From the sequence record PQ724393.1: 64,000 nucleotides of DNA; one strand, 5' to 3'. The first letter of the stretch is position 1; each line of letters opens with the position of its first letter. Positions 1 through 64,000 of this stretch are shown here, piece after piece. The notes under the pieces are model-generated. The model did no database searches and had not been told where the DNA came from. It saw only the letters and a list, made by a program, of their open reading frames with translations. Both the position numbers and the translations under genes were made by a program. The DNA comes from a phage.

Positions 1-627
1 GGTATCCATCAGAGCTAAAGCTTGTTCGATAGTATTCAAGGTATCGTAAGCAATATCTTGATACTTTACAACTTCCGCATCATCTTTAGGTTTCCTATTA
101 GGTGACCAAATAACAGAAATAATAGCTTTTCCTTTATAACTATTTGTTTTAATCATGCAATTAGCCATCGGGTGAATAGTACGACAATCACCGGAAACTA
201 TAGTTTTAGAGGCCGCTTTGAGAATTAATGCAGAGTTAGCCTTGAATTCGGTAACCCAACGTTGCGGAAATAAACTACTAGGGTCCATACCTTTAATTTT
301 GATATAACCTTTTATGGTATCACCAAACCATTTGTAGCTAACAACACGGTTGGAACCTGGATGTTTCTCTTTGCCAAACTCTGAAAGGATGTCCTTATTG
401 ACCAGTCGCGAAAGCAGTCGAGAACCTTTAAATGTTTTAATGATATCATGAATGCACAAACGGCCTGCAATCTTTTCGATTTCAGATTTAAAATACAGTG
501 ACAAATCTTCATCAATTTGGTCTACCCATTTATTGATATTGGAAACTATCACCTCATACGGGGTTAATGGCGGTGTATTAGCAGTGATATACGTAGTAAA
601 AGCATTGATGTATTCGGTACGGGTCAT
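1..627 (-). CDS. hypothetical early protein, 5' portion only (gene runs off left edge)
   Basis: ATG at 627-625 preceded by GAGGAG; frame open to base 1; N-terminus MTRTEYINAF by manual translation; position matches T4 nrdC.x block. Confidence 0.5.
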   Translation of the reverse strand, partial: MTRTEYINAFTTYITANTPPLTPYEVIVSNINKWVDQIDEDLSLYFKSEIEKIAGRLCIHDIIKTFKGSRLLSRLVNKDILSEFGKEKHPGSNRVVSYKWFGDTIKGYIKIKGMDPSSLFPQRWVTEFKANSALILKAASKTIVSGDCRTIHPMANCMIKTNSYKGKAIISVIWSPNRKPKDDAEVVKYQDIAYDTLNTIEQALALMDT

Positions 628-655
628 GATATTCTCCTCAGTAGTTGATAAAAGG

Positions 656-685
656 ATTATACTCCATCCGTCCTTGGATGTAAAC
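656..685 (-). promoter_or_regulatory. sigma70-like promoter (GTTTAC-N18-TATAAT on minus strand)
   Basis: minus-strand reading GTTTACATCC...TATAAT upstream of the partial gene at 627. Confidence 0.45.
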
Positions 686-686
686 A

Positions 687-1580
687 TTATTTTAGAGCTA
701 ATAGTGCCGCGCGAAGCTTGTCACGTTGGGCTTCCATATTCTTGATGCTATTCAGAACGTCTTGAATACTCTTTTTCTCATCTTCAATCTGACCATTTAA
801 ACGGTGGATTGATTCCTGAATGCTATCTGCATAATAGGTCTCAATAGGTTTCATCGTAGGGTTAGTAACCACCAAAGAATTCTCGGGTTTAATTTTCCAA
901 TGATACGGTTCAGAATTGAATGGGCCTGGCACAGCGGTGGTTTTGAATTTGTCATAAGTAGCATACTGACCTACAGGCCCATATGACGCAGTGGAGATTC
1001 GACGTTCCATTTGTGGTTCCTTTTGTTGTGGTTGATAAGGGGCATAAGACAAAAGATATTCACGAGTTAGTTTAACATTAAAATACACTGCATCAGCCCG
1101 TCCAGAACAATCAGCATATTCATCTGTTGTAACCTTATATGATTCTACAGCCTTAATACGAGTCATTGCCTCTCTGAATAAGGTTTCGAATGCTTCACGA
1201 ATGGCCTTATTGCCTTTTGAGGTAGGACGGAAACGAACTTGAATACCGTCAGGCAGAATATTAATGACTAGGTTACGAGCCGTAAAATTAATATTCTTGA
1301 TATTAACAGGAACCGTAGAAATACGTCCTGCAGTAGCCAAGAGGTCTTTGATATTAGCTCGTAATGTTGCACCGAACAGGTGGGCCGGGCAACGGCAATA
1401 ATCGTTCAAAGAACTAATATAAGTCCCTTTACGTCCTACACCATAAGTATAATTACCATTACAAATATGACCAAAGTCTGCTAACCGGTCAATAGCGATA
1501 CGACGAGTAGTGTCATGGTCGTATATAGAGTATTCTTTACGTGTTTTAATGTTCATATTAAAGTCCAAATAATTTTTCAT
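687..1580 (-). CDS. hypothetical protein (297 aa)
   Basis: long ORF in tight minus-strand gene array; no recognisable motif. Confidence 0.6.
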   Translation of the reverse strand: MKNYLDFNMNIKTRKEYSIYDHDTTRRIAIDRLADFGHICNGNYTYGVGRKGTYISSLNDYCRCPAHLFGATLRANIKDLLATAGRISTVPVNIKNINFTARNLVINILPDGIQVRFRPTSKGNKAIREAFETLFREAMTRIKAVESYKVTTDEYADCSGRADAVYFNVKLTREYLLSYAPYQPQQKEPQMERRISTASYGPVGQYATYDKFKTTAVPGPFNSEPYHWKIKPENSLVVTNPTMKPIETYYADSIQESIHRLNGQIEDEKKSIQDVLNSIKNMEAQRDKLRAALLALK

Positions 1581-1758
1581 AGAGTTTAGCTAAAGGCCAA
1601 GTCACAATAGAAACTATTCCAAATAAAGCAAGCACTGGCCAAATAAAGGTAGCGAATACTGCTTCGCCACCTGAGCTAATTTCCATATGTTTGCGGCCAA
1701 TCAGAACAGTAATGAATCCTAATGCAAGGTACAGAAGAATAAAACCTGCGATTTCCAT
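1558..1758 (-). CDS. small hydrophobic protein (66 aa), probable membrane protein
   Basis: ORF with two hydrophobic stretches; overlaps neighbour by a few codons as is typical for T4 early genes. Confidence 0.4.
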   Translation of the reverse strand: MEIAGFILLYLALGFITVLIGRKHMEISSGGEAVFATFIWPVLALFGIVSIVTWPLAKLYEKLFGL

Positions 1759-1760
1759 AA

Positions 1761-2606
1761 TTAATCCTTAAGAAGATTTAGGATATCGATATATTTCTGG
1801 CGTTCAGCCTTAGCTTTGGCATTCAGACCAGAGAGTCGGAAAATCTCATCATCTTGTTGTTGAATTGTAACATTCAAGCAAGTAAGCAAATTGCTAAAAT
1901 ACTCGATTTGAGCTTGGTGTTTCTCATTGCTGCGCACCGGTACAGGTTCCGGTTTAGGAGCTTGTTCTGAAGGCTCTTCAGCCAGGTCTTTAATTTTATA
2001 AAGTTTAATACGCTGACCCACTCCAGTTTCGGCATCACCGAAACTAAGAACACCGTGCTGTTCTAATTCAGACAAGGCCAATCGGAGATGGAACTTCCAG
2101 TTGTCGTATTGACACCCACTGTAATGGGAAATAGTATACTCATTTTCATTTCTGGGGTGGTTAACAATACTAAAGATAATCCAATCACCTGAACCATTAG
2201 TCTTAAAGGTCATTTGTTTATCTTGACCTTTTGCAAGTCGAGCACCAAGAGCCAGTAGACGTCGTTGGTTGGCATGAAGGTCTTGAACAACTTCGTCAAA
2301 TGACATCGCCGGGATTAAACGACCATAGAGGTCGTAGCCTTTGTTATAATTTTTAAGAATAATTTTGGCATTAGCACGAGACAACATACCTGTTTTACGA
2401 AGAGTTTTCATGACTCGGTCTTCTAACGTAAACGAACCTTTAGTCTTGTCAAAGATTTTAGTGAAGTCATCTTTAACAGTACAAACGTTGAACTTGTCCC
2501 ACATCATATATAGAACCTTTTCAACTACTTCTTTAGAACTCGGAATACGACCAAATTTAACAACTTTTTTAACTTCAGAACGAATTTGATTAATTGCCTG
2601 TGACAT
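1761..2606 (-). CDS. hypothetical protein (281 aa)
   Basis: long ORF; GAGGAAAT RBS upstream of ATG at 2606. Confidence 0.6.
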   Translation of the reverse strand: MSQAINQIRSEVKKVVKFGRIPSSKEVVEKVLYMMWDKFNVCTVKDDFTKIFDKTKGSFTLEDRVMKTLRKTGMLSRANAKIILKNYNKGYDLYGRLIPAMSFDEVVQDLHANQRRLLALGARLAKGQDKQMTFKTNGSGDWIIFSIVNHPRNENEYTISHYSGCQYDNWKFHLRLALSELEQHGVLSFGDAETGVGQRIKLYKIKDLAEEPSEQAPKPEPVPVRSNEKHQAQIEYFSNLLTCLNVTIQQQDDEIFRLSGLNAKAKAERQKYIDILNLLKD

Positions 2607-2628
2607 AATAATTTCCTCAGTAAGTAAT

Positions 2629-2662
2629 TAAGAACCTAGAACCATTATACCATCCTTGGTAT
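2629..2662 (-). promoter_or_regulatory. promoter-like element with extended -10 (TGGTATAATGG on minus strand)
   Basis: plus-strand GAACCTAGAACCATTATACCAT; reverse complement gives TGnTATAAT; sits upstream of gene 1761..2606; a near-identical copy lies in the 18-19 intergenic region. Confidence 0.4.
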
Positions 2663-2669
2663 AAAGCGT

Positions 2670-3194
2670 TTATGCGAGAACCGTCTTTAAACGCTCTTCA
2701 AATTTCTGAAGCAGAGCTTGGCGTTCAGCTCGTTGTGATTTGTACTGCTCGATACGACCTGAAGTGAGGGCGTACTGTTCGTTTACTGATTCCCGCATGA
2801 ATTCAGGAATCTCTTTACAAGCTTTGATTTCGTCAAACTTATCAATAACAGCTTGTTGTTCAGCAATCAGATTATCGAAATAAGCGATATCAGATTTAAC
2901 GTTTGCCAGGTCGGATTCAGTAGGCATTAAACGTTTGTTACGTTCAGCTTGATAAGCTTGATTGGTTTCACGACTCCAGTGAAGAGTACGTTTTTTGTTA
3001 GTGTTTTTATAGAGCTCTACAATACCAACTGAATCGATGACTGCAATCCAGTTCCAACGGCTTTTGTAAATCTCTCCTCCAGATACGGTAATCTCATTAC
3101 CACAAGCAACATCGTTAAAGAACTTGCTTTGTTTTTCAGATTTGAAATTACCGTTGTTGAAATTAATCAGTGAAAAAATATCTTTAGCGTTCAT
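2670..3194 (-). CDS. hypothetical protein (174 aa)
   Basis: ORF with GGAGG RBS; preceded by the repeated promoter-hairpin element. Confidence 0.6.
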   Translation of the reverse strand: MNAKDIFSLINFNNGNFKSEKQSKFFNDVACGNEITVSGGEIYKSRWNWIAVIDSVGIVELYKNTNKKRTLHWSRETNQAYQAERNKRLMPTESDLANVKSDIAYFDNLIAEQQAVIDKFDEIKACKEIPEFMRESVNEQYALTSGRIEQYKSQRAERQALLQKFEERLKTVLA

Positions 3195-3202
3195 GATAAC
3201 CT

Positions 3203-3249
3203 CCAGTAGTTGATAGGTCTATAGTATCATTTCTACTGGAGATGTAAAC
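3203..3249 (-). promoter_or_regulatory. repeated promoter-hairpin element (GTTTAC-N17-TACTAT with flanking inverted repeat)
   Basis: core TTGATAGGTCTATAGTATCA on plus strand; inverted repeat CCAGTAG / CTACTGG encloses it; GTAAAC at 3244-3249. Confidence 0.5.
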
Positions 3250-3251
3250 AA

Positions 3252-3593
3252 CTAATAAAAACTTTTTTCACCTGCTTGCCCACTAAACCATGCGGATTGA
3301 GTGTTCTCTTTCCGTTGGTGTTTAATACGAATAAGGTATTCGTTCCTGATGGCGCAGAGTTCATCTCTGAAGTCGACTGCCAACTTAACCTGCTTACGGT
3401 CTAGATTTATTAAGGCCTGCGTCTTCGCGGCCAAGGCCAGTCTCTTGTAGTCTCCTTCTTCACAATCGGTTTTGTAAACCTTCTCGGCGAATTGGTGTTT
3501 AAATTCATTATCATAGTCTTCAATAGACTGTTTCATGGCATTAGAGTATTTCAACTCTGCTTTTATAAGGTCATAACTAAATTGTTCGAACAT
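3252..3593 (-). CDS. hypothetical protein (113 aa)
   Basis: ORF in array. Confidence 0.5.
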   Translation of the reverse strand: MFEQFSYDLIKAELKYSNAMKQSIEDYDNEFKHQFAEKVYKTDCEEGDYKRLALAAKTQALINLDRKQVKLAVDFRDELCAIRNEYLIRIKHQRKENTQSAWFSGQAGEKSFY

Positions 3594-3603
3594 AATTTCA
3601 CCT

Positions 3604-4584
3604 TTATTTCAGAAGTGTAACTTCAGCGATTTCGCTCCAGTCATTTTTATCGGTGGCAATGAAGTCCGCCAGATAAAGAGCCGTACGTAATGATACGTTA
3701 CGAAGACGAGATACATTGGCCTTCATCCAGGACAGTGCTTGATAAGTCTCAGCATCAGTCAGACCTCGATTTTGCAACATATCAGTGGAAAGGATAACGT
3801 CTTCAACACGAACCATAATCTCTTCGTTAGAGTGAACTCCGAGGTCTAAGTAAACTGAACGAGATACTAAAGCCTGGAGGTGTGGAGCAAGTTTAGTGCC
3901 ACGTTCTAATTCACGGTCAATATCAACGTTGGTGATGAACACGATGGTGCCTTCATATTCGAATTCTTTATCGATATTTTTATCATCGAGGTAAGAACTT
4001 GAAGTGCTCCAGCACACCTTACGTTTTTCACCGGTATCCAATGCCGCTTTTAACAGGTTCAGGATATCCATATCAGAGAATACATCGACATCATCGATAA
4101 GAAGAACACTATTAGGGCCGCGGTTATTCCAAAGCTGCTCGTAAAGACCGATTCCACTAATCTTTCCGTTGATTGATTTATATTCGATAGTTTCATTTTC
4201 GTGGGCATTCTGTAATGCTTTATCCAAAGAATACGTTTTACCAATACCTGCGGCACCAGAGATGATAAGGGAACGAATTTTACCATCGATGATTCCGTTA
4301 GTCATCATGTTCATTACTTTAAAACGTTTGTTGATGCGATGCTTCATTTCTTCAGCGGATTCAGTAACCATTGCAGGAGCTTCAGCACCTTCCATTTCAA
4401 CATCACATTTGAACACCCATATACCACGTTCAACACCATCAATCTGTACGAATACCTTACCATCACCGAGGTGAGCTTCGGATTCATGAATTTTGTTAGG
4501 GAACCAGGTTTTACCTGAACTCATGAACGTACCAGAGATTTCATTACCGCGATAGATACCTTTGTTGATTTTGATAGTTAACAT
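3604..4584 (-). CDS. P-loop NTPase (Walker A GAAGIGKT, Walker B VLLIDDVD), function unknown
   Basis: start moved to internal ATG at 4584 (GGAG RBS; the upstream part of the track ORF contains the promoter element); Walker motifs about 55 aa apart, AAA+-like spacing. Confidence 0.65.
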   Translation of the reverse strand: MLTIKINKGIYRGNEISGTFMSSGKTWFPNKIHESEAHLGDGKVFVQIDGVERGIWVFKCDVEMEGAEAPAMVTESAEEMKHRINKRFKVMNMMTNGIIDGKIRSLIISGAAGIGKTYSLDKALQNAHENETIEYKSINGKISGIGLYEQLWNNRGPNSVLLIDDVDVFSDMDILNLLKAALDTGEKRKVCWSTSSSYLDDKNIDKEFEYEGTIVFITNVDIDRELERGTKLAPHLQALVSRSVYLDLGVHSNEEIMVRVEDVILSTDMLQNRGLTDAETYQALSWMKANVSRLRNVSLRTALYLADFIATDKNDWSEIAEVTLLK

Positions 4585-4622
4585 TATATTCTCCGTTTCA
4601 CTCAGTAGATTTGATAGGTCCA

Positions 4623-4650
4623 TAATAACATGCTCTACGAGGTTGTAAAC
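4623..4650 (-). promoter_or_regulatory. sigma70-like promoter (GTTTAC-N16-TATTAT on minus strand)
   Basis: degenerate copy of the repeated element upstream of the ATPase gene. Confidence 0.45.
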
Positions 4651-4668
4651 ACTTTTTTGCACTAAACC

Positions 4669-4693
4669 CAAAAAAGGACCCCGAAGGGTCCTA
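4669..4693 (-). terminator. rho-independent terminator (minus strand)
   Basis: GGACCC-CGAA-GGGTCC hairpin followed by U-run on minus-strand RNA. Confidence 0.7.
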
Positions 4694-4915
4694 AATTGCG
4701 CTCCAATAATTATGGAAGCGGATATTATTGATAGCCCAGTTAATACAACGTCTTATCTGCTTAGTCGTAGGCTTGCATACGTACTTGAAATTGATTCTTC
4801 TACCGGTTTCTCTACAAACTACTTCAAGATACCAACGACAGGTTTTATGAGGTCTTCCATATGACAGGAAAACCTTGATTTCTTCTTTAACGGTAATAAG
4901 AGTTGTGGTTGTCAA
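4691..4915 (-). CDS. small Cys-containing ORF (74 aa), uncertain
   Basis: ORF between the NTase gene and the terminator; overlaps upstream gene end; four Cys residues. Confidence 0.3.
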   Translation of the reverse strand: MTTTTLITVKEEIKVFLSYGRPHKTCRWYLEVVCRETGRRINFKYVCKPTTKQIRRCINWAINNIRFHNYWSAI

Positions 4916-5897
4916 GATACACCTCTTCGACGAACTTGTCCCAGAACTTCATGTCCACCTTCGCAGGCATACCGTTCTTAGCAGCCCAGATGGCATTGGT
5001 TTCGACTTCGTCTACAATAGCTTCAAGTTCGGCCTGCACATCTTTAAAAGCATGTAACCCCTGTTTGATTTCAAGGATAAATGGCGCAGTACGTAAAGGG
5101 TATTGAAGGTCACCAGTTTGATAGATTTCCTTCAACTGGTATCCGGCCCTATAAGCATGACTCAGAGCTTTCCAGTCAATACCTTCATTGGCTTCTGCCT
5201 TACGAGCACGTTCACCATATTCGGCGTCAAGCTTATTCAGAGATTGCTTGAGCTCGATTAATGACAAAGTAGTCTGATATTTACGTCCGAGAACAGTATA
5301 GAACGTTTGTGGGCCTGTTTTCTCATGGTTATGGAATACCCATTCACAGAATTCGTTTTCAGGGAGCCGATGTTTGATATCTTCTACCTTAGTGCGACGA
5401 AGACGGTCCGGAATTCCTTCTTGATAATCAACCCATTGTTCAGGAATCTGGTTGACTATTGCCAATACACCACGCAGAGCAGCCAGTCGAGAACCTTTAA
5501 CACCATATTTGGAAGCTTGCTTGCGGACATACCCTAAATAGGCTTTCATGTTGGTTGTATAGAACCGTGAACGGTTGTCTTGGATAAATTTCCATACGTC
5601 AGGTAAATCGGATTTGACAACCAGGTCAGCCGGTGTGTGAATCATGTCCAGGGCAACGGTTTCGCCATCGGCTGCCAGTTTAAAGAAATATTTCAGACTA
5701 TAAAGTTCATGGTCAACATCATCTTTTGTATTTTTGGTAGCCGTGTTATTCGTGTTCAGGTTTGTATGGTTCATAGCCGTACCTAACAGAATATCACGCG
5801 GATGTGGAACAAAGATTTCTTTAAAATCGATATCAGATTCCGGAGTACTTGTTCCATAAAGGTGGGAGCCAAAATATCCCTTCATAACTGTTCTCAT
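4887..5897 (-). CDS. nucleotidyltransferase-fold protein (Pol-beta-like GS-x10-DxD motif near N-terminus), function unknown
   Basis: N-terminus GYFGSHLYGTSTPESDIDF matches [GS]-x9-13-DxD NTase signature; 336 aa. Confidence 0.6.
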   Translation of the reverse strand: MRTVMKGYFGSHLYGTSTPESDIDFKEIFVPHPRDILLGTAMNHTNLNTNNTATKNTKDDVDHELYSLKYFFKLAADGETVALDMIHTPADLVVKSDLPDVWKFIQDNRSRFYTTNMKAYLGYVRKQASKYGVKGSRLAALRGVLAIVNQIPEQWVDYQEGIPDRLRRTKVEDIKHRLPENEFCEWVFHNHEKTGPQTFYTVLGRKYQTTLSLIELKQSLNKLDAEYGERARKAEANEGIDWKALSHAYRAGYQLKEIYQTGDLQYPLRTAPFILEIKQGLHAFKDVQAELEAIVDEVETNAIWAAKNGMPAKVDMKFWDKFVEEVYLDNHNSYYR

Positions 5898-6700
5898 TAT
5901 TCACCTCTTTCATAGTCTTCAATAAATTGCATAATTAAACGTTGATAGTTGGATTTGGGATATCCTAATTTACTAATATAGGTTCCGAAAGCTCCACGCT
6001 TAGGCCTATTTAATTTAACCCATAAAGAATAAAGCAAATCATAATCTTGCCAATGTTTCCCTATTCTTTGCTTTGCTTTAGAAGCATCAGATTGCCTCTT
6101 TTTAGTCTCTGGATTATTTAGAGATTTCTTAACAGCATTCGAATGCCTTTCTCTAACATCAGGGCGTTTAAATGCTTCTTTAATAGCTTTAGAAATTTTC
6201 TCTTTAACTTCAGGACGGTTTTGAGCTTCTATTTGAGCCGCCGACATTTTATCTTTTATTTCTGGTAGACTCATAGTTATAGAACGTTTATTTCTATATT
6301 CTTCAGTCTTCCATATTTCTTTCATCGTATTTGAGTGAATTTCTGAAAATTTTTCTCTAACTAATTGATACCCTCTAGAAGTTAGTTTAAGATTTCTTCC
6401 TAAAGAATCCTCGCCAAAGTTATAAAATGACCACCAGGCATAAATTAATCCTGAAGAATCAGAATGAATTCTAGCTAGAAGCCAGTGTGCTATAAAATGT
6501 TCTCTAGCTGTCAACAGAACCAAATTATTAGGTTCATCACTCCCGCCAATACATGACGGGATTATATGATGGGACTCTGTATAAAAATTTAATTTGGATT
6601 TGTCTAATCCTCTAAGTTTACCTCTTTGGATTAGACTATCATAAAGCTTGGTATAATTCATTATGGATTTGTTTTGTCCTCGAAGTGGATTACAGGACAC
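5897..6700 (-). CDS. HNH homing endonuclease with NUMOD-like DNA-binding repeats (MobD-like)
   Basis: HHIIPSCIGGSDEPNNLVLLTAREHFIAHWLL HNH motif; repeated N-x-PE-x-K-x-K-x-SKA-x-K units; track start is GTG at 6700, an internal ATG near 6661 is an alternative. Confidence 0.8.
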   Translation of the reverse strand: MSCNPLRGQNKSIMNYTKLYDSLIQRGKLRGLDKSKLNFYTESHHIIPSCIGGSDEPNNLVLLTAREHFIAHWLLARIHSDSSGLIYAWWSFYNFGEDSLGRNLKLTSRGYQLVREKFSEIHSNTMKEIWKTEEYRNKRSITMSLPEIKDKMSAAQIEAQNRPEVKEKISKAIKEAFKRPDVRERHSNAVKKSLNNPETKKRQSDASKAKQRIGKHWQDYDLLYSLWVKLNRPKRGAFGTYISKLGYPKSNYQRLIMQFIEDYERGE

Positions 6701-7119
6701 ATCTTAGATTTACGAGCTTTAATGTATTGAATAACGATATTTTCTTTAGTTTCTCGGCCTTCACGCTCAGCTTGAATACGTTGCCATTCCTTTTCTTCTC
6801 TACGGGCATCATACCATGCGTGTAAATTCATCGCACCAAATGCCAAACCGATGGATAGTGCAATAATAAGAGCTATTACAATCAACCCTAAAACAAACCC
6901 TAGACTCAACAGAACAGGAGTACTTAATACAAAGAAATGCTCTAATACACCAGCTCCTGCAACAGTTAATCCAAAAAGCGTACTACCTGCAACAACAGCA
7001 CAAGCAAAACAAGCCCAAATCATTTTCCAGAAATATGCACATAAAGAGTGTGGTCGAGAATGGCTGTCATAAAAACGGTCGTGTAATTTAACGTGCCAAG
7101 AGTTTGAATTGATAATCAT
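6661..7119 (-). CDS. membrane protein (152 aa)
   Basis: ORF with two long hydrophobic helices. Confidence 0.5.
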   Translation of the reverse strand: MIINSNSWHVKLHDRFYDSHSRPHSLCAYFWKMIWACFACAVVAGSTLFGLTVAGAGVLEHFFVLSTPVLLSLGFVLGLIVIALIIALSIGLAFGAMNLHAWYDARREEKEWQRIQAEREGRETKENIVIQYIKARKSKMCPVIHFEDKTNP

Positions 7120-7129
7120 AATATTTTCC

Positions 7130-7690
7130 TTAAGAGTTCATAGTTGGGATAACAGAGTTCAGATAAGAGACTAAAGCCTTAAGCTCGTCCTTAGTAAATA
7201 CCACTTCATTTTCACCGTCATGTCTTTGGACAATGGACAACAAATCACGACCCTGATGTTGATACACGGATAATTCGGTATCATAATCCAGTTCTTCTTC
7301 ATCACCTTCAAATGTTTCACTAGAACGAATTACAGCATCTTGTCCAGGGACTTTCCATTCAACTTCTGGCTTGCATTCTTCCTGGAAGAGTTTGAAAATA
7401 CATTTAAAGAAATTACTAGAATCGCTAATGCTTAGGCATTCCGTATCAGTTTCGATATTAAACCCGTTGTCATGGTTATAAATCTGGGCCCACATATCAT
7501 CATTAATATCAAATACACCTCTAAAACTACCATTAAGATATTCGTGTTTGTCCAAAACCTTTAAATCGTAAAGTGGTTTGATATCTTGGATAGTCAGTAC
7601 GATTTTATCGTCTTCTTGTGAAAGCACAATTGCATTATCAACTACTTCAGCGGTCAGGTCACCAAACAGCCCAGATGTTTCAATAATCAT
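7130..7690 (-). CDS. hypothetical acidic protein (186 aa)
   Basis: ORF in array. Confidence 0.55.
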   Translation of the reverse strand: MIIETSGLFGDLTAEVVDNAIVLSQEDDKIVLTIQDIKPLYDLKVLDKHEYLNGSFRGVFDINDDMWAQIYNHDNGFNIETDTECLSISDSSNFFKCIFKLFQEECKPEVEWKVPGQDAVIRSSETFEGDEEELDYDTELSVYQHQGRDLLSIVQRHDGENEVVFTKDELKALVSYLNSVIPTMNS

Positions 7691-7700
7691 TTTCCGTTCC

Positions 7701-7883
7701 TCATTTCACATTTTGTTTAATAAAATTTAACAACTCTTTAAGAGCTTCATCTTCTTCTTTAGAAAGCCTGCTGCATTCACTAGCTGGGTAATCATTGCAA
7801 AACGCAGTTTCAAATCTAGCAACTGTACCTGCATAGGCCTCGATAAGCTCTTCAAGCTTTAAATGCTTTTCTTCGGTTTTCAT
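7701..7883 (-). CDS. hypothetical small protein (60 aa)
   Basis: short ORF tightly packed in array. Confidence 0.4.
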   Translation of the reverse strand: MKTEEKHLKLEELIEAYAGTVARFETAFCNDYPASECSRLSKEEDEALKELLNFIKQNVK

Positions 7884-7886
7884 AAA

Positions 7887-8153
7887 TCACCGGTTATGTT
7901 TTAAAATACTATAAAGCTCTTCGACCTGGCTCGCATTCAGACAAATCATATCATTTTCTTGTTGGAGCGTAATTCCACCTTTTTCTTCCCAATCTTTAAC
8001 AAAGATGTCATCGTCAGATTCTTCAACATCTGCCAAGAGGACAATAATACCGTCTTCAGAATTACCACTTGGGTCGTATAACATTACAGTTTCCTCGCTA
8101 ACCATGAAAAGAATAAACCAATTAAAACAGGCCCTATAAGCATTGTTAACCAA
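7887..8153 (-). CDS. hypothetical small protein (up to 88 aa; true start probably internal)
   Basis: short ORF in array. Confidence 0.4.
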   Translation of the reverse strand: MVNNAYRACFNWFILFMVSEETVMLYDPSGNSEDGIIVLLADVEESDDDIFVKDWEEKGGITLQQENDMICLNASQVEELYSILKHNR

Positions 8154-8203
8154 GCCCAGGGTTCTAAGTAATAAATCATCTCATACTCCTGTGCCATCAG
8201 CCA

Positions 8204-8386
8204 TTATGCTTTCAACTCATTAAGATACTCAACCAATGCAGCTTTAGAATTAGCCAAATCTCGTTTACACTGCTCTATTCCGGAATATGAATAGCCTTCA
8301 CAATATTCAACGGCCAGGTCATTGGATGCGTTTTCAATGTGCTGGGCGAGTTTAAGGATTTGTTCAATCTGTTCAGTAGTTAACAT
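8204..8386 (-). CDS. hypothetical small protein (60 aa)
   Basis: short ORF in array. Confidence 0.4.
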   Translation of the reverse strand: MLTTEQIEQILKLAQHIENASNDLAVEYCEGYSYSGIEQCKRDLANSKAALVEYLNELKA

Positions 8387-8390
8387 AATA

Positions 8391-8627
8391 TCACCAGTAT
8401 TTGTTGATAGTAGAAATTAATTCTTGGGCTTGGGTGGTTTTCAGTTTACATCCACAACCCTTTAATGTGTCTTTAAGGAGCCACGGTTCCTTGAGCTCGT
8501 CTTTTTCTAGGCGAATTCTATATCCTCGATAATCGGCAAAGATACTTCGGTCGTCGAATATCTTAATCTCAAGGATACGACCGTTGATTTCATATTCTAA
8601 TGAAACCGTAGTACTTGTAAGTTTCAC
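8391..8627 (-). CDS. hypothetical small protein (78 aa)
   Basis: short ORF downstream of promoter-like element; track start is GTG. Confidence 0.45.
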   Translation of the reverse strand: MKLTSTTVSLEYEINGRILEIKIFDDRSIFADYRGYRIRLEKDELKEPWLLKDTLKGCGCKLKTTQAQELISTINKYW

Positions 8628-8655
8628 ACCGTTCTCCTCATTAGTTGATAGGTCT

Positions 8656-8684
8656 ATAGTATCACGTTCCTAGAGGATGTAAAT
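8656..8684 (-). promoter_or_regulatory. repeated promoter-hairpin element (ATTTAC-N17-TACTAT)
   Basis: core TTGATAGGTCTATAGTATCA; GTAAAT at 8679-8684. Confidence 0.45.
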
Positions 8685-8693
8685 ACCTAAACG

Positions 8694-8720
8694 AAAAAAA
8701 GGTCCCACCGAAGTGAGACC
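8694..8720 (-). terminator. rho-independent terminator (minus strand)
   Basis: A-run then GGTCCCAC-CGAA-GTGAGACC hairpin on plus strand, i.e. hairpin plus U-run on minus RNA. Confidence 0.65.
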
Positions 8721-8725
8721 TTTGA

Positions 8726-9109
8726 TTATTCTAACGTTAACAAATATTTAGTCTGGTAAAAGACCCCAGTGATATCGTCCAAAGTCGACTGGATGGCCTT
8801 AGGAAGGGTATCATAGATTTTATCAGATGCTTTAAGAAGCTCGTCAAGGAAATCTACAGGGTCCTTAGGCAAGTCTGAAGCAGACGGTAATGATGCTTTA
8901 TATTCTTTGCCACTGAATCCAAGATATTGCTCACTAAATTGGTCCAGCGGTCCTTGAACTTCTACATAATAGAAGTCATACGCTTTGTGTCTTGCATAGC
9001 TTTTGGTTTCTAAATGGGCTGACTTAAAATAGGCTAAAGAAACCAGTAGCCAACCAATATAAGAATCCACTTCAGACCCTCGACCGGGTACGAAATCATT
9101 GAACTTCAT
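8726..9109 (-). CDS. hypothetical protein (127 aa), rI.-1 position
   Basis: ORF adjacent to rI-like gene; size matches T4 rI.-1 from memory. Confidence 0.5.
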   Translation of the reverse strand: MKFNDFVPGRGSEVDSYIGWLLVSLAYFKSAHLETKSYARHKAYDFYYVEVQGPLDQFSEQYLGFSGKEYKASLPSASDLPKDPVDFLDELLKASDKIYDTLPKAIQSTLDDITGVFYQTKYLLTLE

Positions 9110-9389
9110 CTTCCACCTTCATTAGTTTTGCATAACGCTCTCCGATGGCACGACCCTCAATTGAGCACGCTTCTATAGTCCGACAACTTGATATCTTCCA
9201 AGAAGCCGTAACATAGGCCCAATAGTCTTCGGAGGCCTTTATGCTAGGTCTACTCATTTGCGCATAAACAGGCATCGCACTACTAGCAAATGCATCCATC
9301 AATTTATCGTGAGTATTATTTGCTAGTGAAACTGTAGGGCTTAAACATCCCGCCATAAGGATACAAGCCGCTGTACGGAAAATATCCAT
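9096..9389 (-). CDS. RI-like periplasmic protein (putative lysis-inhibition regulator)
   Basis: 97 aa with N-terminal signal-like hydrophobic segment; C-terminal region resembles T4 RI as I recall it; located next to tk as in T4. Confidence 0.4.
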   Translation of the reverse strand: MDIFRTAACILMAGCLSPTVSLANNTHDKLMDAFASSAMPVYAQMSRPSIKASEDYWAYVTASWKISSCRTIEACSIEGRAIGERYAKLMKVEDEVQ

Positions 9390-9478
9390 ACAAAAGTCCT
9401 TTGTTGTTTTATACTATTTGCCTTTCGGCCTTAACCGATAGCGATTACCAAAAGCTAAAGCTCTACGGTTAGTATTAT

Positions 9479-9486
9479 TATTTATA
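9479..9486 (-). promoter_or_regulatory. late promoter TATAAATA (minus strand)
   Basis: TATTTATA on plus strand upstream of rI-like gene. Confidence 0.35.
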
Positions 9487-9760
9487 GCTTTTTAAGCTTA
9501 CGACAATAAGAATAGAACACGTCGTTAAAATTATGCTCAACCCAATTCCTCTGTATAGGCGAGGTAATGGAAAGCATATAATGGGCTTTAATTAAATCCA
9601 TCCCATTTTTATTAGGACATTCTTTATTATTAGCATTATACGTCGCCGCTACAACCTCTATCTCTCTTTTGTAAGCCACATCATCCATGATAGGCGAAAG
9701 AACAATATAAGAAATAGCCACAGCGAACGCTAGAATTAAAATCTTTGAATTTAGGTCCAT
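9482..9760 (-). CDS. membrane-anchored small protein (92 aa)
   Basis: ORF with N-terminal TM helix. Confidence 0.45.
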   Translation of the reverse strand: MDLNSKILILAFAVAISYIVLSPIMDDVAYKREIEVVAATYNANNKECPNKNGMDLIKAHYMLSITSPIQRNWVEHNFNDVFYSYCRKLKKL

Positions 9761-9767
9761 AGTACCC

Positions 9768-10340
9768 TCAACTCGTTATTTCTATCCAGTGCTTCCTGCA
9801 CAATGACACGTAAGAATCGTTGCCACCTATAGAAACTTGGGCTCCGTCCTTAATTGCGACACCATCTTGGACCCTAGCAGTCATAGTAGCTTTACGGCCG
9901 CAATGGCACACACCTTTGTACTCAACGAGCTTATCTGCTGTAGCGAGTAATTCAGCAGAGCCAGGAAACAGTTTACCCTGAAAATCAGTTCTTAGTCCAT
10001 AACACATAACTGGAACATTATAATTGTCTACTATCTTCGCCAGTTGTTTTATCTGTGCAGGTTCTAAGAACTGTGCTTCATCCACAAATACGCAGTGGAT
10101 ATCTTTTTGAGATTCAGCCCAACGATAGAACTCGTATAGGTCCATATCCGGAGTCACTGCATTAGCCTCTTGACTAATCCCTATACGAGACGAAATGGTA
10201 TGGCTTGATTCTCTATTGTCTATCGCAGGCTTTAAAAGGAGTACGCCCATACCACGTTCTTTGTAGTTATGAGCTGCCGTTAGCAATGAAGCTGTCTTAC
10301 CTGAGTTCATTGCCGCATAGTGAAACATCAAACTTGCCAT
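9768..10340 (-). CDS. tk: thymidine kinase
   Basis: MASLMFHYAAMNSGKTASLL P-loop and near-colinear match to T4 Tk as recalled; C-terminal CHCG...CRKH zinc motif. Confidence 0.9.
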   Translation of the reverse strand: MASLMFHYAAMNSGKTASLLTAAHNYKERGMGVLLLKPAIDNRESSHTISSRIGISQEANAVTPDMDLYEFYRWAESQKDIHCVFVDEAQFLEPAQIKQLAKIVDNYNVPVMCYGLRTDFQGKLFPGSAELLATADKLVEYKGVCHCGRKATMTARVQDGVAIKDGAQVSIGGNDSYVSLCRKHWIEITS

Positions 10341-10349
10341 ATCACCTTC

Positions 10350-10535
10350 TTATTCTGTAATACTTTCCAGATAATTTTCTAAATCGTCTGAAGCCTTATT
10401 AAGGGCTTCTAGCGCTTTATAATAGTCTTCACGGGAGTAATATTCTGTATGAAGTTCTTCGTCGTATTCGCTTTTAGCATCAACAACAGTTTCAATCATA
10501 TCCAGAATTTTATTTTTCTGTTCTTTAGTAATCAT
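10350..10535 (-). CDS. hypothetical small acidic protein (61 aa)
   Basis: short ORF; tk.x position. Confidence 0.4.
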   Translation of the reverse strand: MITKEQKNKILDMIETVVDAKSEYDEELHTEYYSREDYYKALEALNKASDDLENYLESITE

Positions 10536-10543
10536 AATATACC

Positions 10544-10729
10544 CTAAAGCGTATTCACATAAGCAATTAATTCGTTTTCTTTCTCATCAAATCTATTAGC
10601 AAATTCTTCCAGACGTTCGGCATCTATCGGGCCGTATTCATCGTAAAAAGCGTTTGCTTCGGTATGTTCATCCAAAAGCTCATGAATAAGCTCAAACAAT
10701 CTACTTTTCTGACTAATACTTAAACTCAT
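10544..10729 (-). CDS. hypothetical small acidic protein (61 aa)
   Basis: short ORF; tk.x position. Confidence 0.4.
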   Translation of the reverse strand: MSLSISQKSRLFELIHELLDEHTEANAFYDEYGPIDAERLEEFANRFDEKENELIAYVNTL

Positions 10730-10953
10730 TTAGGTTCACCATATCGCACAAATTTAGGATGTTCGCAATAACCGGAATGAAAACCTTCACCCTTATGATT
10801 AGAACATCCTTTATTAGAACAGTACCACCAGTAATCATATTCGCAATTCATTTCATCATTGCATAAAGCTGCGATTACCGGCCATTCACATTTTTCACAT
10901 TTAGCCGTTTTAAGAATTCTAGCTTGGCTCATAACCATTGCACCTTTAAGCAA
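10726..10953 (-). CDS. Cys-rich small protein (75 aa), probable zinc ribbon
   Basis: CEKCEW...CNDEMNC...CSNKGC pattern. Confidence 0.45.
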   Translation of the reverse strand: MLKGAMVMSQARILKTAKCEKCEWPVIAALCNDEMNCEYDYWWYCSNKGCSNHKGEGFHSGYCEHPKFVRYGEPK

Positions 10954-11141
10954 TATTCTTCTACATGCTGTTTACGTTTATTTTTATCTATAAAAGTATA
11001 TTCAACATATTCACCGATATACCATTTATCAGTGTTGTGTTGACTTTTTATAGGGCATTTAGTTACTCGGGTTTCGGTCCAGCGCCGAATAATTTCAGCT
11101 TTATTTTTAGGGTCAAACGGATGCGGGTAATGTGCTTTCAT
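10929..11141 (-). CDS. hypothetical small protein (70 aa)
   Basis: short ORF in array. Confidence 0.4.
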   Translation of the reverse strand: MKAHYPHPFDPKNKAEIIRRWTETRVTKCPIKSQHNTDKWYIGEYVEYTFIDKNKRKQHVEEYCLKVQWL

Positions 11142-11592
11142 AATCCACCACTATTAAATCAATATCAGGGGTAAACATGTCGATTAATTTAGAAACCTTT
11201 TCCCAATCACCGCCAGCAATACCACAACCGATGCGAGGAATATAAATTCTTGGTTTAAACAAAAGGGTTTCTGCTTGTAGATTTAATTCTATCATACAGT
11301 TTACTAAAGCACCGTAATCAAGATTAGGGCCGGGTTCGTATTGGGTGTATAAATTATAGCACATTGCAAATCCATTAGGCTTATGTTTAAAAACAATAGA
11401 CATATCGCCTAATTTATCACGAGAACCGTATTCAGTAGTGGTCTTATCAATTTCTAAGATTTTAGGATAGGCTCTTGCTAATTGACCGGCCACGCCTGAA
11501 CCCATAGTATGAAAACAGTTGCACCCATGTGCAATAATATTACCTTGGAGAAACAGGGCGACGATATCGCCCTTAATATAATCAATAATCAT
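11113..11592 (-). CDS. macro-domain-like protein (putative ADP-ribose binding or hydrolase)
   Basis: GDIVALFLQGNIIAHGCNCFHTMGSGVAGQL parallels macro-domain GDIT...NAAN...GGGV(A/D)GAI pattern; later IPRIGCGIAGG parallels the distal macro motif; judged by eye only. Confidence 0.45.
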   Translation of the reverse strand: MIIDYIKGDIVALFLQGNIIAHGCNCFHTMGSGVAGQLARAYPKILEIDKTTTEYGSRDKLGDMSIVFKHKPNGFAMCYNLYTQYEPGPNLDYGALVNCMIELNLQAETLLFKPRIYIPRIGCGIAGGDWEKVSKLIDMFTPDIDLIVVDYESTLPASV

Positions 11593-11945
11593 TTAGAGTT
11601 TAATCCTCGGTTGTAGGAGTCAACGAGTCTGTCTACCATAGACGCGCACATTTCTTTGTACTTTTTATCAGACGGAACACATTCAGTAACGTTTAGACGT
11701 TGCTCGTATCTTTTAGAAAGAGTTTTCTCTTTCATTCGGCGATGCTCGACGTCGTTCTGTCCATCTTTAAAAGCAGCTGTTATTTTTGAACTGAATTCAA
11801 TAACGCATTCAGTATTACTCGGATGACAATAATCTTTTGCTGTACGGGTGGCATACTCAACAATTGAATTATTTGTATCATCAACTTGTGACGCTAATAC
11901 TCCCGGAGCAATCAACATAAGCGCTATAGTCATCTGCTTAATCAT
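11589..11945 (-). CDS. secreted or periplasmic small protein (118 aa)
   Basis: N-terminal signal-peptide-like segment MIKQMTIALMLIAPGVLAS. Confidence 0.5.
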   Translation of the reverse strand: MIKQMTIALMLIAPGVLASQVDDTNNSIVEYATRTAKDYCHPSNTECVIEFSSKITAAFKDGQNDVEHRRMKEKTLSKRYEQRLNVTECVPSDKKYKEMCASMVDRLVDSYNRGLNSK

Positions 11946-12485
11946 TTAATACACCGCCTCAAACATCTTTTTAGATTTTAGATAATTGGCCTTTTCTAGA
12001 ACTTCAGAAGCATATTTACTGCCTGCTTTGACGTCCCAGCCCGCATTATAAGAAGCAATCGCTTTTCTCAGGTCACCTTTGTGAACATCAATCCAATAAG
12101 ACAGTTCAATGTAGGCCCAAGAGGCACTGTTCTGTCGTTTTTGGACCATACGAATTATTTCTTTGTCTGACATCTTCCAACCTACCTGTTGAACACGACT
12201 TCTTAACGTAGGCAAGTAATTTTGGAACATGCCATAAGCATGGTGCTTATCTTTATTTAAACCCTGATTAATTCCGGCGGATGATTCCTGCCATAGTAAT
12301 CCGGCCATGATATATCCTAATCCTTTTTGATTAGGGTTTTCTTTGAACTTTCCCGACTTTTGGTATTGTTCACCGAAAGCATACGCATAATGCAAATTGT
12401 CGAGTTGCTCACTGTTGAAAGTAGGCTCTACGCTATAGGCAGACATACTAACTGTCAATAGTAAAGTGGCTAATACTTTTTTCAT
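11946..12485 (-). CDS. secreted protein (179 aa), possible lytic-transglycosylase-like fold
   Basis: signal peptide MKKVLATLLLTVSMSAYS; weak resemblance to SLT motifs around LLWQESSAG. Confidence 0.4.
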   Translation of the reverse strand: MKKVLATLLLTVSMSAYSVEPTFNSEQLDNLHYAYAFGEQYQKSGKFKENPNQKGLGYIMAGLLWQESSAGINQGLNKDKHHAYGMFQNYLPTLRSRVQQVGWKMSDKEIIRMVQKRQNSASWAYIELSYWIDVHKGDLRKAIASYNAGWDVKAGSKYASEVLEKANYLKSKKMFEAVY

Positions 12486-12497
12486 GAGACCTCATTA

Positions 12498-12956
12498 TTA
12501 AAGATAGATTACTTTCGTGCTGGTTTTACCTTCTAAACGTTTAGAGTTAACAAATGCCATACGACATTTTAATGAATATCCTTTATCAGGATGTTTACGA
12601 TCTACGGTCATACCCAACCATAAGGTTTTATCAGTAATCTCGAGACGCAGCGGACGATACACTTTACCTGGGACAATTTCAGATTCTATGTCAGGAAGAG
12701 GCTCCTGGATTAAAAATTCATGGATTTCTTTAACATGGTTATGGAGTTGCTTGAATAAAGCAAAAACGTATTTTTCGTCAATTTCACGTTGGATAGCACG
12801 GTCCAACAAGTGATTAGAGTACTTAATAAAGAAAGCTGGGACCCCGCTCTTGATGGCGGCTTTTTTGATGGACGCGTTAAGTTCACGAAATTCGGTTTCG
12901 AACTGACGACGTAATTTGTTGCGGCGGATGAATACTTCTGAATTAATTTCTGACAT
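12498..12956 (-). CDS. regB: RegB sequence-specific endoribonuclease
   Basis: MSEINSEVFIRRNKLRR...LDRAIQREIDE closely matches T4 RegB as recalled; start set at ATG 12956 with GGAG RBS. Confidence 0.85.
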   Translation of the reverse strand: MSEINSEVFIRRNKLRRQFETEFRELNASIKKAAIKSGVPAFFIKYSNHLLDRAIQREIDEKYVFALFKQLHNHVKEIHEFLIQEPLPDIESEIVPGKVYRPLRLEITDKTLWLGMTVDRKHPDKGYSLKCRMAFVNSKRLEGKTSTKVIYL

Positions 12957-12967
12957 TTTGTAATCTC

Positions 12968-13013
12968 CTGTAGTTGATAGGTCTATAGTATCATGTCTAC
13001 AGGAGATGTAAAC
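12968..13013 (-). promoter_or_regulatory. repeated promoter-hairpin element with 11-bp stem masking the regB SD
   Basis: minus strand GTTTAC-ATCTCCTGTAG-loop with TACTAT-CTACAGGAGAT then 7 nt then ATG; identical copy upstream of denV. Confidence 0.55.
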
Positions 13014-13018
13014 TGCTT

Positions 13019-13297
13019 TTAGTATTTTTCCTCGGGTTGGAAAACAGAACGACAGGCCCACATGGATGCTTCTTTCAAGCGTTCGATTGCCGTACGAATC
13101 TGGGTAATGCGTTCATGAGCCTGGTCTAGTTCTTGTTCAGAAACCTCTTCGGCATCTAAGTTCATATAATAGGTAACATGTTCTTCTTCTAATGCTTTAA
13201 AGATTAAGCCTAATCGAACTTCAGCATCTTTAATGGCATTCACTTTACTGATTTTATCGTCGGTATGTGACTTGTAACCTTTGATATCTTCAATCAT
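13019..13297 (-). CDS. hypothetical small protein (92 aa), vs.x position
   Basis: short ORF. Confidence 0.45.
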   Translation of the reverse strand: MIEDIKGYKSHTDDKISKVNAIKDAEVRLGLIFKALEEEHVTYYMNLDAEEVSEQELDQAHERITQIRTAIERLKEASMWACRSVFQPEEKY

Positions 13298-13512
13298 TTC
13301 ACTTCCTCATCAGATGCAATATCATATTCTACAAAACGAAGGCCATCGTATCCACCACTAACAGAGATATACGTAGTCGGGTAAACAATTTCTTTACCAT
13401 TCCATTGACCGCCGTCCCAACATTCCATAAAGCCTTGTTCGCCCTGTTCGTGGAACCAGTCAACAAACATCTTCAGAGCTTCATCAGAGCCTTCAATTGT
13501 CAATTTAGACAT
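13294..13512 (-). CDS. hypothetical small protein (72 aa), vs.x position
   Basis: short ORF. Confidence 0.45.
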   Translation of the reverse strand: MSKLTIEGSDEALKMFVDWFHEQGEQGFMECWDGGQWNGKEIVYPTTYISVSGGYDGLRFVEYDIASDEEVK

Positions 13513-13801
13513 ATTTTTTCCAGTCAGAAATCATATGAATCTCTTGGTCATACGTCAAGAGACTGCGAGTAATAATACCCTTGCACGGCCCAGAGATGAA
13601 CTCGAGAGTGAAGTAAGGAACCTGTTTCATTAATCGGATGCTTGGGGCATGGCATCTAAAACGAGAGCCCTTAAAGGGCCCTGACATGAATACATATTCT
13701 AATGGATAGAAATAAGCATATTCGAAATTTGCAGTAAGGTCCTCTCTTCGAACCTTACGTGAGAAATAACAGAACTCAAAAAGTTCTTCATCAGTCATCA
13801 T
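13505..13801 (-). CDS. hypothetical small protein (98 aa), vs.x position
   Basis: short ORF. Confidence 0.45.
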   Translation of the reverse strand: MMTDEELFEFCYFSRKVRREDLTANFEYAYFYPLEYVFMSGPFKGSRFRCHAPSIRLMKQVPYFTLEFISGPCKGIITRSLLTYDQEIHMISDWKKYV

Positions 13802-14325
13802 TGCATTCCTATCACAAAGAACAGCGGCAGAGGTTTAGAACCCTGGCACATAAATTTGTTAATCATTACCTGGTAAGCTTCATAGAACTTATCCATCGAT
13901 GGAAGGCGCATTGGCTCTTCGATAATAATCAATAATCGAGTAACTGATAGACCACGATACTTATGGAAGTTATCTTCGTCTAAAAATGATCGCACGGTAT
14001 CATATACAATAAACCCAGGACCTTCTACTTGAAGATGTGGATGAGCCTTAGAAACCCTTTTTATTACATTACAGATTTCGCGTGACCGGTGCGAAGAACT
14101 CGACATAACAATCACATCATTACCCTTGGAAACCCAATCAGCTGCGAACTGGGCAAGGGCACTTGTTTTACCTGTTTGGCGTCCGCCGTCAAGTCGAAGA
14201 GTACCAAACTCTTGCATTCTTGAAGTAGGTTCGTACCAGGTGTATTGGTTTGAGTCTAATCGTTCAATGGCGCGTTCAGCGAAGGCGTGCATTAAGGTTA
14301 GATAAATGGGAGTTAAAAATTTCAT
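13798..14325 (-). CDS. small P-loop protein (175 aa; Walker A GGRQTGKTSA, Walker B-like LLIIIEE)
   Basis: motifs read from translation. Confidence 0.5.
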   Translation of the reverse strand: MKFLTPIYLTLMHAFAERAIERLDSNQYTWYEPTSRMQEFGTLRLDGGRQTGKTSALAQFAADWVSKGNDVIVMSSSSHRSREICNVIKRVSKAHPHLQVEGPGFIVYDTVRSFLDEDNFHKYRGLSVTRLLIIIEEPMRLPSMDKFYEAYQVMINKFMCQGSKPLPLFFVIGMQ

Positions 14326-14474
14326 AGTGGTCTCTTAGTTGTGGGGCCATTCCTTGGCACATAATTCATCCCTTTCTGCATTTACCCATTACCGCACTTG
14401 GGCTCGACCTTATTACAGGTTGGTGGGAGTCCCTCACGGAATTGTGAGGTCCAGGTTGCTCCCATTTTTAAAGA

Positions 14475-14834
14475 TTAAAGATGGTCGAGTGCCGGATTAT
14501 GAGGCTTTTCTGCTTTAGCAGTATTTTTGTGCCAATCCGATTTAGAAACACGAATTGCATCCGCACCGTAAGAGCTCTTAAGGAGGCCCTTTTTATTGTA
14601 AACACTTATAGAAGTAAGGGTGTCACCATTCCAAGTAGCATGGACGAAGTTGGATTTAGATTTAAGTTCTTTAGCCAGGCTCTGGTTGGTAGCCATAGAA
14701 GCAAAGTCTTTACCTGTAACTTTAAAAACTTCAGATGGGTTCAGCCCTTCTTTAGCCTTAGCCAATTGTTCAGGAGACATAGCTTCGTTAATGCGCTGAG
14801 TAGATTCAGTAATAAATTGTTGGTAAGTTTTCAT
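14475..14834 (-). CDS. internal-protein-like protein with capsid targeting sequence (MKTYQQFITE)
   Basis: N-terminal decapeptide matches T4 IP capsid-targeting sequence with E at the gp21 cleavage position. Confidence 0.6.
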   Translation of the reverse strand: MKTYQQFITESTQRINEAMSPEQLAKAKEGLNPSEVFKVTGKDFASMATNQSLAKELKSKSNFVHATWNGDTLTSISVYNKKGLLKSSYGADAIRVSKSDWHKNTAKAEKPHNPALDHL

Positions 14835-14858
14835 ATTATTCCTTAAGTTGATAGAAGT

Positions 14859-14888
14859 ATTCTACCACGGATTTAATTAAGCGTAAAT
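14859..14888 (-). promoter_or_regulatory. degenerate copy of repeated promoter element (ATTTAC-N18-TAGAAT)
   Basis: AGTTGATAGAAGTATTCTA resembles the repeat core; upstream of IP-like gene. Confidence 0.35.
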
Positions 14889-15293
14889 AGCCTTGCCATA
14901 GTGTTTGTACCAGGTAGGACGTTGTGCAATTTTTTCATCCAAACGGGTTTGTGAAATAGCGATAGAAGCTTCGTGAGGAGCATAATCACCACGGAATTCC
15001 TGAGGAATATCACTAATGTCCTGGACCGTAGTATCTTTGATATTAAAGCCACGTTTTAAACATTCGGCTATAAGCTCGATTTGACGCTTACGTAAAAATT
15101 CAAGCTTATCGTAAAAGAATGTAACATGGCCTGCGCCAAGGATAAAAGTAGGACTGATTTTGAAATCACGGACACGTTTACCATTAGCAACATGCTTACG
15201 AACTGCACCGAAAACACGTGGTAATTCACGATATTCAGCCATTAAGTGTTGGTCAGCCAATTCAGATACTAAGGTAAGGTTGATACGAGTCAT
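14877..15293 (-). CDS. denV: endonuclease V (pyrimidine dimer DNA glycosylase)
   Basis: 138 aa, [31 protein letters not shown]... essentially identical to T4 DenV as recalled. Confidence 0.95.
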
Positions 15294-15303
15294 TTTTAAT
15301 CTC

Positions 15304-15349
15304 CTGTAGTTGATAGGTCTATAGTATCATGTCTACAGGAGATGTAAAC
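15304..15349 (-). promoter_or_regulatory. repeated promoter-hairpin element with 11-bp stem masking the denV SD
   Basis: 46-bp identical to the regB copy; ATCTCCTGTAG / CTACAGGAGAT stem, GGAG in 3' arm. Confidence 0.55.
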
Positions 15350-15373
15350 AACTTTTATCAAGTATCGGCTTTA

Positions 15374-15970
15374 TTAATTACCACGGGCTGCATTAGCAAC
15401 GGCGTAAGCGTACTGAACATTAGCGTCTTTAAACGTACCTTTAGAGGTATCTATTTCTGCCTTAAAGCCACCTTTAGCCATAACATCAGCAAATTCTTTA
15501 CGGAAAGCCATTGCATCAAGACCTTTCCATGATGATTTGTGCTTGGCAAATTCAAGACCGGCGAAGTTGACAGCCTTAGCCAATTTATTATCAATAGTCC
15601 ATTTACCTGCTTTAGGTACAACTACCGGGCCTTTTTGTTTAGAGAACAGTTTTAAATTCCAGCGACGAAGGTCGCCGTCAGCTTTAACAAAAGCTGCGTC
15701 CAAGTTACTAGCAACAACATCCTGAATATGGCCAAATTTAAGCCCATCAGCTTCAATATTTAGGTCGTTACGCCAGCGAAGTCCTTCCCAGGCGAAAGCT
15801 TTAAAGTCAGAAGCTTTTGTAGCTAAATACCGTTCAATAGGAGCTGTTTTAGCGTCAAAACCATTTCCTGGGTTGTCAACGCCATTTCCTCGGTAGGTCC
15901 ACTCATCTTTATTAATGCCTTGGACCTTTCCTACAGAAGCTTCGGCGATAAATTCTTTATACGTTTTCAT
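15374..15970 (-). CDS. ipIII: internal protein III-like protein with capsid targeting sequence (MKTYKEFIAE)
   Basis: CTS decapeptide; 198 aa, basic; adjacent to e as ipIII is in T4. Confidence 0.65.
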   Translation of the reverse strand: MKTYKEFIAEASVGKVQGINKDEWTYRGNGVDNPGNGFDAKTAPIERYLATKASDFKAFAWEGLRWRNDLNIEADGLKFGHIQDVVASNLDAAFVKADGDLRRWNLKLFSKQKGPVVVPKAGKWTIDNKLAKAVNFAGLEFAKHKSSWKGLDAMAFRKEFADVMAKGGFKAEIDTSKGTFKDANVQYAYAVANAARGN

Positions 15971-16013
15971 ACGGGTTCCTTAAAGGTAAATATTTTAATT
16001 AGTCTGTTCAATT

Positions 16014-16042
16014 AACTGTAGATATACTATCACAATTCTAGG
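16014..16042 (-). promoter_or_regulatory. sigma70-like promoter (GTTTAC-N17-TAGTAT)
   Basis: upstream of ipIII-like gene. Confidence 0.45.
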
Positions 16043-16057
16043 AGATGTAAACTGCTT

Positions 16058-16546
16058 TTATCTATAAGCGGCCCAAGTACCTGTTTTAAATGTTGAAATC
16101 ACGCGCTTAGCACGGTTAGGGGTTTGCTTGTACCAACGAGATTGAGCCAGGTTAACTGCCGCATCGTTCCAACGTTTCTGTTGGAGCATACGTAAAGAGT
16201 TAGTGAACCCTGCTACACCTGCTTCACCCATTTGGAAGACCATGTTAATTAAAGCACAACGACGAACTTCATCGAGCACATCATAAACAGGTTTCAATTT
16301 AGGATTACGCAGAATAGCTCTACGAGCATTATCAACCGACCGGTTAAAGAGTTGTTCTGCTTCAGCCATAGTAATACGACCATTACAAACTCGACCCATA
16401 AGCTTATCAAGTTCAGCGCGGGCAACATCTTTAGATGGGTTCTTGGTAACTAACTGGCCAATACCAATAGTCCAATAACCTTCAGTGTCTTTATAAAGAT
16501 TTAAATCAAGACCTTCGTCTTGACGTAACATATCAAAAATATCCAT
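16058..16546 (-). CDS. e: lysozyme (endolysin, T4 e)
   Basis: 162 aa; [13 protein letters not shown]...[13 protein letters not shown]... matches T4 lysozyme with catalytic Glu11/Asp20 context. Confidence 0.92.
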
Positions 16547-16548
16547 AA

Positions 16549-16575
16549 TACCTCCTGAGTATAGGAGGTATTTAT
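16549..16575 (-). promoter_or_regulatory. late promoter TATAAATA plus SD-masking hairpin for gene e
   Basis: minus strand TATAAATA followed by CCUCCU-AUACUC-AGGAGG hairpin and then ATG; same arrangement as described for T4 e. Confidence 0.65.
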
Positions 16576-16576
16576 A

Positions 16577-17026
16577 TCAAAAGAGCGAATCTAAAACCTT
16601 AAACATCGACGGGCCCATGACATATTTCCATTGTGGACGTTTAATCAAGGCAAAAGCATCGAATTCAGGAATCGTACGACCATCAGGGAACGTATGGTAA
16701 GCTGTACATTTGCAATTCTTGAACTGCTCGTGTTCCACAGGCACTGTATATAAGAACAGATGTAGATTCTTATTGCTTGAATATTTGAACTCACCTAGGT
16801 CTTTCAGGAATGCAGGATCGTATGCCGTGAATCCAATCTCTTCTTCGGTTTCACGCATTGCGGCTTGAATAGGCTCTTCGCCTGGTTCTACATGACCTTT
16901 AGGAATGTCCCATTTATGACGCATGTTCTCTGGATTACGAGAGCCTGTTACACGACCCATAACTAGTTCTTTATCAACGGTCATGAACAAAATACCGGCA
17001 GATAGTTCTTTAACTTTCTTACTCAT
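16577..17026 (-). CDS. nudE: Nudix hydrolase
   Basis: Nudix box GHVEPGEEPIQAAMRETEEEIG; start set to internal ATG (MSKKVKEL) giving 150 aa. Confidence 0.8.
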   Translation of the reverse strand: MSKKVKELSAGILFMTVDKELVMGRVTGSRNPENMRHKWDIPKGHVEPGEEPIQAAMRETEEEIGFTAYDPAFLKDLGEFKYSSNKNLHLFLYTVPVEHEQFKNCKCTAYHTFPDGRTIPEFDAFALIKRPQWKYVMGPSMFKVLDSLF

Positions 17027-17255
17027 CGTCTCGTTCCCACGATTGTTTAAAGATATCTTGCATAATAATTTGAAGTCTATTTTCTGATGATGGACTTTCA
17101 CTATCAGACACTTGAAGCATATAGTCACCAATAGGACAGAACATATCCATATCGCTTTCTAAGTCTTCTTTGATTTTCTCTTCTGACGTTCCGGTATCAT
17201 AGGAATACAGATAAGAATCACATGACTCAGATTTAATATAAATTGCAATACTCAT
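17019..17255 (-). CDS. hypothetical small acidic protein (78 aa)
   Basis: ORF with ATGA overlap to upstream gene. Confidence 0.4.
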   Translation of the reverse strand: MSIAIYIKSESCDSYLYSYDTGTSEEKIKEDLESDMDMFCPIGDYMLQVSDSESPSSENRLQIIMQDIFKQSWERDDE

Positions 17256-17845
17256 TTACGGCATTCCTTAATAAACTCATTTAAATTATGTTTGTTTTTA
17301 CCTTCGTCGTAAAGACGTTGTTGACGACGTAAACGCCATGGCATTTCAATAGCCAAGCACCAAATACTTAAAGCAGCGCCAGCTGTGAAAAGATTCATTA
17401 ATCCGGCGCCAATAATAGTTCGTTCTAGCGCATCATTCCAGTTAGCATCGATTAAAAATGAACTCAACACTAACATTGGAAGTAAAGTAATAAAATACGC
17501 TACAACATATCGTCCGAACGTAAGCCATTCAGTATCGATGAGCTTAGCCTTTCCATCTTGGAGACAAATATACTTATCGTCAGTGCGGGTGATTTTCTTT
17601 ACCGGTTGCCAACCATTTACGATATAACCCATTCTGAACTCCTCAATTAAAAGCTGTTTCATTTCGGCAGTACAACCTGACCAATCTATTGTACTGGCTG
17701 AAATTCCTTCATCACAGTCATCGATATTTCGCCAGGACTTTTTAATAATCATATGTTCACCACTTGGGATAATAATTCCAGCATTTTCCGACCGACGGAT
17801 GAAGTTTGTATCAATACCCATACAACCAGGTTCATAAAGGGCCAT
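17252..17845 (-). CDS. membrane protein (197 aa)
   Basis: several TM segments in C-terminal half. Confidence 0.5.
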   Translation of the reverse strand: MALYEPGCMGIDTNFIRRSENAGIIIPSGEHMIIKKSWRNIDDCDEGISASTIDWSGCTAEMKQLLIEEFRMGYIVNGWQPVKKITRTDDKYICLQDGKAKLIDTEWLTFGRYVVAYFITLLPMLVLSSFLIDANWNDALERTIIGAGLMNLFTAGAALSIWCLAIEMPWRLRRQQRLYDEGKNKHNLNEFIKECRK

Positions 17846-18531
17846 TACCAGCCCTCCATAGGAAATTCCAGATATACTTGAGCATTAACGCGGATTTCAT
17901 TTGTAATCTTTTTAACACGGTCGGTATTACGAGACACACGACCAAACCAGCGCCACCCGTTACTTACTGCACGAGAACCTGTATGCCATGTTTGCCAATC
18001 AAACTGGAGTAACGTGCGGTCAGGAGCATCCCACTTGGTTAATTCATTGGACTCAATTTTTTCCAGAACTTCTTTATGCCACTGGCGATAGATAAGTTCG
18101 CCTTCAGGAATCTGACTGAACTGTGCAGTTCCGGTTGCAAAATGAGTAGGACACACATCAGCATTAACAAGACCAAGAATATGTTCAGAATGGTATCGAG
18201 GATTATCATAATCAGGTTGCCCTGCGGTAATAAAGTGTTGACCCACCGGAATATCTGGACGTGGTACATCATCATGGTGGAAGCCTGGAATTGCAGGGTA
18301 CCAGCCGGGCATTAACATGTGTACACGGGAATCAAATACGCATTCAACGGCTTTCCACTCATCAGGGAGATTAGTAATAAAGCTACGAGTAATAGGACCA
18401 CCATTTTGTGCAGCAAAATTCAAATCACAGTTAAAGAACATAGGCTCGTTTTTAATATCATCATTAGAAATATGACCTGCAAAACCACCTACTGCACGAG
18501 CTTTAGAATTAAAAGTTTTTGGACCGTTCAT
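17845..18531 (-). CDS. hypothetical protein with possible 2OG-Fe(II) oxygenase motifs
   Basis: GFHHDD (HxD), later WHTG (distal His) and GRVS (RxS); by eye only. Confidence 0.45.
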   Translation of the reverse strand: MNGPKTFNSKARAVGGFAGHISNDDIKNEPMFFNCDLNFAAQNGGPITRSFITNLPDEWKAVECVFDSRVHMLMPGWYPAIPGFHHDDVPRPDIPVGQHFITAGQPDYDNPRYHSEHILGLVNADVCPTHFATGTAQFSQIPEGELIYRQWHKEVLEKIESNELTKWDAPDRTLLQFDWQTWHTGSRAVSNGWRWFGRVSRNTDRVKKITNEIRVNAQVYLEFPMEGW

Positions 18532-18545
18532 AATATTTTCCTCAC

Positions 18546-18758
18546 TTACTTTTTGTTGAAAAAGTACATTTTACCTTTAGGAGATAAGGATACACGAAGG
18601 GCGTTACCAATACCAACTGAACATTTAACCAGGTCAGCAGATTTCAATTCACCAAATGCTTGACGAAGGTCTCCATCACGAGTGTTAACCATCAGGCATT
18701 TAGCACCAGCTGCACGAACTTCGTTTAACATGTTGATTGCTTGGTTAGAAAGTTTCAT
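18546..18758 (-). CDS. hypothetical small protein (about 70 aa)
   Basis: start moved to internal ATG downstream of the promoter element that lies inside the track ORF. Confidence 0.4.
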   Translation of the reverse strand: MKLSNQAINMLNEVRAAGAKCLMVNTRDGDLRQAFGELKSADLVKCSVGIGNALRVSLSPKGKMYFFNKK

Positions 18759-18795
18759 TTTATTCTCCATTTCACTCTGTTGTTTTGATAGGTCT

Positions 18796-18824
18796 ATAGT
18801 ATCACACCTATAGACCTTGTACAC
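18796..18824 (-). promoter_or_regulatory. repeated promoter-hairpin element (inverted repeat GGTCTATAG / CTATAGACC)
   Basis: core TTGATAGGTCTATAGTATCA; 9-bp inverted repeat. Confidence 0.45.
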
Positions 18825-18836
18825 TGTTTTGTGCAA

Positions 18837-19796
18837 TTATTTTTCGAAAGGACGAATTAAATGATGGTTATCTTGGAAACGCTTGATGTAGTCGTTTTCA
18901 CCTAAAGTCTTATACATATTCACTACAGCTTGGTAGTTTTCCCAGGCGTACTCGCGGAACCAACCTGAAGTGATTGAGGTACACACTTTCTCAAGAGCCA
19001 TATAAAAACTTAATGATGGTGAAATATTGAAGTCATTAGGAACCTGTGAACGTTCTAGTGCCAGGACACAAGTTTCTTCATATACACCAGCCAGTTTAAT
19101 AGCTTCGGGCAAAGCCTCGAACTTCTCACGAGAGGTCATGACTTCAGAACCTTCCTTCATATAAAAGGTATATGCAGGGCGTCCAGCCAATGCTACTGCT
19201 TCATGAATAGAGTCATGGTCCAGCGTATAAATGGTATCATTAAAGAACGATGATTTGTTTACGTCCAATTTAGGGTGAGAATAGCTCAACGTTTCTTTTT
19301 GACGTTGCAACATAATTTCCCGGAGTTCTTCGTTCAGGGTGATACCTTTATTACGAAGGTATTTGATGTGGGACATAGTTTTCAAGAAGAACGGATTATT
19401 CTTCAGGAAACGATGAGAGGTTTTGATAGCCAGACAGATATCAGGCGTTGCCCAATAGAAACCAGTAAGACGGTCCTTTTTAATATGATTTTCAGCATAT
19501 TTCAGGAGACGATAACTTGAAGTGAAATCTTCGTCTTGAAGCTCGCCAGTAATTTCTCGTACGTTAGTCAGAGCACGGACAATATAAGCTTCAAAATAGG
19601 TTTCTTTACCATTGTACATACATTTAAAGGCCTGGACATCAGGATTATCCACAGGAACATGAGCGCCGAACATCCGGGCTTTAAAGTGATTCCATGAGCC
19701 TTGGTCGGCAATGAAATCCCAATCAGAATTTTCGATATGCTTACTTTCAATCAGACCAGCGTGGTGCAGTGCACGAGAACCAATAACTAGCATCAT
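18837..19796 (-). CDS. hypothetical protein (319 aa)
   Basis: long ORF; N-terminus LVIGSRALHH...SDWDF loosely NTase-like but spacing atypical. Confidence 0.55.
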   Translation of the reverse strand: MMLVIGSRALHHAGLIESKHIENSDWDFIADQGSWNHFKARMFGAHVPVDNPDVQAFKCMYNGKETYFEAYIVRALTNVREITGELQDEDFTSSYRLLKYAENHIKKDRLTGFYWATPDICLAIKTSHRFLKNNPFFLKTMSHIKYLRNKGITLNEELREIMLQRQKETLSYSHPKLDVNKSSFFNDTIYTLDHDSIHEAVALAGRPAYTFYMKEGSEVMTSREKFEALPEAIKLAGVYEETCVLALERSQVPNDFNISPSLSFYMALEKVCTSITSGWFREYAWENYQAVVNMYKTLGENDYIKRFQDNHHLIRPFEK

Positions 19797-19998
19797 AATA
19801 TTTTCCTCATTAATAAAGACGAGTTACTTCATATTTACCCAGTTCAGATTTTTTTGCTTCAATACGCGTTGCGGCTAGATTAGCAGCCTCTAGTGAAGAA
19901 AATTGGACCACTTGGGAAGTATTCTGCCTTACGCCACCTTGTGGGTGAGTAACAAAAACAATAAGAACATTATACATAATATTTTCCTCAGAGTAAAC

Positions 19999-20238
19999 TT
20001 AAATTTCAGCAACGTAATCGTTATGCAATTCCCACATATCATCAGAATTATTCTTAATGATAGGAATTATCTCATTAGAGATTTCTTCTGCATAAGGGTC
20101 ATTGATACAGTGGGCATCTTCAAAACGAACACCGTAATCAGACTTCTTATAGGCAAAGCCATAAATCTTTTTAAACTTGGCACGACTAATTCGTACCGGC
20201 TCATCAGACTTATCAGACAATGGAGAGTAATACCACAT
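19999..20238 (-). CDS. hypothetical small protein (79 aa)
   Basis: short ORF. Confidence 0.4.
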   Translation of the reverse strand: MWYYSPLSDKSDEPVRISRAKFKKIYGFAYKKSDYGVRFEDAHCINDPYAEEISNEIIPIIKNNSDDMWELHNDYVAEI

Positions 20239-20281
20239 ATGTTCTCCTCATGTTTGTGTAGGGTAATAGTAACATGATTTT

Positions 20282-20626
20282 CTAGAGTTGTACATCACTT
20301 CTGCAATATTCTAAAAATAATTTATCGTTGTCTACGGTATCCCAACGACGCCAAGATGGGTTCCAGACCAAAGCGTTGTCACCACAATCATTGAGCTTAA
20401 AATGGTCGTAGTACATAGCTATATGTCTGGTTTCGTCACCAGAGAACCCTAGTATAGGCTCACCATGAGTATGATACATATGATGGTGCATTGAGAGGTC
20501 GCATTTGTAAAACATCTCACGTTTACCACGAATGAACAAGAAAGCTTGACCATTCATATAGAATTCTTTATCTGTTTTCAAAAGATATTTGAATACCGAA
20601 TCTTTATGCATAAGTCCTCCTACCAC
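20282..20626 (-). CDS. hypothetical protein (114 aa), His-rich segment
   Basis: ORF; MHHHMYHTHGE segment. Confidence 0.45.
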   Translation of the reverse strand: MVGGLMHKDSVFKYLLKTDKEFYMNGQAFLFIRGKREMFYKCDLSMHHHMYHTHGEPILGFSGDETRHIAMYYDHFKLNDCGDNALVWNPSWRRWDTVDNDKLFLEYCRSDVQL

Positions 20627-20641
20627 ATCCTTGTGGTTAAA

Positions 20642-20869
20642 TTATTTTCCTAACGAAACACGAGTAGGTTTTTTACCAAAATAGTCTTCATAAGACCCAT
20701 CTAAACGACCTGCTTTAGACCGACAATATGAATCGTACTTTTTGTAATAAGTCATCTCGGTATTATAACGCGGGTGTCTATCAGCCATAATAATACTTAA
20801 CGGCCAACCTTTGGCATAATCGCGAAGACCATTTATTTTACGAATGTATCTTTTCTTTAATTTTAGCAT
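20642..20869 (-). CDS. hypothetical small basic protein (75 aa)
   Basis: short ORF overlapping upstream stop. Confidence 0.4.
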   Translation of the reverse strand: MLKLKKRYIRKINGLRDYAKGWPLSIIMADRHPRYNTEMTYYKKYDSYCRSKAGRLDGSYEDYFGKKPTRVSLGK

Positions 20870-21087
20870 GAGCTCGGATACCAGATTTTACCATCAGAAC
20901 GAGCAACGAAGGTTCGGCCGGCTTCTTCGCCGTAACAAGAGCTATTCAGCCAATCTTCAAGACGAACTTCACCATCATAATCATCAAGCTCAACACCAAA
21001 ATCTTGTGCAGAAGCCATATCTTTTACTTTCTTATACAGCGCAGCCAGTTCAAGAGCAGCTTTTTCTAATTCATTAATATCAGACAT
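20863..21087 (-). CDS. tandem-family small protein 1 (C-terminus ...KIWYPSSC)
   Basis: member of five tandem paralogs with W-x-[SNP]-S-S..C C-terminus. Confidence 0.5.
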   Translation of the reverse strand: MSDINELEKAALELAALYKKVKDMASAQDFGVELDDYDGEVRLEDWLNSSCYGEEAGRTFVARSDGKIWYPSSC

Positions 21088-21096
21088 TTTATTTCC

Positions 21097-21327
21097 TTAG
21101 CAAGACATAGAGGAGTTAAACCAGAAACCCTGGCCATCATTGATACCGTAATCACTGCGAATCCAGTCATATTCTTCGTATTCTTCGCTAGAAGCCGGAA
21201 TATAACGCTGGAAACGGTCTGCGGCGTGTAAATTAAAAATTTCGCCGGTTTTATCGGCCAGCTGCTCACCTTCACAGATTAGTGCACGGATTTGGTCTTC
21301 GATTTCTTTAACAGTTTTAGAAGTCAT
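21097..21327 (-). CDS. tandem-family small protein 2 (C-terminus ...GFWFNSSMSC)
   Basis: 9-nt spacer to neighbour; conserved junction TGC-TAA-GGAA..ATG. Confidence 0.5.
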   Translation of the reverse strand: MTSKTVKEIEDQIRALICEGEQLADKTGEIFNLHAADRFQRYIPASSEEYEEYDWIRSDYGINDGQGFWFNSSMSC

Positions 21328-21336
21328 TTTATTACC

Positions 21337-21534
21337 TTAGCATTCGTAAGAGGAGGACACCCAAGAGGTACCACTAATTGTAATACAACCATTATAAAGC
21401 GTGATATGACGTTCCAGGTCACGAACACCGTCGATATAGATATCAGCTTCTTCGCGTTCTTCTTTACAAATCTGGATAACGTTTTCAATAGCTGCGGCTG
21501 CAGTACGGATTGCACAATCTAGTTCACGAGACAT
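21337..21534 (-). CDS. tandem-family small protein 3 (C-terminus ...TSWVSSSYEC)
   Basis: same family. Confidence 0.5.
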   Translation of the reverse strand: MSRELDCAIRTAAAAIENVIQICKEEREEADIYIDGVRDLERHITLYNGCITISGTSWVSSSYEC

Positions 21535-21543
21535 AATAATTCC

Positions 21544-21825
21544 TTAACATTCAGAAGAAGAGGATACCCATCCACCATTTTCTAGGCTGGTAGTGTAATC
21601 ATGTTGGTTTACAATAGCGTACTGAGCTTCACCGTATTCTTCCCAGTGGGCCAGGTCAGCTTTCAAGGCGCCAGGAGAATAATAGTCACCGCCCATACCG
21701 CGAGCAGGGTATATATTAAAATGAGTCTCATATTTGTTGGCAATTTCCTCGGCACGACGAATAGCTTTATGGATATCATTTACTGCAGCAGCCAGCTCTT
21801 TATTTTTACGGTAATCATTCATCAT
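21544..21825 (-). CDS. tandem-family small protein 4 (C-terminus ...GGWVSSSSEC)
   Basis: same family. Confidence 0.5.
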   Translation of the reverse strand: MMNDYRKNKELAAAVNDIHKAIRRAEEIANKYETHFNIYPARGMGGDYYSPGALKADLAHWEEYGEAQYAIVNQHDYTTSLENGGWVSSSSEC

Positions 21826-21834
21826 AGCGTTTCC

Positions 21835-22125
21835 TTAGCACATTGCCGAAGAGGAGACCCAAGCACCAACTGTAACGACGCCATTTTCAACTTCACCACC
21901 ATTGTTTTCAATTTCATCTTTAAACCACTGGGAGCATTCATAACCAACAGGGTAGTATGTACGTCCTGAGCCATAATCACCTGTTCCGAATTGAATACCG
22001 TACTTATCGGCAATAGCTTCACATTTGGATTCGATGGTATCCACTTTATTCAGAAGAGCATAGATAGCCTTTTCTGCAGATTTCTCGTCATTGTATTCAG
22101 GGATTTCAATTTCAATTTTATTCAT
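21835..22125 (-). CDS. tandem-family small protein 5 (C-terminus ...GAWVSSSAMC)
   Basis: same family. Confidence 0.5.
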   Translation of the reverse strand: MNKIEIEIPEYNDEKSAEKAIYALLNKVDTIESKCEAIADKYGIQFGTGDYGSGRTYYPVGYECSQWFKDEIENNGGEVENGVVTVGAWVSSSAMC

Positions 22126-22475
22126 GATTTACATTCCTTAATAAAGGTTTCAAGGTCATTACGTTTGGTTTGTTTTACATACTCATTATAATTAGCCATC
22201 TCTAAAGCATATCTCTTTTTACGTGGCTTGTTTATTTTATTAGTTTGGGCGATATCAAAGACCAATGGGATAAAGTATCCTATTAAAGCCGGAACCCAAA
22301 TCCATGCGAGGCTCATATCTTCAAACGGATGGCGAGGCATACCATTAATAATCCCGCCGACAAGAAATCCAATTATCCCTGCAACCATACTAGTAGCAAT
22401 GCCGAGGAATAATGAAATAGAGATATCGTAATCTGCTAATGCGTAACCAGGGTCGGTTTTACTAGGCTTATACAT
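22122..22475 (-). CDS. membrane protein (about 117 aa)
   Basis: start set to internal ATG (MYKPSK) overlapping upstream stop; two TM segments. Confidence 0.45.
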   Translation of the reverse strand: MYKPSKTDPGYALADYDISISLFLGIATSMVAGIIGFLVGGIINGMPRHPFEDMSLAWIWVPALIGYFIPLVFDIAQTNKINKPRKKRYALEMANYNEYVKQTKRNDLETFIKECKS

Positions 22476-23004
22476 TTTGGACCTCTTTGGCGTATTCGCG
22501 GCATTCAGCAATAAAACGATTAAGCTTACGTTGTTGTTTACGACTTTCTAATGTGTATTCGTTGGCTAAAATAATAAGCTCATCTTTATCGTAGTTTTTG
22601 ATATCCGAATAACTCGGGCGACGGTCGATCATTCCAAATACATCACCATTTTCTAAAGCTACATAGCATACTAAATGGTAATCATCGTCTGCCATATTAA
22701 GAAGCACACAATCAGCGCTCTCGTTTAAAGAATATACTGAATAACGTAGTCCGGCGAATTCCACTCGTTGAATAGCCAGATTTACGTCAATAATTTCCAA
22801 AGCATCTTCAAAAGAAAGGTCTTCAGCTAAAGCAAAAATAAAAGGTAATTTGGTAGTATCGCCACGGCTAGATGTTCTGCTTAAGAAATCGTTTGAATAG
22901 CCTAGGTCTTGGCGAATTCTATAAAGAACTGAATTGGTTTCATGGGAAAGACCGCTATTTTTAAACCAATCAATATTGGATATCAAATTATCATATAAGC
23001 TCAT
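22468..23004 (-). CDS. hypothetical protein (178 aa)
   Basis: ORF. Confidence 0.5.
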   Translation of the reverse strand: MSLYDNLISNIDWFKNSGLSHETNSVLYRIRQDLGYSNDFLSRTSSRGDTTKLPFIFALAEDLSFEDALEIIDVNLAIQRVEFAGLRYSVYSLNESADCVLLNMADDDYHLVCYVALENGDVFGMIDRRPSYSDIKNYDKDELIILANEYTLESRKQQRKLNRFIAECREYAKEVQNV

Positions 23005-23025
23005 AATATTCTCCTCTCCTCCAAA

Positions 23026-23043
23026 TAGGGAGACCGAAGTCTC
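23026..23043 (-). terminator. hairpin, possible weak terminator
   Basis: GGGAGAC-CGAA-GTCTCCC; weak U-run. Confidence 0.4.
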
Positions 23044-23052
23044 CCAGTAACA

Positions 23053-23646
23053 TTACTTAAGTGAATTAATGTAGTCTTCGATATCAGCAGAAGTCGTATC
23101 CATTCCAACTTGCGGGCCTTTAAACGTTTCTACACGAAGTAGGGTATCTTCAATATCAATCTTAGTCAATGCGGCGATTTCAACAACATCATCGGCAGTA
23201 GCAATACCCAGGGCAGCCATATTACGAGTTTCACGAATGTACTCAAGCTTAACCGCTAGTTCCTGGCGAGAGTCATCAAGTTCCTTGACCTTAAGCTTAA
23301 TTTCATTACGCATTTCAACATAATCATCGGCTTTCTTACGAAGTTGAGTAGCCGTACGACGATAAAGGAGGCCAAGTTTAGCATGCACCTGAACATCAGC
23401 ACCTTCTTTAATCAGTTTACGAATTTCACGTTCTTTAGAACTAGCCAGTTGGTCCTTTTCGTTAGCGAGTTCACGAATACGTTTTTCTTCATTCACGGAC
23501 TTAACATGAGCAGTCTGGAGTTCAGTGATTTTATCAATCAGAGTAGAAGCCGCTTTGGTGTATTGGTCTTCGATTGACAGGTTCTGAGACATTGCTGTAC
23601 CCAGTTTAGAACGGATGAATTCAACGATTTTCTTTAAAGTGTTCAT
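23053..23646 (-). CDS. coiled-coil protein (197 aa)
   Basis: heptad-rich, charged; no specific motif. Confidence 0.55.
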
Positions 23647-23689
23647 AGTATTTCCTTCAGTTGGTTAACGTTTTGTAATCCATGAGGAC

Positions 23690-23719
23690 ATTATACCCTG
23701 TCCTCTGAGGGATGTAAAC
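23690..23719 (-). promoter_or_regulatory. sigma70-like promoter (GTTTAC-N18-GTATAAT)
   Basis: minus strand GTTTACATCC...GTATAATG upstream of gene at 23646. Confidence 0.5.
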
Positions 23720-23721
23720 AT

Positions 23722-24120
23722 TTATTTCATTTTTGCGAGGCAAATTTCATTGGCTTCCCATTGAGCTTGCTTAATAATAGCTTTGGATACAGGAGCCCTT
23801 TGGCCATAAGTTTTTGACGTTGAGAGAACAATACATTTGTTTGCTTCATTATGCCAGCCCCATGATTTTTCGCCATGGGTGCCTTTAACTACAGCTGACA
23901 CCTCAACAGAGCAACCACCATCAGAAATCTTGGTTTCGACAATCCATTCATTTCTCTCAGCAGCTTCAAGTTCCAATCTAGTTTTTTCTTCATACATCGC
24001 GGCCCAATCAGTTTTTGCCAAGTTGAAAGTAAGAGCTTTCTCTAATTCTTTGGCATATTTTTGTTGTTCAGGTGTTAATGAATTATACAACTCTTGCATT
24101 TCTTTATCTTCGATATTCAT
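23722..24120 (-). CDS. hypothetical protein (132 aa)
   Basis: ORF with GAGGAG RBS. Confidence 0.5.
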   Translation of the reverse strand: MNIEDKEMQELYNSLTPEQQKYAKELEKALTFNLAKTDWAAMYEEKTRLELEAAERNEWIVETKISDGGCSVEVSAVVKGTHGEKSWGWHNEANKCIVLSTSKTYGQRAPVSKAIIKQAQWEANEICLAKMK

Positions 24121-24145
24121 TATGATCTCCTCAAATTATGGGCTC

Positions 24146-24175
24146 ATAATATCTTAATCATGGGCCCATGTAAAC
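24146..24175 (-). promoter_or_regulatory. sigma70-like promoter (GTTTAC-N18-TATTAT)
   Basis: upstream of 23722..24120. Confidence 0.45.
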
Positions 24176-24178
24176 GTT

Positions 24179-24457
24179 TTATTTCATATTATTGAAATAA
24201 TCTTCCGCATCAAAATCGTTATCATGATAAACTTTGGTAGACAATTTAACATAACCTTCGGCGGCGAACATATTAACCACAACCTTTACAGTATACCATT
24301 GTCCATCATCATTACCCATTACTGCATAGGTTTCAAATATGGGATGGTCATCACCGATAACTTTAATATCGTTAACTGTAGCACCAAATTCTTCAGGAAC
24401 GCATTTCATAAAGAAATTAAACAATTCACCATAATTATCCATTTTACTCTCCTTCAC
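24179..24457 (-). CDS. hypothetical small acidic protein (92 aa)
   Basis: ORF with GGAG RBS. Confidence 0.5.
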   Translation of the reverse strand: MKESKMDNYGELFNFFMKCVPEEFGATVNDIKVIGDDHPIFETYAVMGNDDGQWYTVKVVVNMFAAEGYVKLSTKVYHDNDFDAEDYFNNMK

Positions 24458-24477
24458 ACTGTTGTTTTGATAGGTCT

Positions 24478-24506
24478 ATAGTATCATGTTCTACGAAAGA
24501 GTAAAC
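24478..24506 (-). promoter_or_regulatory. repeated promoter-hairpin element (GTTTAC-N17-TACTAT)
   Basis: core TTGATAGGTCTATAGTATCA. Confidence 0.5.
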
Positions 24507-24530
24507 ATCTTTTTTAAACTTTTTAGAAAC

Positions 24531-24558
24531 AAAAAAGGCCCAACCTTTCGGAAGGGCC
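24531..24558 (-). terminator. rho-independent terminator (minus strand)
   Basis: A-run then GGCCC..TTCGG..GGGCC hairpin on plus strand. Confidence 0.6.
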
Positions 24559-24650
24559 TAGAATCAGTTCTTGTAGAACCGGAATGGGTTTATGTGGAAG
24601 GCTAACATAGCTTTTATTTTAAAAGTTTCATATATTTCTCTAAGTTAACC

Positions 24651-24670
24651 AAAAAAGCCCCAGACGGGGC
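24651..24670 (-). terminator. rho-independent terminator (minus strand)
   Basis: AAAAAA-GCCCC-AGA-CGGGGC immediately after IP-like gene stop. Confidence 0.7.
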
Positions 24671-24675
24671 TTTCG

Positions 24676-25140
24676 TTATTTGATTTGTTTAGCAGACCAG
24701 ATACGGTCTTTGATGATTTTCTGAATATCTTCAACATACTCTAAGTCGTGAGCATGCGGATTATCTTTGAAGCTATGTGCTCGTGCCAGTTTCTGGCCTT
24801 CTGTTTTGATTACTAAAAGCTCTTTAAGAATTGCTTCATACTTAGAAATGATTCCTTTAGCGATATTTTTTTCTTGAGCGGCTTTAGGGTCCGCTTTTGA
24901 CGCAGGTGCTTTACCTGTAGCTTTCTGGAACAATTCACCTGATGCAGCTAGGCTTTTAAAAACTCGGCTAACAGTATTAGCATTAGTAAAACCTTCGGCT
25001 TTAAAATCTTTAATAAAACGGAAACGTTCTTCATCAGAGGCGTCTTTGTAAGAATATTTACCTGCTTGAATTGCTGCAATCGCGGCGGCTTTTACATCTG
25101 AACTAGATTGTTCGGTCAAAAATTCATTGTAAGTTTTCAT
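24676..25140 (-). CDS. internal-protein-like protein with capsid targeting sequence (MKTYNEFLTE)
   Basis: CTS-like N-terminus; 154 aa, Lys/Ala-rich; located beside tRNA cluster, not at a canonical T4 ip locus. Confidence 0.6.
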   Translation of the reverse strand: MKTYNEFLTEQSSSDVKAAAIAAIQAGKYSYKDASDEERFRFIKDFKAEGFTNANTVSRVFKSLAASGELFQKATGKAPASKADPKAAQEKNIAKGIISKYEAILKELLVIKTEGQKLARAHSFKDNPHAHDLEYVEDIQKIIKDRIWSAKQIK

Positions 25141-25181
25141 TATTATTTCCTAAGTTAATTAACTTATCTATTTATTATGCC

Positions 25182-25209
25182 AAAAAGCCCCAACCTTTCG
25201 GAAGGGGCC
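25182..25209 (-). terminator. rho-independent terminator (minus strand)
   Basis: AAAAA-GCCCC..TTCGG..GGGGCC hairpin. Confidence 0.65.
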
Positions 25210-25589
25210 ATGCCTTGCGGTAACCTTGTCGGGGTTCCACCTGCTAGGCAAGTGTTTGTACGAAACGCCAGGATTCGAACCCGGTTATTAAGCAGTTGAC
25301 GCTACTCAATATTTTTAAAAGGCCATATCTCGACCATATCCGAACGTTCCGTCAAAAACGCTACTCGGCTTACGGCAAAGATATTTCCTCGAATCGATAA
25401 TTAGGTGCGCCGTTTCTGCTGTGATGTAAGGGGACATTAACAGATCGTAAAGATTTGTTAATGCCAGTCCTTACTCAGGGAACATCAGTCCGACGACTTA
25501 CCGGTAGCGACCCGGTTTCTTGTTTGTTGCGCCGGTGAATGCTGGTAATCAGTCTTCATACGACGGCTTGACTATATAATAGTCTTCAT

Positions 25590-25665
25590 TTGGTATCCCG
25601 CCCTGGGATCGAACCAGGACCGCAAACTTAGAAGGATCGTATGCTATCCATTACACCAGCGGGAC
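25590..25665 (-). tRNA. tRNA-Arg (anticodon UCU)
   Basis: minus strand GTCCCGCTGGTGTAATGGATAGCATACGATCCTTCTAAGTTTGCGGTCCTGGTTCGATCCCAGGGCGGGATACCA; cloverleaf foldable by eye, anticodon loop CTTCTAAG. Confidence 0.8.
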
Positions 25666-25670
25666 ATAGT

Positions 25671-25747
25671 TGGTGACCCGGACCAGATTTGAACTGGTAA
25701 CCTTTCCCTTATGAGGGGACTGCTGCTAACCATTGAGCTACAGGGCC
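25671..25747 (-). tRNA. tRNA with CAU anticodon (Ile-type as in T4, or Met)
   Basis: minus strand GGCCCTGTAGCTCAATGGTTAGCAGCAGTCCCCTCATAAGGGAAAGGTTACCAGTTCAAATCTGGTCCGGGTCACCA; anticodon loop CCTCATAAG. Confidence 0.75.
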
Positions 25748-25752
25748 TTAAT

Positions 25753-26019
25753 TTAAATTACAAATCCAGCAGGGGCATTATCATCTTTAGCCATGTGCTG
25801 AATTGTATGATAAGTCATTTCTTCAGGAGCAACCAGATAAGCCGCAACGTTAACTAGTGGAATTATTTTTGGTTTAGCGAACGTGCTATCAGAAATTGCC
25901 ATAAAGGGCTCGCCGTCGGTCTCAACTTCGCCAAATTGGCACTCGTAAGAAATAGAACAACGTTTGGTGGTGGTTGTCTTGGTTTTAGGGTCATAAAAAG
26001 CTAATTTTAATACTAACAT
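25753..26019 (-). CDS. hypothetical small protein (88 aa)
   Basis: ORF with GAGGT RBS. Confidence 0.45.
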   Translation of the reverse strand: MLVLKLAFYDPKTKTTTTKRCSISYECQFGEVETDGEPFMAISDSTFAKPKIIPLVNVAAYLVAPEEMTYHTIQHMAKDDNAPAGFVI

Positions 26020-26197
26020 AATACCTCAAATAAAATTAAGTAAAGTAAGTTTGATTAATAGACCTTGTCTATTATGAAAGGCTCTTTGAGGGAAGAACCT
26101 TTGGTAATAGAGGGTTACTTAATAATGTTAGAGTAATAATATCACATTACTCTTAAAGCATATTACTATTTTTAGGAATAGTCTGGTCAAATTTGAT

Positions 26198-26488
26198 TCA
26201 TTGTGGCCACATATTAATGTAATCAAGTTTAATAGAAGCAATCTTCAAAGGATTTTTAAAGATGTCGTATTCGACCAATCCATTTTCAGTTGCAGTATAA
26301 AAAGTAAAATTAACAGAATTATAACGATGACTGTTAACTTTGAGTTTAACGTCGCTTGAACTACGGCCAATATTAACCTGTTGAACATCAAGCACGGCAT
26401 CTTTGCCAAAGTTGCGAATCAGTAGCTCTGCTGCAACCTGGTCCGAATTATAGCCATTCTCTGGATTAGTAACTTTAACGTATAGCAT
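26198..26488 (-). CDS. hypothetical small protein (96 aa)
   Basis: ORF. Confidence 0.45.
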   Translation of the reverse strand: MLYVKVTNPENGYNSDQVAAELLIRNFGKDAVLDVQQVNIGRSSSDVKLKVNSHRYNSVNFTFYTATENGLVEYDIFKNPLKIASIKLDYINMWPQ

Positions 26489-26869
26489 TTAACCCTCGTC
26501 TACAATAGTGTGGGTATTGGCATTAACAATCTGCCACCAGTCAAAACGATTGGAACCATAACAAGGCTTATTCTCGTTTTCTTTAATGATATCGCGCAGT
26601 TCATCTTCAGTCGCTGCCTTTGCGATTAAGTCAGCATAACCGCCACGAGGATAATAGTTATCACCGGCAAAGAGCAAAAAGTTTGTTTTGATATTCTTGA
26701 ATTCTTCAAGAGTAATAACTGTTCCGCCAGGTTGAACAATATCTATATAACTATATCCTAATTTCTGTGCTTCATTTACCGCTTCGAGCAGGGTGTCGTG
26801 TGCCCACCCAATTTGGCAATCTGGTTTTTCAGATGGATTTGCTTGATAATCCGCATACACTTTATACAT
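26489..26869 (-). CDS. hypothetical protein (about 126 aa)
   Basis: start set to internal ATG (MYKVYADY); upstream part of track ORF overlaps next gene. Confidence 0.45.
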   Translation of the reverse strand: MYKVYADYQANPSEKPDCQIGWAHDTLLEAVNEAQKLGYSYIDIVQPGGTVITLEEFKNIKTNFLLFAGDNYYPRGGYADLIAKAATEDELRDIIKENENKPCYGSNRFDWWQIVNANTHTIVDEG

Positions 26870-26870
26870 T

Positions 26871-27068
26871 TTACTCACCTTTAGAGATTTTATCCATAAC
26901 GAAAGAAATTGAACCAATTAAGAATGCCACTACTAAAGAAATTATATTCTCGGAAGTTGAAAGCATATCGAGCATGAATCCTGCAAACATACTAAAGCCG
27001 AAAGCAGTAACAGCGGCCAGTGCAGTAACATTTCTAATTAATTCACAACGTTTCATTTTATTCTCCAA
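26871..27068 (-). CDS. small membrane protein (65 aa)
   Basis: two hydrophobic helices. Confidence 0.4.
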   Translation of the reverse strand: MENKMKRCELIRNVTALAAVTAFGFSMFAGFMLDMLSTSENIISLVVAFLIGSISFVMDKISKGE

Positions 27069-27092
27069 TCACTCATTTGTTTTGATAGGGCT

Positions 27093-27122
27093 ATAGTATC
27101 ACCACTAAAGCCCGTTGTAAAC
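27093..27122 (-). promoter_or_regulatory. repeated promoter-hairpin element (GTTTAC-N18-TACTAT; inverted repeat GGGCT / AGCCC)
   Basis: core TTGATAGGGCTATAGTATCA, one substitution compensated in the flanking repeat. Confidence 0.45.
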
Positions 27123-27124
27123 AC

Positions 27125-28071
<947 letters not shown>

Positions 28072-28079
<8 letters not shown>

Positions 28080-28833
28080 TTTTATTTCCTAATAATTTAT
28101 CAATAGTAGTGTATAGTTCAGAAAGAGTGCCGTTATTTTCAACAACAACGTCACCAGGTAAAATTGGTAGACCCGCTTCAGTGATGTGCGAGTCTTGTAC
28201 TTGACCGGTTTCAGCGCGAACTACATGAATAATCGTAGCACCCATCGCTCTGAGCGAATCAATTTCGTGTGTTTGACGAACATCAGGTACGACATAGTAT
28301 TTCGCATCAGAGTATATTTTATCAAAATAGTCTAAAGCGAACAACTTAACCCAATACATCTTATCAAATTGGTTAACAATAATATCAGTCCCAAGGGTCT
28401 GCATGAGACGACGTACTGACCAATTGTTATTTTTATTTATTACTTCAAACAGTTGGTCTTTTGTTTCTTCAGACAGATACTGGACCGGGGTAAGACCATA
28501 ATGATATGCGGTACGAACATCCATTCCTGGAATAGGAAGGATATTATTCAGTTTGACAATAGCATTTTCAAAGATATCAATCACATCATATGGTTTTAAA
28601 GGAAGGATTTCTTCACGGTCGTAACCGATACCTTCAAAACAGTTAAAATCGAGTTTAGGCATATAACTACGGTCGAATACAGGGTCATCAGAGATGTATT
28701 CATAGGCTTCAGCCAGATACTTTTTAATAGGACCTGCTAGCTGAAATTTTACCGAATCCATATTTTCGATTACATAGTTAGCAACGGTATCCTTACCGCT
28801 ACGTTTGATTCCTACAATTGATATTAGTTTCAT
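28072..28833 (-). CDS. 1: deoxynucleoside monophosphate kinase (gene 1)
   Basis: MKLISIVGIKRSGKDT P-loop; T4 gp1-like. Confidence 0.9.
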
Positions 28834-29360
28834 TATTTTCTCATAGATGGATGCATAGACATACGAGCCACACGTTGTTCGGCGTACGAATCAATTTGTG
28901 GACGACCTGTAACTATTGTACCATCTATTTCTACAGCAAACGATTTGAAGTTGAATGTTGCTGTAGCGATTATCGCAGGGTCAGAATCTTCTTTATACGA
29001 GTACTGGATTTCCGAGAGGTCAGAGGGCCAACCGCCGTAGTAATGAATGCTCATTACGATTTTCTGTTTGTTGTTATCAAGGATGTGGAGCGTAATTGCT
29101 TCAGGTAAGCCTTTAGGATGCCAGGCTTCTGAATCATGGGTTACGTAGTTGTTTAATGATAACATCCACTTATAAACGTCAAGCCATGATTTCAATTCTT
29201 TGTCCACAAGAAAGTTCACGACCAATGGGTCGAATTCTACAGTAGAACCTGGCAGCTTAGCACGATGTATGCCCTGGGTCGATCCTGGGACGTCTGAGAT
29301 CGGAATATGGATACCAGGTAGTGTTACATCTTGTACGTTCAATTTGAATGACTGTGTCAT
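28833..29360 (-). CDS. 3: tail completion and sheath stabiliser (gene 3)
   Basis: position between genes 2 and 1; start chosen at internal Met giving 175 aa (T4 gp3 is about 176 aa); alternative start at 29423. Confidence 0.65.
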   Translation of the reverse strand: MTQSFKLNVQDVTLPGIHIPISDVPGSTQGIHRAKLPGSTVEFDPLVVNFLVDKELKSWLDVYKWMLSLNNYVTHDSEAWHPKGLPEAITLHILDNNKQKIVMSIHYYGGWPSDLSEIQYSYKEDSDPAIIATATFNFKSFAVEIDGTIVTGRPQIDSYAEQRVARMSMHPSMRK

Positions 29361-29505
29361 TCCTGAGTCACTAACCTCTAAGATAAAGTTAGTGGTGTTA
29401 GTTTGGTTAAATAAACCGTTCATAAGGTTCCTATATTGCTTAAGTCCCGGACAGTGTATAATGGTCCTAGGTCTGTTCCATTCAATAACTGGCTGGGATA
29501 ATAGA

Positions 29506-30333
29506 TTATGAATTCTTCCATACTTTCTGAGCTGAGTAACGCTTACCTTTAGACATAAATTGCTGAAGTGGAAGCATGACCACATTAGCCCAATCAGCAG
29601 GTTTTATCTCTACTAAAGGGCCCTTGATATTTCCAGGGATATAAGCCTTAATCATCACGTCTGCACCAGCGAATCCTTTTACCTTACTCCAATCGATTTT
29701 TAATTTAGTCGAGTTAGTAATGGTAGGCGTACTCGCGTATTGCTTCAGCAATTCTTCCAGAAATTGTTGACGTGCTTTAGGTGGAATATAGTGTAAGTTC
29801 AGTCCGTACATTAAATTATGCTTACCTAACCCAAGATAAATGATTAAAGGATATTTGTCCCAGTATGGTAGGGTATCCTTGTGCTTGGCGTCATAGATAT
29901 AAGCATAAAGCTTACCAGGAGATGGTTTAGATACCTGGTGTCCACGAATTCCTTTCTTTAATGTTTCTGTAAACCATTTAGCTGATTTATTGTTTACAGC
30001 GGCGCCTTCGTTAGCAATCTTATCACGAATACTCTTTCTAAAACTATTCACCAAAATTAATTGACGTTCGGCTTTGGTTAATTTATTGCCAGGTTTATTC
30101 TGAAGTTTTTCAACCTGTACAGCAGTTTTAATTCGACTCGAGTATCGAGACATCGCAGATGTAAAGCTAGAATACTTAATGCCTTTATCTTCAGCGAATT
30201 TCTTAGCCGAGACACCTTTAGCCTTAGCCTTGGCATATTCAACGCCTAAAGTTATCCATTGTTGTTCTGAACGAGTAGGCTTGGAACCTTTTGTGGTTTC
30301 AGTAGCCTCATTGATGTAGGAAAATATACTCAT
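29506..30333 (-). CDS. 2: DNA end protector protein (gene 2)
   Basis: position and size (about 275 aa from MSIFSY start) as T4 gp2. Confidence 0.75.
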
Positions 30334-30779
30334 CCTTTCCATCCTAATTTTTTCAGTGAATGTTCGGTAATCAATCTAAAGGTGATACCCATTTTATCTG
30401 CTGTAGCTTTAGCTGCTTTCCACTTATCAGTATTAACAGACCAAGTATAGTGTTCGTTGATATATCTCTTTTTAGCAGCCGTAGTCATTTTAACAGGCAC
30501 CGCAGGAGCATGGGTTTCTTTAAAAGGTTTGACTTCAAAAAAGAATTGTTGGCCTGTATCAAATTTAACCCAGAAGTCCATAAAATATCGTCTTTTCTTT
30601 CCTTCGGCATTGCAAAAGTATGGGATAACCACCTCTTCTGAATTCCACTGGACTACATTAGGATGGTTGTCAAGCCAACGCATAAACCATGCTTCCCAAG
30701 AGGAACGATATTGGATTTTCTTCCAATCACCTTTATATTTTTGTAAGTTTGTAGGTTTAAATTTCCCTGAGTAAGCCAT
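30330..30779 (-). CDS. 4: head completion protein (gene 4)
   Basis: MAYSGKF...QYRSSWE...[10 protein letters not shown] matches T4 gp4. Confidence 0.88.
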
Positions 30780-30790
30780 AGTTGCCTCCT

Positions 30791-30798
30791 TATAAATA
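30791..30798 (+). promoter_or_regulatory. late promoter TATAAATA for gene 53
   Basis: exact TATAAATA 28 nt upstream of ATG. Confidence 0.7.
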
Positions 30799-30805
30799 TT
30801 AATAT

Positions 30806-30813
30806 TATTTATA
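30806..30813 (-). promoter_or_regulatory. late promoter TATAAATA for gene 4 (divergent)
   Basis: TATTTATA on plus strand. Confidence 0.65.
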
Positions 30814-30825
30814 CTCGGAGGCCCT

Positions 30826-31428
30826 ATGCTCTTCTCATTTTTCGATCCTATCGATTACGAATCAAAAACAGTCAAGCCGGATTCAGGCTCATTAACAAAT
30901 GCCGATGTACTGAGCGTGCCGATGACTGATATATTTAGAAATTATAAAGAATATTTTGATAAAGTGGCTAAAAACTATACACTAAAGACTTATTATATCA
31001 ACGGGGCCCCTCGTCCAGAAGAATTGGCTAATCAACTTTATGGTAATGTCCAATTATATTGGGTTTTATTGATGTGTAATAATATATACGACCCTTATTA
31101 CGGCTGGATTACAGGCCAAGAAGTTGCATATCAAGCGGCAATCCAAAGATATTCTACTGCAGGTGGCAATCAAGTTCTTTATCATGTTAATGAAAAGGGT
31201 GAGAAATTCTGGAATCTTGTTAATACTCCAGAAAACCCATATACTTGGTATGATAAAGGTGATACAGAAAAACGTTATCCTCAATATGAGGGCCCTTTGG
31301 CTGCAGTAGATATTTACGAGGATGCTATTCGTAAAAATGAATATAAGCGCGAAATAAAGATTGTGGACCCTAATGATATTGAGTCCTTTATTTCTGCCCT
31401 TATTCGCGAAATGGAGAAAGCCCTCTAA
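30826..31428 (+). CDS. 53: baseplate wedge protein gp53
   Basis: MLFSFFDPIDYE...; T4 gp53-like throughout. Confidence 0.9.
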   Translation: MLFSFFDPIDYESKTVKPDSGSLTNADVLSVPMTDIFRNYKEYFDKVAKNYTLKTYYINGAPRPEELANQLYGNVQLYWVLLMCNNIYDPYYGWITGQEVAYQAAIQRYSTAGGNQVLYHVNEKGEKFWNLVNTPENPYTWYDKGDTEKRYPQYEGPLAAVDIYEDAIRKNEYKREIKIVDPNDIESFISALIREMEKAL

Positions 31429-33215
31429 TGATTAACATGTCTGATAATGTAAGTTGGTTCGTCGGTGTAGTTGAAGACCGAATGGACCCGCTCAAACAAG
31501 GCCGAGTACGTGTACGCGTATGGGGTATGCATCCCTATGAAAAGGTACAAGGCCCTGTAAAAGGTCTTCGTACAGAAGATTTACCATGGATGTCGGTATT
31601 AATGCCTACATCTTCGGCCTCTGTTTCAGGTATACAAACCGCTATGACCGGTATGGTCCCAGGTACACAAGTTTATGGCCACTTTCTTGATAAGTGGAAA
31701 TTAAACGGACTTGTCCTCGGTACATACGGTTCTGCATCAAAACAAAAAGCAAACCCTAATGAAGGTTTTAGCGACCCAACAGGCCAATATCCACTTTATT
31801 TAGGTAACGATGCCGCTGCACTAAACCGAGGTGGTGAAGTTGGATATGATGCCACTTCTAACGTAATCCAGGATTCTAACCTAGATTTAGGTATTAATCC
31901 TGACGGTTTAGATTTAAGTCAAGTCAAGCCTGACGATAATCCTAATTTCACAATAGAAAACATGCTTCACCGTGATGAAGGGCTTCGACTGAAGGTATAT
32001 TGGGACACCGAAGGTTATCCTACTATCGGTATAGGTCACCTTATTACGCCACAACCTATTAGAGATATGAACCAAATAAACAAAATATTGTCTAAACAAA
32101 TAGGTCGAGAAGTTAAAGGTAACCCTGGCGCAATATCAATGGATGAGGCTTCTAAATTATTCCAAGAAGACCTTAAAAAAGTCCAAAGCGATATAGGTCG
32201 ACATAGTGTTGTGGGTCCGGTTTACAATAAAGAAAACCGTTCAAGACAAATGGCTCTTGAAAACATGGCTTTCCAAATGGGTTTAGGTGGGCTTGCTAAA
32301 TTCCGTGGTATGCTCAGTGCTATGCTAATAGGCGATTATAAAAAGGCATTTGAGGAAGCTCGTAATTCAGTGTGGTTCAACCAAACTAAGGGCCGTGCAT
32401 CAAGGGTATCAATGATTATCCTTACAGGTAACATGGAATCATACGGTATTATGGCCCCTAAAGAAAGGTCATTTAAAGGGCGTTCGTATAGAATGATTCA
32501 AACTTTTGCCGCACCTGCAAATTCAGACCCAGCCGACCCATGGACCCCAGAAGATACAAGGATTCTGTTTAAAGAGCCAGAATCAAGTTACAAGGGCGAA
32601 TATCCTTACGTGCAGACAATGCAAACTGAAGGTGGGCATATCCAAGAATTCGATAACACCCCAGGGCAAGAACGTTATCGTTTAATCCATCCTACAGGTA
32701 GTTATGAAGAAGTTGCTCCTGATGGCCGCAAAACTTCTAAGACGGTAGCCGATGGTTATTATATGACCCAAGGCGATTCTAATACTTATGTCGGCGGTAA
32801 TAATAAAGTCAACATAGGCGGTGATGAAACATATTATAATATGGCTAACGTTCGCCGTCAGACCGACGGAAACGAAAGCATTCATATTCGAGGGAATGAA
32901 ACCAAAACTGTAGAAGGTAATGGAACTCTGCTTGTTAAAGGAAATGTTAAAATAGTTATTATGGGTACTGCTGATATAACTGTTGAACAAGAAGCATATA
33001 TTACGGTTGAAAAAGATACAACAGTTAATGTCAACCAGAATGCAGATATAAGCGTTAAACAAAAGGCCACAATAAATGCTCAAAATATGGATGTAAATGT
33101 CGAACAAGATTTAAATTTTGCAGCGACGAACATTAATTTAAACGCATCAAATACTGTGCATATGGATGGCGGTTCATTAGCTAAAGTATCTGGTGGCAAC
33201 GTACAGGTCGGTTAA
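31428..33215 (+). CDS. 5: baseplate hub and tail-associated lysozyme gp5
   Basis: N-terminal OB domain, central T4-lysozyme-like domain (YWDTEGYPTIGIGHLI), C-terminal beta-helix repeats (VxGxxxxx). Confidence 0.95.
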   Translation: MINMSDNVSWFVGVVEDRMDPLKQGRVRVRVWGMHPYEKVQGPVKGLRTEDLPWMSVLMPTSSASVSGIQTAMTGMVPGTQVYGHFLDKWKLNGLVLGTYGSASKQKANPNEGFSDPTGQYPLYLGNDAAALNRGGEVGYDATSNVIQDSNLDLGINPDGLDLSQVKPDDNPNFTIENMLHRDEGLRLKVYWDTEGYPTIGIGHLITPQPIRDMNQINKILSKQIGREVKGNPGAISMDEASKLFQEDLKKVQSDIGRHSVVGPVYNKENRSRQMALENMAFQMGLGGLAKFRGMLSAMLIGDYKKAFEEARNSVWFNQTKGRASRVSMIILTGNMESYGIMAPKERSFKGRSYRMIQTFAAPANSDPADPWTPEDTRILFKEPESSYKGEYPYVQTMQTEGGHIQEFDNTPGQERYRLIHPTGSYEEVAPDGRKTSKTVADGYYMTQGDSNTYVGGNNKVNIGGDETYYNMANVRRQTDGNESIHIRGNETKTVEGNGTLLVKGNVKIVIMGTADITVEQEAYITVEKDTTVNVNQNADISVKQKATINAQNMDVNVEQDLNFAATNINLNASNTVHMDGGSLAKVSGGNVQVG

Positions 33216-33216
33216 T

Positions 33217-35280
33217 ATGAATTACTACGATAAAGTTGATGAAGTGGTAGGGACTGTAACAAGTCCCTGTGATGACGCAGTAGGACCTGGTGAATATCGC
33301 CGGGTTAAATGGGAATTATATAACCCAACAGGTGCTTTTATTCAACCCGGGAATGGCGTTGAATGGGATACCGAGATTATTCCACTAGCTACACATTTAT
33401 ACACACAAAATCCATTTGGTAATAAGTCCGAAACTTTTCCTGCACCTCCCCCGCCGGAAGATGGAACAAGTCAAGGTATCTGGTGTGCTAAACTCGGAAT
33501 ATTCTTTATTACGCAATTGGATTTAGAAAATTATGTAGAATCGATTGGTGCAACTCTTTTGCCCGGTAATGATTGGTACGGCGCTGATTTATCAAAATCT
33601 GTATTGTATAAAACATCTATTGAATATGATATGTATCGCATCGAAAACTGTGGCGGTGTATGGACGTCACAAGGCCCCAGAATGGACCCCAGGACGATGA
33701 TTGCAGTTACGGCTGATTATCATATGTATGTCAACTTTAACGGCCTTGGTGACTCCCGCAGGGCTTATTTGAAGTACTATGAGACAAAACCTTGTACTTA
33801 TGTTGGACTGGTATTAAATCTAGATGTTGATATGAGTATCCCAGGAACTCCGATTCCAGGACCAGTATCCATCGGGTCTTTACCACCAGAAATAACCGGG
33901 CGAGCCAGGGCAATAAGCTGTGTTCCTTTTACAGCGGAATTCCCTTACAACGGATTGACCAATGCGATTATGGCTTCATGGAATACATCTAGGAATTCAT
34001 TCAAATTATATTGGGATATGCTCCCTGGATGGCCATCATCTGGTGGAACCGATTGGGAAAAATTCTTCGATTCCGGTTATAGTAAGCTATCGGTCGCAAT
34101 GGAAGAGCTAGGCAACTCAGCTGTTGCTATGTGTCAATATGTTCAGCAAATGGCTTTTCTTGCATTTAAAGATGCCATATCACAGGTCTTGGATATTGTT
34201 GGTGGTGGGTGGGACTTACTTAAAAGCTTTTTACCCTCGATTACTATTATGGGCATGACTATTGACCTGGAAGACCTCTGCACTTCAGGTGATGGTGTAC
34301 AGAAATTAAAAGAAGCATGGAAAAACTTTAATTTAGAAGAAACCATCCAATCGATTTATTCTGCCATTGGGTCGGCATACGATTATTCGGTTGAACGCGT
34401 CAAGATGTATTCGCGTGACCTTATTGATGCAATTACAGACTTGTATGACTGGGCCTGGTCTCAATTGCTTATGGCTGGTGTTGCATTATCAAAACTGTGT
34501 GTAGACCTCGCTCAAATATGGAGTATGCCTCCTATAGTTCCGAACCCAGTTTGGAGCGTTATTACTGCGGTCAAGGAAATGATGAAGCAAGTTAAACCAC
34601 TGGACATGATAATGAGCGGTAACTTTCCAGGATTCACGGCATCAGATGTTTATCAAATGGTTATGGAAAAGGTAGACCAGAAAATAGACGAAGCTTATGC
34701 AATGATTGAGGCTCTTAAAACCCAGGCACTCAATCTGTGGAATGAGATTAAGCTCAAAAAGCAAGAAGTACAAAAACAAGCTATTGAATTTAAACAATAT
34801 CTTTCAGGAATGTACGAAAAAGTTACAGACGAGCTAACTGCTCAGAAGGAAGCCGCATTAGCACAAGCTGAAGCTGCACTTGAACTTTTAAAGAATAAAT
34901 ATAAACAGATTAAGAACTCTATTACCGAAAGTCAAACCTCCGTTTCTGATGTATTAGATATGGCTTTAGAAGAATTCAAAAAACTTCCTATTGTGGCTCA
35001 AATGGAAGAACTTCTCGGTATGCTCGGAGCTACTGTAGATGATATCATGGTTATATACGAGAACTCAGTAACTAAAGCAAAATCTTTATATCACGAATTT
35101 ACTGATGGTTCCAGGTCAATGAAAGACTTGTGCAAATCAATGTATAACCAAATATCAACATTATCCTTAAGTAAGGTGGTACAATGGATTAATAAGATGC
35201 TGGGAATATTCGGTTTAACGATTGCATTTCCATCCCTTTCCATTTGCATACCTTGTTTAGAATCTCCTACTAGGAATTAA
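33217..35280 (+). CDS. large hypothetical protein (687 aa) in the gene 5 to gene 6 interval
   Basis: ATG at 33217 directly after gp5 stop; C-terminal third strongly coiled-coil; hydrophobic extreme C-terminus; no PAAR motif. Confidence 0.75.
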   Translation: MNYYDKVDEVVGTVTSPCDDAVGPGEYRRVKWELYNPTGAFIQPGNGVEWDTEIIPLATHLYTQNPFGNKSETFPAPPPPEDGTSQGIWCAKLGIFFITQLDLENYVESIGATLLPGNDWYGADLSKSVLYKTSIEYDMYRIENCGGVWTSQGPRMDPRTMIAVTADYHMYVNFNGLGDSRRAYLKYYETKPCTYVGLVLNLDVDMSIPGTPIPGPVSIGSLPPEITGRARAISCVPFTAEFPYNGLTNAIMASWNTSRNSFKLYWDMLPGWPSSGGTDWEKFFDSGYSKLSVAMEELGNSAVAMCQYVQQMAFLAFKDAISQVLDIVGGGWDLLKSFLPSITIMGMTIDLEDLCTSGDGVQKLKEAWKNFNLEETIQSIYSAIGSAYDYSVERVKMYSRDLIDAITDLYDWAWSQLLMAGVALSKLCVDLAQIWSMPPIVPNPVWSVITAVKEMMKQVKPLDMIMSGNFPGFTASDVYQMVMEKVDQKIDEAYAMIEALKTQALNLWNEIKLKKQEVQKQAIEFKQYLSGMYEKVTDELTAQKEAALAQAEAALELLKNKYKQIKNSITESQTSVSDVLDMALEEFKKLPIVAQMEELLGMLGATVDDIMVIYENSVTKAKSLYHEFTDGSRSMKDLCKSMYNQISTLSLSKVVQWINKMLGIFGLTIAFPSLSICIPCLESPTRN

Positions 35281-35281
35281 A

Positions 35282-37240
35282 ATGGCTACTCCTACGAATT
35301 ACCAATTAACAAGAACCGTTAACGCTATCCCAAAAGTATTTGTGGGAGCTACGTTTGAAGAAATTAAAAAGAATATTATAGACTGGCTTTCTAGCCAGGA
35401 CGAATTTAAGGATTATGATTTCGTTGGTTCTCGAATGAATATCCTTATTGATATGCTTGCTTATAATACCCTTTATATGCAGCAATTTGCTAACACCGCT
35501 TTATACGAATCTTTTATAGGAACTGCAAACCTTCGTTCTTCGGTTGTCCAGGCTGCACAAGATAATGGATATCTTCCTAGTTCTAAATCCGCGGCAAAAA
35601 CTTCCGTAATGCTTACGTGTACTCAGGCTCTTAATGAAAAGAATATTCGTATTCCACGTGGTACTAAATTCTTGGCTTATGCTCGTGATACTTCAGCCGA
35701 TCCATATGCCTTTGTGACCACTGATAACGTTATTGCAGTGCGTGACGTTAATAACCAGTACTGGCCCATTGTTTCTCTGGCTCAAGGACGTATTATTCGT
35801 ACCGAACTTAAATACGACCCTAAAACTCCTATTCTTATTCGTGACCCGGATATTGATAGACAAGAAGTTAAACTTTATGTTGATGGGGCAGAATGGATTA
35901 ACTGGACCGATAAATCAATGGTTCACGCTGGTAGCACCTCGACAATTTACTATATGCGCGAAACCGTAGATGGTAATACCGAATTCTTCTTTGGTGAAGG
36001 TGAAGCCGAGAAATCTGTTGCAGGCGGAGTATTAGAAGCTAATTATATCGGCGGTCTAAAACCTGTTAAAGATTCTACCATTGTTATAGAATACCTTCGT
36101 ACAGACGGTGAAGTTGCAAACGGTGCAGTTGACTTCAGTTATGCTGACTCCTTGGCTTATATTACTGTAGAAAAAATTACTGAAAACTATAACGACGACC
36201 CTGATTATGTCGGTGCTGATGGTGGTGGTGACCCTGAAGATATCGAACGTATTCGTGAATTGGCCGTAGTTAAGCGTGAAGCGCAGATGCGTGCTGTAAC
36301 AGGAACCGACTATGATACATTCGTATCTGAACGTTTTGGCTCTATTGTACAAGCAGTACAAACCTTTACAGACCCAAATAAACCAGGTTATGCTTTTGTC
36401 ACCATTAAACCTAAATCAGGGCTATATTTGACAGCCGTCCAACGTGAAGACATCCAAGACTACCTAAAAGAATTTAACTTAGCCCCTATTACCGCTTCTG
36501 TTATTTCTCCTGATTATTTGTTCTTAAAGCATAAAATTAAGGTATCGTATGCCTTGAATAAATTACAGGAATCTGAACAGTGGCTGTCGGCTCAAATTCT
36601 TTCTCAGATAGACCGTTATTATATTAACGAAGTAGAAATTTTTAACCATGGATTCGCTAAGTCAAAAATGCTGACTTATATTGATAATGCTGACCATAGT
36701 ATTTTAGGCTCCTCTGCTACCGTAACAATGGTTCGTGAGGTATTGAACTTTTTCAAAACCCCTGAATCAGGTATTAAATACTATAATCAATACACTAACC
36801 GTTCTGTGGTTTCTAGTGAATTTGAGTTTGTCCCTACTATCGTTTCTGAAGACAGTCCTGCGTATAATGTCAGAATTGCCGCTACAGATAAAGACGAACG
36901 TGGTGATGGTAAAATGGTTATTGGTCCTTTCCGTCCAGGAGATGTAATTGAAAACCAATATATTAAACCATATACAGGAAATGACTTTGATAAAATGCCT
37001 GCTCCTGCAGACCAATCCGTTTATTACGTTATAGGTGAAATTGATTATTATTCAGATTTCATTTTCTGGGACATTGCGGCTATCGGTTTAACGTCCGATC
37101 GTTTTGAAGTTCAATCTATAGAACTTTATGCGGGACCTGACCAAGACAACATCTTTACAAAAGACGGTTCGTTAATCGTATTTGAAGATGACCTCCGCCC
37201 TCAATACACGACCATTGAATTAGAACCTATTACAATATAA
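35282..37240 (+). CDS. 6: baseplate wedge protein gp6
   Basis: colinear with T4 gp6 (MATPTNYQLTRT...). Confidence 0.9.
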   Translation: MATPTNYQLTRTVNAIPKVFVGATFEEIKKNIIDWLSSQDEFKDYDFVGSRMNILIDMLAYNTLYMQQFANTALYESFIGTANLRSSVVQAAQDNGYLPSSKSAAKTSVMLTCTQALNEKNIRIPRGTKFLAYARDTSADPYAFVTTDNVIAVRDVNNQYWPIVSLAQGRIIRTELKYDPKTPILIRDPDIDRQEVKLYVDGAEWINWTDKSMVHAGSTSTIYYMRETVDGNTEFFFGEGEAEKSVAGGVLEANYIGGLKPVKDSTIVIEYLRTDGEVANGAVDFSYADSLAYITVEKITENYNDDPDYVGADGGGDPEDIERIRELAVVKREAQMRAVTGTDYDTFVSERFGSIVQAVQTFTDPNKPGYAFVTIKPKSGLYLTAVQREDIQDYLKEFNLAPITASVISPDYLFLKHKIKVSYALNKLQESEQWLSAQILSQIDRYYINEVEIFNHGFAKSKMLTYIDNADHSILGSSATVTMVREVLNFFKTPESGIKYYNQYTNRSVVSSEFEFVPTIVSEDSPAYNVRIAATDKDERGDGKMVIGPFRPGDVIENQYIKPYTGNDFDKMPAPADQSVYYVIGEIDYYSDFIFWDIAAIGLTSDRFEVQSIELYAGPDQDNIFTKDGSLIVFEDDLRPQYTTIELEPITI

Positions 37241-37268
37241 GCCTCTTAGGAGGCTTTGAGGAGATTTA

Positions 37269-40200
37269 ATGTCTGTGCAAGCGCCTTCCGTTACTAGTTT
37301 GAGAATTGATAAACTCTCGGCTAACCATGTAAGTATTCTTTGGGATGACGTAGGCGCCAATTTCTATTATTTCGTAGAACTGGCCCAAACCAAGGATGCG
37401 GGTGAATCTATACCCGATGATAAGTTATTTTGGAGAAATTTAGGTTACACCCCGAACAATAACTGGTTCGAAGAAAGATTTATTTCTCCTAATTCGTTTT
37501 ATAAAATGCGTGTCGCTGTAGCTGCTCAAGGATTTGAACAATCTGAATGGGTTTATACAGAAGAATTCGAGACATTTTCTACTAACGCATATACCTTCGA
37601 GCATATGCGTGAATTTACTTTATCCAATAAATTCATTGAAGAAAAATTTACCAAAAATAACCAGAGTTACGTGGATTTTAATAGTGACGCTATTATGGCC
37701 TCTATGATGTCCGAAGATTTTACTTGGACTCCGGCATATTCACACCTTTCTTCAATTTCTAATTATGTATTAAAGGCTGACCGCTTCCATGAGATTCAAG
37801 GAAGTATCCAAGCTGTTTGTAAAGACCCTAATCGTTCCATTTTAATGGAGCTTGGTGGTGTACTTTACCTTTTAGAAAGATTCCAGAACACAGCTAAGGT
37901 ATCCAATGATAAGGCCCAGAACTGGCATTATATCCGTTTGTTTAATGACCGAGTAGGTAATCCAGTTTCACGTACGGCTCATTATCAAACAGACACCACA
38001 ACTTATGTTTTAGGTTATGACCGTATATTTTACGGACGTAAATCGAGCGATATCAGATGGTCTGCTGATGATGTACGTTTTAGCTCACAAGACGTGACAT
38101 TTGCTAAAATTGGTAGTGATATCGACCTTGATTTTGAAATTGAAATTTTTGGTTCTTATGCACGTTTGCCATTGGCTATTTCTACTATCGCAGAAGCTAT
38201 GTGTGCTTCGGATGATTTTATTTACGTTGCAGCCCGTGACAGAGTTTATAAAGCAAAAACTACTGATGCTCCTATTGACACCGACCCAGGTTCTCCTACT
38301 TACGGTGAAAAAATATTTGAAAGCGGATATTCGACCATAACCGGTAACCCTAAAGCAGTTTGTTATAAGTTAGACTCAATCCAAGGAAATACCTTTGCCT
38401 TAATTACAGGTGAAGTTAAAGAAGAAAGAATGGACCCTACTAAAGAAGAAAACGTGGTTGATTCTGAATCTAAAGGTGTTTATTGGTTGGATGCCGAAAC
38501 CGATACATGGACCAGAGTATTTGGTAACACTGAAGAAGAGAGACGTCGTATTGAGCACGGGTACACTAGCATGTCTACCGATGGCGAAGAAATATTCTTT
38601 AGCTCAAGTAACTTCAAATATGAAGTAGAAGTTGATAACGAATTACCTTTAGAATACCCTATTGTGGCCTCAGCGGTAAAATATGTTAAGGACGAACAGT
38701 GGATTCACGATAAACATTATCTGATGATGAGCTTTAGAGCTAACAGTAAGTCAGATTTTAAAGAATTCAAACCTGGTCGAATGGGCTATTATGCTGAACC
38801 ATTCTTTAGTTGGTCTAGACGCGACGGGACCCGTTCTTGGATTACCACAAGTAATCATGCAATGGTTGTTTATAACGATGCCTTATACCAGAAAATTATT
38901 GATTTAAACAGTGGTTCTTCTCCTGAACGTATTATTCGTGAAATTTGGGATAAAGGCTTTTGTACCGTAACATGTCCTAATATCGAATTCAATGGATTTA
39001 AAAAATACTCTTCAGGTATAATGATTCACAAATCATCAGGTGAATTGGTTGGATATTTCGAGTTCGACTACCGAGTTCGAGATGAAGTTAAAATAATTTG
39101 GAAGCCTAAAGAAATAATGTTTACGGCTGAACTCCAAAACCAAGAGCATGAAATTCCATGGACCCCTAAAGAGGAAACTGGTGAACAAGACCCTGATTTG
39201 CGTCCTTTATTGGTTAAAATGGTTCCCGATAGTTATTTGCTTCAAGATTCTAACTTTGAAAAATTCTGCGAATATTATCTCCAGTTTATTAGTGATGGCT
39301 CCGGTACCCATTATAATAATCTATTAAATCTTATTCGTAACCAATATCCTAGAGAAGAAGATGCATGGGAATACTTATGGTCTGAAATCTATAAACGCAA
39401 TATCTATTTGTCTAAAGAAAAACGCGACGAAGTAGTTCGTTTCTTCCAAGCAAGACAATCGGATTTCTGGTCTACAAAAGGTACCGAAGCTTCATATAAA
39501 TTCCTGTTTAAATTACTTTATAACGAAGATGTTGAAATTGACATCGAGTCCAAGAACTCGATTGAATATGATATCATCGTAGAATCTGACAATATCAGTG
39601 AAGATATCGTGGGCCAAACGATTTATACTCCTACAGGAAGAAGTAATGTTACTTATATAGAACGAAATTACAAAGAGGGTAAATTGCAATGGCGTTTAAC
39701 CATTCACAATCTTTTAGGCCGTTTTATAGTAGGACAAGAGATTAAATCTGAACGCACCTCATTTAAAGGTATGATAGTGCAGGGTGTACGCGGTAAAGAA
39801 TTGTTAAGTAACAATATCGATTATATTAACCGTAACCGTTCTTATTATGTTATGACTATTAAATCCAACCTCCCTACTTCTCGATACCGTAATGACGTGT
39901 TGAGATTTGTCCACCCTGTAGGATTTGGCTTTATAGGGATTACGTTGCTTTCTATGTTTGTTAACGTTGGTTTGACATTAAAGCACACGGAAACCATTAT
40001 TAATATACTTAAGAACTATAAGTGGGACTCAGGTCTTCCATCCGAGTGGTACGATAGAGTTGCTGTAATCGGATTTGATGGTAATATAGAAAGAGACCCT
40101 AGAACAGGACTTCCGGTTTATAACGTTGGGCCTAAAGCAGGCGAACCGTTCCCTATTCCTAATGATTATGATGCAGAAAATGATTTCTCTGTATTCCAAG

Positions 40201-40361
40201 GTCAATTACCTCATGAACGTATTAAAAAGCATAGTCCTTTATTTGACCAAAGTGCAGTAACATTTTCAAAATGGCGCGCTTTAGTTGACGATAGGCTTAA
40301 AGCTGATATTGGAAACCCTAGAGACCCGCAAGACCCAACTCAGGTAAAAATTGATGATTAA
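37269..40361 (+). CDS. 7: baseplate wedge initiator gp7
   Basis: 1030 aa, position and size as T4 gp7. Confidence 0.9.
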   Translation: MSVQAPSVTSLRIDKLSANHVSILWDDVGANFYYFVELAQTKDAGESIPDDKLFWRNLGYTPNNNWFEERFISPNSFYKMRVAVAAQGFEQSEWVYTEEFETFSTNAYTFEHMREFTLSNKFIEEKFTKNNQSYVDFNSDAIMASMMSEDFTWTPAYSHLSSISNYVLKADRFHEIQGSIQAVCKDPNRSILMELGGVLYLLERFQNTAKVSNDKAQNWHYIRLFNDRVGNPVSRTAHYQTDTTTYVLGYDRIFYGRKSSDIRWSADDVRFSSQDVTFAKIGSDIDLDFEIEIFGSYARLPLAISTIAEAMCASDDFIYVAARDRVYKAKTTDAPIDTDPGSPTYGEKIFESGYSTITGNPKAVCYKLDSIQGNTFALITGEVKEERMDPTKEENVVDSESKGVYWLDAETDTWTRVFGNTEEERRRIEHGYTSMSTDGEEIFFSSSNFKYEVEVDNELPLEYPIVASAVKYVKDEQWIHDKHYLMMSFRANSKSDFKEFKPGRMGYYAEPFFSWSRRDGTRSWITTSNHAMVVYNDALYQKIIDLNSGSSPERIIREIWDKGFCTVTCPNIEFNGFKKYSSGIMIHKSSGELVGYFEFDYRVRDEVKIIWKPKEIMFTAELQNQEHEIPWTPKEETGEQDPDLRPLLVKMVPDSYLLQDSNFEKFCEYYLQFISDGSGTHYNNLLNLIRNQYPREEDAWEYLWSEIYKRNIYLSKEKRDEVVRFFQARQSDFWSTKGTEASYKFLFKLLYNEDVEIDIESKNSIEYDIIVESDNISEDIVGQTIYTPTGRSNVTYIERNYKEGKLQWRLTIHNLLGRFIVGQEIKSERTSFKGMIVQGVRGKELLSNNIDYINRNRSYYVMTIKSNLPTSRYRNDVLRFVHPVGFGFIGITLLSMFVNVGLTLKHTETIINILKNYKWDSGLPSEWYDRVAVIGFDGNIERDPRTGLPVYNVGPKAGEPFPIPNDYDAENDFSVFQGQLPHERIKKHSPLFDQSAVTFSKWRALVDDRLKADIGNPRDPQDPTQVKIDD

Positions 40362-41358
40362 TTCAACAGTAATATATCGTTCTATTGTTACTTCTAAATT
40401 TAGAACGGAAAAGATGTACAACTTTTACAGAACAATCGGTGATGGTGAAGACCAGAACACGATGTATGTATCTTTCGGGAGAGCCCAACCATGGGCTCCT
40501 AACGAAAACGACCCAGGCTTTGCTCCACCTTATCCTGTAGATGATTCTGAGGGCGTAGAAGACGTCTGGACAAACATGATGGGTTGTGTTAAGGTTTATA
40601 AGAGTATGCTGGATTGTGTTGTTCCTCGCAAAGACTGGGGCGATACCTCTTATCCTAACCCTTTCACTTTCCAAATCGGTGAAATTGTAGTGGCTAACAG
40701 CCAACCTCAAAACCGTACTGATGTTGGTGCGGGTTGGATGGTTTATCGTTGTGTAGACGTGCCTGAATCAGGTGCATGTTCTATTTTGTCCCTTGATAAT
40801 AAAACCGAGTGTATTAAACTTGGCGGTAAATGGACTGCTAATGTTCCTTCAGTTAAAGCTCCAGCAGGACAAGGCGATACGGAAGGTATGGTAGACACCG
40901 GTGATGGTTACCTTTGGGAATACCTTTATGAGATTCCACCTGATGTAAGTATCAACCGTTGTACTAATGAATATATTGTAGTTCCATGGCCAGAAGAAAT
41001 TGCTGAAGACCCTGAACGTTGGGGATACGAAAACAACTTAACTTGGCAGCAAGACGATTATGGTTTAATTTATCGTATTAAAGGCAATACTATTCGTTTT
41101 AAAGCATTCTTAGATTCGGTTTACTTCCCTGAATTTAGTCTGCCTGGTAACAAAGGGTTTAGACAGCTTTCGATAATTTCTAACCCGTTAGAAGCTAAAG
41201 CTCACCCATCCGATCCGATCATTAAAGCCGAAAAAGAGTACTACGATGTTATAGACCTCTCCCACCATTCAGGTGAAATGATTTATATGGAAAACCGTCC
41301 TCCGGTTATTCGTTCCATGGACCAAACAGAAGAAATTAACATTATCTTCGAATTCTAA
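40354..41358 (+). CDS. 8: baseplate wedge protein gp8
   Basis: start at ATG 40354 (MINSTVIYR), matching T4 gp8 N-terminus. Confidence 0.9.
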   Translation: MINSTVIYRSIVTSKFRTEKMYNFYRTIGDGEDQNTMYVSFGRAQPWAPNENDPGFAPPYPVDDSEGVEDVWTNMMGCVKVYKSMLDCVVPRKDWGDTSYPNPFTFQIGEIVVANSQPQNRTDVGAGWMVYRCVDVPESGACSILSLDNKTECIKLGGKWTANVPSVKAPAGQGDTEGMVDTGDGYLWEYLYEIPPDVSINRCTNEYIVVPWPEEIAEDPERWGYENNLTWQQDDYGLIYRIKGNTIRFKAFLDSVYFPEFSLPGNKGFRQLSIISNPLEAKAHPSDPIIKAEKEYYDVIDLSHHSGEMIYMENRPPVIRSMDQTEEINIIFEF

Positions 41359-41361
41359 TAA

Positions 41362-41375
41362 GGGCCGCAAGGCCC
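41362..41375 (+). terminator. hairpin after gene 8 (weak terminator)
   Basis: GGGCC-GCAA-GGCCC followed by TTT. Confidence 0.45.
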
Positions 41376-41384
41376 TTTCGGGGG

Positions 41385-41392
41385 TATAAATA
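41385..41392 (+). promoter_or_regulatory. late promoter TATAAATA for gene 9
   Basis: exact match upstream of ATG 41419. Confidence 0.65.
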
Positions 41393-41418
41393 CAGTATAT
41401 CAATAATGAGGCATACCT

Positions 41419-42279
41419 ATGATTAAGCAAACTGGTAAGTTACTAATTGACGTCGGTGAGATTGGTAATGCTAGCACCGGCGACATTCTTTATGACGGTG
41501 GCGTTAAACTGAACACCGACTTAAACAACATCTATAATACTTTTGGTGACCAACGTAAAACAGCCCTTACGGGTGAAACCACCGGTCAAAAATTACATGC
41601 CACTGGATACTATCAAAAATTCGGCGATACCGACCAAGCGGGTTCTGTTGATTTAGGCTCTTTGGTGGATGTCGATGCTTCTACCGGTTCTATAGTTTTA
41701 ACAACCGTAAAAGGAGCTGTAGGTGAAGGTATTGAAATAATTAACTCTAATGGAAGTATTTCAGCTACTAACTATCTTGAAATCCGTATATTGGATTCGT
41801 TTTTGAACCATCCTACATCGGCCTTAAGAATAGTAACTCCTTATACTCGAGTTCTTTTATGGTGTGTAAGCGATATAAACGGTATAGCTGTATGGGATTA
41901 TTCTATTGAGAGCATGTTTGGTGACAAACGAGTACCATTAAATAGAACATATAACATTTCCAACGTACCTAGAGATATACCGGTGGTTTATTCAGGTCAA
42001 TATTCTTTAGTTAAGCTTTTGGTTACGGCAGTAAATGCCAATGAAACCGTTTATAAAGCTTCTGAATATCTTTTGTTTATGGATAACCAAGCTAAAAAAA
42101 TATATTCCACGGAATATGCTGTTATCCGTCGTGGACAAGCCACTGATGAAGACGAAATTTACAATCTCGATTTTAAATTTGATGCATCCAACTATATAGT
42201 GGCTACGGCATCATCTGAAACCCCTATGAGATTAGCAATTAAAGTCGTAGATACCCAAACTATTGGAGTCCCAGTATAA
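41419..42279 (+). CDS. 9: baseplate wedge tail fiber connector gp9
   Basis: size and position as T4 gp9. Confidence 0.85.
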   Translation: MIKQTGKLLIDVGEIGNASTGDILYDGGVKLNTDLNNIYNTFGDQRKTALTGETTGQKLHATGYYQKFGDTDQAGSVDLGSLVDVDASTGSIVLTTVKGAVGEGIEIINSNGSISATNYLEIRILDSFLNHPTSALRIVTPYTRVLLWCVSDINGIAVWDYSIESMFGDKRVPLNRTYNISNVPRDIPVVYSGQYSLVKLLVTAVNANETVYKASEYLLFMDNQAKKIYSTEYAVIRRGQATDEDEIYNLDFKFDASNYIVATASSETPMRLAIKVVDTQTIGVPV

Positions 42280-44090
42280 TGAAACAAGAATTAAAAATCG
42301 GCCAGGCCGTTGATGATGGCTCCGGAGATTACCTGCGCGCAGGTGGTCTAAAAATCAATAATAACTTTAATGAGTTATACTATCAATTAGGTGACGGAGA
42401 TAATCCTCACGCTGCTGGTGCCTGGAAACAATATTCTACTGCAGACGGTCCTTTACTTAATGCTGTTATGGGTCATAGCTATACATTGAATACCCAAGGT
42501 GGAAGGATTAACGTTCAACTTCCTAAAGGCACTCCATCAGAATATAACTTTGTAATTCGTTTACGTGACGTTTATTCTTCTTGGCAAGCTAACCCTGTGA
42601 CTATTATACCAGCCCCAGGTGATACAATTAAAGGTTCCGCTGTACAGGTTGAAATAGCTCGTAATTTTGCCGACCTTGAACTTGTTTACTGTGCCCCGGG
42701 ACGTTGGGAATATGTTGAGAACAAGCAAGTTAACCGTATTCCAAATAACGACCTCGCTACTGTAGCAACTAAACAGTTTATTGCTACTGAAGGTCAAACT
42801 GATTTCTTGGATATTTTCCCAGGCCTAACCTATAATATTTCAAGTCTTAGCGTTATCCAACGTGGTAACACCTTGTTCTACGGGGTGAATGATATATTTG
42901 ATGAAGCTACTTCTGAGTTTGGTAGCCCAGGTACAAACCCAGGCGAATTGGTTGAATTGAACGGTAAAGATATCCGTTTGAAATATCCTTGTGAAGCCGG
43001 CGATACGGTAATTATTAAATCGTATAACGATGGATTGGCCCAATGGCGCAGTTCTTATAATCGTCGTGATATTACTATTTTAGATACGACCCTTACCCAT
43101 GAAACCACAGTTAACGGTTCTAAAGTAGTATTAGACCTTTCTACCGTACAGACTATTACATCAGCAGAATTAAATGTTTCTCCTACAAGCCCTATTAACC
43201 CTAATGCTTGTCAGGTAATGCTTAATAGTACTTTATTGCACCAAGCTGGTACTGCCGGATTCCCTGCTTTCTATTGTGAAGGTGTTGATACGGATGATGC
43301 AGGCCTTTGTGCAGATTCAGGTGGTGTATGGACCCAATCTAAATCCGATTATATTTTGAATATTGCAGATGACGATAAAATCGAGTCATTTGAATTTGGA
43401 CGTAAACTGGAACATGGTGATATCCTTACTGTAATTTGGTATAACAATGATATTGGTACCACTATGACTATTGATGAGATTTTAGATACCACAAATGATA
43501 TCTATATTTCTCAAGGTCCTTCAGTATCTTTAACCGGTCGGGTTCGTATTACTGATGTGGATAATCCATTTTCTCCTAACTTTGAACCTGTAGCAGAATC
43601 TGAAGTTTCTATTAATACGGCAGCAGTGATGTTTGATTTGTTCCACCCTATTGGAACGATTTATGAGAACACCGTGAACCCTAATAACCCTGCAACTTAT
43701 ATGGGTATGGGTAGTTGGAAAAGACTGTCTGATAGTTTCCTTGTAGGTTGGTCTCCGGACGCCGATTCATTGTTCAATGCGAACAATAACGATTTAGATT
43801 CTGGCGGTGCTCCTAAATCTACTGCAGGTGGTACGGGTGGTTCTCATAATATTTCCATTAAATATGAAAACGTTCCTGAACTTAATACAGATGACAAGGT
43901 ATTAGTTGCCGATGATAACGGCCCTATTGTTATTGGCGGATGTTTGGTAGACCCGGATGCCCAAGGCCCGGCTTATACAAAATATCGTGAAGATAAAGCT
44001 ACGATAAACAAACAGCAATCTACAACGCCTATTCCTATTGGCACTTTGCCTCCATATACAACCGTTTATCGCTGGGTGAGGATTGCGTAA
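42279..44090 (+). CDS. 10: baseplate wedge and short tail fiber attachment protein gp10
   Basis: size and position as T4 gp10. Confidence 0.85.
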   Translation: MKQELKIGQAVDDGSGDYLRAGGLKINNNFNELYYQLGDGDNPHAAGAWKQYSTADGPLLNAVMGHSYTLNTQGGRINVQLPKGTPSEYNFVIRLRDVYSSWQANPVTIIPAPGDTIKGSAVQVEIARNFADLELVYCAPGRWEYVENKQVNRIPNNDLATVATKQFIATEGQTDFLDIFPGLTYNISSLSVIQRGNTLFYGVNDIFDEATSEFGSPGTNPGELVELNGKDIRLKYPCEAGDTVIIKSYNDGLAQWRSSYNRRDITILDTTLTHETTVNGSKVVLDLSTVQTITSAELNVSPTSPINPNACQVMLNSTLLHQAGTAGFPAFYCEGVDTDDAGLCADSGGVWTQSKSDYILNIADDDKIESFEFGRKLEHGDILTVIWYNNDIGTTMTIDEILDTTNDIYISQGPSVSLTGRVRITDVDNPFSPNFEPVAESEVSINTAAVMFDLFHPIGTIYENTVNPNNPATYMGMGSWKRLSDSFLVGWSPDADSLFNANNNDLDSGGAPKSTAGGTGGSHNISIKYENVPELNTDDKVLVADDNGPIVIGGCLVDPDAQGPAYTKYREDKATINKQQSTTPIPIGTLPPYTTVYRWVRIA

Positions 44091-44755
44091 TGACTTTAAC
44101 AGAAATGAAAAGCGGGTTAAAATCCCGCCTTGCCGACTTTTTAGAATTTTCTTTTACAACTAATCAACCTGCCGCAGTGGCAGGTCAACGCCCTATTGGT
44201 GGTCCATCGGCAAACCAAACCCAAAAAGGTGTTTATTACCCTACGGTCCAAAGTGCTATTGATGATATTGCTTTCCGTGCAGAACTTCCTGTCAATGCAG
44301 TGGTAACTACTACTGAAAACAGGGCACCTGGCTTTATTCAACAATCAGATAAATTAACTTTCTCCGGCTCCATTTCTTCTGGTGGCGAATTAGGCGATAC
44401 GGTTATTATTAAGGTATTCGGTTTGCCTGTTGAAGTTATTGTGGGTGATTCTTCGGTCCTGGTTGCTTCTAAAGTTAACGATGCTTTTATAAGCGCTATT
44501 GCCGATAGTTATATTTTGGCAGAAACGTCTATCGACCCTCTAGACCAGTCTACTTTAAACATTAAATATAACGACTACCAAAACCATATTTTTGAGCCAT
44601 TTAAACAAGCAGGATGCACCATTTCTCAGACTATAGTTCAACAGCCTCGCGCAGGTTATGGATACTGGGAATATTTAGGTTCTACTACAGAATCTATGAC
44701 AGGTGGAACCGTAAATGGAACAACAACCTTATATCACTATAAGCGAGTAAGTTAA
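44090..44755 (+). CDS. 11: baseplate wedge protein gp11
   Basis: size and position as T4 gp11. Confidence 0.85.
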   Translation: MTLTEMKSGLKSRLADFLEFSFTTNQPAAVAGQRPIGGPSANQTQKGVYYPTVQSAIDDIAFRAELPVNAVVTTTENRAPGFIQQSDKLTFSGSISSGGELGDTVIIKVFGLPVEVIVGDSSVLVASKVNDAFISAIADSYILAETSIDPLDQSTLNIKYNDYQNHIFEPFKQAGCTISQTIVQQPRAGYGYWEYLGSTTESMTGGTVNGTTTLYHYKRVS

Positions 44756-46287
44756 TGTCTACAAATACACTAAAACACATAAGTGATAAATCAGAATTTA
44801 AAACATTCGACCCTACCGGGTCGAATTTTGACCCCTCTATTACTAATGTCCAGGATGCATTGGCGTCTATTTCCGCTATAGGTGTTACAGGTAATATACC
44901 TTCGGCTTCTGAAACAGAACAGGGTATTATTAGATTAGCGACCCAACAAGAAGTTATTGATGGCACCGATACTTTCTCTGCAGTAACTCCGGCCACTTTA
45001 AAAGGCCGTTTAGATATTCCTACTCAAGCAACAGAAACTTATGTAGGTATCACCCGTTATGCCACTAATGGTGAAGCCATTGCTGGAACAGAAACCCAGG
45101 CTGCAATCGTAGCATCGTCTTTGAAAGCTACTATAGATTATACATTCACCAATCGTTTAGCCACAGAGAACACTACAGGCGTACTCAAGATTTCAACCCT
45201 GCCGGCCGCTCTAGCAGGTACAGATGATACGACGGCAATGACACCGCTGAAAACCGCCCAGGCAATTGGCGCTGCTACATCGGCATTACCGACTTATGCC
45301 AGTGCTACTCAAACTACTGAAGGTATTGTTAGAATCGCAACAAATGCTGAAGTGGCAAATGGCACATTGACTAATGGTGTGGCAATTTCTCCTTCTGGGT
45401 TAAAATCTTTAACTTCTACCCAAGGACGGGCAGGTATTATTAGATTAGCCACTCCACAAGAAGCTTCTGCTGGCAGTGATTCTAATATAGCTTTATCTCC
45501 TTCAACTCTTCTTTCTCGTACTGGTACTACCGGAAGAGTGGGCGTTGTTAAATTAACAACTACGGTCGGTTCTGGTGATGGAAGCACTGCATTGGCATAT
45601 AATGCTAACGTTATTTCTACCACAGGCGGCACCATTAATGGTACTTTAAACGTTAACGGTACTTTACGTCGCAATGGGCGCGATGTTGTTACTATCGACC
45701 AATTAAAAGATTCTGTCCCTATCGGTACTATTGTTATGTGGGGTGGCCAGATTAATAATATCCCTGCAGGTTGGGCCGTTTGTGATGGCGGTAACTCTGG
45801 TGAACAAGGATTCCGAAATGTAGTTGGTAGTAAATGGGGTTCAACTGGAGCACGTCCTGACTTCCGTGGATTATATCCTAGAGGTGCAAACCAGACTAAC
45901 GACGGTGGATTAAGAGAATGGGATGCCAACGTTAGAATTAGAGATGCCAAAGGTAATGATGCCAAAGGTAAACCTAAATTAGGCGTGGGTTGCGGTTCAT
46001 ATGGCCATGGTACTGTACAAGCCCAGCAGCTTCGTTTCCATAAACACGCTGGTGGTTTTGGCGAACACGACAACGCAGGTGCATTTGGTAATACCGTTCG
46101 TTCCAACTTTGCCGGTACTCGTAAAGGGCTGGACTGGGATAACCGTTCCTACTTTACAAACGAAGGATATGAAATTGACGGTTCTGGTTCACGAGATTCA
46201 AGAACTACTCTAAACAGTGAAGGGTTGGTTGGTAACGAAAACCGTCCTTGGACTATGTCCATCCTATTCATTATTAAAGTTGCTTAA
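44755..46287 (+). CDS. 12: short tail fiber protein gp12
   Basis: repetitive N-terminal fibre region; size and position as T4 gp12. Confidence 0.85.
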   Translation: MSTNTLKHISDKSEFKTFDPTGSNFDPSITNVQDALASISAIGVTGNIPSASETEQGIIRLATQQEVIDGTDTFSAVTPATLKGRLDIPTQATETYVGITRYATNGEAIAGTETQAAIVASSLKATIDYTFTNRLATENTTGVLKISTLPAALAGTDDTTAMTPLKTAQAIGAATSALPTYASATQTTEGIVRIATNAEVANGTLTNGVAISPSGLKSLTSTQGRAGIIRLATPQEASAGSDSNIALSPSTLLSRTGTTGRVGVVKLTTTVGSGDGSTALAYNANVISTTGGTINGTLNVNGTLRRNGRDVVTIDQLKDSVPIGTIVMWGGQINNIPAGWAVCDGGNSGEQGFRNVVGSKWGSTGARPDFRGLYPRGANQTNDGGLREWDANVRIRDAKGNDAKGKPKLGVGCGSYGHGTVQAQQLRFHKHAGGFGEHDNAGAFGNTVRSNFAGTRKGLDWDNRSYFTNEGYEIDGSGSRDSRTTLNSEGLVGNENRPWTMSILFIIKVA

Positions 46288-46296
46288 GGAAATAAA

Positions 46297-47841
46297 ATGA
46301 TTGACAAACTGAGTATTAAAGAACTTCCGTTTGTCGATGGTGTACCCGATGCATCCCAAGAGCGTATCCGTTGGATACGCAATGGAGAATGTATTGAAGG
46401 AGCCACGACTAAATACGGTCACGACGGTAATTTGAATGCCCCTGCTTTAGGAGTACAAACCAACGTAGTTAGATTAGAAGAAAACAGTATAGCTTCTAAA
46501 GACAAAATTAACGAGCTTGTGGATAACGTTAATTTGATTAATGAAGCCCTAGATATTTCTACTGATACGGGTGTTATTCAGCAAATTGAAAAGAACCGAG
46601 TTGATATACTGGCTGTGGATGCAAAGGCTTCCGAAACTAAACAAGAATTAGGTGATTTAACCGTTAATTTTAATTTTTTAGAAGAAGATGTAGGTTATTA
46701 CGACCCGTCTTTAGATGGCCCATATCTCACTGTCAGAGAAAATATAAATCTTCTTAAATCTGAAATTGGTCATTATGCGAACCAGGATATAAACAGCCAA
46801 CCGCTTCCTCCAGGTGAAACTTCTGAAGCCACCGGCATGAAACGACGCATTATGGATAATACCAGTGCTATTGTCGACCATTCACAACGTATAGATACCC
46901 TTGAAAAGAATTACGAAGATTCCGATGTAGGGCAGCTCGGGCTTAAGATTAACGAAATTCGTGAAGAACTAGGTCCTCATATCGATACCGTAGGTAAACA
47001 ACCAACGTATACCAGGATTTCTACTCTTGAAACTGCTGCTGTAAGCTTTAACGAATCAATAGATTCTATCAAAACCAGTATAGGTTTTAATAAAGGCCCT
47101 ATTGATACAAGAGTAACCACGCTGGAAACTAAAACTTCCACTTTAGAAAACACTGTTAATAACGGTTTGACCCCTAGAGTTACTGCAGTGGAAACCGCTA
47201 TCGGCGAGGCAGGTACCCCTACTTCTATTAATGGTAGATTAGGTGGCTTACGTACTGATGTTAATGAACTAAAAACTATAGTAGGTGCCAGTTCGTCTGA
47301 AGGGCTTCGTTTCCAGGTTTCTGATATTGACCGTAAAATTGGCGCCGATGTAAGTCCGGCTGCAGGAACAATTAATAAACGTTTGAATGACCTTACGACT
47401 CAAGGTAATACTTCGGCCTCAACTATTCAGGATTTACAGGCTGAAATTGGTAATAACCAAACCGGTATTAAAGGTTCTATTCTTAAAATTACCAACCAAA
47501 TTGAAGGAACAAACCCTAACGGTAGCACTGTAGAAGAACGAGGGTTAATAAACTCTGTTAAAGGCCTTGAAGCTCAAATGCCTACTAAATTGGGCGATGC
47601 CCCTGCTGATGGTAAATTGTACGGGCGTAAAGATGCTGCATGGGCTGAAATCCTTGGCACTACAGAAATTGATACGGTCAAAGCTTCTTTATTGGAGGCT
47701 GAAGGTAAAATCACTGCACTAGAAACTGAGTTGGCTAAACGCCCTCCTGTTGCTCCTGCGGCTGATGGACTCCCGTATGTTCTGGTTGATAACGCATGGG
47801 TGCTATTGTCAGATTTTGTGACTTTAAACCCGGCACCATAA
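46297..47841 (+). CDS. wac: fibritin (whisker, wac)
   Basis: long coiled-coil with C-terminal foldon-like GLPYVLVDNAWVLLSDF. Confidence 0.85.
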   Translation: MIDKLSIKELPFVDGVPDASQERIRWIRNGECIEGATTKYGHDGNLNAPALGVQTNVVRLEENSIASKDKINELVDNVNLINEALDISTDTGVIQQIEKNRVDILAVDAKASETKQELGDLTVNFNFLEEDVGYYDPSLDGPYLTVRENINLLKSEIGHYANQDINSQPLPPGETSEATGMKRRIMDNTSAIVDHSQRIDTLEKNYEDSDVGQLGLKINEIREELGPHIDTVGKQPTYTRISTLETAAVSFNESIDSIKTSIGFNKGPIDTRVTTLETKTSTLENTVNNGLTPRVTAVETAIGEAGTPTSINGRLGGLRTDVNELKTIVGASSSEGLRFQVSDIDRKIGADVSPAAGTINKRLNDLTTQGNTSASTIQDLQAEIGNNQTGIKGSILKITNQIEGTNPNGSTVEERGLINSVKGLEAQMPTKLGDAPADGKLYGRKDAAWAEILGTTEIDTVKASLLEAEGKITALETELAKRPPVAPAADGLPYVLVDNAWVLLSDFVTLNPAP

Positions 47842-47846
47842 TAAAA

Positions 47847-47864
47847 GGGCTTCGGCCCTTTTTT
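47847..47864 (+). terminator. rho-independent terminator after wac
   Basis: GGGC-TTCG-GCCC then TTTTTT. Confidence 0.75.
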
Positions 47865-47866
47865 GC

Positions 47867-47874
47867 TATAAATA
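47867..47874 (+). promoter_or_regulatory. late promoter TATAAATA for gene 13
   Basis: exact match. Confidence 0.65.
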
Positions 47875-47895
47875 CGGTTATTAGAGGAATAAAAC

Positions 47896-48828
47896 ATGGC
47901 AAGCGAATCATTTAACCCTAAGCAACTCAAGGACGCTATTCTGCGCCGCCTGGGTGCACCGATTACAAATATTGAAGTAACTACAGACCAAGTATACGAT
48001 TGCATCCAGCGCGCTCTAGAGCTCTACGGTGAATACCATTATAACGGGTATAACAAAGGTTATCAGGCTTTTTATATCGGCCATGACGATGAAGAAAAAT
48101 TCCGTAATGGTGTATTTGACCTTAAAGGCCGTAATATATTTGCGGTGACACAAATTTTGAGAACCAATGTAGGTTCTTTAACATCTATGGATGGGCAAGC
48201 AACTTATCCATGGTTTACTGATTTTGTATTAGGCTTAGCTGGTATTAATGGTGGGCTTGGGTCTTCATGTAACAGTTTTGGACCTAATGCCTTCGGCGCC
48301 GACCTTGGTTATTTTACCCAACTAATGCAATATCGTTCTATGATGCAGGACCTTTTGGTTCCACTACCTGATTATTGGTATAACGATGCCACTGAACAGT
48401 TGAAGGTAATGGGTAACTTTGTTAAAGGCGATTTTATTGTAATCGAAGTTTATACTCGTTCTTTTAATGGAGTCGATTCTATGGTAGGAAACACCGTAGG
48501 CTATGGTTATGCTTCGGCTTGTGGTGAAAACGAATGGAGCCCAGGTGCTATTTGGGATAACCCGGCGCGTCGTATTTCCGGTATGCGTGTAGGCGAGGAC
48601 CTTGGTCTTCAAGACGGTGCATATAATAACCGTTGGGTTAAAGATTATGCCACGGCATTGGTTAAAGAAGTCAATGGCAATATTCTAGCCAAACACCAAG
48701 GCATGCAACTTGCAGGTGGAACCACCGTAGATGGTATTCGATTGATTGAAGAAGCTCGTTTAGAAAAAGAACGACTTCGCGAAGAATTGGATTTGCTCGA
48801 CCCACCAACACCTATTTTAATTGGATAA
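47896..48828 (+). CDS. 13: neck protein gp13
   Basis: size and position as T4 gp13. Confidence 0.85.
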
Positions 48829-48830
48829 TT

Positions 48831-49604
48831 ATGGCTACTTTCGATTCGAGTTTATTCGCTAAGCTAGAAGATAATACTGGCTATGCTAACACGAACGAAA
48901 CTGAAATAATGAACCCTTTCGTCAACTTTTATCGCCATGAGAATACCCAAACCTTGGCTGATGCTTTAGTTGCTGAGTCTATTCAGATGCGTGGTATTGA
49001 GCTTTATTATATACCACGTGAATATGTTAAACCGGACCAGCTATTTGGCGAAGACCTTCAGAACAAATTTACTAAAGCCTGGAAGTTTGCAGGTTATTTG
49101 GATTCCTTTGAAGGTTATTCCGGTGACAATACTTATTTCAGTAAGTTCGGTATGATGGTTAATGATGAAGTAACAATCACAATTAACCCTAACCTTTTTA
49201 AACATCAATGCAATGGCACTGAACCTGTTTCAGGCGATTTGATTTATTTCCCAATGGATAATAGCTTATTTGAAATTAACTGGGTTCAACCTTATGACCC
49301 ATTCTATCAAGTGGGTGCTAACGTCCAGCGTCGAATCACTGCTACCAAGTTCATTTACAATGGTGAAGAACTTCGTCCTGAATTACAGAGAAATGAAGGT
49401 ATTAATATTCCTGAATTTAGTGAGCTTGATTTAATGCCTATTAAGAATATCGACGGATTGGCTGACGTCTCCGACATTCAATATGAAGAGGTCAATGAGA
49501 TTAATTCTGAAGCGGCGGAATTCGTACATCCTTATGTTGTGATTAATGGACGAGGAGAGGATGCTCCTCCTACAGCATTTGATGATGCTTTTTTAGATGA
49601 TTAA
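48831..49604 (+). CDS. 14: neck protein gp14
   Basis: size and position as T4 gp14. Confidence 0.85.
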
Positions 49605-49642
49605 ATAATACATGGCGCATGGTGCGCCATTTAGGAGGTTTG

Positions 49643-50505
49643 ATGTTTGGACATTGGTATAATAGTTCGCTACGTCGCTATATTGTTTTGATGGGTGATT
49701 TATTTTCCCATGTTCAAGTAGCACGTCAAAGAGAAGATACAGGACTTAAATTTATTAAGGTTCCTATTACATATGCTTCTAAAGAAAGATTTATGGCTAA
49801 CTTAGGTAAATGGACGGCAGTACAGAATATTCCAAACCCTAATATGACAGCTAAAGAACGGGCCGAACAAAAAGCTAAAGTGGAAACAGTTCTTCCGCGT
49901 ATGAACCTCCAAATGGTTGATATGCTTTACAACTCACAATATAAAACGGCCCTTCAAAACAGAACACAAATTCAATTTGAGAATGGCGACCCACGTAAGC
50001 GTGTCAGCCAATATTCTCCTACTCCGGTTAAAATGATTTTCGAACTGGGTATTTACACTAGAACCCAAGATGATATGTTCCAAATTGTAGAACAGATTAT
50101 GCCTTATTTCCAACCTCACTTCAATACAACTATCACTGAACTCTATACAAACGAAATTAAATTTGACCGTGATATCCGTATTGTGTTCCAATCTATAGCA
50201 ATGGATGAACAATTAGAAGGTGATACCACTTCTAGACGTCGCTTAGAGTGGTCTATGATGTTTGAGGTTAATGGTTGGTTATATCCTCCTGTGAAGGAAA
50301 TGGAAGGCGAAATTAAAACCATTTATCTTGATTTCTTTGCCAACTCAAAGGAACTCGCTCCTGAAGGTAATTTCGAATCGGTTGATAGCGAAGTGGTTCC
50401 TAGAGGTGTAGAAGAAAAAGAATGGGATGGAAGTTCTGTTCAAACATATTCACAAGATATTCCAGTGCCTGTCGAGCCAGCGCCTCCAGCACCAAGGAGA
50501 AACCC

Positions 50506-50509
<4 letters not shown>
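49643..50509 (+). CDS. 15: tail sheath stabiliser and completion protein gp15
   Basis: start at internal ATG (MFGHWYNSS) matching T4 gp15 N-terminus. Confidence 0.85.
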
Positions 50510-52819
<2,310 letters not shown>

Positions 52820-52848
52820 ACAATAAAGCATAACCAAGAGGATTCAAA

Positions 52849-54831
52849 ATGTCTTTATTATCACCGGGCATTGAGCTCAAAGAAACGTCCGTACAGAGTA
52901 CTGTCGTTCGTAACGCAACGGGTCGTGCAGCGCTGGTTGGTAAATTCCAGTGGGGCCCTGCTTTCCAGGTAACTCAAATTACTAACGAAGTTGAACTGGT
53001 GGATTTGTTTGGAGGTCCTAACAACGAAGTGGCAGATTATTTTATGTCTGGTATGAACTTCCTCCAATATGGTAACGACCTTCGTACTGTTCGTGTTGTT
53101 AACCGTGAATTCGCTAAAAACGCATCTCCTGTTGCAGGCAATATCGAAACCACTATTACTACGGCTGGTTCTAACTATGCAGTAGGCGATAAAATTAATA
53201 TCAAGCACAACCAAACTGTTGTTGAATCTGAAGGTCGTGTGACTTCTGTAGATACGGATGGTAAAATTCTTTCCGTGTTTATCCCATCAGCAAAAATTAT
53301 TGCTTATGCACGTTCTTTAAACCAGTATCCTACCCTGGGCCCGGCTTGGACGGCTGAAGTTACTTCCGCTTCTTCTGGTGTTTCCGGTACTATTACCGTA
53401 GGTAAAATTGTTACGGATTCAGGTATTCTTTTAACTGAAGCAGAGAACAGTGAAGAAGCTATTACTTCCCTGGAATTCCAAGCATCTCTTAAGAAATTTG
53501 CTATGCCAGGCGTAGTTGCTCTTTATCCAGGCGAAATTGGTTCCACCTTAGAAGTAGAAATCGTTTCCAAAGCCGCTTATGATGTTGGTTCTTCTAAAAT
53601 GCTGGATATTTATCCGGGCGGTGGTTCTCGTGCTTCTATTGCCAAGGCGGTATTTAATTACGGGCCACAAACAGATGACCAATACGCGATTATTGTTCGT
53701 CGTGATGGCGCTATCGTAGAATCTGTCGTACTTTCTACCAAAGAAGGTGAAAAAGACGTTTACGGTAATAACATTTATCTTGACGACTATTTCGCTAAAG
53801 GTACTTCTAACTATATTTTTGCTACCTCTTTGAACTGGCCTAAAGGCTTCAGCGGTATCATTAATCTGATGGGTGGTGTATCTGCTAACGATAAGGTTAC
53901 TGCGAGTGATTTGATGCAGGGTTGGGATTTGTTCGCCGACCGTGAAGCACTCCATATTAACCTTTTGATTGCCGGGGCCGTTGCCGGTGAAGGTGATGAA
54001 GTTGCTTCTACCGTCCAGAAACACGTTGTTAGTATTGCTGATGAACGTCAGGATTGCTTAGCATTTATTTCTCCTCCTAAAGGACTGTTGGTTAACGTTC
54101 CATTGACTCGTGCAGTAGATAATCTTATCGACTGGCGTACCGGTGCAGGTACTTTCGATACCAACAACATGAACATTAGCACCACTTATGCTGCTATTGA
54201 CGGTAACTATAAATATCAGTATGACAAATATAATGACGTAAACCGTTGGGTGCCTCTGGCCGCTGATATGGCTGGTTTGTGTGCGCGTACAGATGATGTT
54301 TCTCAGCCTTGGATGTCTCCGGCCGGTTATAACCGTGGTCAGATTCTTAACGTTCTGAAATTGGCAATTGAACCTCGTCAAGCTCAACGCGACCGCATGT
54401 ACCAAGAAGCTATTAACCCGGTTGTTGGTTTTGCTGGTGGCGATGGTTTCGTATTGTTTGGTGATAAGACTGCAACTAAAGTTCCATCTCCGATGGACCA
54501 TATTAACGTTCGCCGTCTGTTCAATATGCTTAAGAAAAATATCGGTGATGCCTCTAAATATAAACTGTTTGAATTGAACGATAACTTCACTCGTTCAAGC
54601 TTCCGTATGGAAGTTTCTCAGTACTTAGATGGTATTAAGGCACTTGGTGGGATTTATGAAGGACGTGTGGTTTGTGATACTACAGTGAACACCCCTGCGG
54701 TTATAGACCGTAATGAGTTTATTGCTAATATCTACGTTAAACCTTCTCGTTCTATTAACTACATCACGTTGAACTTCGTTGCAACGAGCACTGGTGCTGA
54801 TTTTGATGAATTGATTGGACCTTTAGTATAA
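52849..54831 (+). CDS. 18: tail sheath protein gp18
   Basis: 660 aa, colinear with T4 gp18. Confidence 0.95.
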   Translation: MSLLSPGIELKETSVQSTVVRNATGRAALVGKFQWGPAFQVTQITNEVELVDLFGGPNNEVADYFMSGMNFLQYGNDLRTVRVVNREFAKNASPVAGNIETTITTAGSNYAVGDKINIKHNQTVVESEGRVTSVDTDGKILSVFIPSAKIIAYARSLNQYPTLGPAWTAEVTSASSGVSGTITVGKIVTDSGILLTEAENSEEAITSLEFQASLKKFAMPGVVALYPGEIGSTLEVEIVSKAAYDVGSSKMLDIYPGGGSRASIAKAVFNYGPQTDDQYAIIVRRDGAIVESVVLSTKEGEKDVYGNNIYLDDYFAKGTSNYIFATSLNWPKGFSGIINLMGGVSANDKVTASDLMQGWDLFADREALHINLLIAGAVAGEGDEVASTVQKHVVSIADERQDCLAFISPPKGLLVNVPLTRAVDNLIDWRTGAGTFDTNNMNISTTYAAIDGNYKYQYDKYNDVNRWVPLAADMAGLCARTDDVSQPWMSPAGYNRGQILNVLKLAIEPRQAQRDRMYQEAINPVVGFAGGDGFVLFGDKTATKVPSPMDHINVRRLFNMLKKNIGDASKYKLFELNDNFTRSSFRMEVSQYLDGIKALGGIYEGRVVCDTTVNTPAVIDRNEFIANIYVKPSRSINYITLNFVATSTGADFDELIGPLV

Positions 54832-54849
54832 TCTATTATCCCAGGCTGT

Positions 54850-54920
54850 AATATAAAGAACCTAAAACCATTATACCATGAGTTTGGTTACAGCGTACAT
54901 CACGTAGAATTGCGCCTGGG
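54850..54920. other. structured intergenic element: 8-bp inverted repeat (TCCCAGGC / GCCTGGGA) enclosing a TGGTATAATGG promoter-like motif on the minus strand
   Basis: read directly; shares a 24-bp block with the element at 2629-2662. Confidence 0.4.
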
Positions 54921-54956
54921 ATTGATTAACTATCAGGAATATGATTTATCAACTGT

Positions 54957-54964
54957 TATAAATA
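54957..54964 (+). promoter_or_regulatory. late promoter TATAAATA for gene 19
   Basis: exact match; followed by GTTCCTGG-TGTG-TCCAGGAAC hairpin. Confidence 0.65.
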
Positions 54965-55016
54965 AATTAATCAGAATGTTCCTGGTGTGTCCAGGAACTG
55001 GCTTATGAGGCATCCC

Positions 55017-55508
55017 ATGGAGTTGACAGATATCACTCGTGCATTTGAATCAGGTGACTTTGCACGCCCTAACCTTTTCGAAGTGGAAATTCCATTTCTC
55101 GGTAAAAACTTTAGCTTTAAATGTAAAGCAGCACCTATGCCGGCAGGCATTGTAGAAAAAGTACCGGTTGGCTACATGAACCGTAAAATTAACGTAGCTG
55201 GTGACCGTACGTTTGATGATTGGACAATTACCATTTATAACGATGATGCACATGACACCCGTCAAGCAATTGTCGATTGGCAGAATCTCTGTCATGGTAT
55301 GACCAATGAAATTACCGGTGCAGCACCTGCAGAATATAAGAAACAAGCAGTAGTTCGCCAGTTCCATCGTGACGGCAAGACTGTGACCAAAGAAGTTACA
55401 ATTTACGGCTTATGGCCTACTAACGTTGGTGAAGTCCAGATGGATTGGGACAGCAACAACGAGGTAGAAACTTTCGAATCTACGTTCGCTATCGATTGGT
55501 GGGAATGA
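55017..55508 (+). CDS. 19: tail tube protein gp19
   Basis: start at internal ATG (MELTDITRAFESGDFARPNLF) matching T4 gp19. Confidence 0.93.
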   Translation: MELTDITRAFESGDFARPNLFEVEIPFLGKNFSFKCKAAPMPAGIVEKVPVGYMNRKINVAGDRTFDDWTITIYNDDAHDTRQAIVDWQNLCHGMTNEITGAAPAEYKKQAVVRQFHRDGKTVTKEVTIYGLWPTNVGEVQMDWDSNNEVETFESTFAIDWWE

Positions 55509-55509
55509 G

Positions 55510-55517
55510 TATAAATA
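55510..55517 (+). promoter_or_regulatory. late promoter TATAAATA for gene 20
   Basis: exact match; followed by GGAGC-TTCG-GCTCC hairpin in 5' UTR. Confidence 0.6.
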
Positions 55518-55565
55518 GAATTATCAAGGAGCTTCGGCTCCTTATCCCATTCATCGGAGACTCTA

Positions 55566-57140
55566 ATGGCAAACTTTAATACAATATTAAGTTTTCTTAA
55601 GCCTTGGGCTAAAGAAGATGAACAAGAATATAAGCAACAAATTAATAACAATTTAGAGTCTGTCACCGCACCTAAGCTTGATGATGGCGCTCGCGAAATT
55701 GAGACACAAGAGCAAAATATTCCTTATAATGCTCTTATGCAACAGATGTTTGGTAGTAATGAGCCTGAAGTTAAAAATACCAGGGAACTTATTGATACCT
55801 ACCGTAATTTAATGAACAACTATGAAGTCGACAACGCTGTACAGGAAATTGTGTCTGACGCTATTGTCTATGAGGATGATAAAGAAGTAGTTGCATTGAA
55901 TTTAGACGGGACAGAATTTAGTCAAGCAATTAAAGATAAAATCTTGGCCGAATTCAGTGAAGTTTTAAACCTTTTAAATTTCCAACGTAAAGGCACTGAC
56001 CATTTCCAACGCTGGTATGTAGACTCAAGAATTTTCTTTCATAAAATTATAAACCCTAAAAAAATGAAAGATGGCGTACAAGAGCTTCGTCGCTTAGACC
56101 CACGCCAAGTCCAGTATATTCGTGAAATCGTTACACGTATGGAAGATGGTGTTAAAGTTGTAGACGGATATCGCGAGTTTTTCGTTTATGATACAGGCCA
56201 TGAAAGTTATTGCGCTGATGGACGCATTTATTCGGCCGGGACTAAAGTTAAAATTCCTCGTGCTGCTGTGGTTTATGCACATTCCGGATTATTAGATTGT
56301 TGTGGTAAAAACATCATTGGCTATTTGCAACGTGCTATTAAGCCTGCAAACCAGCTTAAATTGATGGAAGACGCAATGGTCATCTACCGTATTACCCGTG
56401 CTCCTGACCGTCGTGTGTTTTATATAGATACAGGTAATATGCCTTCACGTAAGGCTGCAGCACAAATGCAACATATCATGAACACGATGAAAAACCGTGT
56501 TGTGTATGATGCTTCGACAGGTAAAATTAAAAACCAACAACACAATATGTCCATGACTGAAGACTATTGGTTGCAACGTCGTGATGGTAAAGCGGTAACA
56601 GAAGTTGATACAATGCCAGGTGCTACTGGTATGAGTGATATGGATGACGTTCTTTATTTCCGCACAGCACTTTATCGTGCGCTGCGTGTTCCTGAATCAC
56701 GTATCCCTAGCGAGTCTAATTCTGGTGTTATGTTTGATGCCGGTACAGCAATCACTCGTGACGAATTAAAATTCTCTAAATGGATTCGTCAACTACAAAA
56801 CAAATTTGAAGAAATTTTCCTAGACCCTTTAAAAACAAACCTCATTCTTAAAAAGATTATTACAGAAGATGAGTGGGAAAAGGAAATAAATAATATTAAA
56901 GTTACGTTTAACCGTGATAGCTATTTCAGTGAAATGAAAGATGCTGAAATCATGGAACGCAGAATCAATATGCTAACGATGGCTGAACCATTTATTGGTA
57001 AGTATATTTCACATCAAACGGCTATGAAAGATTTCCTCCAAATGACCGACGAAGAAATTAATCAAGAAGCTAAGCAAATTGAAGAAGAGTCTAAAGAGGC
57101 TCGTTTCCAAAACCCAGATGAAGAAGAAGAGGATTTCTAA
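55566..57140 (+). CDS. 20: portal vertex protein gp20
   Basis: 524 aa, as T4 gp20. Confidence 0.95.
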
Positions 57141-57385
57141 TGGAAGATTTAATCGAAGCTATTAAATCAAACGACCTCGTAGCAGTTCGTAAAGCAGCAG
57201 CCCCGCTTATCGAATCTCGAGTAACCGCTTTGATTGAAGCCCGTAAAGCAGAAATTGCTCGCTCCGTTATGATTGAAGGCGAAGAAGCTGACGAAGATGA
57301 CGAAGACGACGAAAAATCCGATAAAGCAGATAAGAAAGACAAAAAAGAATCTGACGATGCGGATGATGACGAGGACGACGAATAA
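57140..57385 (+). CDS. 67: prohead core protein gp67
   Basis: 81 aa with acidic C-terminus, as T4 gp67. Confidence 0.85.
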
Positions 57386-57813
57386 TGTTCCTTATCCCTG
57401 ATGATTACGAATTAACTCTAGAAAGTGTAGAGGCCAAAATTCCAGAAGCACAGGGACGTTTTGCTGCTCTTTCTGAAGCGCTCGAGAAAAGCGATATAAA
57501 TAATCTTGTAGAGAACATGATTGCTGAAGGCGATATCGAATGTGCTATCGCTCTTGGTTCTTTAAATGAATCAATGGCTCTTAACGAATTTATCGTTAAA
57601 CACGTTTCCTCTAAAGGTGAGCTTACTCGTACTAAAGATATTAAAACCCGTCAACGTAACGCATTCCAAACGACAGGGTTATCTAAAGCAAAACGCCGTC
57701 AGATTGCTCGTAAAGCATCTAAAACCAAACGTGCTAATCCATCTACTCAAGTGCGTGCTGAACGTAAGCGTAAGAAAGCCCGTTCTAAACGTAAAGCTTT
57801 TGGACTTAACTAA
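57385..57813 (+). CDS. 68: prohead core protein gp68
   Basis: 142 aa, basic C-terminus, as T4 gp68. Confidence 0.85.
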
Positions 57814-58448
57814 TGAAACCTGAATTGCTCATCGAACATTGGGGACAACCAGGTGAAATTATCGATGGGGTTCCTATGTTGGAATCTCATGATGGAAAAA
57901 ATTCTGGGCTTGCTCCCGGCCTTTATATAGAAGGCATTTTCATGCAAGCAGAGGTAGTTAACCGTAATAAACGCCTTTACCCAAAACCTATTTTGGAAAA
58001 AGCCGTTGCCGATTATATGGCTGAACAGGTTGCTACTAAACAAGCTTTAGGAGAATTAAACCATCCACCTCGTGCTAACGTTGACCCTATGCAAGCTGCT
58101 ATCATTATTGAAGATATGTGGTGGAAAGGTAATGATGTTTATGGACGTGCACGTATCATCGAAGGTGACCATGGCCCGGGTGATAAACTAGCCGCAAATA
58201 TTCGAGCGGGTTGGGTTCCTGGTGTTAGTTCTCGTGGTCTTGGTTCTTTAACCGAAACCAATAAAGGATATAAGCGTGTAAACGAAGGTTATAAATTAAC
58301 CGTCGGTGTTGATGCAGTATGGGGACCATCTGCTCCTGATGCTTATGTAACTCCAAAGCAAATTACAGAATCACAAACGGTAGAAACCGATACCAGTGCC
58401 GATGACGCCTTTATGGCTCTCGCAGAGGCCATGAAAAAAGCGTTATAA
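57813..58448 (+). CDS. 21: prohead core scaffold protease gp21
   Basis: 211 aa; closely matches T4 gp21. Confidence 0.95.
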   Translation: MKPELLIEHWGQPGEIIDGVPMLESHDGKNSGLAPGLYIEGIFMQAEVVNRNKRLYPKPILEKAVADYMAEQVATKQALGELNHPPRANVDPMQAAIIIEDMWWKGNDVYGRARIIEGDHGPGDKLAANIRAGWVPGVSSRGLGSLTETNKGYKRVNEGYKLTVGVDAVWGPSAPDAYVTPKQITESQTVETDTSADDAFMALAEAMKKAL

Positions 58449-58452
58449 ATAT
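58445..58452 (+). promoter_or_regulatory. late promoter TATAAATA for gene 22
   Basis: exact match. Confidence 0.6.
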
Positions 58453-58478
58453 TATTATCTAAACAACAGGACTACAAA

Positions 58479-59294
58479 ATGCTTAAAGAACAACTGATCG
58501 CCGAAGCACAGAATATTGATGCTTCCGTTGCTCTTGACAGTATTTTCGAATCAGTTAATATTTCTCCGGAAGCAAAAGAAACTTTCGGCACTGTATTCGA
58601 AGCTACCGTCAAGCAACACGCCGTAAAACTGGCTGAATCTCACATCGCTAAAATCGCTGAAAAAGCGGAAGAAGAAGTCGAGAAAAATAAAGAAGAAGCT
58701 GAAGAAAAAGCCGATAAGAAAATCCAAGAAGCTGCCGGTCGTTTCCTTGACCACGTTGCTAAAGAATGGATGGCTGAAAACCAGCTGGCTGTTGATAAAG
58801 GTATTAAAGCCGAACTGTTCGAATCCATGTTGATGGGTATGAAAGAACTGTTTGTTGAACACAATGTGGTTGTTCCAGAAGAAGCAGTAGATGTTGTTGC
58901 TGAAATGGAAGAAGAACTCCAAGAGCAGAAAGATGAAACCGCTCGTCTGTTCGAAGAAGTTGGTAAGCGCGATGCGTATATTAATTACGTACAGCGTGAA
59001 GTTGCTGTTACGGAAGCAACTAAAGACCTGACTGAATCTCAAAAAGAAAAAGTTAGTTCTCTGGTAGAAGGCATGGATTATTCCGATGCATTCGGTAAAA
59101 AAATTGGCGCTATTGTTGAAATGGTTAAAGGTCAGTCTGACGTTGAAAACCCAATCACTGAAGCCGCTATAAATAAAAATGTAGACGATGCTGCGGCACT
59201 GAATTACATTTCAGAAGCAGTTGAAGAAAAAGGCGCTAAGCCTACCCTGTCCTTCGCGGACCTGTCTGCAATCGCAGCATCACGAATTTCTTAA
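58479..59294 (+). CDS. 22: prohead core scaffold protein gp22
   Basis: 271 aa, Glu/Ala-rich helical, as T4 gp22. Confidence 0.9.
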   Translation: MLKEQLIAEAQNIDASVALDSIFESVNISPEAKETFGTVFEATVKQHAVKLAESHIAKIAEKAEEEVEKNKEEAEEKADKKIQEAAGRFLDHVAKEWMAENQLAVDKGIKAELFESMLMGMKELFVEHNVVVPEEAVDVVAEMEEELQEQKDETARLFEEVGKRDAYINYVQREVAVTEATKDLTESQKEKVSSLVEGMDYSDAFGKKIGAIVEMVKGQSDVENPITEAAINKNVDDAAALNYISEAVEEKGAKPTLSFADLSAIAASRIS

Positions 59295-59315
59295 TTTAAT
59301 AAGGTTATACAACAC

Positions 59316-60875
59316 ATGAAAAAGAATGCATTAGTTCAAAAATGGTCCGCTCTGCTGGAAAACGAAGCCCTTCCTGAAATCGTGGGTGCTTCTAAACAAG
59401 CTATCATCGCTAAAATTTTCGAAAACCAGGAACAAGACATCCTGACTGCTCCGGAATACCGTGATGAAAAAATCTCTGAAGCATTTGGTTCTTTCCTGAC
59501 CGAAGCTGAAATTGGTGGTGACCACGGTTATGATGCTACCAATATCGCAGCTGGCCAGACTTCTGGTGCTGTAACTCAGATTGGGCCGGCAGTAATGGGT
59601 ATGGTTCGTCGTGCTATTCCTCATCTGATTGCTTTTGATATTTGTGGTGTTCAGCCTCTGAATAACCCTACCGGCCAGGTATTTGCCCTTCGTGCAGTTT
59701 ACGGTAAAGACCCTATCGCTGCTGGCGCTAAAGAAGCTTTCCATCCGATGTATTCTCCGGACGCTATGTTCTCTGGTCAGGGTGCTGCTAAATCTTTCGA
59801 AGCACTGGCCGCAAGCAAAGTTCTGGAAGTTGGTAAAATTTATTCCCACTTCTTCGAAGCTACCGGTGCTGCACACTTCCAGGCTGTTGAAGCTGTAACC
59901 GTTGATGCTGCTGCTACCGATGCCGCTAAACTGGATGCTGCTGTTACCGCTTTGATTGAAGCTGGTAAGTTGGCTGAATTGGCTGAAGGTATGGCTACTT
60001 CTATCGCTGAACTTCAGGAAGGCTTTAACGGTTCTCAGGATAACCCATGGAACGAAATGGGCTTCCGCATCGACAAACAAGTTATCGAAGCTAAATCCCG
60101 TCAGCTGAAAGCAAGCTACTCTATCGAACTGGCACAGGACCTTCGTGCAGTACACGGTATGGATGCAGATGCTGAACTGTCCGGTATCCTTGCTACCGAA
60201 ATTATGCTCGAAATCAACCGTGAAGTTATCGATTGGATTAACTACTCTGCACAGGTTGGTAAATCTGGTATGACCAACACCGTTGGCGCTAAAGCTGGTG
60301 TGTTTGACTTCCAGGACCCGATTGATATCCGTGGTGCTCGTTGGGCCGGTGAGAGCTTTAAAGCCCTTCTGTTCCAGATTGATAAAGAAGCAGCCGAAAT
60401 CGCTCGTCAGACCGGTCGTGGTGCTGGTAACTTCATCATCGCTTCCCGTAACGTAGTTAACGTACTGGCTGCAGTTGATACTTCTGTAAGTTATGCAGCT
60501 CAAGGTCTGGGTCAGGGTTTCAACGTTGACACAACCAAAGCAGTATTTGCCGGTGTTCTTGGTGGTAAATATCGTGTTTACATCGACCAGTATGCTCGTT
60601 CCGATTACTTCACCATCGGTTATAAAGGTTCCAACGAAATGGACGCAGGTATCTACTATGCTCCGTACGTTGCACTGACTCCGCTGCGTGGTTCCGATCC
60701 GAAGAACTTCCAACCGGTAATGGGCTTCAAAACTCGTTACGGTATCGGTATTAACCCGTTCGCTGACCCAGCTGCTCAGGCGCCTACCAAACGTATTCAG
60801 AATGGTATGCCTGACATCGTTAACAGCCTCGGTCTGAATGGTTACTTCCGTCGGGTTTATGTCAAAGGAATTTGA
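59316..60875 (+). CDS. 23: major capsid protein gp23
   Basis: 519 aa; very high similarity to T4 gp23 along whole length as recalled. Confidence 0.97.
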   Translation: MKKNALVQKWSALLENEALPEIVGASKQAIIAKIFENQEQDILTAPEYRDEKISEAFGSFLTEAEIGGDHGYDATNIAAGQTSGAVTQIGPAVMGMVRRAIPHLIAFDICGVQPLNNPTGQVFALRAVYGKDPIAAGAKEAFHPMYSPDAMFSGQGAAKSFEALAASKVLEVGKIYSHFFEATGAAHFQAVEAVTVDAAATDAAKLDAAVTALIEAGKLAELAEGMATSIAELQEGFNGSQDNPWNEMGFRIDKQVIEAKSRQLKASYSIELAQDLRAVHGMDADAELSGILATEIMLEINREVIDWINYSAQVGKSGMTNTVGAKAGVFDFQDPIDIRGARWAGESFKALLFQIDKEAAEIARQTGRGAGNFIIASRNVVNVLAAVDTSVSYAAQGLGQGFNVDTTKAVFAGVLGGKYRVYIDQYARSDYFTIGYKGSNEMDAGIYYAPYVALTPLRGSDPKNFQPVMGFKTRYGIGINPFADPAAQAPTKRIQNGMPDIVNSLGLNGYFRRVYVKGI

Positions 60876-60906
60876 TAACATAAGTTATTAATTCTTAAAA
60901 TTATTT

Positions 60907-60924
60907 GGGAGACTTCGGTCTCCC
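60907..60924 (+). terminator. hairpin terminator after gene 23 (possibly bidirectional)
   Basis: GGGAGAC-TTCG-GTCTCCC followed by T-rich tract. Confidence 0.6.
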
Positions 60925-60939
60925 ATTCTTGTTTCTATA

Positions 60940-61206
60940 CTATGCAATCTTAACACGACGGTTGATGATATCACGGAAGTCAATACGATTTTCTTGGATT
61001 TTCAGCCAGTTACCAGATTTGTCTTTGGTATGGGTAGAGTATTCACCGTTCCACCAGAAGTCGGTAGCATAAGCCATGGCTTCGTATTTCTTAACTAGTG
61101 CATTCACTGCATTACCGTTAGGATTGGAACCATATTTTTCTACCAGGGCTTTGATGTCTTTATCAAGAGCGGAAAGAGTAGTACGAATAAAGTTTAACTT
61201 GTTCAT
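60940..61206 (-). CDS. hypothetical small protein (about 88 aa) between genes 23 and 24
   Basis: start at ATG 61206 with GAGGAG RBS; driven by copy of repeated promoter element; no GIY-YIG or HNH motif. Confidence 0.5.
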   Translation of the reverse strand: MNKLNFIRTTLSALDKDIKALVEKYGSNPNGNAVNALVKKYEAMAYATDFWWNGEYSTHTKDKSGNWLKIQENRIDFRDIINRRVKIA

Positions 61207-61235
61207 TTTTAATCTCCTCATGTTTTGATAGGTCT

Positions 61236-61265
61236 ATAGTAACATGTGATAACCTTGCTGTAAAC
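61236..61265 (-). promoter_or_regulatory. repeated promoter-hairpin element (GTTTAC-N18-TACTAT)
   Basis: core TTGATAGGTCTATAGTAACA, only copy in the late region. Confidence 0.5.
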
Positions 61266-61271
61266 AACTTT

Positions 61272-61279
61272 TATAAATA
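61272..61279 (+). promoter_or_regulatory. late promoter TATAAATA for gene 24
   Basis: exact match. Confidence 0.65.
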
Positions 61280-61307
61280 AACATATACCCTCAATAAGGA
61301 AAGCGCA

Positions 61308-62591
61308 ATGGCAAAGATTAACGAATTACTGCGCGAGTCAACAACTACTTCTAGCAACTCATTGGGTCGCCCTAATCTTGTTGCTTTGACCCGTGCTACA
61401 ACCAAATTGATTTACCGTGATATTATTGCTGAACAACGTACTAGCCAGCCTATTGCTGCATTGTATGGTGTCAAATATCTTACTCCTGATAATGAATTTA
61501 GCTTCCAAACTGGTGCCGTTTATGGTGGTGAAGTTGGTTCTAAAGACCGTGAAACTATCCCGGAACTCACAGATAAGGCCCAGGCTATTGCCAAGGGTGA
61601 ATATTTCAAGTATCAGAACATAGTTTATAAGGCTCTTCAAGCAAGCCCACTCGCATCCACTAGCGCTACAGAATTGGCTGATGCCCTTCAAGAAGGTTTG
61701 GTGTCATTAACATGTCGTCTGGTTCCTGATGCGGCTCACACAGAGAAATTCGAAGCAGGTGATGTTGAAATTAGTAATGCAGTATTCCAGGTTAATAAAT
61801 GGAACGCACCTGTTAAGTCTCGTAAACTTAAGACCGCTTTGACTGTAGAACTAGCCCAAGACATGGAATCCAATGGCTTCGACGCCCCTGCATTCTTAGA
61901 AGACCTCCTGGCTACAGTAATGGCTGATGAGATTAATAAAGACGTTCTGCAGTCTCTAATAACCGTATCTAAACGCTATAAAGTTACCGGTGTATCTGAT
62001 AATGGTATCATGGATTTGACTTATGATAGCGCTCCAGAATCTGCACGTAAACTTTATGAAATTGTTTGTGAGATGAATTCTGAAATCCAGAAAACTACTT
62101 CTTATTCTGGTACGTTTGTTGTGGCTTCAAGTCGTGTAGCTGCAATGCTTGCGGGTTCAGGCTGGTTAAAACATAAACCTGAAGATAATAATTGGCTCCC
62201 AGAAACTGCCTATGGTTATTTGCTGAATGGATTACCTCTGTTCTGTGACGTTAACAGCCCATTGGATTATGTTATCGTCGGTGTTAAAGAGAACTATGGT
62301 GGTAATGAAGTCGTCGGTTCTATTTTCTACGCCCCATACACAGAAGGCCTGGATTTAGATGACCCGGAACACGTCGGTGCTTATAAGGTTATTGTTGACC
62401 CGGATTCATTACAGCCTTCTATTTCTCTGATGGTTCGTTATGCGCTGTCCGCTAACCCGTACACCGTAGCTAAAGACGATAAAGAAGCTCGTGTTATCGA
62501 TGCAACCAATATGGATTTAATGGCTGGTCAGAGTAATATGTCCTATCTGCTCGGTGTTAAACTTCCAGCAATTATTTACGAGGCTGATTAA
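61308..62591 (+). CDS. 24: head vertex protein gp24
   Basis: 427 aa; closely matches T4 gp24 as recalled. Confidence 0.95.
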   Translation: MAKINELLRESTTTSSNSLGRPNLVALTRATTKLIYRDIIAEQRTSQPIAALYGVKYLTPDNEFSFQTGAVYGGEVGSKDRETIPELTDKAQAIAKGEYFKYQNIVYKALQASPLASTSATELADALQEGLVSLTCRLVPDAAHTEKFEAGDVEISNAVFQVNKWNAPVKSRKLKTALTVELAQDMESNGFDAPAFLEDLLATVMADEINKDVLQSLITVSKRYKVTGVSDNGIMDLTYDSAPESARKLYEIVCEMNSEIQKTTSYSGTFVVASSRVAAMLAGSGWLKHKPEDNNWLPETAYGYLLNGLPLFCDVNSPLDYVIVGVKENYGGNEVVGSIFYAPYTEGLDLDDPEHVGAYKVIVDPDSLQPSISLMVRYALSANPYTVAKDDKEARVIDATNMDLMAGQSNMSYLLGVKLPAIIYEAD

Positions 62592-63871
62592 TGTCTAAGA
62601 TTATAGACCTAATTAAAGAATCCACATTGACGGCTGCCAACTCGGTTGGCCGTCCTGCTCTTCTTTCATACACCCAAGCAACTAATAAACGAATCTTTAA
62701 AGCCCTAGTTGCTGAACAAAAAACAAGCCAACCTGTTGCTGCTCTGTACGGGGTTCGTGTACTTAACCCTGATGACAAAATGACTTATCTTGGTGGCGCT
62801 ACATTTGCAGGCCAGATTGGTATGTCGGAACGTGAAAATATTCCTGAATTTACCGATTCGTCTACAGCTTATGCAGCCGGCGATATGTTCCAGTTTGAAA
62901 GTGTAGTGTTTAAAGTTCTAGAAGCATCTCCTTTCGCCGGAACCACGGAAACCGACCTTGGTGAAGTTATTTCTGAAGCAGTGGCAGCCGGGCATATTCG
63001 TATGGTATCAGATGCTGCTATTACTTCTAAATTTGAACAAGGCCATCCCGAAATTGCTGAAGCAGGCTTCCGTATTGACAAATGGCAATCTGAGGTTAAA
63101 TCACGTAAACTGAAAACTTCGTTGACAGTCGAATTAGCCCAAGACCTAGAATCAAACGGATTTAATGCTCCTAATTTCGTTGAAAATCTGCTAGGCATTC
63201 AAATGGCAGAAGAAATTAATAAGGACGTATTACAGTCATTAATTACGGTGAGTTCTCGTTTTAAAGTCCAAGGTGTTTCCGAAAAGGGTGTATTGGACCT
63301 TACTAACCCACGTTACGATAATGCCCAGGACCGTGCTCGTACATTATATTATTACATGTGTGAGATGAACTCTGCCGTCCAACGTCAAACTTCTTTCGCC
63401 GGGACTTATGCAGTAGCTAGTTCTCGTTGTGCTGCTATTCTCGCCGCTTCCGGTTGGGTTGAGAAAAAGGAAGACCAAGACGAACTGGCTTACGGTATAT
63501 TAAAAAATGGCCTGCCTCTTTATGCCGATATGAATAGTCCGTGTGATTATGTTATTGTTGGCGTAAATGCTCAGATGGGTGAAGGACAGACGGTCGCATC
63601 TTTATATTATGCGCCTTATACGGAAGGTTTGAATGTGGTTGACGAAGAAGGTGATACTTCGGTAGGTGAATTTAAGGTTATTGTTGACCCGGAAAGCTTG
63701 CAACCTACAGTAGCATTGCTTGCTCGTTATGCATTGACGGCAAACCCTTATACCGTCGCTAAGGACGATAAAGAAGCCCGCATTATTGATGGTTCTGATA
63801 TGGACAAAATGGCTAATCAAAGTCAATTGAGTTCTTATCTCGGTGTAAAATTACCACCTTTAGAAAAATAA
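62591..63871 (+). CDS. second head vertex protein, divergent gp24 paralog
   Basis: 426 aa; alignable to the first copy along its full length with shared blocks (KSRKLKT..TVELAQD, INKDVLQSLITVS, YAPYTEGL, YTVAKDDKEAR); TAATG overlap. Confidence 0.85.
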   Translation: MSKIIDLIKESTLTAANSVGRPALLSYTQATNKRIFKALVAEQKTSQPVAALYGVRVLNPDDKMTYLGGATFAGQIGMSERENIPEFTDSSTAYAAGDMFQFESVVFKVLEASPFAGTTETDLGEVISEAVAAGHIRMVSDAAITSKFEQGHPEIAEAGFRIDKWQSEVKSRKLKTSLTVELAQDLESNGFNAPNFVENLLGIQMAEEINKDVLQSLITVSSRFKVQGVSEKGVLDLTNPRYDNAQDRARTLYYYMCEMNSAVQRQTSFAGTYAVASSRCAAILAASGWVEKKEDQDELAYGILKNGLPLYADMNSPCDYVIVGVNAQMGEGQTVASLYYAPYTEGLNVVDEEGDTSVGEFKVIVDPESLQPTVALLARYALTANPYTVAKDDKEARIIDGSDMDKMANQSQLSSYLGVKLPPLEK

Positions 63872-63873
63872 AA

Positions 63874-63889
63874 GGGACCGTAAGGTCCC
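63874..63889. terminator. hairpin terminator, likely bidirectional
   Basis: GGGACC-GTAA-GGTCCC followed by T-run on plus and A-run context on minus. Confidence 0.6.
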
Positions 63890-63897
63890 TTTATCAT

Positions 63898-64000
63898 TTA
63901 TTTGGATACTAGTTCAATCCATACTGCTCGTAAGGTATCTTTTACGCACTCAACGAGCTGCTTTTTAACTTCAACAGGATTTTCGGCATCAGTTAATTCT
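63898..64000 (-). CDS. hypothetical protein, 3' end only (gene continues beyond right edge)
   Basis: open minus-strand frame ending at TAA 63900-63898 (...RAVWIELVSK); T4 has rnlB/hoc in this position. Confidence 0.4.
   Translation of the reverse strand, partial: ELTDAENPVEVKKQLVECVKDTLRAVWIELVSK

Follow-up and report, generated by a model that had tools for sequence, protein, structure and literature searches.

The way in which contractile tails get through the outer membrane is only partly understood, and to our knowledge the PAAR cone is treated as the universal tip of such tails. In P2 the tip is fused to the spike and binds iron, and PAAR proteins of T6SS carry toxin domains; the Apex of P2 gpV and the VgrG-PAAR effector tips of T6SS share with the locus described here the principle of a separate, exchangeable tip that sets the initial contact with the target membrane. 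In T4, gp5.4 (PAAR, PF05488, PDB 4KU0) and gp5.1 are encoded in the same genomic slot as the large open reading frame (ORF) considered here, and the product of this ORF and T4 gp5.4 would have the same presumed job, namely to close off the gp5 trimer at its blunt end with one asymmetric protein.

A family typified by orf205w of RB43 has already been proposed to form the spike tip in place of gp5.1/gp5.4 (Mattenberger et al., bioRxiv 2025, PMC12407873; Viruses 2026, PMC13611949); the main identification made below, that of a putative spike tip, is thus already in the literature, and the function is a published hypothesis. RB43, RB16 and Lw1 are without gene 5.4, and orf205w, about 690 residues long with a mixed alpha/beta region at residues 1-220 and a helical remainder, occupies the 5.1-5.4 slot (PMC12407873). 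The RB43 baseplate was mapped by cryo-EM at 17.7 A (C6-averaged), and the tip of its spike bears a larger object there; an orf205w model of low confidence from AlphaFold can be fitted into this density, which the authors regard as 'possibly' orf205w-encoded (PMC12407873). For the Klebsiella phage Helios, an AlphaFold3 model of gp202/gp203 places a hydrophobic contact between the last strand of gp5 and a triple coiled-coil core (PMC13611949). The ORF described here resembles RB43 orf205w and Helios gp203 in its position after gene 5, its length, its secondary-structure layout, the end motif of the accompanying gp5 and the missing 5.1/5.4. Unlike RB43, however, the present copy resides in a true T-even background (Tevenvirinae, Dhakavirus), with PAAR-bearing phages as its closest relatives, and it is visibly a swapped-in cassette, 99% identical to a Gaprivervirus copy.

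The window analysed, a stretch of 64,000 nucleotides from phage record PQ724393.1, carries on its + strand gene 53, which encodes a baseplate wedge protein (30826..31428; Pfam PF11246, E 1e-72), gene 5 (31428..33215), whose 595-aa product combines baseplate hub, tail lysozyme and beta-helical spike (Pfam Gp5_OB, Phage_lysozyme and Gp5_C), and gene 6 for a further baseplate wedge protein (35282..37240; identified with Pfam). The source phage is a T-even similar to WG01 (Dhakavirus wg01, Tevenvirinae) and fDHCT2. The interval between genes 5 and 6 is filled by a single uninterrupted ORF (33193..35280, +), which has 695 aa if counted from a GTG and yields a 687-aa product from the ATG at 33217 (33217-35280, +). 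This ATG is the likely start, since the N-termini of homologues share Met-Asn/Asp-Tyr, with M1 and Y3 nearly invariant. The spacing to the neighbouring genes is 1 nt on either side (...GGT TAA T ATG at the junction with gene 5 and ...AAT TAA A ATG at that with gene 6), so that coordinates and junction sequences agree with the initial annotation, which had described a single 687-aa ORF starting immediately after the gp5 stop and ending 1 nt before gene 6. A T4-type late promoter box, TATAAATA (30791..30798, +), stands upstream of gene 53 and is the sole + strand box of this type ahead of the ORF, the next one being found at 41385. A late structural transcript 53-5-ORF-6-7 that includes the ORF may therefore start from the box at 30791, and the ORF appears, from this arrangement, to be translationally coupled within a late structural operon.

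Judged by its sequence, the ORF (33217..35280, +; putative non-PAAR spike tip) is orthologous over its full length to RB43 orf205w, to which BLASTP aligns it with 43% identity over 687/690 aa (E=0); it likewise matches phrog_5296 ('unknown function') with E=0 over positions 1-684 of 685. A 'hypothetical protein' of the Escherichia phage fDHCT2 has the very same sequence (100% identity), and the WG01 copy is 99.7% identical. A database check for other T-even carriers, which the initial annotation had proposed, brought up full-length homologues in 216 phage records, nearly all of them annotated as hypothetical, whose hosts are mostly Klebsiella, Escherichia, Enterobacter, Cronobacter and Citrobacter; about one in five of the T4-like records found (216 of about 1150) is thus a carrier. 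Given these 216 homologues and a dN/dS of 0.04-0.10 against near-identical copies, the ORF is a real gene under purifying selection and not a chance reading frame. Every record opened (WG01, KP15, Roth90, RB43, SG1, SP18, PM2 and GuL6) has the gene between genes 5 and 6, and in metagenomic members of the phrog_5296 family, too, the large ORF lies directly downstream of a gp5-like gene. The family is a narrow one. An exhaustive profile search of 1.84 billion protein cluster representatives returned just eight full-length clusters, every one of those examined adjoining a gp5-like gene, and among the same 1.84 billion representatives no relatives were found outside T4-like phage contexts (T6SS, other myoviruses). 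Searches of the ORF against Pfam gave just sub-threshold coiled-coil noise, those against NCBIfam and PDB sequences gave no match, and no solved structure was found for any family member. The one mass spectrometry paper found on Klebsiella T4-like phages (PMC13119998) deals with Jiaodavirus phages.

Could the ORF nonetheless be a disguised version of the genes usually found in this slot? Its product is not a small (~100 aa) conical beta-structure of the PAAR type, and the Pfam profile PF05488 finds no match in it at E<=1, although, as a control, it recognizes gp5.4 of the sister phage UP19 at 1.4e-9. Profile-profile comparison (hhalign, with the family profile) assigns a probability of 0.2% to a relationship with gp5.4 and of 0.15% to one with gp5.1. 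The absence of a PAAR-like pattern, asserted at the outset, is thereby borne out, as is that of a small 5.4-like ORF from the gene 5-6 interval. The idea that sequencing frameshifts had turned a string of ordinary 5.1-5.4-like genes into one long frame can be discarded, the ORF being intact in >200 genomes and without homology to gp5.1 or gp5.4. Nor did a relocated gp5.4, for which the initial annotation had recommended a search, or a gp5.1 turn up in the window and the remaining WG01 sequence: with gp5.4 and gp5.1 of UP19 and MN01 as tblastn queries the best E value was 1.7, and with an HMM built from 55 gp5.4 relatives and run over six-frame ORFs of at least 40 residues it was 1.8 (controls 1e-58 or better), an HMM of this kind being one that could miss a more divergent PAAR. 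Taken together, the lack of a PAAR gene elsewhere and the negligible profile similarity to gp5.4/gp5.1 indicate that the large ORF is a non-homologous replacement and not a diverged fusion. Its product has no similarity to T4 gp5.4 in sequence or fold; it is seven times larger, helical where gp5.4 is a beta pyramid, devoid of the Cys/His metal site pattern and, as it seems, in need of a different gp5 C-terminus.

The manner in which this replacement may have come about can be read from the sister phages. When the window is compared by blastn with the Dhakavirus UP19, identity is 92.3% over 28003-32987 and 85.8% over 35271-40261, with no homology between. The left breakpoint, at 32987, falls inside gene 5, where the match of the T4 Gp5_trimer_C profile to gp5 ends as well (residue 518), and the right junction (35270/35271) falls on the ribosome-binding site of gene 6, homology with PAAR-type sisters restarting at 35271. 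The 2.3 kb thus delimited (32988..35270, +) comprise the end of the gp5 beta-helix and practically the whole large ORF, and they replace the gp5 end, 5.1 and 5.4 (PAAR) of the sister phages; in UP19 and in the Gaprivervirus MN01 the same interval holds a T4-type end of gene 5 (~60 codons) together with gene 5.1 (165 aa) and gene 5.4 (97 aa), the latter a true PAAR gene by Pfam. The present cassette shares 99.0% identity with its counterpart in SP18 (Gaprivervirus) and 99.3% with the one in WG01, whereas identity in gene 53, gene 6 and the N-terminal part of gene 5 is just 72-87% with SP18 and 87-92% with WG01. The presence of a near-identical cassette in diverged backgrounds indicates that it has spread recently by horizontal recombination between lineages. 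SG1, which is filed under Tequatrovirus, carries the large-ORF gene at a uniform 66-71% identity. Three genera of Tevenvirinae have large-tip members while their congeners carry PAAR, and the large ORF and 5.1/5.4 are mutually exclusive in genomes. The boundaries of the cassette, its exchange between genera and the strict pairing with the gp5 end taken up next are not described in the two earlier reports (PMC12407873; PMC13611949), and the confident structural model, the N-terminal domain without a known fold and the narrowness of the family are further additions made here.

The part of gene 5 that belongs to the cassette, its last 76 codons (32988..33215, +; 75 residues and the stop), was delimited by the UP19 breakpoint and by alignment, and it encodes a beta-helix end of the RB43 type, ...GGSLAKVSGGNVQVG. 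With its terminal ...DGGSLAKVSGGNVQVG, gp5 of the source phage ends as do those of RB43 and KP15, that is, with the RB43-type motif ...GGxVxVG, while gp5 of PAAR phages ends in ...IDGSRIDIG. A tblastn search with these 75 residues retrieved 216 records, equal in number to those with the large ORF and with an identical genus and host breakdown, and no match to the cassette-type end among roughly 900 other T4-like records; gp5 end and large ORF hence co-occur in 216/216 phage records. The pairing extends to the three most divergent members, all metagenomic and one of them just 31% identical to the ORF, for the gp5-like genes that precede them end in ...FTGGTVSVG, ...FTGGTVVVG and ...VTGGTVKVG. 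(One metagenomic gp5-like protein has just 389 residues and gives no lysozyme match.) Co-inheritance of adjacent sequences would, of course, be expected from plain linkage as well; nevertheless, something beyond linkage is suggested by a left breakpoint that falls sharply within gene 5 and by a pairing that holds without exception over identities of 31-99%, and the pairing is the strongest argument at the sequence level for a contact between the two proteins.

A strict co-variation with the gp5 C-terminus would also be shown by a non-virion assembly factor or chaperone that folds or trims the RB43-type spike end, in which case the density at the RB43 tip would be something else. In keeping with such a role, co-expression and co-purification of orf205w with a gp5 beta-helix fragment failed (PMC12407873), and our search of the literature found no virion proteomics or genetics for any family member. 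A chaperone of 77 kDa for 75 residues would be unusual, however, and the beta-helix of T4 gp5 folds without one. Moreover, the tip density of RB43 is larger and no other cassette gene could supply it, nor is there another tip candidate in the genome; we therefore consider an assembly factor highly improbable.

The interpretation that fits these observations best, to which we would assign a probability of roughly three in four, is that the ORF product is the tip of the spike in this phage, with a single copy capping the gp5 trimer in place of PAAR gp5.4. This coincides with one of the roles initially put forward, a structural add-on to the spike, which is the best-supported reading. With an alignment of 55 sequences, AlphaFold2 produced a model of the ORF product with a mean pLDDT of 86.7, a pTM of 0.77 and no segment below 50, a confidence clearly above that reported for RB43 orf205w. 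Residues 20-200 (33274..33816, +) are predicted to form an alpha/beta domain of no known fold, which keeps its confidence when modelled alone and has no neighbour in the PDB. Residues 201-293, by contrast, lose confidence in isolation, which suggests that they are a linker packed on the helical body. Three helices are predicted to make up the core: residues 294-328 (34096..34200, +), matching the Helios gp203 segment 287-327 (PMC13611949), residues 398-435 (34408..34521, +), supported by AlphaFold2, the comparison with Helios and conservation, and residues 631-664 (35107..35208, +), the most conserved segment of the protein (majority fraction 0.78). Together they form the best-conserved part of the protein, and they line up with the triple coiled coil that the AlphaFold3 model of Helios places on the last gp5 strand, where the core comprises residues 287-327, 398-440 and 631-670 of gp203 and a loop lies at the distal end (PMC13611949).

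Where a coiled coil had been noted at about residues 480-560, the model has two long helices, residues 475-529 and 538-575 (34639..34941, +), that form a hairpin. Its arms, the first of which spans 55 residues or about 8 nm, vary more than any other part of the protein, and the apex between them (QYLxGMWExVT, residues 527-541; 34795..34839, +), the predicted distal tip loop, is conserved, with Q527, Y528, M532 and T541 nearly invariant. The Klebsiella phage Roth90 protein is annotated as a tail length tape measure protein, and weak matches to PHROG tape-measure families (E 1e-3 to 0.03) do occur over the helical region. These are confined to sequence resembling coiled coil, however, and the match to phrog_5296 is much stronger; PAAR-type sister phages with the same tail do without this gene, and WG01 has a separate gp29 (ORF195). 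The single pipeline annotation can thus be regarded as effectively refuted. The hydrophobic character ascribed to the extreme C-terminus was reproduced (Kyte-Doolittle 19-residue maximum of 1.87 at residue 662). In the model, residues 673-682 of this segment (35209..35262, +) form a beta strand, and homologues have alternating polar residues and a conserved Pro and Cys here, for which reasons a transmembrane helix is unlikely.

How might such a protein be arranged on the spike? According to the reading that we favour, the ~77-kDa, mostly helical protein would be present, probably in one copy, on the blunt end of the trimeric gp5 beta-helix, standing in for both the 97-residue PAAR gp5.4 of T4 and its partner gp5.1. 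It would dock on its cognate gp5 end, the last ~75 residues terminating in ...GGxVxVG, with the three-helix core of a single chain (residues 294-328, 398-435 and 631-664) and the C-terminal strand resting on the three-fold gp5 platform, the globular N-terminal domain lying at the side of the tip, and the helical hairpin, about 6-8 nm long with its conserved aromatic/hydrophobic apex loop (YLxGMW), directed away from the tail. Docking of the tip specifically on this gp5 end, if it occurs as proposed, would explain why the tip ORF and the gp5 end are always co-inherited and swapped as one 2.3-kb cassette, presumably through recombination events whose left-hand site lies within the beta-helix repeats of gp5 and whose right-hand site is the start of gene 6. 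Upon contraction of the sheath, the hairpin apex would be forced into the outer membrane ahead of everything else in the virion, and the tip would subsequently be set free, together with the spike, in the periplasm, into which the spike of P2 is known to be shed (PMC12407873). We infer the identity of the RB43 density, the 1:3 stoichiometry, the docking face and the part played by the hairpin and its apex; docking face and stoichiometry are taken from the published AlphaFold3 model of the Helios homologue. A comparable extension of a contractile spike is offered by UpfB of P1, a helical tripod with a distal loop that sits on the PAAR protein UpfC (PMC13611949, PDB 9VZK); compared by description, UpfB is present in three copies and is added to a PAAR tip, whereas the present phage has no PAAR and would build the three-helix core from one chain.

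Release into the periplasm is also the starting point of another possibility, in which the protein is ejected and acts on membranes, instead of or besides being a passive tip; an ejected effector had been among the roles listed by the initial annotation. It would travel with the spike, on it or close to it, and, once set free, insert its helices and hydrophobic segments in the inner membrane and help to form a conduit for the DNA, or else act on a periplasmic target. The proteins to compare it with would be alpha-helical pore formers and translocators (IpaB, YaxB/XaxA), kinship with which would call for a likeness of fold that goes further than a generic helical hairpin and for a hydrophobic hairpin that inserts in membranes. 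Such an activity is compatible with the tip role; we consider it unlikely.

If the ORF product is indeed the tip, a helical protein seven-fold larger than the PAAR cone would serve this purpose in 216 of about 1150 T4-like records. One may then ask whether the tip is a passive sharpener at all. It is conceivable, though in our estimation doubtful, that it is a horizontally exchanged module of infection specificity, whose N-terminal domain or apex loop may recognize or destabilize a component of the envelope, such as the LPS core, the capsule layer or a periplasmic or inner-membrane partner. Were this true, T-evens would swap 'PAAR + 5.1' cassettes for large-tip cassettes, each with its matching gp5 end, and thereby adapt penetration to their hosts, and the penetration device would be a second determinant of host range beside the tail fibres. 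The near-isogenic pairs of Dhakavirus and Gaprivervirus that differ mainly in their type of tip amount to a natural experiment, and the defined junctions make chimeras possible, so that the effect of the tip on host range, infection of LPS mutants and fitness is directly testable. The question bears on therapy, too, as most members are phages of Klebsiella, Enterobacter, Cronobacter and Citrobacter that are considered for this use.

The initial annotation had called the ORF unexplained, and had named a known T-even gene of defined function as the outcome that would speak against this. The label no longer applies, and the outcome named has come about by half: the gene and the tip hypothesis had already been published for RB43 orf205w, yet the function is so far a proposal, and almost all records read 'hypothetical protein'. 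The GenBank record of SP18, which dates from 2010, already carries the remark 'similar to RB43ORF205w'.

The most divergent member of the large-tip family, which is carried by the JGI metagenome contig Ga0620835_007198, is preceded there by a 389-aa gp5-like protein (L015:219-1391, L015 being our handle for this contig) in which the OB domain and the beta-helix are present, while a lysozyme domain found no match in it. Because this gp5-like partner is without a lysozyme domain match, the large tip is not bound to the lysozyme-bearing form of gp5. Some members of the family themselves appear truncated or split: the phT4A representative (NC_055712.1 101438-102904) is a protein of 485 aa whose match spans residues 193-682 only, in one phage the large-tip protein comes as two halves, 359 and 340 aa long, that look adjacent, and the BFVD entries A0A193GZA2, A0A7T3TJJ6 and A0A7T3TJK5 are also listed in this group. 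Such cases could reflect either sequencing frameshifts or genuine disruptions.

When positions 30000-38000 of the window were compared with related genomes, gene 5 together with the large ORF proved 99.8% identical to fDHCT2, and identity to WG01 outside the cassette was only about 87-92%. The window phage and WG01 are assigned to the same species-level group despite this value, and SP18 bears the same cassette, yet is classified under Gaprivervirus; mosaic structure and taxonomy labels do not match up neatly. Along with gene 5.4, the cassette swap also removed gene 5.1, which the sister phages UP19 (L004:7778-8275) and MN01 (L005:7778-8275) have.

The window contains 15 copies of the T4 late-promoter box TATAAATA where 7.8 would be expected, a count reached in 2 of 100 shuffles. 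Twelve of these 15 copies lie on the + strand, and all but one of the 12 fall between 41 and 61 kb (window 41385-61279), in the structural gene region.

Further loci of the WG01 record lie outside the window. Three Alt-like RNA polymerase ADP-ribosyltransferase genes of about 630-710 aa each, ORF199-201, stand in tandem (WG01 record 121345-127457; L008:14346-20458 in our stretch of that record) and adjoin the baseplate hub and tube cluster. ORF42-46 form a cluster (L007:21952-26102, another stretch of WG01) that has ORF41, annotated as a 'DNA repair protein', on one side and the genes for imm and DNA polymerase on the other. Two of its products are annotated as hypothetical, one of them 557 aa long, and the others as thymidylate synthase, thymidylate kinase and phosphoheptose isomerase; the cluster is a possible nucleotide or DNA-modification module. 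A second thymidylate synthase is encoded by ORF236, adjoining the dihydrofolate reductase gene ORF237.

Follow-up and report, generated by a model that had tools for sequence, protein, structure and literature searches.

A conserved stem-loop module with a putative middle-type promoter facing the tail sheath gene in the gene 18-19 spacer of Dhakavirus phages

'Anti-late' RNA has long been known and is unexplained. The described elements that come closest to the one reported here are the middle promoters of phage T4, in which a MotA box, (a/t)(a/t)(a/t)TGCTTtA, sits 12 +/- 1 bp from an excellent -10 element (TAtaaT) (Hinton 2010, PMC2988021). TGn precedes the -10 in about half of these promoters, and single deviations are tolerated in the MotA box while deviations in the -10 are not (PMC2988021). 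One identified middle promoter, PnrdC.7, occupies the nrdC.8/nrdC.7 intergenic region of T4 and starts at 53325 (Hinton 2010, PMC2988021, Table 1). A second group of relevant elements are the PeSLs and PmSLs, repeated units of promoter, stem-loop and Shine-Dalgarno (SD)/start sequence that lie near indels and of which degraded copies are known (Arbiol 2010, PMC2839356; Comeau 2014, PMC4122927). There is also precedent for opposite-strand transcription in T4, in that a dRNA-seq study lists 22 antisense start sites (bioRxiv 10.1101/2024.04.04.588121) and antisense transcripts of gene 32 are on record (Belin 1987, cited in PMC3014915).

The window that we analysed is a stretch of 64,000 nucleotides of phage DNA (record PQ724393.1). 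It comes from a JS98-like member of the genus Dhakavirus (Straboviridae, Tevenvirinae). Around the spacer between genes 18 and 19 it is 95-98.5% identical to JS98-like phages of this genus, in which the two genes bordering the spacer carry the annotations tail sheath (18) and tail tube (19); the gene 19 product has 163 aa, the same length as T4 gp19. The layout given in the initial annotation was borne out in three respects: the spacer is 185 bp long (54832-55016, between the end of gene 18 at 54831 and the gene 19 ATG at 55017), it holds the late promoter of gene 19, and a perfect 8-bp hairpin stands before the gene 19 start (Table 1). In this leader hairpin the stem is kept and the loop is variable, being inverted in ABTNLS3. 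Beyond the TAA of gene 18 its reading frame meets no further stop for 58 codons, until a TGA at 55006-08, and the record CLB_P2 annotates a 32-aa ORF within this extension. A coding extension or small protein past gene 18 was rejected, since substitutions hit all codon positions and both VR5 and ESCO10 have a 1-nt insertion.

Table 1. Features of the 18-19 spacer, related copies elsewhere in the window, and variable positions among Dhakavirus genomes
Feature	Coordinates	Strand	Remarks
Gene 18 (tail sheath)	52849-54831	+	ORF list; 98% identity to annotated Dhakavirus tail sheath genes
Palindromic module: outer stem around inner hairpin, minus-strand promoter motif inside	54832-54922		directly after gene 18 stop codon
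Outer stem, 5' arm ATCCCAGGC	54838-54846	+	pairs with 54914-54922; perfect 9-bp inverted repeat
Outer stem, 3' arm GCCTGGGAT	54914-54922	+	perfect 9-bp inverted repeat
Inner hairpin AACCuaAAACCAU-UAUACC-AUGaGUUUGGUU	54859-54889		-10 element at apex; computed folds
Predicted antisense transcription start, A 7 nt past -10	54863	-	inferred from homology
Extended -10 TGGTATAAT (TGn 54878-76, TATAAT 54875-70)	54870-54878	-	invariant in 20 Dhakavirus genomes
MotA-box-like CGCTGTA	54889-54895	-	13 bp upstream of -10; invariant in 20 genomes
Gene 19 late promoter TATAAATA	54957-54964	+	sequence; same motif before gene 19 in T4 and other genera
Gene 19 leader hairpin: GTTCCTGG (54978-85) / CCAGGAAC (54991-98), loop tgtgt	54978-54998	+	
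Gene 19 start: Shine-Dalgarno GAGG 55007-10, ATG 55017-19	55007-55019	+	sequence and ORF list
Copy A, nrdC.8/nrdC.6 intergenic middle promoter CGCTTTA-N12-TGGTATAAT	2630-2671	-	predicted +1 at 2637
Copy C, TGCTTAA (29437-43), N13, TATAAT (29457-62)	29434-29510	+	predicted +1 at 29469; antisense into gene 2
Variable columns	54832-54897		3/66
Variable columns	54898-54937		11/40, near-neutral rate
Variable columns around late promoter	54938-54977		1/40
Variable fourfold-degenerate sites, genes 18 and 19			70/165 (42%)

The element of interest (copy B) contains the block GAACCTAAAACCATTATACCAT at 54858-79, the reverse complement of which reads ATGGTATAAT... The extended -10 that had been proposed for the minus strand is present, and both its TGn and its -10 are perfect. 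Upstream of it, the box CGCTGTA (in the wider sequence gtaCGCTGTA) matches the MotA consensus TGCTTtA at 5/7 positions, the mismatches being a C for T at position 1 and a G within the CTT core; its spacing is at the outer limit of the 12 +/- 1 bp range and its core GCT is at the right distance. Better MotA boxes are found in both related copies described below (A and C) and in the T4 version of copy C. An early promoter was considered and rejected, there being no GTTTAC/TTGACA-like -35 at 16-18 bp, and it is the lack of such a hexamer that led us to reclassify the motif as middle/extended -10. On these features the motif is of the middle (MotA/extended -10) class and not early, with a degenerate MotA box. 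MotA homologs with about 50% identity to T4 MotA are encoded by the Dhakaviruses EcWhh-1 and PSD2002 (tblastn; E 3e-51 and 9e-51); the motA locus is outside the window. With its perfect -10, its TGn and a GCT box 13 bp upstream, copy B is like T4 PnrdC.7 and PrnlB, and the RB69 sequence upstream of rnlB has TGGTATAAT...CTAGGTTCT in common with it. It is unlike the T4 middle promoters in that its box is CGCTGTA and not TGCTTtA, that no gene lies downstream and that it is a predicted promoter; unlike PnrdC.7 and PrnlB, it is oriented against a late structural gene and nested within a hairpin.

A further copy of the block, with one mismatch, lies at 2632-53 (copy A). The existence of this second copy had been pointed out in the initial annotation and is real; its span had been given as 2629-2662 and the gene behind it as early, whereas the 24-nt version, which is 23/24 identical to 54856-79, occupies 2630-2653 and the gene downstream is nrdC.6, preceded by a promoter of the middle class. 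Two matches to the block occurred in 0/100 shuffles of the window. Copies A and B align locally over about 55 nt with a score of 50 (vs 17.6 +/- 2.3 in shuffles, maximum 26), and this alignment runs from CGCT(T/G)TA through TGGTATAAT and the +1, whose context is the same in both, into the transcribed leader. Copy A has a hairpin of its own, TTATACCA/TGGTATAA, that overlaps its -10. It is near-identical to the nrdC.8/nrdC.7 intergenic sequence of T4 and hundreds of Tequatroviruses, and one Tequatrovirus record places two overlapping labels there, a terminator and a 'T4 middle promoter GCTT(N13-15)TATAAT'. The mapped start of T4 PnrdC.7 falls on the equivalent A of TATAATggttctA, seven bases after TATAAT. 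We take copy A to be the ortholog of T4 PnrdC.7, and this makes copy B a paralog of a middle-mode (MotA/AsiA) promoter and not of an early promoter. The comparisons support the view that the minus-strand motif in the 18-19 spacer is a promoter-derived module and not a chance -10; we see in copy B a known kind of element at an unusual position and in an unusual orientation, putative as a promoter.

The orientation of copy B is as had been claimed for it: the motif points back into the tail sheath gene, no minus-strand gene follows, and any RNA that it gave rise to would be antisense to gene 18. We looked for a minus-strand gene that the promoter might serve and rejected this possibility; there is no ORF near the predicted start at 54863, which lies more than 270 nt before the first of the antisense ORFs within gene 18. 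The antisense RNAs of T4 are opposite-strand RNAs made by the host polymerase, and the product of copy B, here predicted only, would be of the same type. A promoter that has no gene to express would also suit an R-loop replication origin of the T4 oriF/oriG type, in which a middle promoter is combined with an A+T-rich unwinding element downstream and the middle-promoter transcript stays hybridised and primes leading-strand synthesis. The 60 bp downstream of copy B are slightly A+T-richer than their surroundings (GC 0.32-0.35 vs about 0.40), although an enrichment of this size is unremarkable for this genome. Moreover, transcriptional divergence and skew change are both absent at 18-19, and no T4 origin has been mapped there. 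We consider an origin at this site very improbable.

A third copy was found by scanning the window for GCT-N15-17-TA(T/A/C)AAT. The plus-strand site at 29434-29476 (copy C) lies in the spacer that separates gene 2 (29506-30342) from gene 3, both of which are late genes on the minus strand. Its sequence is TGCTTAA-N13-TATAAT-GGTCCTAGGTC, continuing to ...CTGGGATAATAGATTATG, which is the reverse complement of TAATCTATTATCCCAG. TAATCTATTATCCCAG is the common flank of copies B and C at the stop codons of gene 18 and gene 2, so that the two copies share the whole stretch from late-gene stop codon to -10, and each points back into its own late gene. Copy C is kept across Dhakavirus and is 91-96% identical over 72 nt in Kosakonia phage 305, Enterobacter phages Q7622 and ZX14 and Edwardsiella phage PEi26 (Kanagawavirus included), phages in which the flanking coding DNA is too diverged for blastn alignment. 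The 2-3 spacer of T4 holds a homologous module, likewise on the plus strand, with the consensus aaTGCTTTA-N13-TGGTATAAT and a predicted start near 76,000. Neither the 18-19 nor the 2-3 spacer of T4 has an entry among the 58 compiled T4 middle promoters (PMC2988021).

The presence of three homologous copies in the window (2630-2671, 29434-29510 and 54832-54898) raises the possibility that copy B is a solo cassette of the PeSL/PmSL type, or the footprint of a homing endonuclease, that recombined into the 18-19 spacer and serves there as a recombination substrate or scar and not as a regulator. One route that can be pictured for this is co-transfer with an endonuclease gene that left the 2-3 spacer. 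The stretch from stop codon to -10 that is common to copies B and C includes a leader in which GGGA resembles an SD, and all three copies align up to the position of a start codon, which is ATG in copy A (that of nrdC.6) and in copy C and ATA in copy B. In being a repeated short intergenic cassette with a sigma-70/Mot-type promoter, a stem-loop and an SD/start-like 3' end at indel hot spots, the element is like PeSLs and PmSLs. Copy A drives nrdC.6, unlike the gene-less copies B and C: GGGA...ATA in copy B is followed by no ORF, and the ATG of copy C opens only 14 codons, so that neither has the downstream gene of a PeSL or PmSL. In the described PeSLs, moreover, the stem-loop precedes the promoter, and most of them are located in hyperplastic regions and not in the late structural cluster (PeSL papers), whereas the copy B promoter is inside the outer stem, with its -10 at the inner apex and not downstream of the stem-loop, within a conserved late structural cluster and facing the opposite way to its neighbours.

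The endonuclease genes themselves bear on this explanation in two ways. Relatives carry inserted HNH endonuclease ORFs to both sides of module B and beside module C; those in the 18-19 spacer belong to one family (phrog_5104), use two insertion sites and occur also in several other genera, and in ABTNLS3, E33 and Kosakonia phage 305 an unrelated HNH ORF separates module C from gene 2. Endonuclease-positive genomes also have a divergent synonymous tract in gene 18, and the high identity of module C across genera fits horizontal spread. Yet the endonuclease-positive genomes, which differ at about 25% of sites on the gene 18 side, have module B unaltered, and a scar should decay, whereas the module is constrained to the same degree as first and second codon positions. 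Taking these points together with the differences from described PeSLs, we regard a solo cassette or endonuclease footprint, for all the real support that it has, as improbable.

The constraint on the module was estimated from the 18-20 Dhakavirus genomes compared. The first 66 positions of the spacer are far less variable than the fourfold-degenerate sites of genes 18 and 19 (Table 1; Fisher p = 1.8e-9). Part of this low diversity may be regional, as synonymous variation among endonuclease-free genomes is also scarce in the last ~45 nt of gene 18. The invariance is also wider than a promoter needs, with +2 to +32 and the spacer between box and -10 constrained as well. A scan of metagenomes for further Dhakavirus spacers returned none; in IMG/VR, six genomes were found, each with the block at two loci only.

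The sense strand of the module offers a second source of constraint. It folds, over 54826-54930, into a nested structure of -27.8 kcal/mol (z = -3.8). The inverted repeat that encloses the block had been put at 8 bp; it is present and its perfect length is 9 bp. A 9-bp inverted repeat is by itself within chance for 185 bp, and we count it as significant on the strength of its conservation, the paralogy and the fold score. Within the genus a single column is multi-allelic, 54881 (A/T/G), and it coincides with the predicted bulge of the inner hairpin. Substitutions within the stems are few: 54846 C>T in IME341 keeps a G-U pair on the sense strand, 54922 A>G in six genomes keeps one on the sense strand only, and a third, C>U, occurs in one Gaprivervirus-type spacer (metagenome locus L105). 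All three retain G-U pairs on the sense strand only. Sense-strand RNA structure could explain much of the conservation, part of which is accounted for as well by a hairpin in that RNA as by a promoter. Two other structural ideas came to nothing: the interleaved 7-nt inverted repeats GTATAAT/ATTATAC and GCTGTAA/TTACAGC, considered as a pseudoknot, are at chance frequency, and Rfam searches at permissive thresholds gave only two sub-threshold snoRNA matches, with E above 1, which is chance level.

It is accordingly worth asking whether the stem-loop is the only functional part of the module, acting on the sense strand as a terminator, 3' stabiliser or processing signal, with the likeness to a promoter being silent baggage from the source cassette. 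Besides the fold score, the bulge and the stem substitutions, several observations are in keeping with this. GC-rich hairpins occupy exactly the same position after gene 18 in T4 and other genera. The module is confined to two of the genuine late-gene spacers in the window, 18-19 and 2-3, and the others have a plain hairpin beside TATAAATA. The single A/B mismatch (T vs C, minus strand), together with a changed upstream arm, creates the inner hairpin in copy B. In T4 the 18-19 spacer contains a hairpin-plus-TATAAATA unit twice and lacks a promoter motif of this kind; in Mosugukvirus, Roskildevirus and others one hairpin comes right after gene 18 and a second before the late promoter. The module resembles these hairpins of T4 and its relatives in following the stop codon directly, in its GC-rich stem and in having TATAAATA next. 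It differs from them in that their loops are of 4-10 nt, whereas the stem here encloses 67 nt that hold a second hairpin and an opposite-strand promoter motif. As to a terminator, the stem is present but no U-tract follows it (the tail is AUUGAUUAAC), and a terminator scan made no sense-strand call here.

Comparison with other T-even genomes separates the promoter elements from the stems. The whole 185-bp spacer was found by blastn only in Dhakavirus; the conservation that had been anticipated in related phages thus holds for the module within the genus and for the motif, which recurs beyond it, and not for the spacer as a whole. In the Gaprivervirus phages VR20 and VR25 the minus strand of the 18-19 spacer carries ATGCTTTTA-N-TGTATAATGGTTCTACGG inside a different inverted repeat, CCGTAGAACC/GGTTCTACGG. 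In VR26 the same promoter elements (MotA box, -10 and +1 region) are kept although the hairpin arms around them are missing, which is not what a module with a function in its stem-loop alone would lead one to expect. On the minus strand of Klebsiella Marfavirus, TGCTAAA-N13-TGGTATAAT sits at the tip of another perfect hairpin, which lies inside a different outer stem; the apex CAUUAUACCAUG is the same as that of the Dhakavirus inner hairpin and the stem is different. That the nested architecture of Dhakavirus and Marfavirus is alike while the stem sequences differ, and that the Marfavirus fold is stabler on the sense strand, speaks for a structural role. A weaker version of the minus-strand motif is present in the 18-19 spacer of a fourth lineage.

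Among 102 unique short 18-19 spacers, GCT-N15-17-TATAAT occurs in 13 on the minus strand and in 0 on the plus strand, with an average of 0.19 in shuffles; the 13 motif-bearing spacers represent four lineages (Dhakavirus, Gaprivervirus, Marfavirus and one other) and not 13 independent events. Structure does not account for the retention, in these four lineages and on the minus strand only, of TATAAT and TGn together with a GCT box at 12-13 bp. The 2-3 spacers tell against a purely structural function in the same way, in that the hairpin of T4 is built from a different sequence from that of copy C in the window while the promoter elements are kept, in T4 with perfect consensus. For these reasons we think it possible, but on the whole unlikely, that the stem-loop alone is functional. 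That promoter elements persist while stems change or vanish is our main argument that the promoter itself is under selection.

A plausible scenario, which we hold to be slightly more probable than its negation, is that the module combines a 3' stem-loop of the gene 18 late mRNA with an active middle-mode/extended -10 promoter that gives antisense RNA. On the sense strand, the nested stem-loop would probably act as a 3'-end barrier or stabiliser for the gene 18 late mRNA, as an elaborated equivalent of the simple hairpins found after gene 18 in other genera. On the other strand, host sigma-70 RNA polymerase would start at copy B during the prereplicative period and transcribe leftward, initiation depending on TGn/-10 contacts without the need for a -35 and with the help of MotA/AsiA. 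The resulting transcript, antisense to gene 18 at its 3' end, would not be translated and, since untranslated RNA is terminated by Rho, would probably be short. Firing would end once the polymerase has been converted to its late form.

A broader and more doubtful proposal is that T4-like phages, T4 among them, carry a small conserved set of middle-mode promoters that sit behind the stop codons of particular late genes, fire back into them and would be dedicated sources of 'anti-late' RNA. The members of such a set would be found at gene 2 in several genera and at gene 18 in Dhakavirus, Gaprivervirus and Marfavirus. Their role could be to curb the late gene, or homing endonuclease genes inserted between it and the module, where these would be expressed too early or by read-through; alternatively, they could seed R-loops. 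Our literature search returned no paper on 'anti-late RNA' or on an 18-19 antisense transcript.

If the promoter in the 18-19 spacer is active, a T4-type phage would have, for one of its major structural genes, a conserved and defined source of antisense RNA that can be mutated, and the sister element of this promoter in T4 (near 76,000, plus strand) would make 'anti-late RNA' testable in the model phage by point mutation. If it is silent, the module would be something ordinary, an elaborated post-gene-18 hairpin made from a duplicated promoter cassette. The locus also marks the 18-19 and 2-3 spacers as hot spots at which homing endonuclease genes insert next to the module. With the promoter and the stem-loop both functional, one short sequence would be under two overlapping constraints, those of an RNA hairpin on one strand and of a promoter on the other.

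A second module comparable to the predicted minus-strand middle promoter directly 3' of the tail sheath gene, gene 18 (module B), lies in the spacer between late genes 2 and 3. This predicted antisense middle promoter (module C, antisense to gene 2) has in common with the gene 18 flank the sequence TAATCTATTATCCCAG near the stop codon, and it is 91-96% identical over 72 nt in Kanagawavirus, Enterobacter phages Q7622 and ZX14 and Edwardsiella phage PEi26. From its sequence, the T4 homolog of module C is predicted to start transcription near 76,000 on the plus strand; the site is not among the 58 T4 middle promoters of the published list (PMC2988021). Elsewhere in the window, a 46-bp spacer separates the divergent late genes 4 (minus) and 53 (plus) and carries TATAAATA on both strands in near-palindromic form, apparently as two late promoters placed back to back.

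Coordinates of the features discussed (window positions unless a locus or accession is named)
Feature	Position	Strand	Remarks
Module C, second antisense middle-promoter module (predicted)	29434-29510	+	between late genes 2 and 3
T4 homolog of module C	T4 AF158101 about 75,955-76,060 (locus L196 1355-1462)	+	consensus MotA box plus TGGTATAAT
216-aa HNH-type ORF between gene 2 and module C	L194 1602-2252 (ABTNLS3); L195 1569-2219 (Kosakonia phage 305)		annotated homing endonuclease
18-19 spacer HNH ORF loci	L001 997-1617 (PSD9); L022 (QL01); L002 (UP19); L190		
18-19 spacer HNH ORF loci, further	L020 814-1497 (vB_EcoM_005)		
18-19 spacer HNH ORF loci, additional	L029; L036; L044; L048; L055		
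Gene 4/53 spacer	30780-30825		
Sigma-70-like TTGATG-N18-TATAAT	54803-54832	+	
Open frame past gene 18 TAA	54832-55008		closed by TGA 55006-08
Pairing arms, gene 19 leader	54934-54942 / 54976-54984		CAGGAATAT with ATGTTCCTG
Near-invariant stretch	54938-54977		around gene 19 late promoter
Gene 19 leader hairpin loop	54986-54990; L184 (ABTNLS3)		

At the end of gene 18, a sigma-70-like motif overlaps the stop codon and faces the minus-strand -10 of module B at a distance of 37 nt. TATAAT also directly follows the gene 18 stop in Marfavirus. Judged from the motif, a transcript would begin where the outer stem of module B has its base. The gene 18 frame stays open for 58 codons past its TAA, and the CLB_P2 record annotates a 32-aa ORF in that frame; the substitution pattern, taken with the single nucleotide inserted in VR5 and ESCO10, argues against a coding role.

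Around the gene 19 late promoter, only one of 40 columns varies across the genus. This stretch takes in 19 nt upstream of TATAAATA, and the known sequence need of a T4 late promoter is smaller than these 40 bases. Further downstream, the gene 19 leader hairpin (54978-98) of Salmonella phage ABTNLS3 has an unchanged stem and an exactly inverted loop (TGTGT to ACACA), which is the signature of palindrome-mediated inversion or template switch. A second possible pairing would compete with this hairpin. Because its upstream arm is present only in read-through transcripts from gene 18, the leader may fold differently in these than in transcripts started at the late promoter.

Free-standing HNH endonuclease ORFs, all from a single family (phrog_5104), make the 18-19 spacer an insertion hot spot as well; they lie on the late strand in every case and gave no Pfam match above threshold. 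ORFs of the first type sit after the gene 18 stop and before module B and have their own early-type promoter (GTTTAC-N15-TGGTATAAT). In genomes with this type, the final ~90 nt of gene 18 show a divergent synonymous haplotype that resembles a co-conversion tract or an allele resistant to cleavage. ORFs of the second type lie directly upstream of gene 19, preceded by a late promoter, and their insertion begins within the near-invariant stretch. The 216-aa HNH-type ORF beside module C is unrelated to this family, and its 3' end falls at the same TAA-TCTATTATCCC junction. The sites of endonuclease insertion at the 18-19 and 2-3 loci therefore place these genes, at both loci, in the path of the predicted antisense promoter.

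Follow-up and report, generated by a model that had tools for sequence, protein, structure and literature searches.

A reversed gene with an early-type promoter, ORF88, between the capsid genes 23 and 24 of a JS98-like T4-type phage

The window analysed here (64,000 nucleotides of sequence record PQ724393.1) comes from a JS98-like T4-type phage (Dhakavirus), and is 94.5% identical to IME341 and IME08 across 24 kb. From position 1 up to about 30.8 kb the genes are on the minus strand and belong to the early and middle classes. Between 30826 and 64000 every credible gene, from the baseplate genes through genes 23, 24a and 24b, lies on the plus strand with a single exception. This exception, ORF88, is found between gene 23 (59316–60875) and gene 24a (61308–62591), the latter followed by gene 24b (62591–63871); 24a and 24b encode vertex protein paralogs. 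ORF88 spans 60940–61206 on the minus strand and encodes 88 amino acids, from an ATG at 61206 to a TAG at 60942–60940, and the 800 bases around it are 97–99% identical to those of IME08, JS98 and relatives. The sequence-only reading had described an 88-aa minus-strand ORF with a strong ribosome-binding site (RBS) between genes 23 and 24. The ORF coordinates are confirmed, and a Shine-Dalgarno sequence, GAGGAG, can be read directly at 61219–61214 on the minus strand, 7 nt before the ATG. An alternative in-frame ATG at 61221, the start used in the IME08 annotation, would give a protein of 93 aa. The 88-aa start is preferred because the ATG at 61221 overlaps the GAGGAG and has no RBS of its own, and because all ORF88 homologs start with MNK or MTK.

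A promoter scan, together with alignment to repeated copies, places a promoter of the T4-early or sigma70 type at 61236–61265 on the minus strand. Its -35 is GTTTACA (61265–61259), followed by a 17-nt spacer, with TG at 61244–61243 and a -10 of TACTAT at 61241–61236. The T4 early consensus is GTTTAC(A/T)-17-TAnnAT with TG, as generally understood and as partly drawn from the repeated copies in the window. An early promoter was here defined by a -35 of GTTTAC(A/T), a 17-nt spacer, a -10 of TAnnAT with TG and an A/T-rich upstream region, and the ORF88 site has the form GTTTACA-17-TACTAT with TG. Upstream of its -35 lies an A/T-rich stretch, read from the sequence as TATTTATAAAAGTT in the ORF sense (61266–61279, minus strand), and back to back with the -35 is the late promoter of gene 24a, TATAAATA (61272–61279, plus strand). 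Transcription would start near the A at 61229, leaving a leader of about 23 nt.

The same element precedes many ORFs of the early half. With its flanks, the ORF88 promoter reads AAAAGTT-GTTTACA-N17-TACTATAGACCTATCAA and aligns with 10 other copies in the window, for which pattern scanning and alignment give the consensus AAAAGTT-GTTTACA-N16/17-(TG)n-TACTAT-AGACCTATCAA. The part comprising the -10 and the initial transcribed region, TACTATAGACCTATCAA at 61225–61241 (minus strand), is one of nine copies in the window of a 17-nt core, TAYTATRGMCCTATCAA, against 0.02 expected by chance from shuffles. All nine are on the minus strand, eight of them between 3210 and 27098, and each of the nine promoter copies precedes an RBS and a start codon. 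The ORF88 core is the only late-region copy, as the sequence-only reading had proposed, since every other credible gene from 30826 to 64000 is on the plus strand.

At its other end, ORF88 is followed by a hairpin, TGGGAGAC-TTCG-GTCTCCCA (60906–60925), which scores as terminator-like on either strand and is common to gene 23 and ORF88. The folded segment reaches -13.5 kcal/mol in the ORF88 sense (z -3.8) and -19.3 kcal/mol in the gene 23 sense (z -4.3), so that an earlier suggestion of a terminator hairpin shared with gene 23 agrees with a structure that is stable in both senses. The T-run after the hairpin is better in the gene 23 sense, while in the ORF88 sense the hairpin is followed by AAAUAAUUUU, with no clean U-run, and termination of the ORF88 transcript may therefore be incomplete or leaky. 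This anatomy is read directly from the window, as is the fact that the late half has a single copy of the promoter.

ORF88 is the same gene as JS98 orf173 (YP_001595302, 100% amino-acid identity), IME08 orf166 and VR7ORF190c, from which nothing structural distinguishes it; these, and RB69ORF188c/189c, lie at the same site between genes 23 and 24 and run in the same direction. By tblastn it is present in 238 phage records; in more than 200 phage genomes the gene already has an annotation, as a hypothetical protein. Membership of PHROG 6003 is supported by a significant full-length match (E 4.2e-50, residues 1–88 on positions 1–88 of 90). The sequence-only reading had proposed a homology search, and identification as a known protein as the result that would tell against it. 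The outcome is divided: ORF88 is known to databases in the trivial sense of being annotated as hypothetical, but PHROG 6003 is a family without a known function, and homology searches recovered this family and no functional relative. No described function or expression study was found in the literature searched for RB69ORF188c and phrog_6003, and no paralogs of ORF88 were found within the window.

The protein itself is well supported. Nei–Gojobori dN/dS ratios are 0.13 against IME08, 0.08 against VR7 and 0.27 against JS09 (dS is saturated for the distant pairs), and judging from these ratios the coding sequence is under purifying selection. An AlphaFold model built with 16 homologs has a mean pLDDT of 94.1 and a pTM of 0.80, and predicts helices at residues 3–25 and 31–48, a beta hairpin at 52–61/67–71 and a helix at 77–87. 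ORF88 is basic (pI 9.6; 9.6–9.8 in the family, with one outlier at 8.0) and has no cysteines. M1, K3, F6, G31, N32, N35 and Q71 are invariant in all classes. Neither its sequence nor its model gives evidence of a membrane segment or signal peptide. Searches for relatives of known function returned little. No Pfam family matched above its cut-off in any of 16 family members; the best candidate, DUF5380, scored 12.9 bits against a cut-off of 29 (E 0.1), was equally weak in 5 of the 16 and was rejected. Neither NCBIfam nor PADLOC held a match to ORF88, nor did the PDB by sequence or by profile, and Foldseek of the model against the PDB gave only E values above 2. BFVD returned ORF88's own family only. 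Described anti-defence and defence-related families were without a match by sequence or fold. The earlier statement that ORF88 has no nuclease motifs is upheld, there being no GIY-YIG or other Pfam match above cut-off. On these results ORF88 encodes a genuine protein, basic, of 10 kDa and of alpha/beta type, which is maintained by selection, lacks any catalytic motif and has no known relative by fold.

Dhakavirus, Gaprivervirus, Mosigvirus and metagenomic T4-like contigs all retain the order gene 23, ORF88 on the opposite strand, gene 24. Promoter and ORF88 occupy the slot between the capsid genes in JS98, in VR7 (Gaprivervirus), in two metagenomic T4-like contigs, and in JS09 and O157 typing phage 6 (Mosigvirus). 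In IME08 and 37 other records ORF88 is followed by segD, inserted before the hairpin. T4 has segD on the opposite strand and no ORF88, and Erwinia phage Vettismorki has GTTTACA-17-TATAAT before a homing endonuclease, again without ORF88. The slot is empty in T2, most Tequatrovirus and the Klebsiella T4-likes; that of T2 holds the hairpin and the late promoter only, with no GTTTACA. The cargo of the slot thus differs between lineages, and the early promoter, absent from T2 and present with differing cargo elsewhere, moves together with the cargo and does not belong to the slot as such.

T4 provides the closest comparison. As the sequence-only reading had stated, segD is found there at the same place between genes 23 and 24, and it has the same reverse orientation as ORF88. 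The T4 region likewise has the late TATAAATA back to back with an early-type -35/-10, and its gene 23 is followed by a hairpin of the same kind. Unlike T4 SegD, ORF88 lacks a GIY-YIG motif and is unrelated in sequence; the possibility that it is a relic or relative of SegD was rejected on hhalign probabilities (out of 100%) of 1.1% for T4 SegD and 0.5% for IME08 SegD. Directly upstream of T4 segD there is TTTACA-17-TATTAT with TG (NC_000866, about 107281–107253 of the record; 1282–1254, minus strand, of the extracted locus L006), a site that scores 10/12 as sigma70-type. According to a 2010 review, no segD-specific promoter had been identified in T4 (PMC2988022). In a time-resolved omics study of T4, segD was classed as an early RNA and a middle protein (PMC9697503 supplement), and by analogy the early RNA gives the strongest indirect indication at hand that the slot is expressed early. 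An early timing of ORF88 expression is suggested by the class of its promoter, by the similar site before T4 segD and by the early classification of the segD RNA. As a T4-type early promoter, the ORF88 site would act in the first minutes of infection, independently of MotA and gp55.

Phages of the IME08 type have segD as an additional gene after ORF88, unlike T4, whose segD is alone in the slot. The IME08 copy (1735–2420 of locus L001, corresponding to window position 60949/60950) is 56% identical to T4 SegD. The insertion falls precisely between the stop of ORF88 and the hairpin, with the segD ATG 4 nt past that stop, and leaves ORF88 intact. Replacement of the ORF88 C-terminus by segD, as tblastn matches covering only residues 1–72 might have indicated, was ruled out because IME08 ORF88 translates intact. 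With 38 records having the ORF88 and segD arrangement, segD is a presence/absence polymorphism within the genus. A partnership between the two genes could be read from their joint occurrence in these 38 records, from the slot that ORF88 shares with T4 segD and from the 4-nt spacing in IME08, which would allow co-transcription from the ORF88 promoter; ORF88 would then be a helper, an immunity factor, or a carrier or protector of the target, and the pair one mobile element. We regard this as very improbable. ORF88 occurs without segD in most Dhakavirus records, in all examined Gaprivervirus and Mosigvirus and in two homologs outside T4-like phages, and conversely T4 and Vettismorki have an endonuclease without ORF88. 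ORF88 and SegD have no sequence relation, and a segD that is present or absent beside a constant ORF88 looks like a separate insertion.

Loss and damage of ORF88 are found among close relatives. In the Dhakavirus dhabil (MN850621), which was isolated on K-12 MG1655, about 294 bp are missing that correspond exactly to the leader and ORF88; both promoters, early and late, are retained together with the hairpin (1200–1290 of locus L025), leaving a 'solo' early promoter that faces the hairpin. The deletion junction joins TCTATA-type short direct repeats, TCTATACTAT (60934–60943), just after the ORF88 stop, and TCTATAGTAA (61233–61242), in the -10 region. The RB69 copy (AY303349; 657–897 of locus L010) has two frameshifts and is annotated as ORF188c and ORF189c; it may be a pseudogene, or the frameshifts may be errors in the 2003 sequence. 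Truncated versions occur in other isolates.

Members of the family fall into two allele classes, type A (which includes JS98 and VR7) and type B (which includes RB69 and JS09), with identities of 48–99% within a class and 27–39% between classes. In one T4-like contig (L012; ENA ERZ27245996 k123_278436), gp23 and gp24a are 91% and 94% identical to those of the window, yet positions 3001–3273 carry a type B, RB69-type allele that is only 30% identical to ORF88, which indicates that the allele was replaced inside a conserved backbone. Against the window, VR7 has 97% identity in gp23 and 64% in ORF88, and JS09 84% and 34%, respectively. The GC content of ORF88 is 39.7%, compared with 39.9% for the window, and gives no compositional sign of recent import. 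Being absent, deleted, frameshifted or allele-replaced in close relatives, ORF88 is dispensable, accessory cargo; it is exchanged as a module, and it is independent of segD. The same observations bear on whether ORF88 could be an accessory of head morphogenesis, such as an early chaperone or regulator of gp23 or gp24, which would explain why its position between genes 23 and 24 has been retained in at least three genera and in metagenomic relatives. Such a role is quite improbable for a gene that lies on the opposite strand with an early-type promoter, that is lacking from T2, T4 and the Klebsiella T4-likes despite their closely related capsid genes, and that can be deleted (dhabil) or frameshifted (RB69). 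The contrast in identity between the ORF and the capsid genes of L012 also argues against it, as do the homologs in other phages, which are not beside capsid genes.

The cassette is of a type already known, the moron/PeSL-like ORFan unit. PeSLs were described in RB49 and phi1 as a repeated early promoter and stem-loop before orphan ORFs; PeSL-like sequences were noted in JS98, and the elements were proposed to mediate ORFan shuffling (Arbiol et al. 2010, PMC2839356). Excision as mini-circles, through recombination between flanking copies, is a further trait of PeSL cassettes, of which the short-repeat junction in dhabil would be at most an indirect sign. ORF88 resembles the PeSL arrangement in that an orphan ORF is directly preceded by an early promoter that is sigma70-like, repeated and A/T-rich upstream, and in that dhabil represents a clean loss of the ORF leaving one promoter copy. 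Several promoter copies of the early half also carry stems of 10–11 bp that pair the -35/-10 spacer with the RBS; in examples at 15360–15260, 13024–12924 and 3260–3160 (minus strand), TCTCCTGTAG and CTACAGGAGA pair the spacer with the downstream Shine-Dalgarno sequence, and the copies at 3210, 12974 and 15310 have stems of 11 bp, at -20 to -29 kcal/mol. Unlike the strongest of these (-19 to -29 kcal/mol), the ORF88 copy has a weak, interrupted stem of -10.1 kcal/mol. The upstream arm in the early-half copies precedes the probable start site, and so the stem could mask the RBS only in read-through from upstream promoters. The JS98-type element is not homologous in sequence to the RB49 PeSLs, as far as they were compared. 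A further difference is that ORF88 sits in the conserved head module, between the core genes 23 and 24, and in no hyperplastic region; the slot is variable across genera despite its core-gene flanks.

The moron concept of lambdoid phages is said to come from Hendrix and colleagues. In the terms in which it is described elsewhere (PMC2839356, Discussion), ORF88 is an autonomous unit with its own promoter and terminator, oriented against the surrounding late operon; the two genes that it separates are neighbours in T2 and dhabil. It departs from lambdoid morons in belonging to a virulent phage, to which the logic of lysogenic conversion does not apply. Its base composition, unlike that of morons, is not atypical, and its terminator is held in common with gene 23 and was not brought in.

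Relatives of ORF88 are absent from plasmids and from the one genome per bacterial species that was searched, and a search of IMG/VR returned only contigs of ~155–172 kb, some of them matching, by length and coordinates, phages already recognised in this analysis. An exhaustive profile search of 1.84 billion representative proteins gave only 10 matches. Among these P0022 and P0024, large surface-repeat (Big_2-like) proteins with many weak stretches, were judged spurious, and P0020 was set aside as the product of a chimeric contig. Two distant homologs stand, both on contigs of unrelated phages and in regions of accessory or early type. P0021 (E 1.6e-18) is encoded on a 35-kb contig in a run of small early-type ORFs that includes a T7 0.6-like one, and this contig shares only a DNA match of ~80–90 bp with 84-kb Erwinia phages. 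P0023 (E 2.2e-12) comes directly after a tail-tip gene, on the contig of a siphovirus related to 42-kb Serratia phages. Each has its own sigma70-type promoter (TTGAAT-17-TATTAT and TTGACG-17-TATATT, respectively) and a GC hairpin directly after the stop, so that promoter, gene and hairpin together form the conserved package. That the functional element might instead be DNA or RNA, with ORF88 incidental to a recombination or insulation cassette or to an early antisense or spacer transcript, we hold to be extremely improbable. The idea draws on the promoter, which belongs to a repeated PeSL-like family proposed for ORFan shuffling (PMC2839356), and on the retention of promoter and hairpin in dhabil after the loss of ORF88. 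It is at odds with the purifying selection on the coding sequence, with the confident protein model and with homologs recognisable at the protein level within unrelated flanking DNA, and no Rfam family matched in the ORF88 region.

We consider it somewhat probable, on balance, that ORF88 is a moron/PeSL-like early accessory cassette whose product interacts with the host, as an antagonist of a host factor or of a defence system. The unit consists of a promoter of the host-sigma70/T4-early type, a 23-nt leader with a strong RBS, the 88-aa ORF and the hairpin, and is lodged in reverse between the gene 24 late promoter and the gene 23 terminator. Unmodified host RNA polymerase would transcribe it in the first minutes of infection, and the divergent orientation and bidirectional hairpin would shield the unit from late transcription of genes 23 and 24, which is very strong. 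Its product would be neither a capsid component nor a nuclease; it may bind a host macromolecule and act as a conditional host-takeover or anti-defence factor. The extremely conserved flanking capsid genes could serve as homology arms that move ORF88 alleles and segD between co-infecting phages. The role in host-macromolecule binding and in counter-defence or takeover is a guess at the level of class, and no specific target was indicated by any search. It is prompted by the small size, the lack of catalytic motifs, the early promoter and the basic charge, and by fast evolution, presence/absence polymorphism and restriction to virulent phages. A bolder version, which we think possible but doubtful, is that ORF88 founds a new family of early counter-defence proteins or host-factor inhibitors with a fold that has no representative in the PDB. 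On this view genes 23 and 24, as the two most conserved genes of T4-like phages, would act as homology arms for the swapping of alleles (two classes, about 30% identical) and of the homing endonuclease between co-infecting phages, and the gap that they flank would be a 'safe harbour' favourable to recombination.

An alternative is a protein directed against other phages, in superinfection exclusion or in competition during co-infection. Imm and Sp, the known exclusion proteins of T4, are membrane proteins, and ORF88 shows no evident membrane segment or signal peptide. RB69-type phages exclude T4 in crosses (PMC2993671), but RB69 itself carries a frameshifted copy of the gene. Competition between phages would fit a gene that is dispensable, probably expressed early and present as allele classes exchanged between backbones; with these points taken together we judge it unlikely, and prefer a product that acts on the host.

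T4-like phages are in wide use, both therapeutically and as model systems, and the majority of their small early genes still await explanation. As a single insulated transcription unit with a confident model and no known homolog, ORF88 is easy to study, and natural variants are at hand in the dhabil deletion, the RB69 frameshift and the allele swaps. Should it prove to affect host range or to counter a defence, a new protein family would be added, and accessory cargo would be seen to be carried and exchanged within the structural module that is most conserved. If ORF88 has no phenotype, it would be one more orphan gene, and the practical lesson would be limited to the annotation of the slot between genes 23 and 24.

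Two observations concern the neighbouring capsid genes. The gene for the vertex protein, gene 24, is present in tandem (61308–62591 and 62591–63871, plus strand) as paralogs that are 56.5% identical, the start of the second overlapping the stop of the first; the duplication is likewise annotated in JS98, IME08 and VR7, and Mosigvirus and T4 have a single copy. An ORF of 516 aa lies antisense across the entire gene 23 (59331–60881, minus strand); it most likely results from the codon pattern of gene 23, which is highly expressed.

Follow-up and report, generated by a model that had tools for sequence, protein, structure and literature searches.

An old, co-inherited pair of gp24 paralogs, probably two distinct head vertex proteins, in Dhakavirus and other T4-like phages

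The phage DNA analysed here (record PQ724393.1, a stretch of 64,000 nucleotides that we refer to as the window) encodes two intact, full-length homologues of the T4 head vertex protein gp24 in tandem, 24a and 24b. We suggest that these are most likely two distinct vertex (penton) proteins of one head. The fuller account that we favor, and consider probable, is that 24a and 24b are old, co-inherited paralogs expressed from a single late transcript, that the two proteins enter the prohead and are cleaved there, and that they form separate homopentamers, each occupying some of the 11 non-portal vertices. The pair itself is already known, as GenBank annotation names genes 24a and 24b, and its presence in the sequence is ordinary among JS98/JS10-type phages. 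What the present analysis adds is the ancient split between the two copies, the inheritance of the pair as a unit, and 24b-specific changes that appear to fall in intra-pentamer contact elements.

Layout of the locus and homology of the two copies

The window derives from a Dhakavirus, with DNA identities over the whole gp23-to-rnlB stretch of 96.5% to phage NC-G and 94% to JS10. Its head-gene block runs gp21-gp22-gp23-(small ORF)-24a-24b, and the synteny gp23-24a-24b-rnlB, with rnlB convergent, is found at this locus. From gene 23 onwards the features are as follows.

59316..60875, plus strand: gene 23, upstream, major capsid protein of 519 aa (ORF; gp23 in the JS10 annotation)
60906..60925: G+C-rich hairpin 3' of gene 23, terminator-like on both strands
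60940..61221, minus strand: ORF of 93 aa lying between genes 23 and 24a, of unknown function
61272..61279, plus strand: T4-type late promoter box TATAAATA, 29 nt 5' of the 24a start
61296..61300, plus strand: Shine-Dalgarno AAGGA of 24a, as read from the sequence
61308..62591, plus strand: gene 24a, 427 aa, the head vertex protein paralog nearer T4 gp24 (ORF, BLASTP, PF07068)
62580..62583, plus strand: Shine-Dalgarno GAGG of 24b, within the 3' end of 24a and 7 nt before the ATG
62591..63871, plus strand: gene 24b, 426 aa, the second head vertex paralog (ORF, BLASTP, PF07068, tree, signature residues)
63871..63892: 9-bp G+C-rich hairpin between the convergent 24b and rnlB, terminator-like on both strands
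63898..64000, minus strand: 3' end of rnlB (RNA ligase 2), truncated at the edge of the window

An earlier reading of the window, made from its letters alone (the sequence-only reading), had described two adjacent ORFs of these lengths overlapping by one base, and this is borne out: the 24a stop TAA (62589-62591) and the 24b ATG (62591-62593) have one base in common, giving TAATG. The promoter box TATAAATA is the only one from gene 23 to the end of 24b, and the two genes have this one late promoter and one terminator between them; across the window the box has 15 matches, 12 of them on the plus strand and most in the late structural gene block. With the box 5' of 24a and the hairpin 3' of 24b, a single late transcript would carry both genes, and translation of 24b would be coupled to that of 24a through the TAATG overlap and the internal GAGG. 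The same earlier reading had proposed that a second vertex gene might take the place of the rnlB/hoc region. This does not hold, as the C-terminus of RnlB is encoded on the minus strand in the final 100 nt of the window (the translation is identical to the last 33 aa of JS10 RnlB), and JS10 itself has rnlB, 24.3 and hoc downstream. The small minus-strand ORF at 60940..61221 had no Pfam match, and a minus-strand 'hypothetical protein' sits at the equivalent place in JS10, VR5 and JS09.

Both copies are gp24-like, as had been supposed. Against T4 gp24 (PDB 1YUE, residues 1-423/424) they align end to end with 664 bits (24a) and 508 bits (24b), compared with only ~46 bits for each against gp23 chains, and they match PF07068 (the Gp23 / T4 capsid protein superfamily) with 329 and 325 bits, for a gathering cut-off of 24.4. 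By BLASTP 24a and 24b are 57% identical over their full length (77% positives, 500 bits), and gp23 is 27-28% identical to either copy across its C-terminal 250-290 aa. The pairwise comparison of the two ORFs with each other and with gp23 that had been proposed as a check thus upholds homology to gp24. The first ORF had also been said to match T4 gp24 closely; it is indeed the nearer of the two, but at ~70% identity to the T4-type protein (~57% for 24b) the word is too strong. Nor are the N-terminal 80 aa of the second copy 'different', because they align to those of the first without a gap and with 39/80 residues identical, the following 80 residues giving 36/80. An L-[LI]-x-E|S motif is kept at residues 7-11 in all 24a and 24b sequences compared (LLRE|S in 24a; LIKE|S, LIHE|S, LIRE|S or LIYE|S in 24b), and a putative cleavage site for the gp21 prohead protease, after Glu10, therefore appears to be retained N-terminally in both copies. 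24b also retains the most conserved capsid-contact blocks: KSRKLKT..TVELAQD, YAPYxEG, VDPxSLQP and NPYTV. None of the sequence features of a functional T4 vertex protein is missing from either copy.

Distribution, age and origin of the pair

We found a 24b ortholog in 117 phage records, which agrees with the ~119 records that hold two gp24 places and covers the genera Dhakavirus, Gelderlandvirus, Marfavirus and Roskildevirus and part of Kanagawavirus. The gp23-24a-24b order and the tight junction were present in every genome examined (8 named phages and 16/16 IMG/VR loci), and also in 3 divergent metagenomic contigs; the a/b junction of other genomes consists of GAGG or GAG followed by an overlap or a gap of 0-1 nt. 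The comparison with other T4-like genomes that had been called for accordingly finds the pair annotated in JS10, JS98, IME08, VR5 and VR7. A single gene 24, as had been stated for T4, was seen in the gp24 records and named genomes of T4, RB69, CC31, Jiaodavirus, Winklervirus, Acinetobacter phages and others. Phage PEi20 has one gp24 though it is classed in one genus with CIP9 and Kc305, which have two copies, and since it manages with one, heads of this kind do not structurally require a second copy.

Trees of gp24 were computed from distances with bootstrap, in one-outgroup, four-outgroup and 151-sequence versions. The 24b of the window falls inside a monophyletic 24b clade (99-100% support) that branches outside the group uniting 24a with T4, RB69, CC31 and Serratia 4S, and the 24a and 24b subtrees have an identical branching order. 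At an 'ISEAI' block and a 1-residue indel, for example, 24b shares its states with the gp24s of Jiaodavirus, Winklervirus, Acinetobacter phages and the outgroup, whereas 24a and T4 share derived ones. On these trees and residues 24b is a deep, separate lineage with ancestral states that have been lost in 24a and T4, and the split is taken to be old because of this separate branching together with the 57% identity of the copies. For unsaturated pairs dN/dS is 0.03-0.06 in 24a, 0.02-0.06 in 24b and ~0.07 in gp23, so purifying selection on both copies is at least as strong as that on the major capsid protein, and the view that the second copy is no pseudogene is confirmed. The dS between 24a and 24b is saturated, which argues that there has been no gene conversion between them.

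How the pair arose is best discussed in the light of these results. The sequence-only reading took it for a tandem duplication, with a clearly diverged second copy. Two intact, adjacent gp24 homologues are there, but they are neither new nor private to one lineage. A recent lineage-specific duplication, with 24b drifting or newly neofunctionalised, would suit genes that adjoin in the same orientation and at the same length, and a T4 gp24 that is more distant from 24b than from 24a. It is contradicted, however, by the position of the 24b clade, by the older character states that 24b holds, by the low dN/dS and by the sharing of the pair among five genera; moreover, both copies are ~43-45% identical to the Krischvirus outgroup, and 24b therefore has no excess rate. 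We give a recent origin practically no chance. The pair would instead have come either from an ancient duplication in place or from capture of a divergent gp24 gene. In the latter case 24b would be a xenolog from a divergent T4-like phage, one close to Jiaodavirus or Tegunavirus, acquired beside the resident gene 24, after which recombination between the genes on either side, 23 and rnlB, carried the two-gene cassette from genus to genus; taken jointly, these two steps make a tentative account whose chances we put a little below even. The four-outgroup tree places 24b with Jiaodavirus gp24 (59-62% support), and the 151-sequence tree sets it beside P0029 and single-copy proteins of Jiaodavirus and Tegunavirus. 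The pair is patchily spread across genera, and the gene-24 region is mosaic, PEi20 having a gp23 88-90% identical to that of Kc305 and Dhakavirus and a single gp24 only ~70% identical to their 24a. Against capture, the grouping with Jiaodavirus is weakly supported (20-62%), and both the residues S26, N32, R56 and F269 and the one-outgroup rooted tree set 24b outside the other Tevenvirinae and Twarogvirinae gp24s (all 118 of them in the case of the residues). No donor lineage with a lone 24b-type gene was found among the phage records, IMG/VR loci and metagenomic contigs, and composition gives no sign of a foreign origin, as GC, GC3 and Nc of 24b equal those of 24a and its composition is no different from the rest of the genome. 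The function of 24b would be the same under capture as in the account that we favor. Also considered was whether Jiaodavirus gp24 is a collapsed hybrid, with a 24a N-terminus and a 24b C-terminus joined by unequal crossing-over. Its a- and b-type residues are interleaved rather than in two blocks, and because of this pattern, and because most of the 'b' states are common to outgroups, a basal lineage is the better reading.

Proposed roles at the vertices

The prolate T4-type head has 11 pentameric vertices of three geometric kinds: one lies at the apex, five form the distal ring and five the ring nearest the portal. In the account that we favor both gp24 paralogs would enter the prohead, the prohead protease would cut both after Glu10, and 24a and 24b would each assemble their own homopentamers at some of these vertices, so that the shell would be built of three related proteins: gp23, 24a and 24b. 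Incorporation into the virion, homopentamers rather than mixed pentamers, and assignment to particular vertices are the parts of this scheme that we infer. Mass spectrometry has shown the gp24 of Jiaodavirus, the nearest single-copy relative of 24b, to be abundant in the virion (PMC13119998).

From its homology 24b almost certainly has the HK97-like fold with an inserted I domain of the solved gp24. An AlphaFold2 model of 24b is of low confidence (mean pLDDT 59.7, pTM 0.62); its best three Foldseek matches are T4 gp24 chains (E 8e-36 to 4e-29, against ~1e-13 for gp23), with TM scores of just 0.43-0.48 because the domain arrangement of the model is poor. Seventeen signature positions distinguish 24b, among them S26, N32, R34, F36, R56, V57 and G68, and its specific residues are concentrated at positions 26-37 and 56-68. 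Where 24b has R34, V57, G68 and N326, 24a has L34, Y57, T68 and K326. In T4 gp24 the I-domain linker of one subunit pairs with residues 26-29 of its neighbour in the same pentamer, and residues 60-68 are part of a flexible linker region (PMC9546572). The 24b-specific residues thus appear to concentrate in elements that link adjacent subunits inside one pentamer. In the gp23 sequence comparison no column distinguishes two-copy from one-copy phages, and we therefore see no sign of the major capsid protein adapting to a second penton.

Other divisions of labor can be envisaged. 24a and 24b might be conditional alternatives, used according to host, temperature or stress, or might co-assemble as mixed pentamers within each vertex. 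Being co-transcribed and translationally coupled, as the locus predicts, both would be present simultaneously, and vertex composition is reported to influence the low-pH stability of the T4 capsid (PMC10580926). Yet one promoter and coupled translation leave no obvious way to use either copy alone, a five-fold ring cannot place two subunit types equivalently, and 24b-specific changes on both sides of the intra-pentamer contact fit self-recognition better than mixing; we consider such schemes improbable. 24b might also have its role outside the finished capsid, either in assembly, as a nucleator or a kind of scaffold, or in diverting host defences that recognise capsid proteins, as a decoy. The literature search yielded no direct evidence of 24b incorporation into virions, and in 7/7 genomes 24b has a slightly lower codon adaptation, measured relative to gp23, than 24a. 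Against this, 24b keeps the gp24 architecture in full, with its protease cleavage motif and conserved contact blocks, and is as constrained as gp23, and the nearest single-copy relatives of 24b are the sole vertex proteins of their phages. We think a role outside the capsid quite improbable.

A second paralog may form alternative pentameric vertices, as the sequence-only reading had put it. A more specific version, in which each copy would be position-specific and fill a defined subset of vertices, giving two penton species in a tailed-phage capsid, we regard as rather unlikely. To our knowledge two distinct position-specific penton species have not been described for a T4-like phage. If the copies do occupy different vertices, they would offer a natural system for studying how a prolate capsid specifies corners that are not equivalent, with bearing on T4-type nanoparticle design. 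More than 100 T4-like phages retain two strongly constrained vertex proteins; T4 needs one, and even this gp24 is dispensable there, as bypass-24 mutations in gp23 suffice.

Comparison with known systems

Our full-text literature search, whose scope did not take in the JS98 genome paper (PMC2168658), found no discussion of the 24a/24b pair, and full-text and PDB searches found no virion proteomics, genetics or structure of any two-copy phage; the gp24 matches in the PDB were to T4 gp24 only, the Kosakonia Kc305 paper leaves its vertex genes unmentioned, and a transposon-mutagenesis preprint deals with a jumbo phage that is not related. In annotation the pair goes by several names. Genes 24a/24b of the Dhakavirus Escherichia phages JS10, JS98 and IME08 are at the same locus as the pair in the window, VR7 has '24(2)', VR5, VR20, VR25 and VR26 have 'capsid vertex protein I/II', and Salmonella phage CGG4-1 has 'head vertex protein I/II'. 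The JS10-type pair is like that of the window in gene order, lengths and TAATG junction, with 24b proteins 99.3-99.5% identical; the C-terminus differs (...PPLEK, 426 aa, in the window and ...PPLDKN, 427 aa, in JS10), which is no difference of substance. T4 gp24 (PDB 1YUE, 5VF3, 7VS5) resembles both copies in length, in its place after gene 23, in the post-Glu10 motif and in its late-gene setting, but it is the product of a single gene where the window has two.

Within T4 itself, a duplication of the major capsid gene gave rise to the vertex protein, and bypass-24 mutations map to gp23 (PMC10580926). There gp23 and gp24 are capsid-shell paralogs specialised for geometrically different positions, and 24a/24b may follow the same principle. 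The gp23/gp24 split is far older (27-28% identity over part of the length), and it divides hexamer from pentamer formers, whereas 24a and 24b both stand on the pentamer side. Outside phages, CsoS4A and CsoS4B are tandem-encoded vertex pentamer paralogs that close the icosahedral shell of the alpha-carboxysome, their division of labor being unclear. They too are encoded by two adjoining pentamer-paralog genes, and with an unrelated fold and system the likeness to 24a/24b would be one of analogy only.

The two vertex genes and their setting

The two adjacent reading frames claimed by the sequence-only reading, here called 24a and 24b, lie in the following arrangement.

59316-60875: gene 23, upstream of 24a
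60906-60925: hairpin after gene 23
61272-61279: late-promoter box, 29 nt before the 24a start
61308-62591, plus strand: 24a (ORF A), 427 aa, gp24 homologue
62591-63871, plus strand: 24b (ORF B), 426 aa, gp24 homologue
63871-63892: hairpin after 24b

The TAA stop of 24a (62589-62591) and the ATG start of 24b (62591-62593) have one base in common, and the claim of tandem gp24-like frames with a one-base overlap was confirmed: each protein aligns end to end with T4 gp24 (PDB 1YUE; 664 bits for 24a, 508 bits for 24b) and scores above 320 bits with Pfam PF07068, while either reaches only ~46 bits against gp23. Full-length pairwise alignment of 24a with 24b gave 57% identity and 77% similarity, and gp23 of the window is 27-28% identical to either copy, in the C-terminal part. 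The best fold matches of an AlphaFold2 model of 24b were three T4 gp24 chains, well above gp23, the model itself being of low confidence (mean pLDDT 59.7) and too poor for three-dimensional residue mapping. Two details of the sequence-only reading need correction. A ‘close’ match of 24a to T4 gp24 overstates an identity of ~70% with T4-type gp24 (~57% for 24b), and the supposedly different first 80 residues of 24b align to 24a with no gaps and 39/80 identities, as against 36/80 over the next 80 residues.

The prohead-protease motif, with the cut after Glu10 (marked by a slash), is kept in every 24a (LLRE/S) and in every 24b (LI[KHRY]E/S). By the Nei-Gojobori method, applied to unsaturated pairs only, dN/dS between the window and JS10 was 0.057 for 24a, 0.030 for 24b and 0.071 for gp23; against VR5 the values were 0.054, 0.062 and 0.073, and between Kosakonia phage 305 (Kc305) and CIP9 they were 0.028 for 24a and 0.022 for 24b. 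The late-promoter box is the sole one from gene 23 to the end of 24b, and together with the flanking hairpins and a Shine-Dalgarno GAGG inside 24a, 7 nt before the 24b ATG, it makes the pair one late unit with coupled translation. In 7/7 genomes codon adaptation, taken relative to gp23, is a little weaker in 24b than in 24a, which hints weakly that 24b may be as abundant as 24a or less so.

Between genes 23 and 24a lies a 93-aa ORF on the minus strand (60940-61221) without a Pfam match. JS10, VR5 and Mosigvirus JS09 have a similar small minus-strand ‘hypothetical protein’ in this slot; other relatives have a homing endonuclease there, namely segD in IME08 (by annotation) and others in Serratia 4S, Gravdalen and MHG19.

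Distribution, synteny and annotation

A tblastn search with 24b placed gp24 homologues at 1536 sites in 1417 phage records, so that ~119 records have two, and at a stringent cut-off a 24b-type gene was found in 117 phage records. The carriers belong to Dhakavirus (including the VR phages), Gelderlandvirus (S16, STML-198, Melville), Kanagawavirus (CIP9, Kc305, IME523), Marfavirus (F48, Marfa) and Roskildevirus (Erwinia Cronus). The single gene 24 that the sequence-only reading ascribed to T4 was found in the examined Tequatrovirus, Mosigvirus, Karamvirus, Jiaodavirus, Winklervirus, Serratia 4S, Acinetobacter phages, Krischvirus and Pseudotevenvirus. The order gp23-24a-24b is shared by the window, 7/7 named two-copy loci examined, 16/16 IMG/VR loci having a 24b-type gene and three divergent metagenomic contigs with a 24b at 66-70% identity to the query, and a standalone 24b was found in none of these named loci, IMG/VR loci or contigs. 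At the a/b junction of all loci examined the genes overlap by 1 or 4 nt or are 0-1 nt apart.

It had been suggested that the second copy might take the place of rnlB/hoc. This is wrong, as the window ends in 100 nt that encode, on the minus strand, the final 33 residues of RnlB, identical to JS10, and JS10 keeps both 24.3 and hoc further downstream. The earlier interpretation is supported in part, for two gp24 homologues and not for the rnlB/hoc replacement. Extra plus-strand ‘tail fiber-like protein’ genes occur in JS10 (8857-11186 of its locus record), VR5 (7293-9422) and Cronus (5827-7342), and two-copy phages have one or two hoc-like genes beside them, downstream of rnlB and 24.3; in Cronus the extra genes lie directly 3' of 24b, with rnlB shifted farther off. 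Across the two-copy genera the head-decoration region varies.

Over 3.2 kb, from the end of gene 23 to rnlB, the window shares 96.5% identity with phage NC-G and ~94% with Escherichia phage JS10 (Dhakavirus), whose GenBank labels are ‘24a’ and ‘24b’, each a ‘gp24 head vertex protein’. The VR7 record names the pair ‘24(2)’, those of VR5, VR20, VR25 and VR26 use ‘capsid vertex protein I/II’, and that of Salmonella phage CGG4-1 ‘head vertex protein I/II’; the pair is therefore already on record at annotation level. Our literature search found no paper discussing the 24a/24b pair; the JS98 genome paper reportedly mentions the duplication.

Age and origin of the second copy

In 8/8 phages, identity between the two copies of a genome is 52-57%. 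Neighbour-joining trees unite the 24b sequences in one clade (99-100% bootstrap) that branches outside the group of 24a and the gp24 of T4, RB69, CC31 and Serratia 4S, and in a 151-sequence tree including metagenomic proteins this clade has 29 members and 100% support. The branching order is equal in the 24a and 24b subtrees (Cronus, F48, Kanagawavirus, S16, VR5, JS10 with the window), which indicates that the copies have been co-inherited since the common ancestor of these phages. A recent redundant duplication is contradicted by this phylogeny and is most improbable; dS between the copies is saturated, so there has been no mutual homogenisation, and since the Krischvirus outgroup is 43-45% identical to either, rapid evolution of a recent duplicate does not by itself account for 24b. 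At some places 24b agrees with Jiaodavirus, Winklervirus, Acinetobacter-phage and outgroup proteins where 24a and T4 share derived states, for example in the ‘ISEAI’ block and, near position 240, in an indel of one residue. With four outgroups 24b adjoins Jiaodavirus gp24 (59-62% support), and with one it falls outside the other Tevenvirinae and Twarogvirinae gp24s; the four signature sites S26, N32, R56 and F269 likewise place it outside all 118 other proteins of these subfamilies.

The single gp24 of Klebsiella phage phiKp_22 (Jiaodavirus; 4501-5781 of its locus record) is ~64% similar to 24a and 24b alike, and at 57 a/b-diagnostic sites it has 25 a-type and 23 b-type residues. The two types are interleaved, and the protein seems to be a basal lineage from close to where a and b split, not a recombinant. 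In the 151-sequence tree the 24b clade has as its nearest neighbour (36% support) P0029, a single-copy gp24 on the short metagenomic contig SRR33839694_134 (373-1653), with flanking genes unlike the usual gp23/rnlB context. Its lineage could be close to the origin of 24b.

The region has also been exchanged between lineages. Edwardsiella phage PEi20, the Kanagawavirus type species, has one gene 24, of 24a/4S type (18676-19956 of its locus record), and the pair is present in CIP9, Kc305 and IME523 of the same genus. PEi20 gp23 is 88-90% identical to that of Kc305 and Dhakavirus, but identity of its gp24 with 24a of the two-copy genus-mates and Dhakavirus is only ~70%, so related phages have a mosaic gene 24 region. 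Between the window and JS10, dS of 24a (0.30) is about twice that of 24b (0.14) and gp23 (0.14), suggesting that close relatives within Dhakavirus have a recombination patch inside 24a.

Two origins are plausible: an old duplication in place with later losses, or capture of a divergent gp24, after which the pair spread as a cassette. The mosaic state of PEi20 and the patchy distribution tilt the balance slightly towards some cassette movement. The same composition of the two genes, and the failure to find 24b by itself in any lineage, tilt it back.

Differences between the copies and their possible roles

Seventeen positions carry a residue present in >=90% of 24b sequences and <=5% of other gp24s. 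Eight lie at residues 26-37 and 56-68 (S26, N32, R34, F36, K37, R56, V57, G68), and the others are scattered in the C-terminal half (Q246, F269, V290, N326, G332, Q333, D355, S415, Y416). The capsid blocks of highest conservation, KSRKLKT..TVELAQD, YAPYxEG, VDPxSLQP and NPYTV, are unaltered in 24b, and a gp23 comparison found no residue separating two-copy from one-copy phages. In T4 heads, residues 26-29 of one gp24 pair in a parallel beta-interaction with the I-domain linker of its neighbour in the same pentamer, residues 11-20 extend onto the gp23 hexamer alongside, and a flexible linker region includes residues 60-68 (PMC9546572). Going by linear position only, the 24b-specific changes would fall on both partners of the intra-pentamer contact, a placement which suggests that each paralog may be self-recognising and form its own pentamers.

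The best supported reading is that both are probably penton proteins: the prohead protease would cut 24a and 24b alike, both cleaved products would be built into the head, and each would assemble its own homopentamers. That the two occupy defined vertex classes (one apical, five distal-ring, five portal-proximal-ring) is a tentative extension and rather doubtful. Conditional alternation or mixed pentamers, against which the signature placement would set self-recognition, seems unlikely, and a 24b confined to an assembly role or acting as a decoy slightly more so.

The 24a/24b pair is genuine, usual in phages of this group and known before through annotation; the remaining interest is why two constrained vertex proteins are retained. 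In Jiaodavirus, the closest single-copy relatives of 24b, gp24 is the sole vertex protein, and mass spectrometry found it abundant in virions (PMC13119998).
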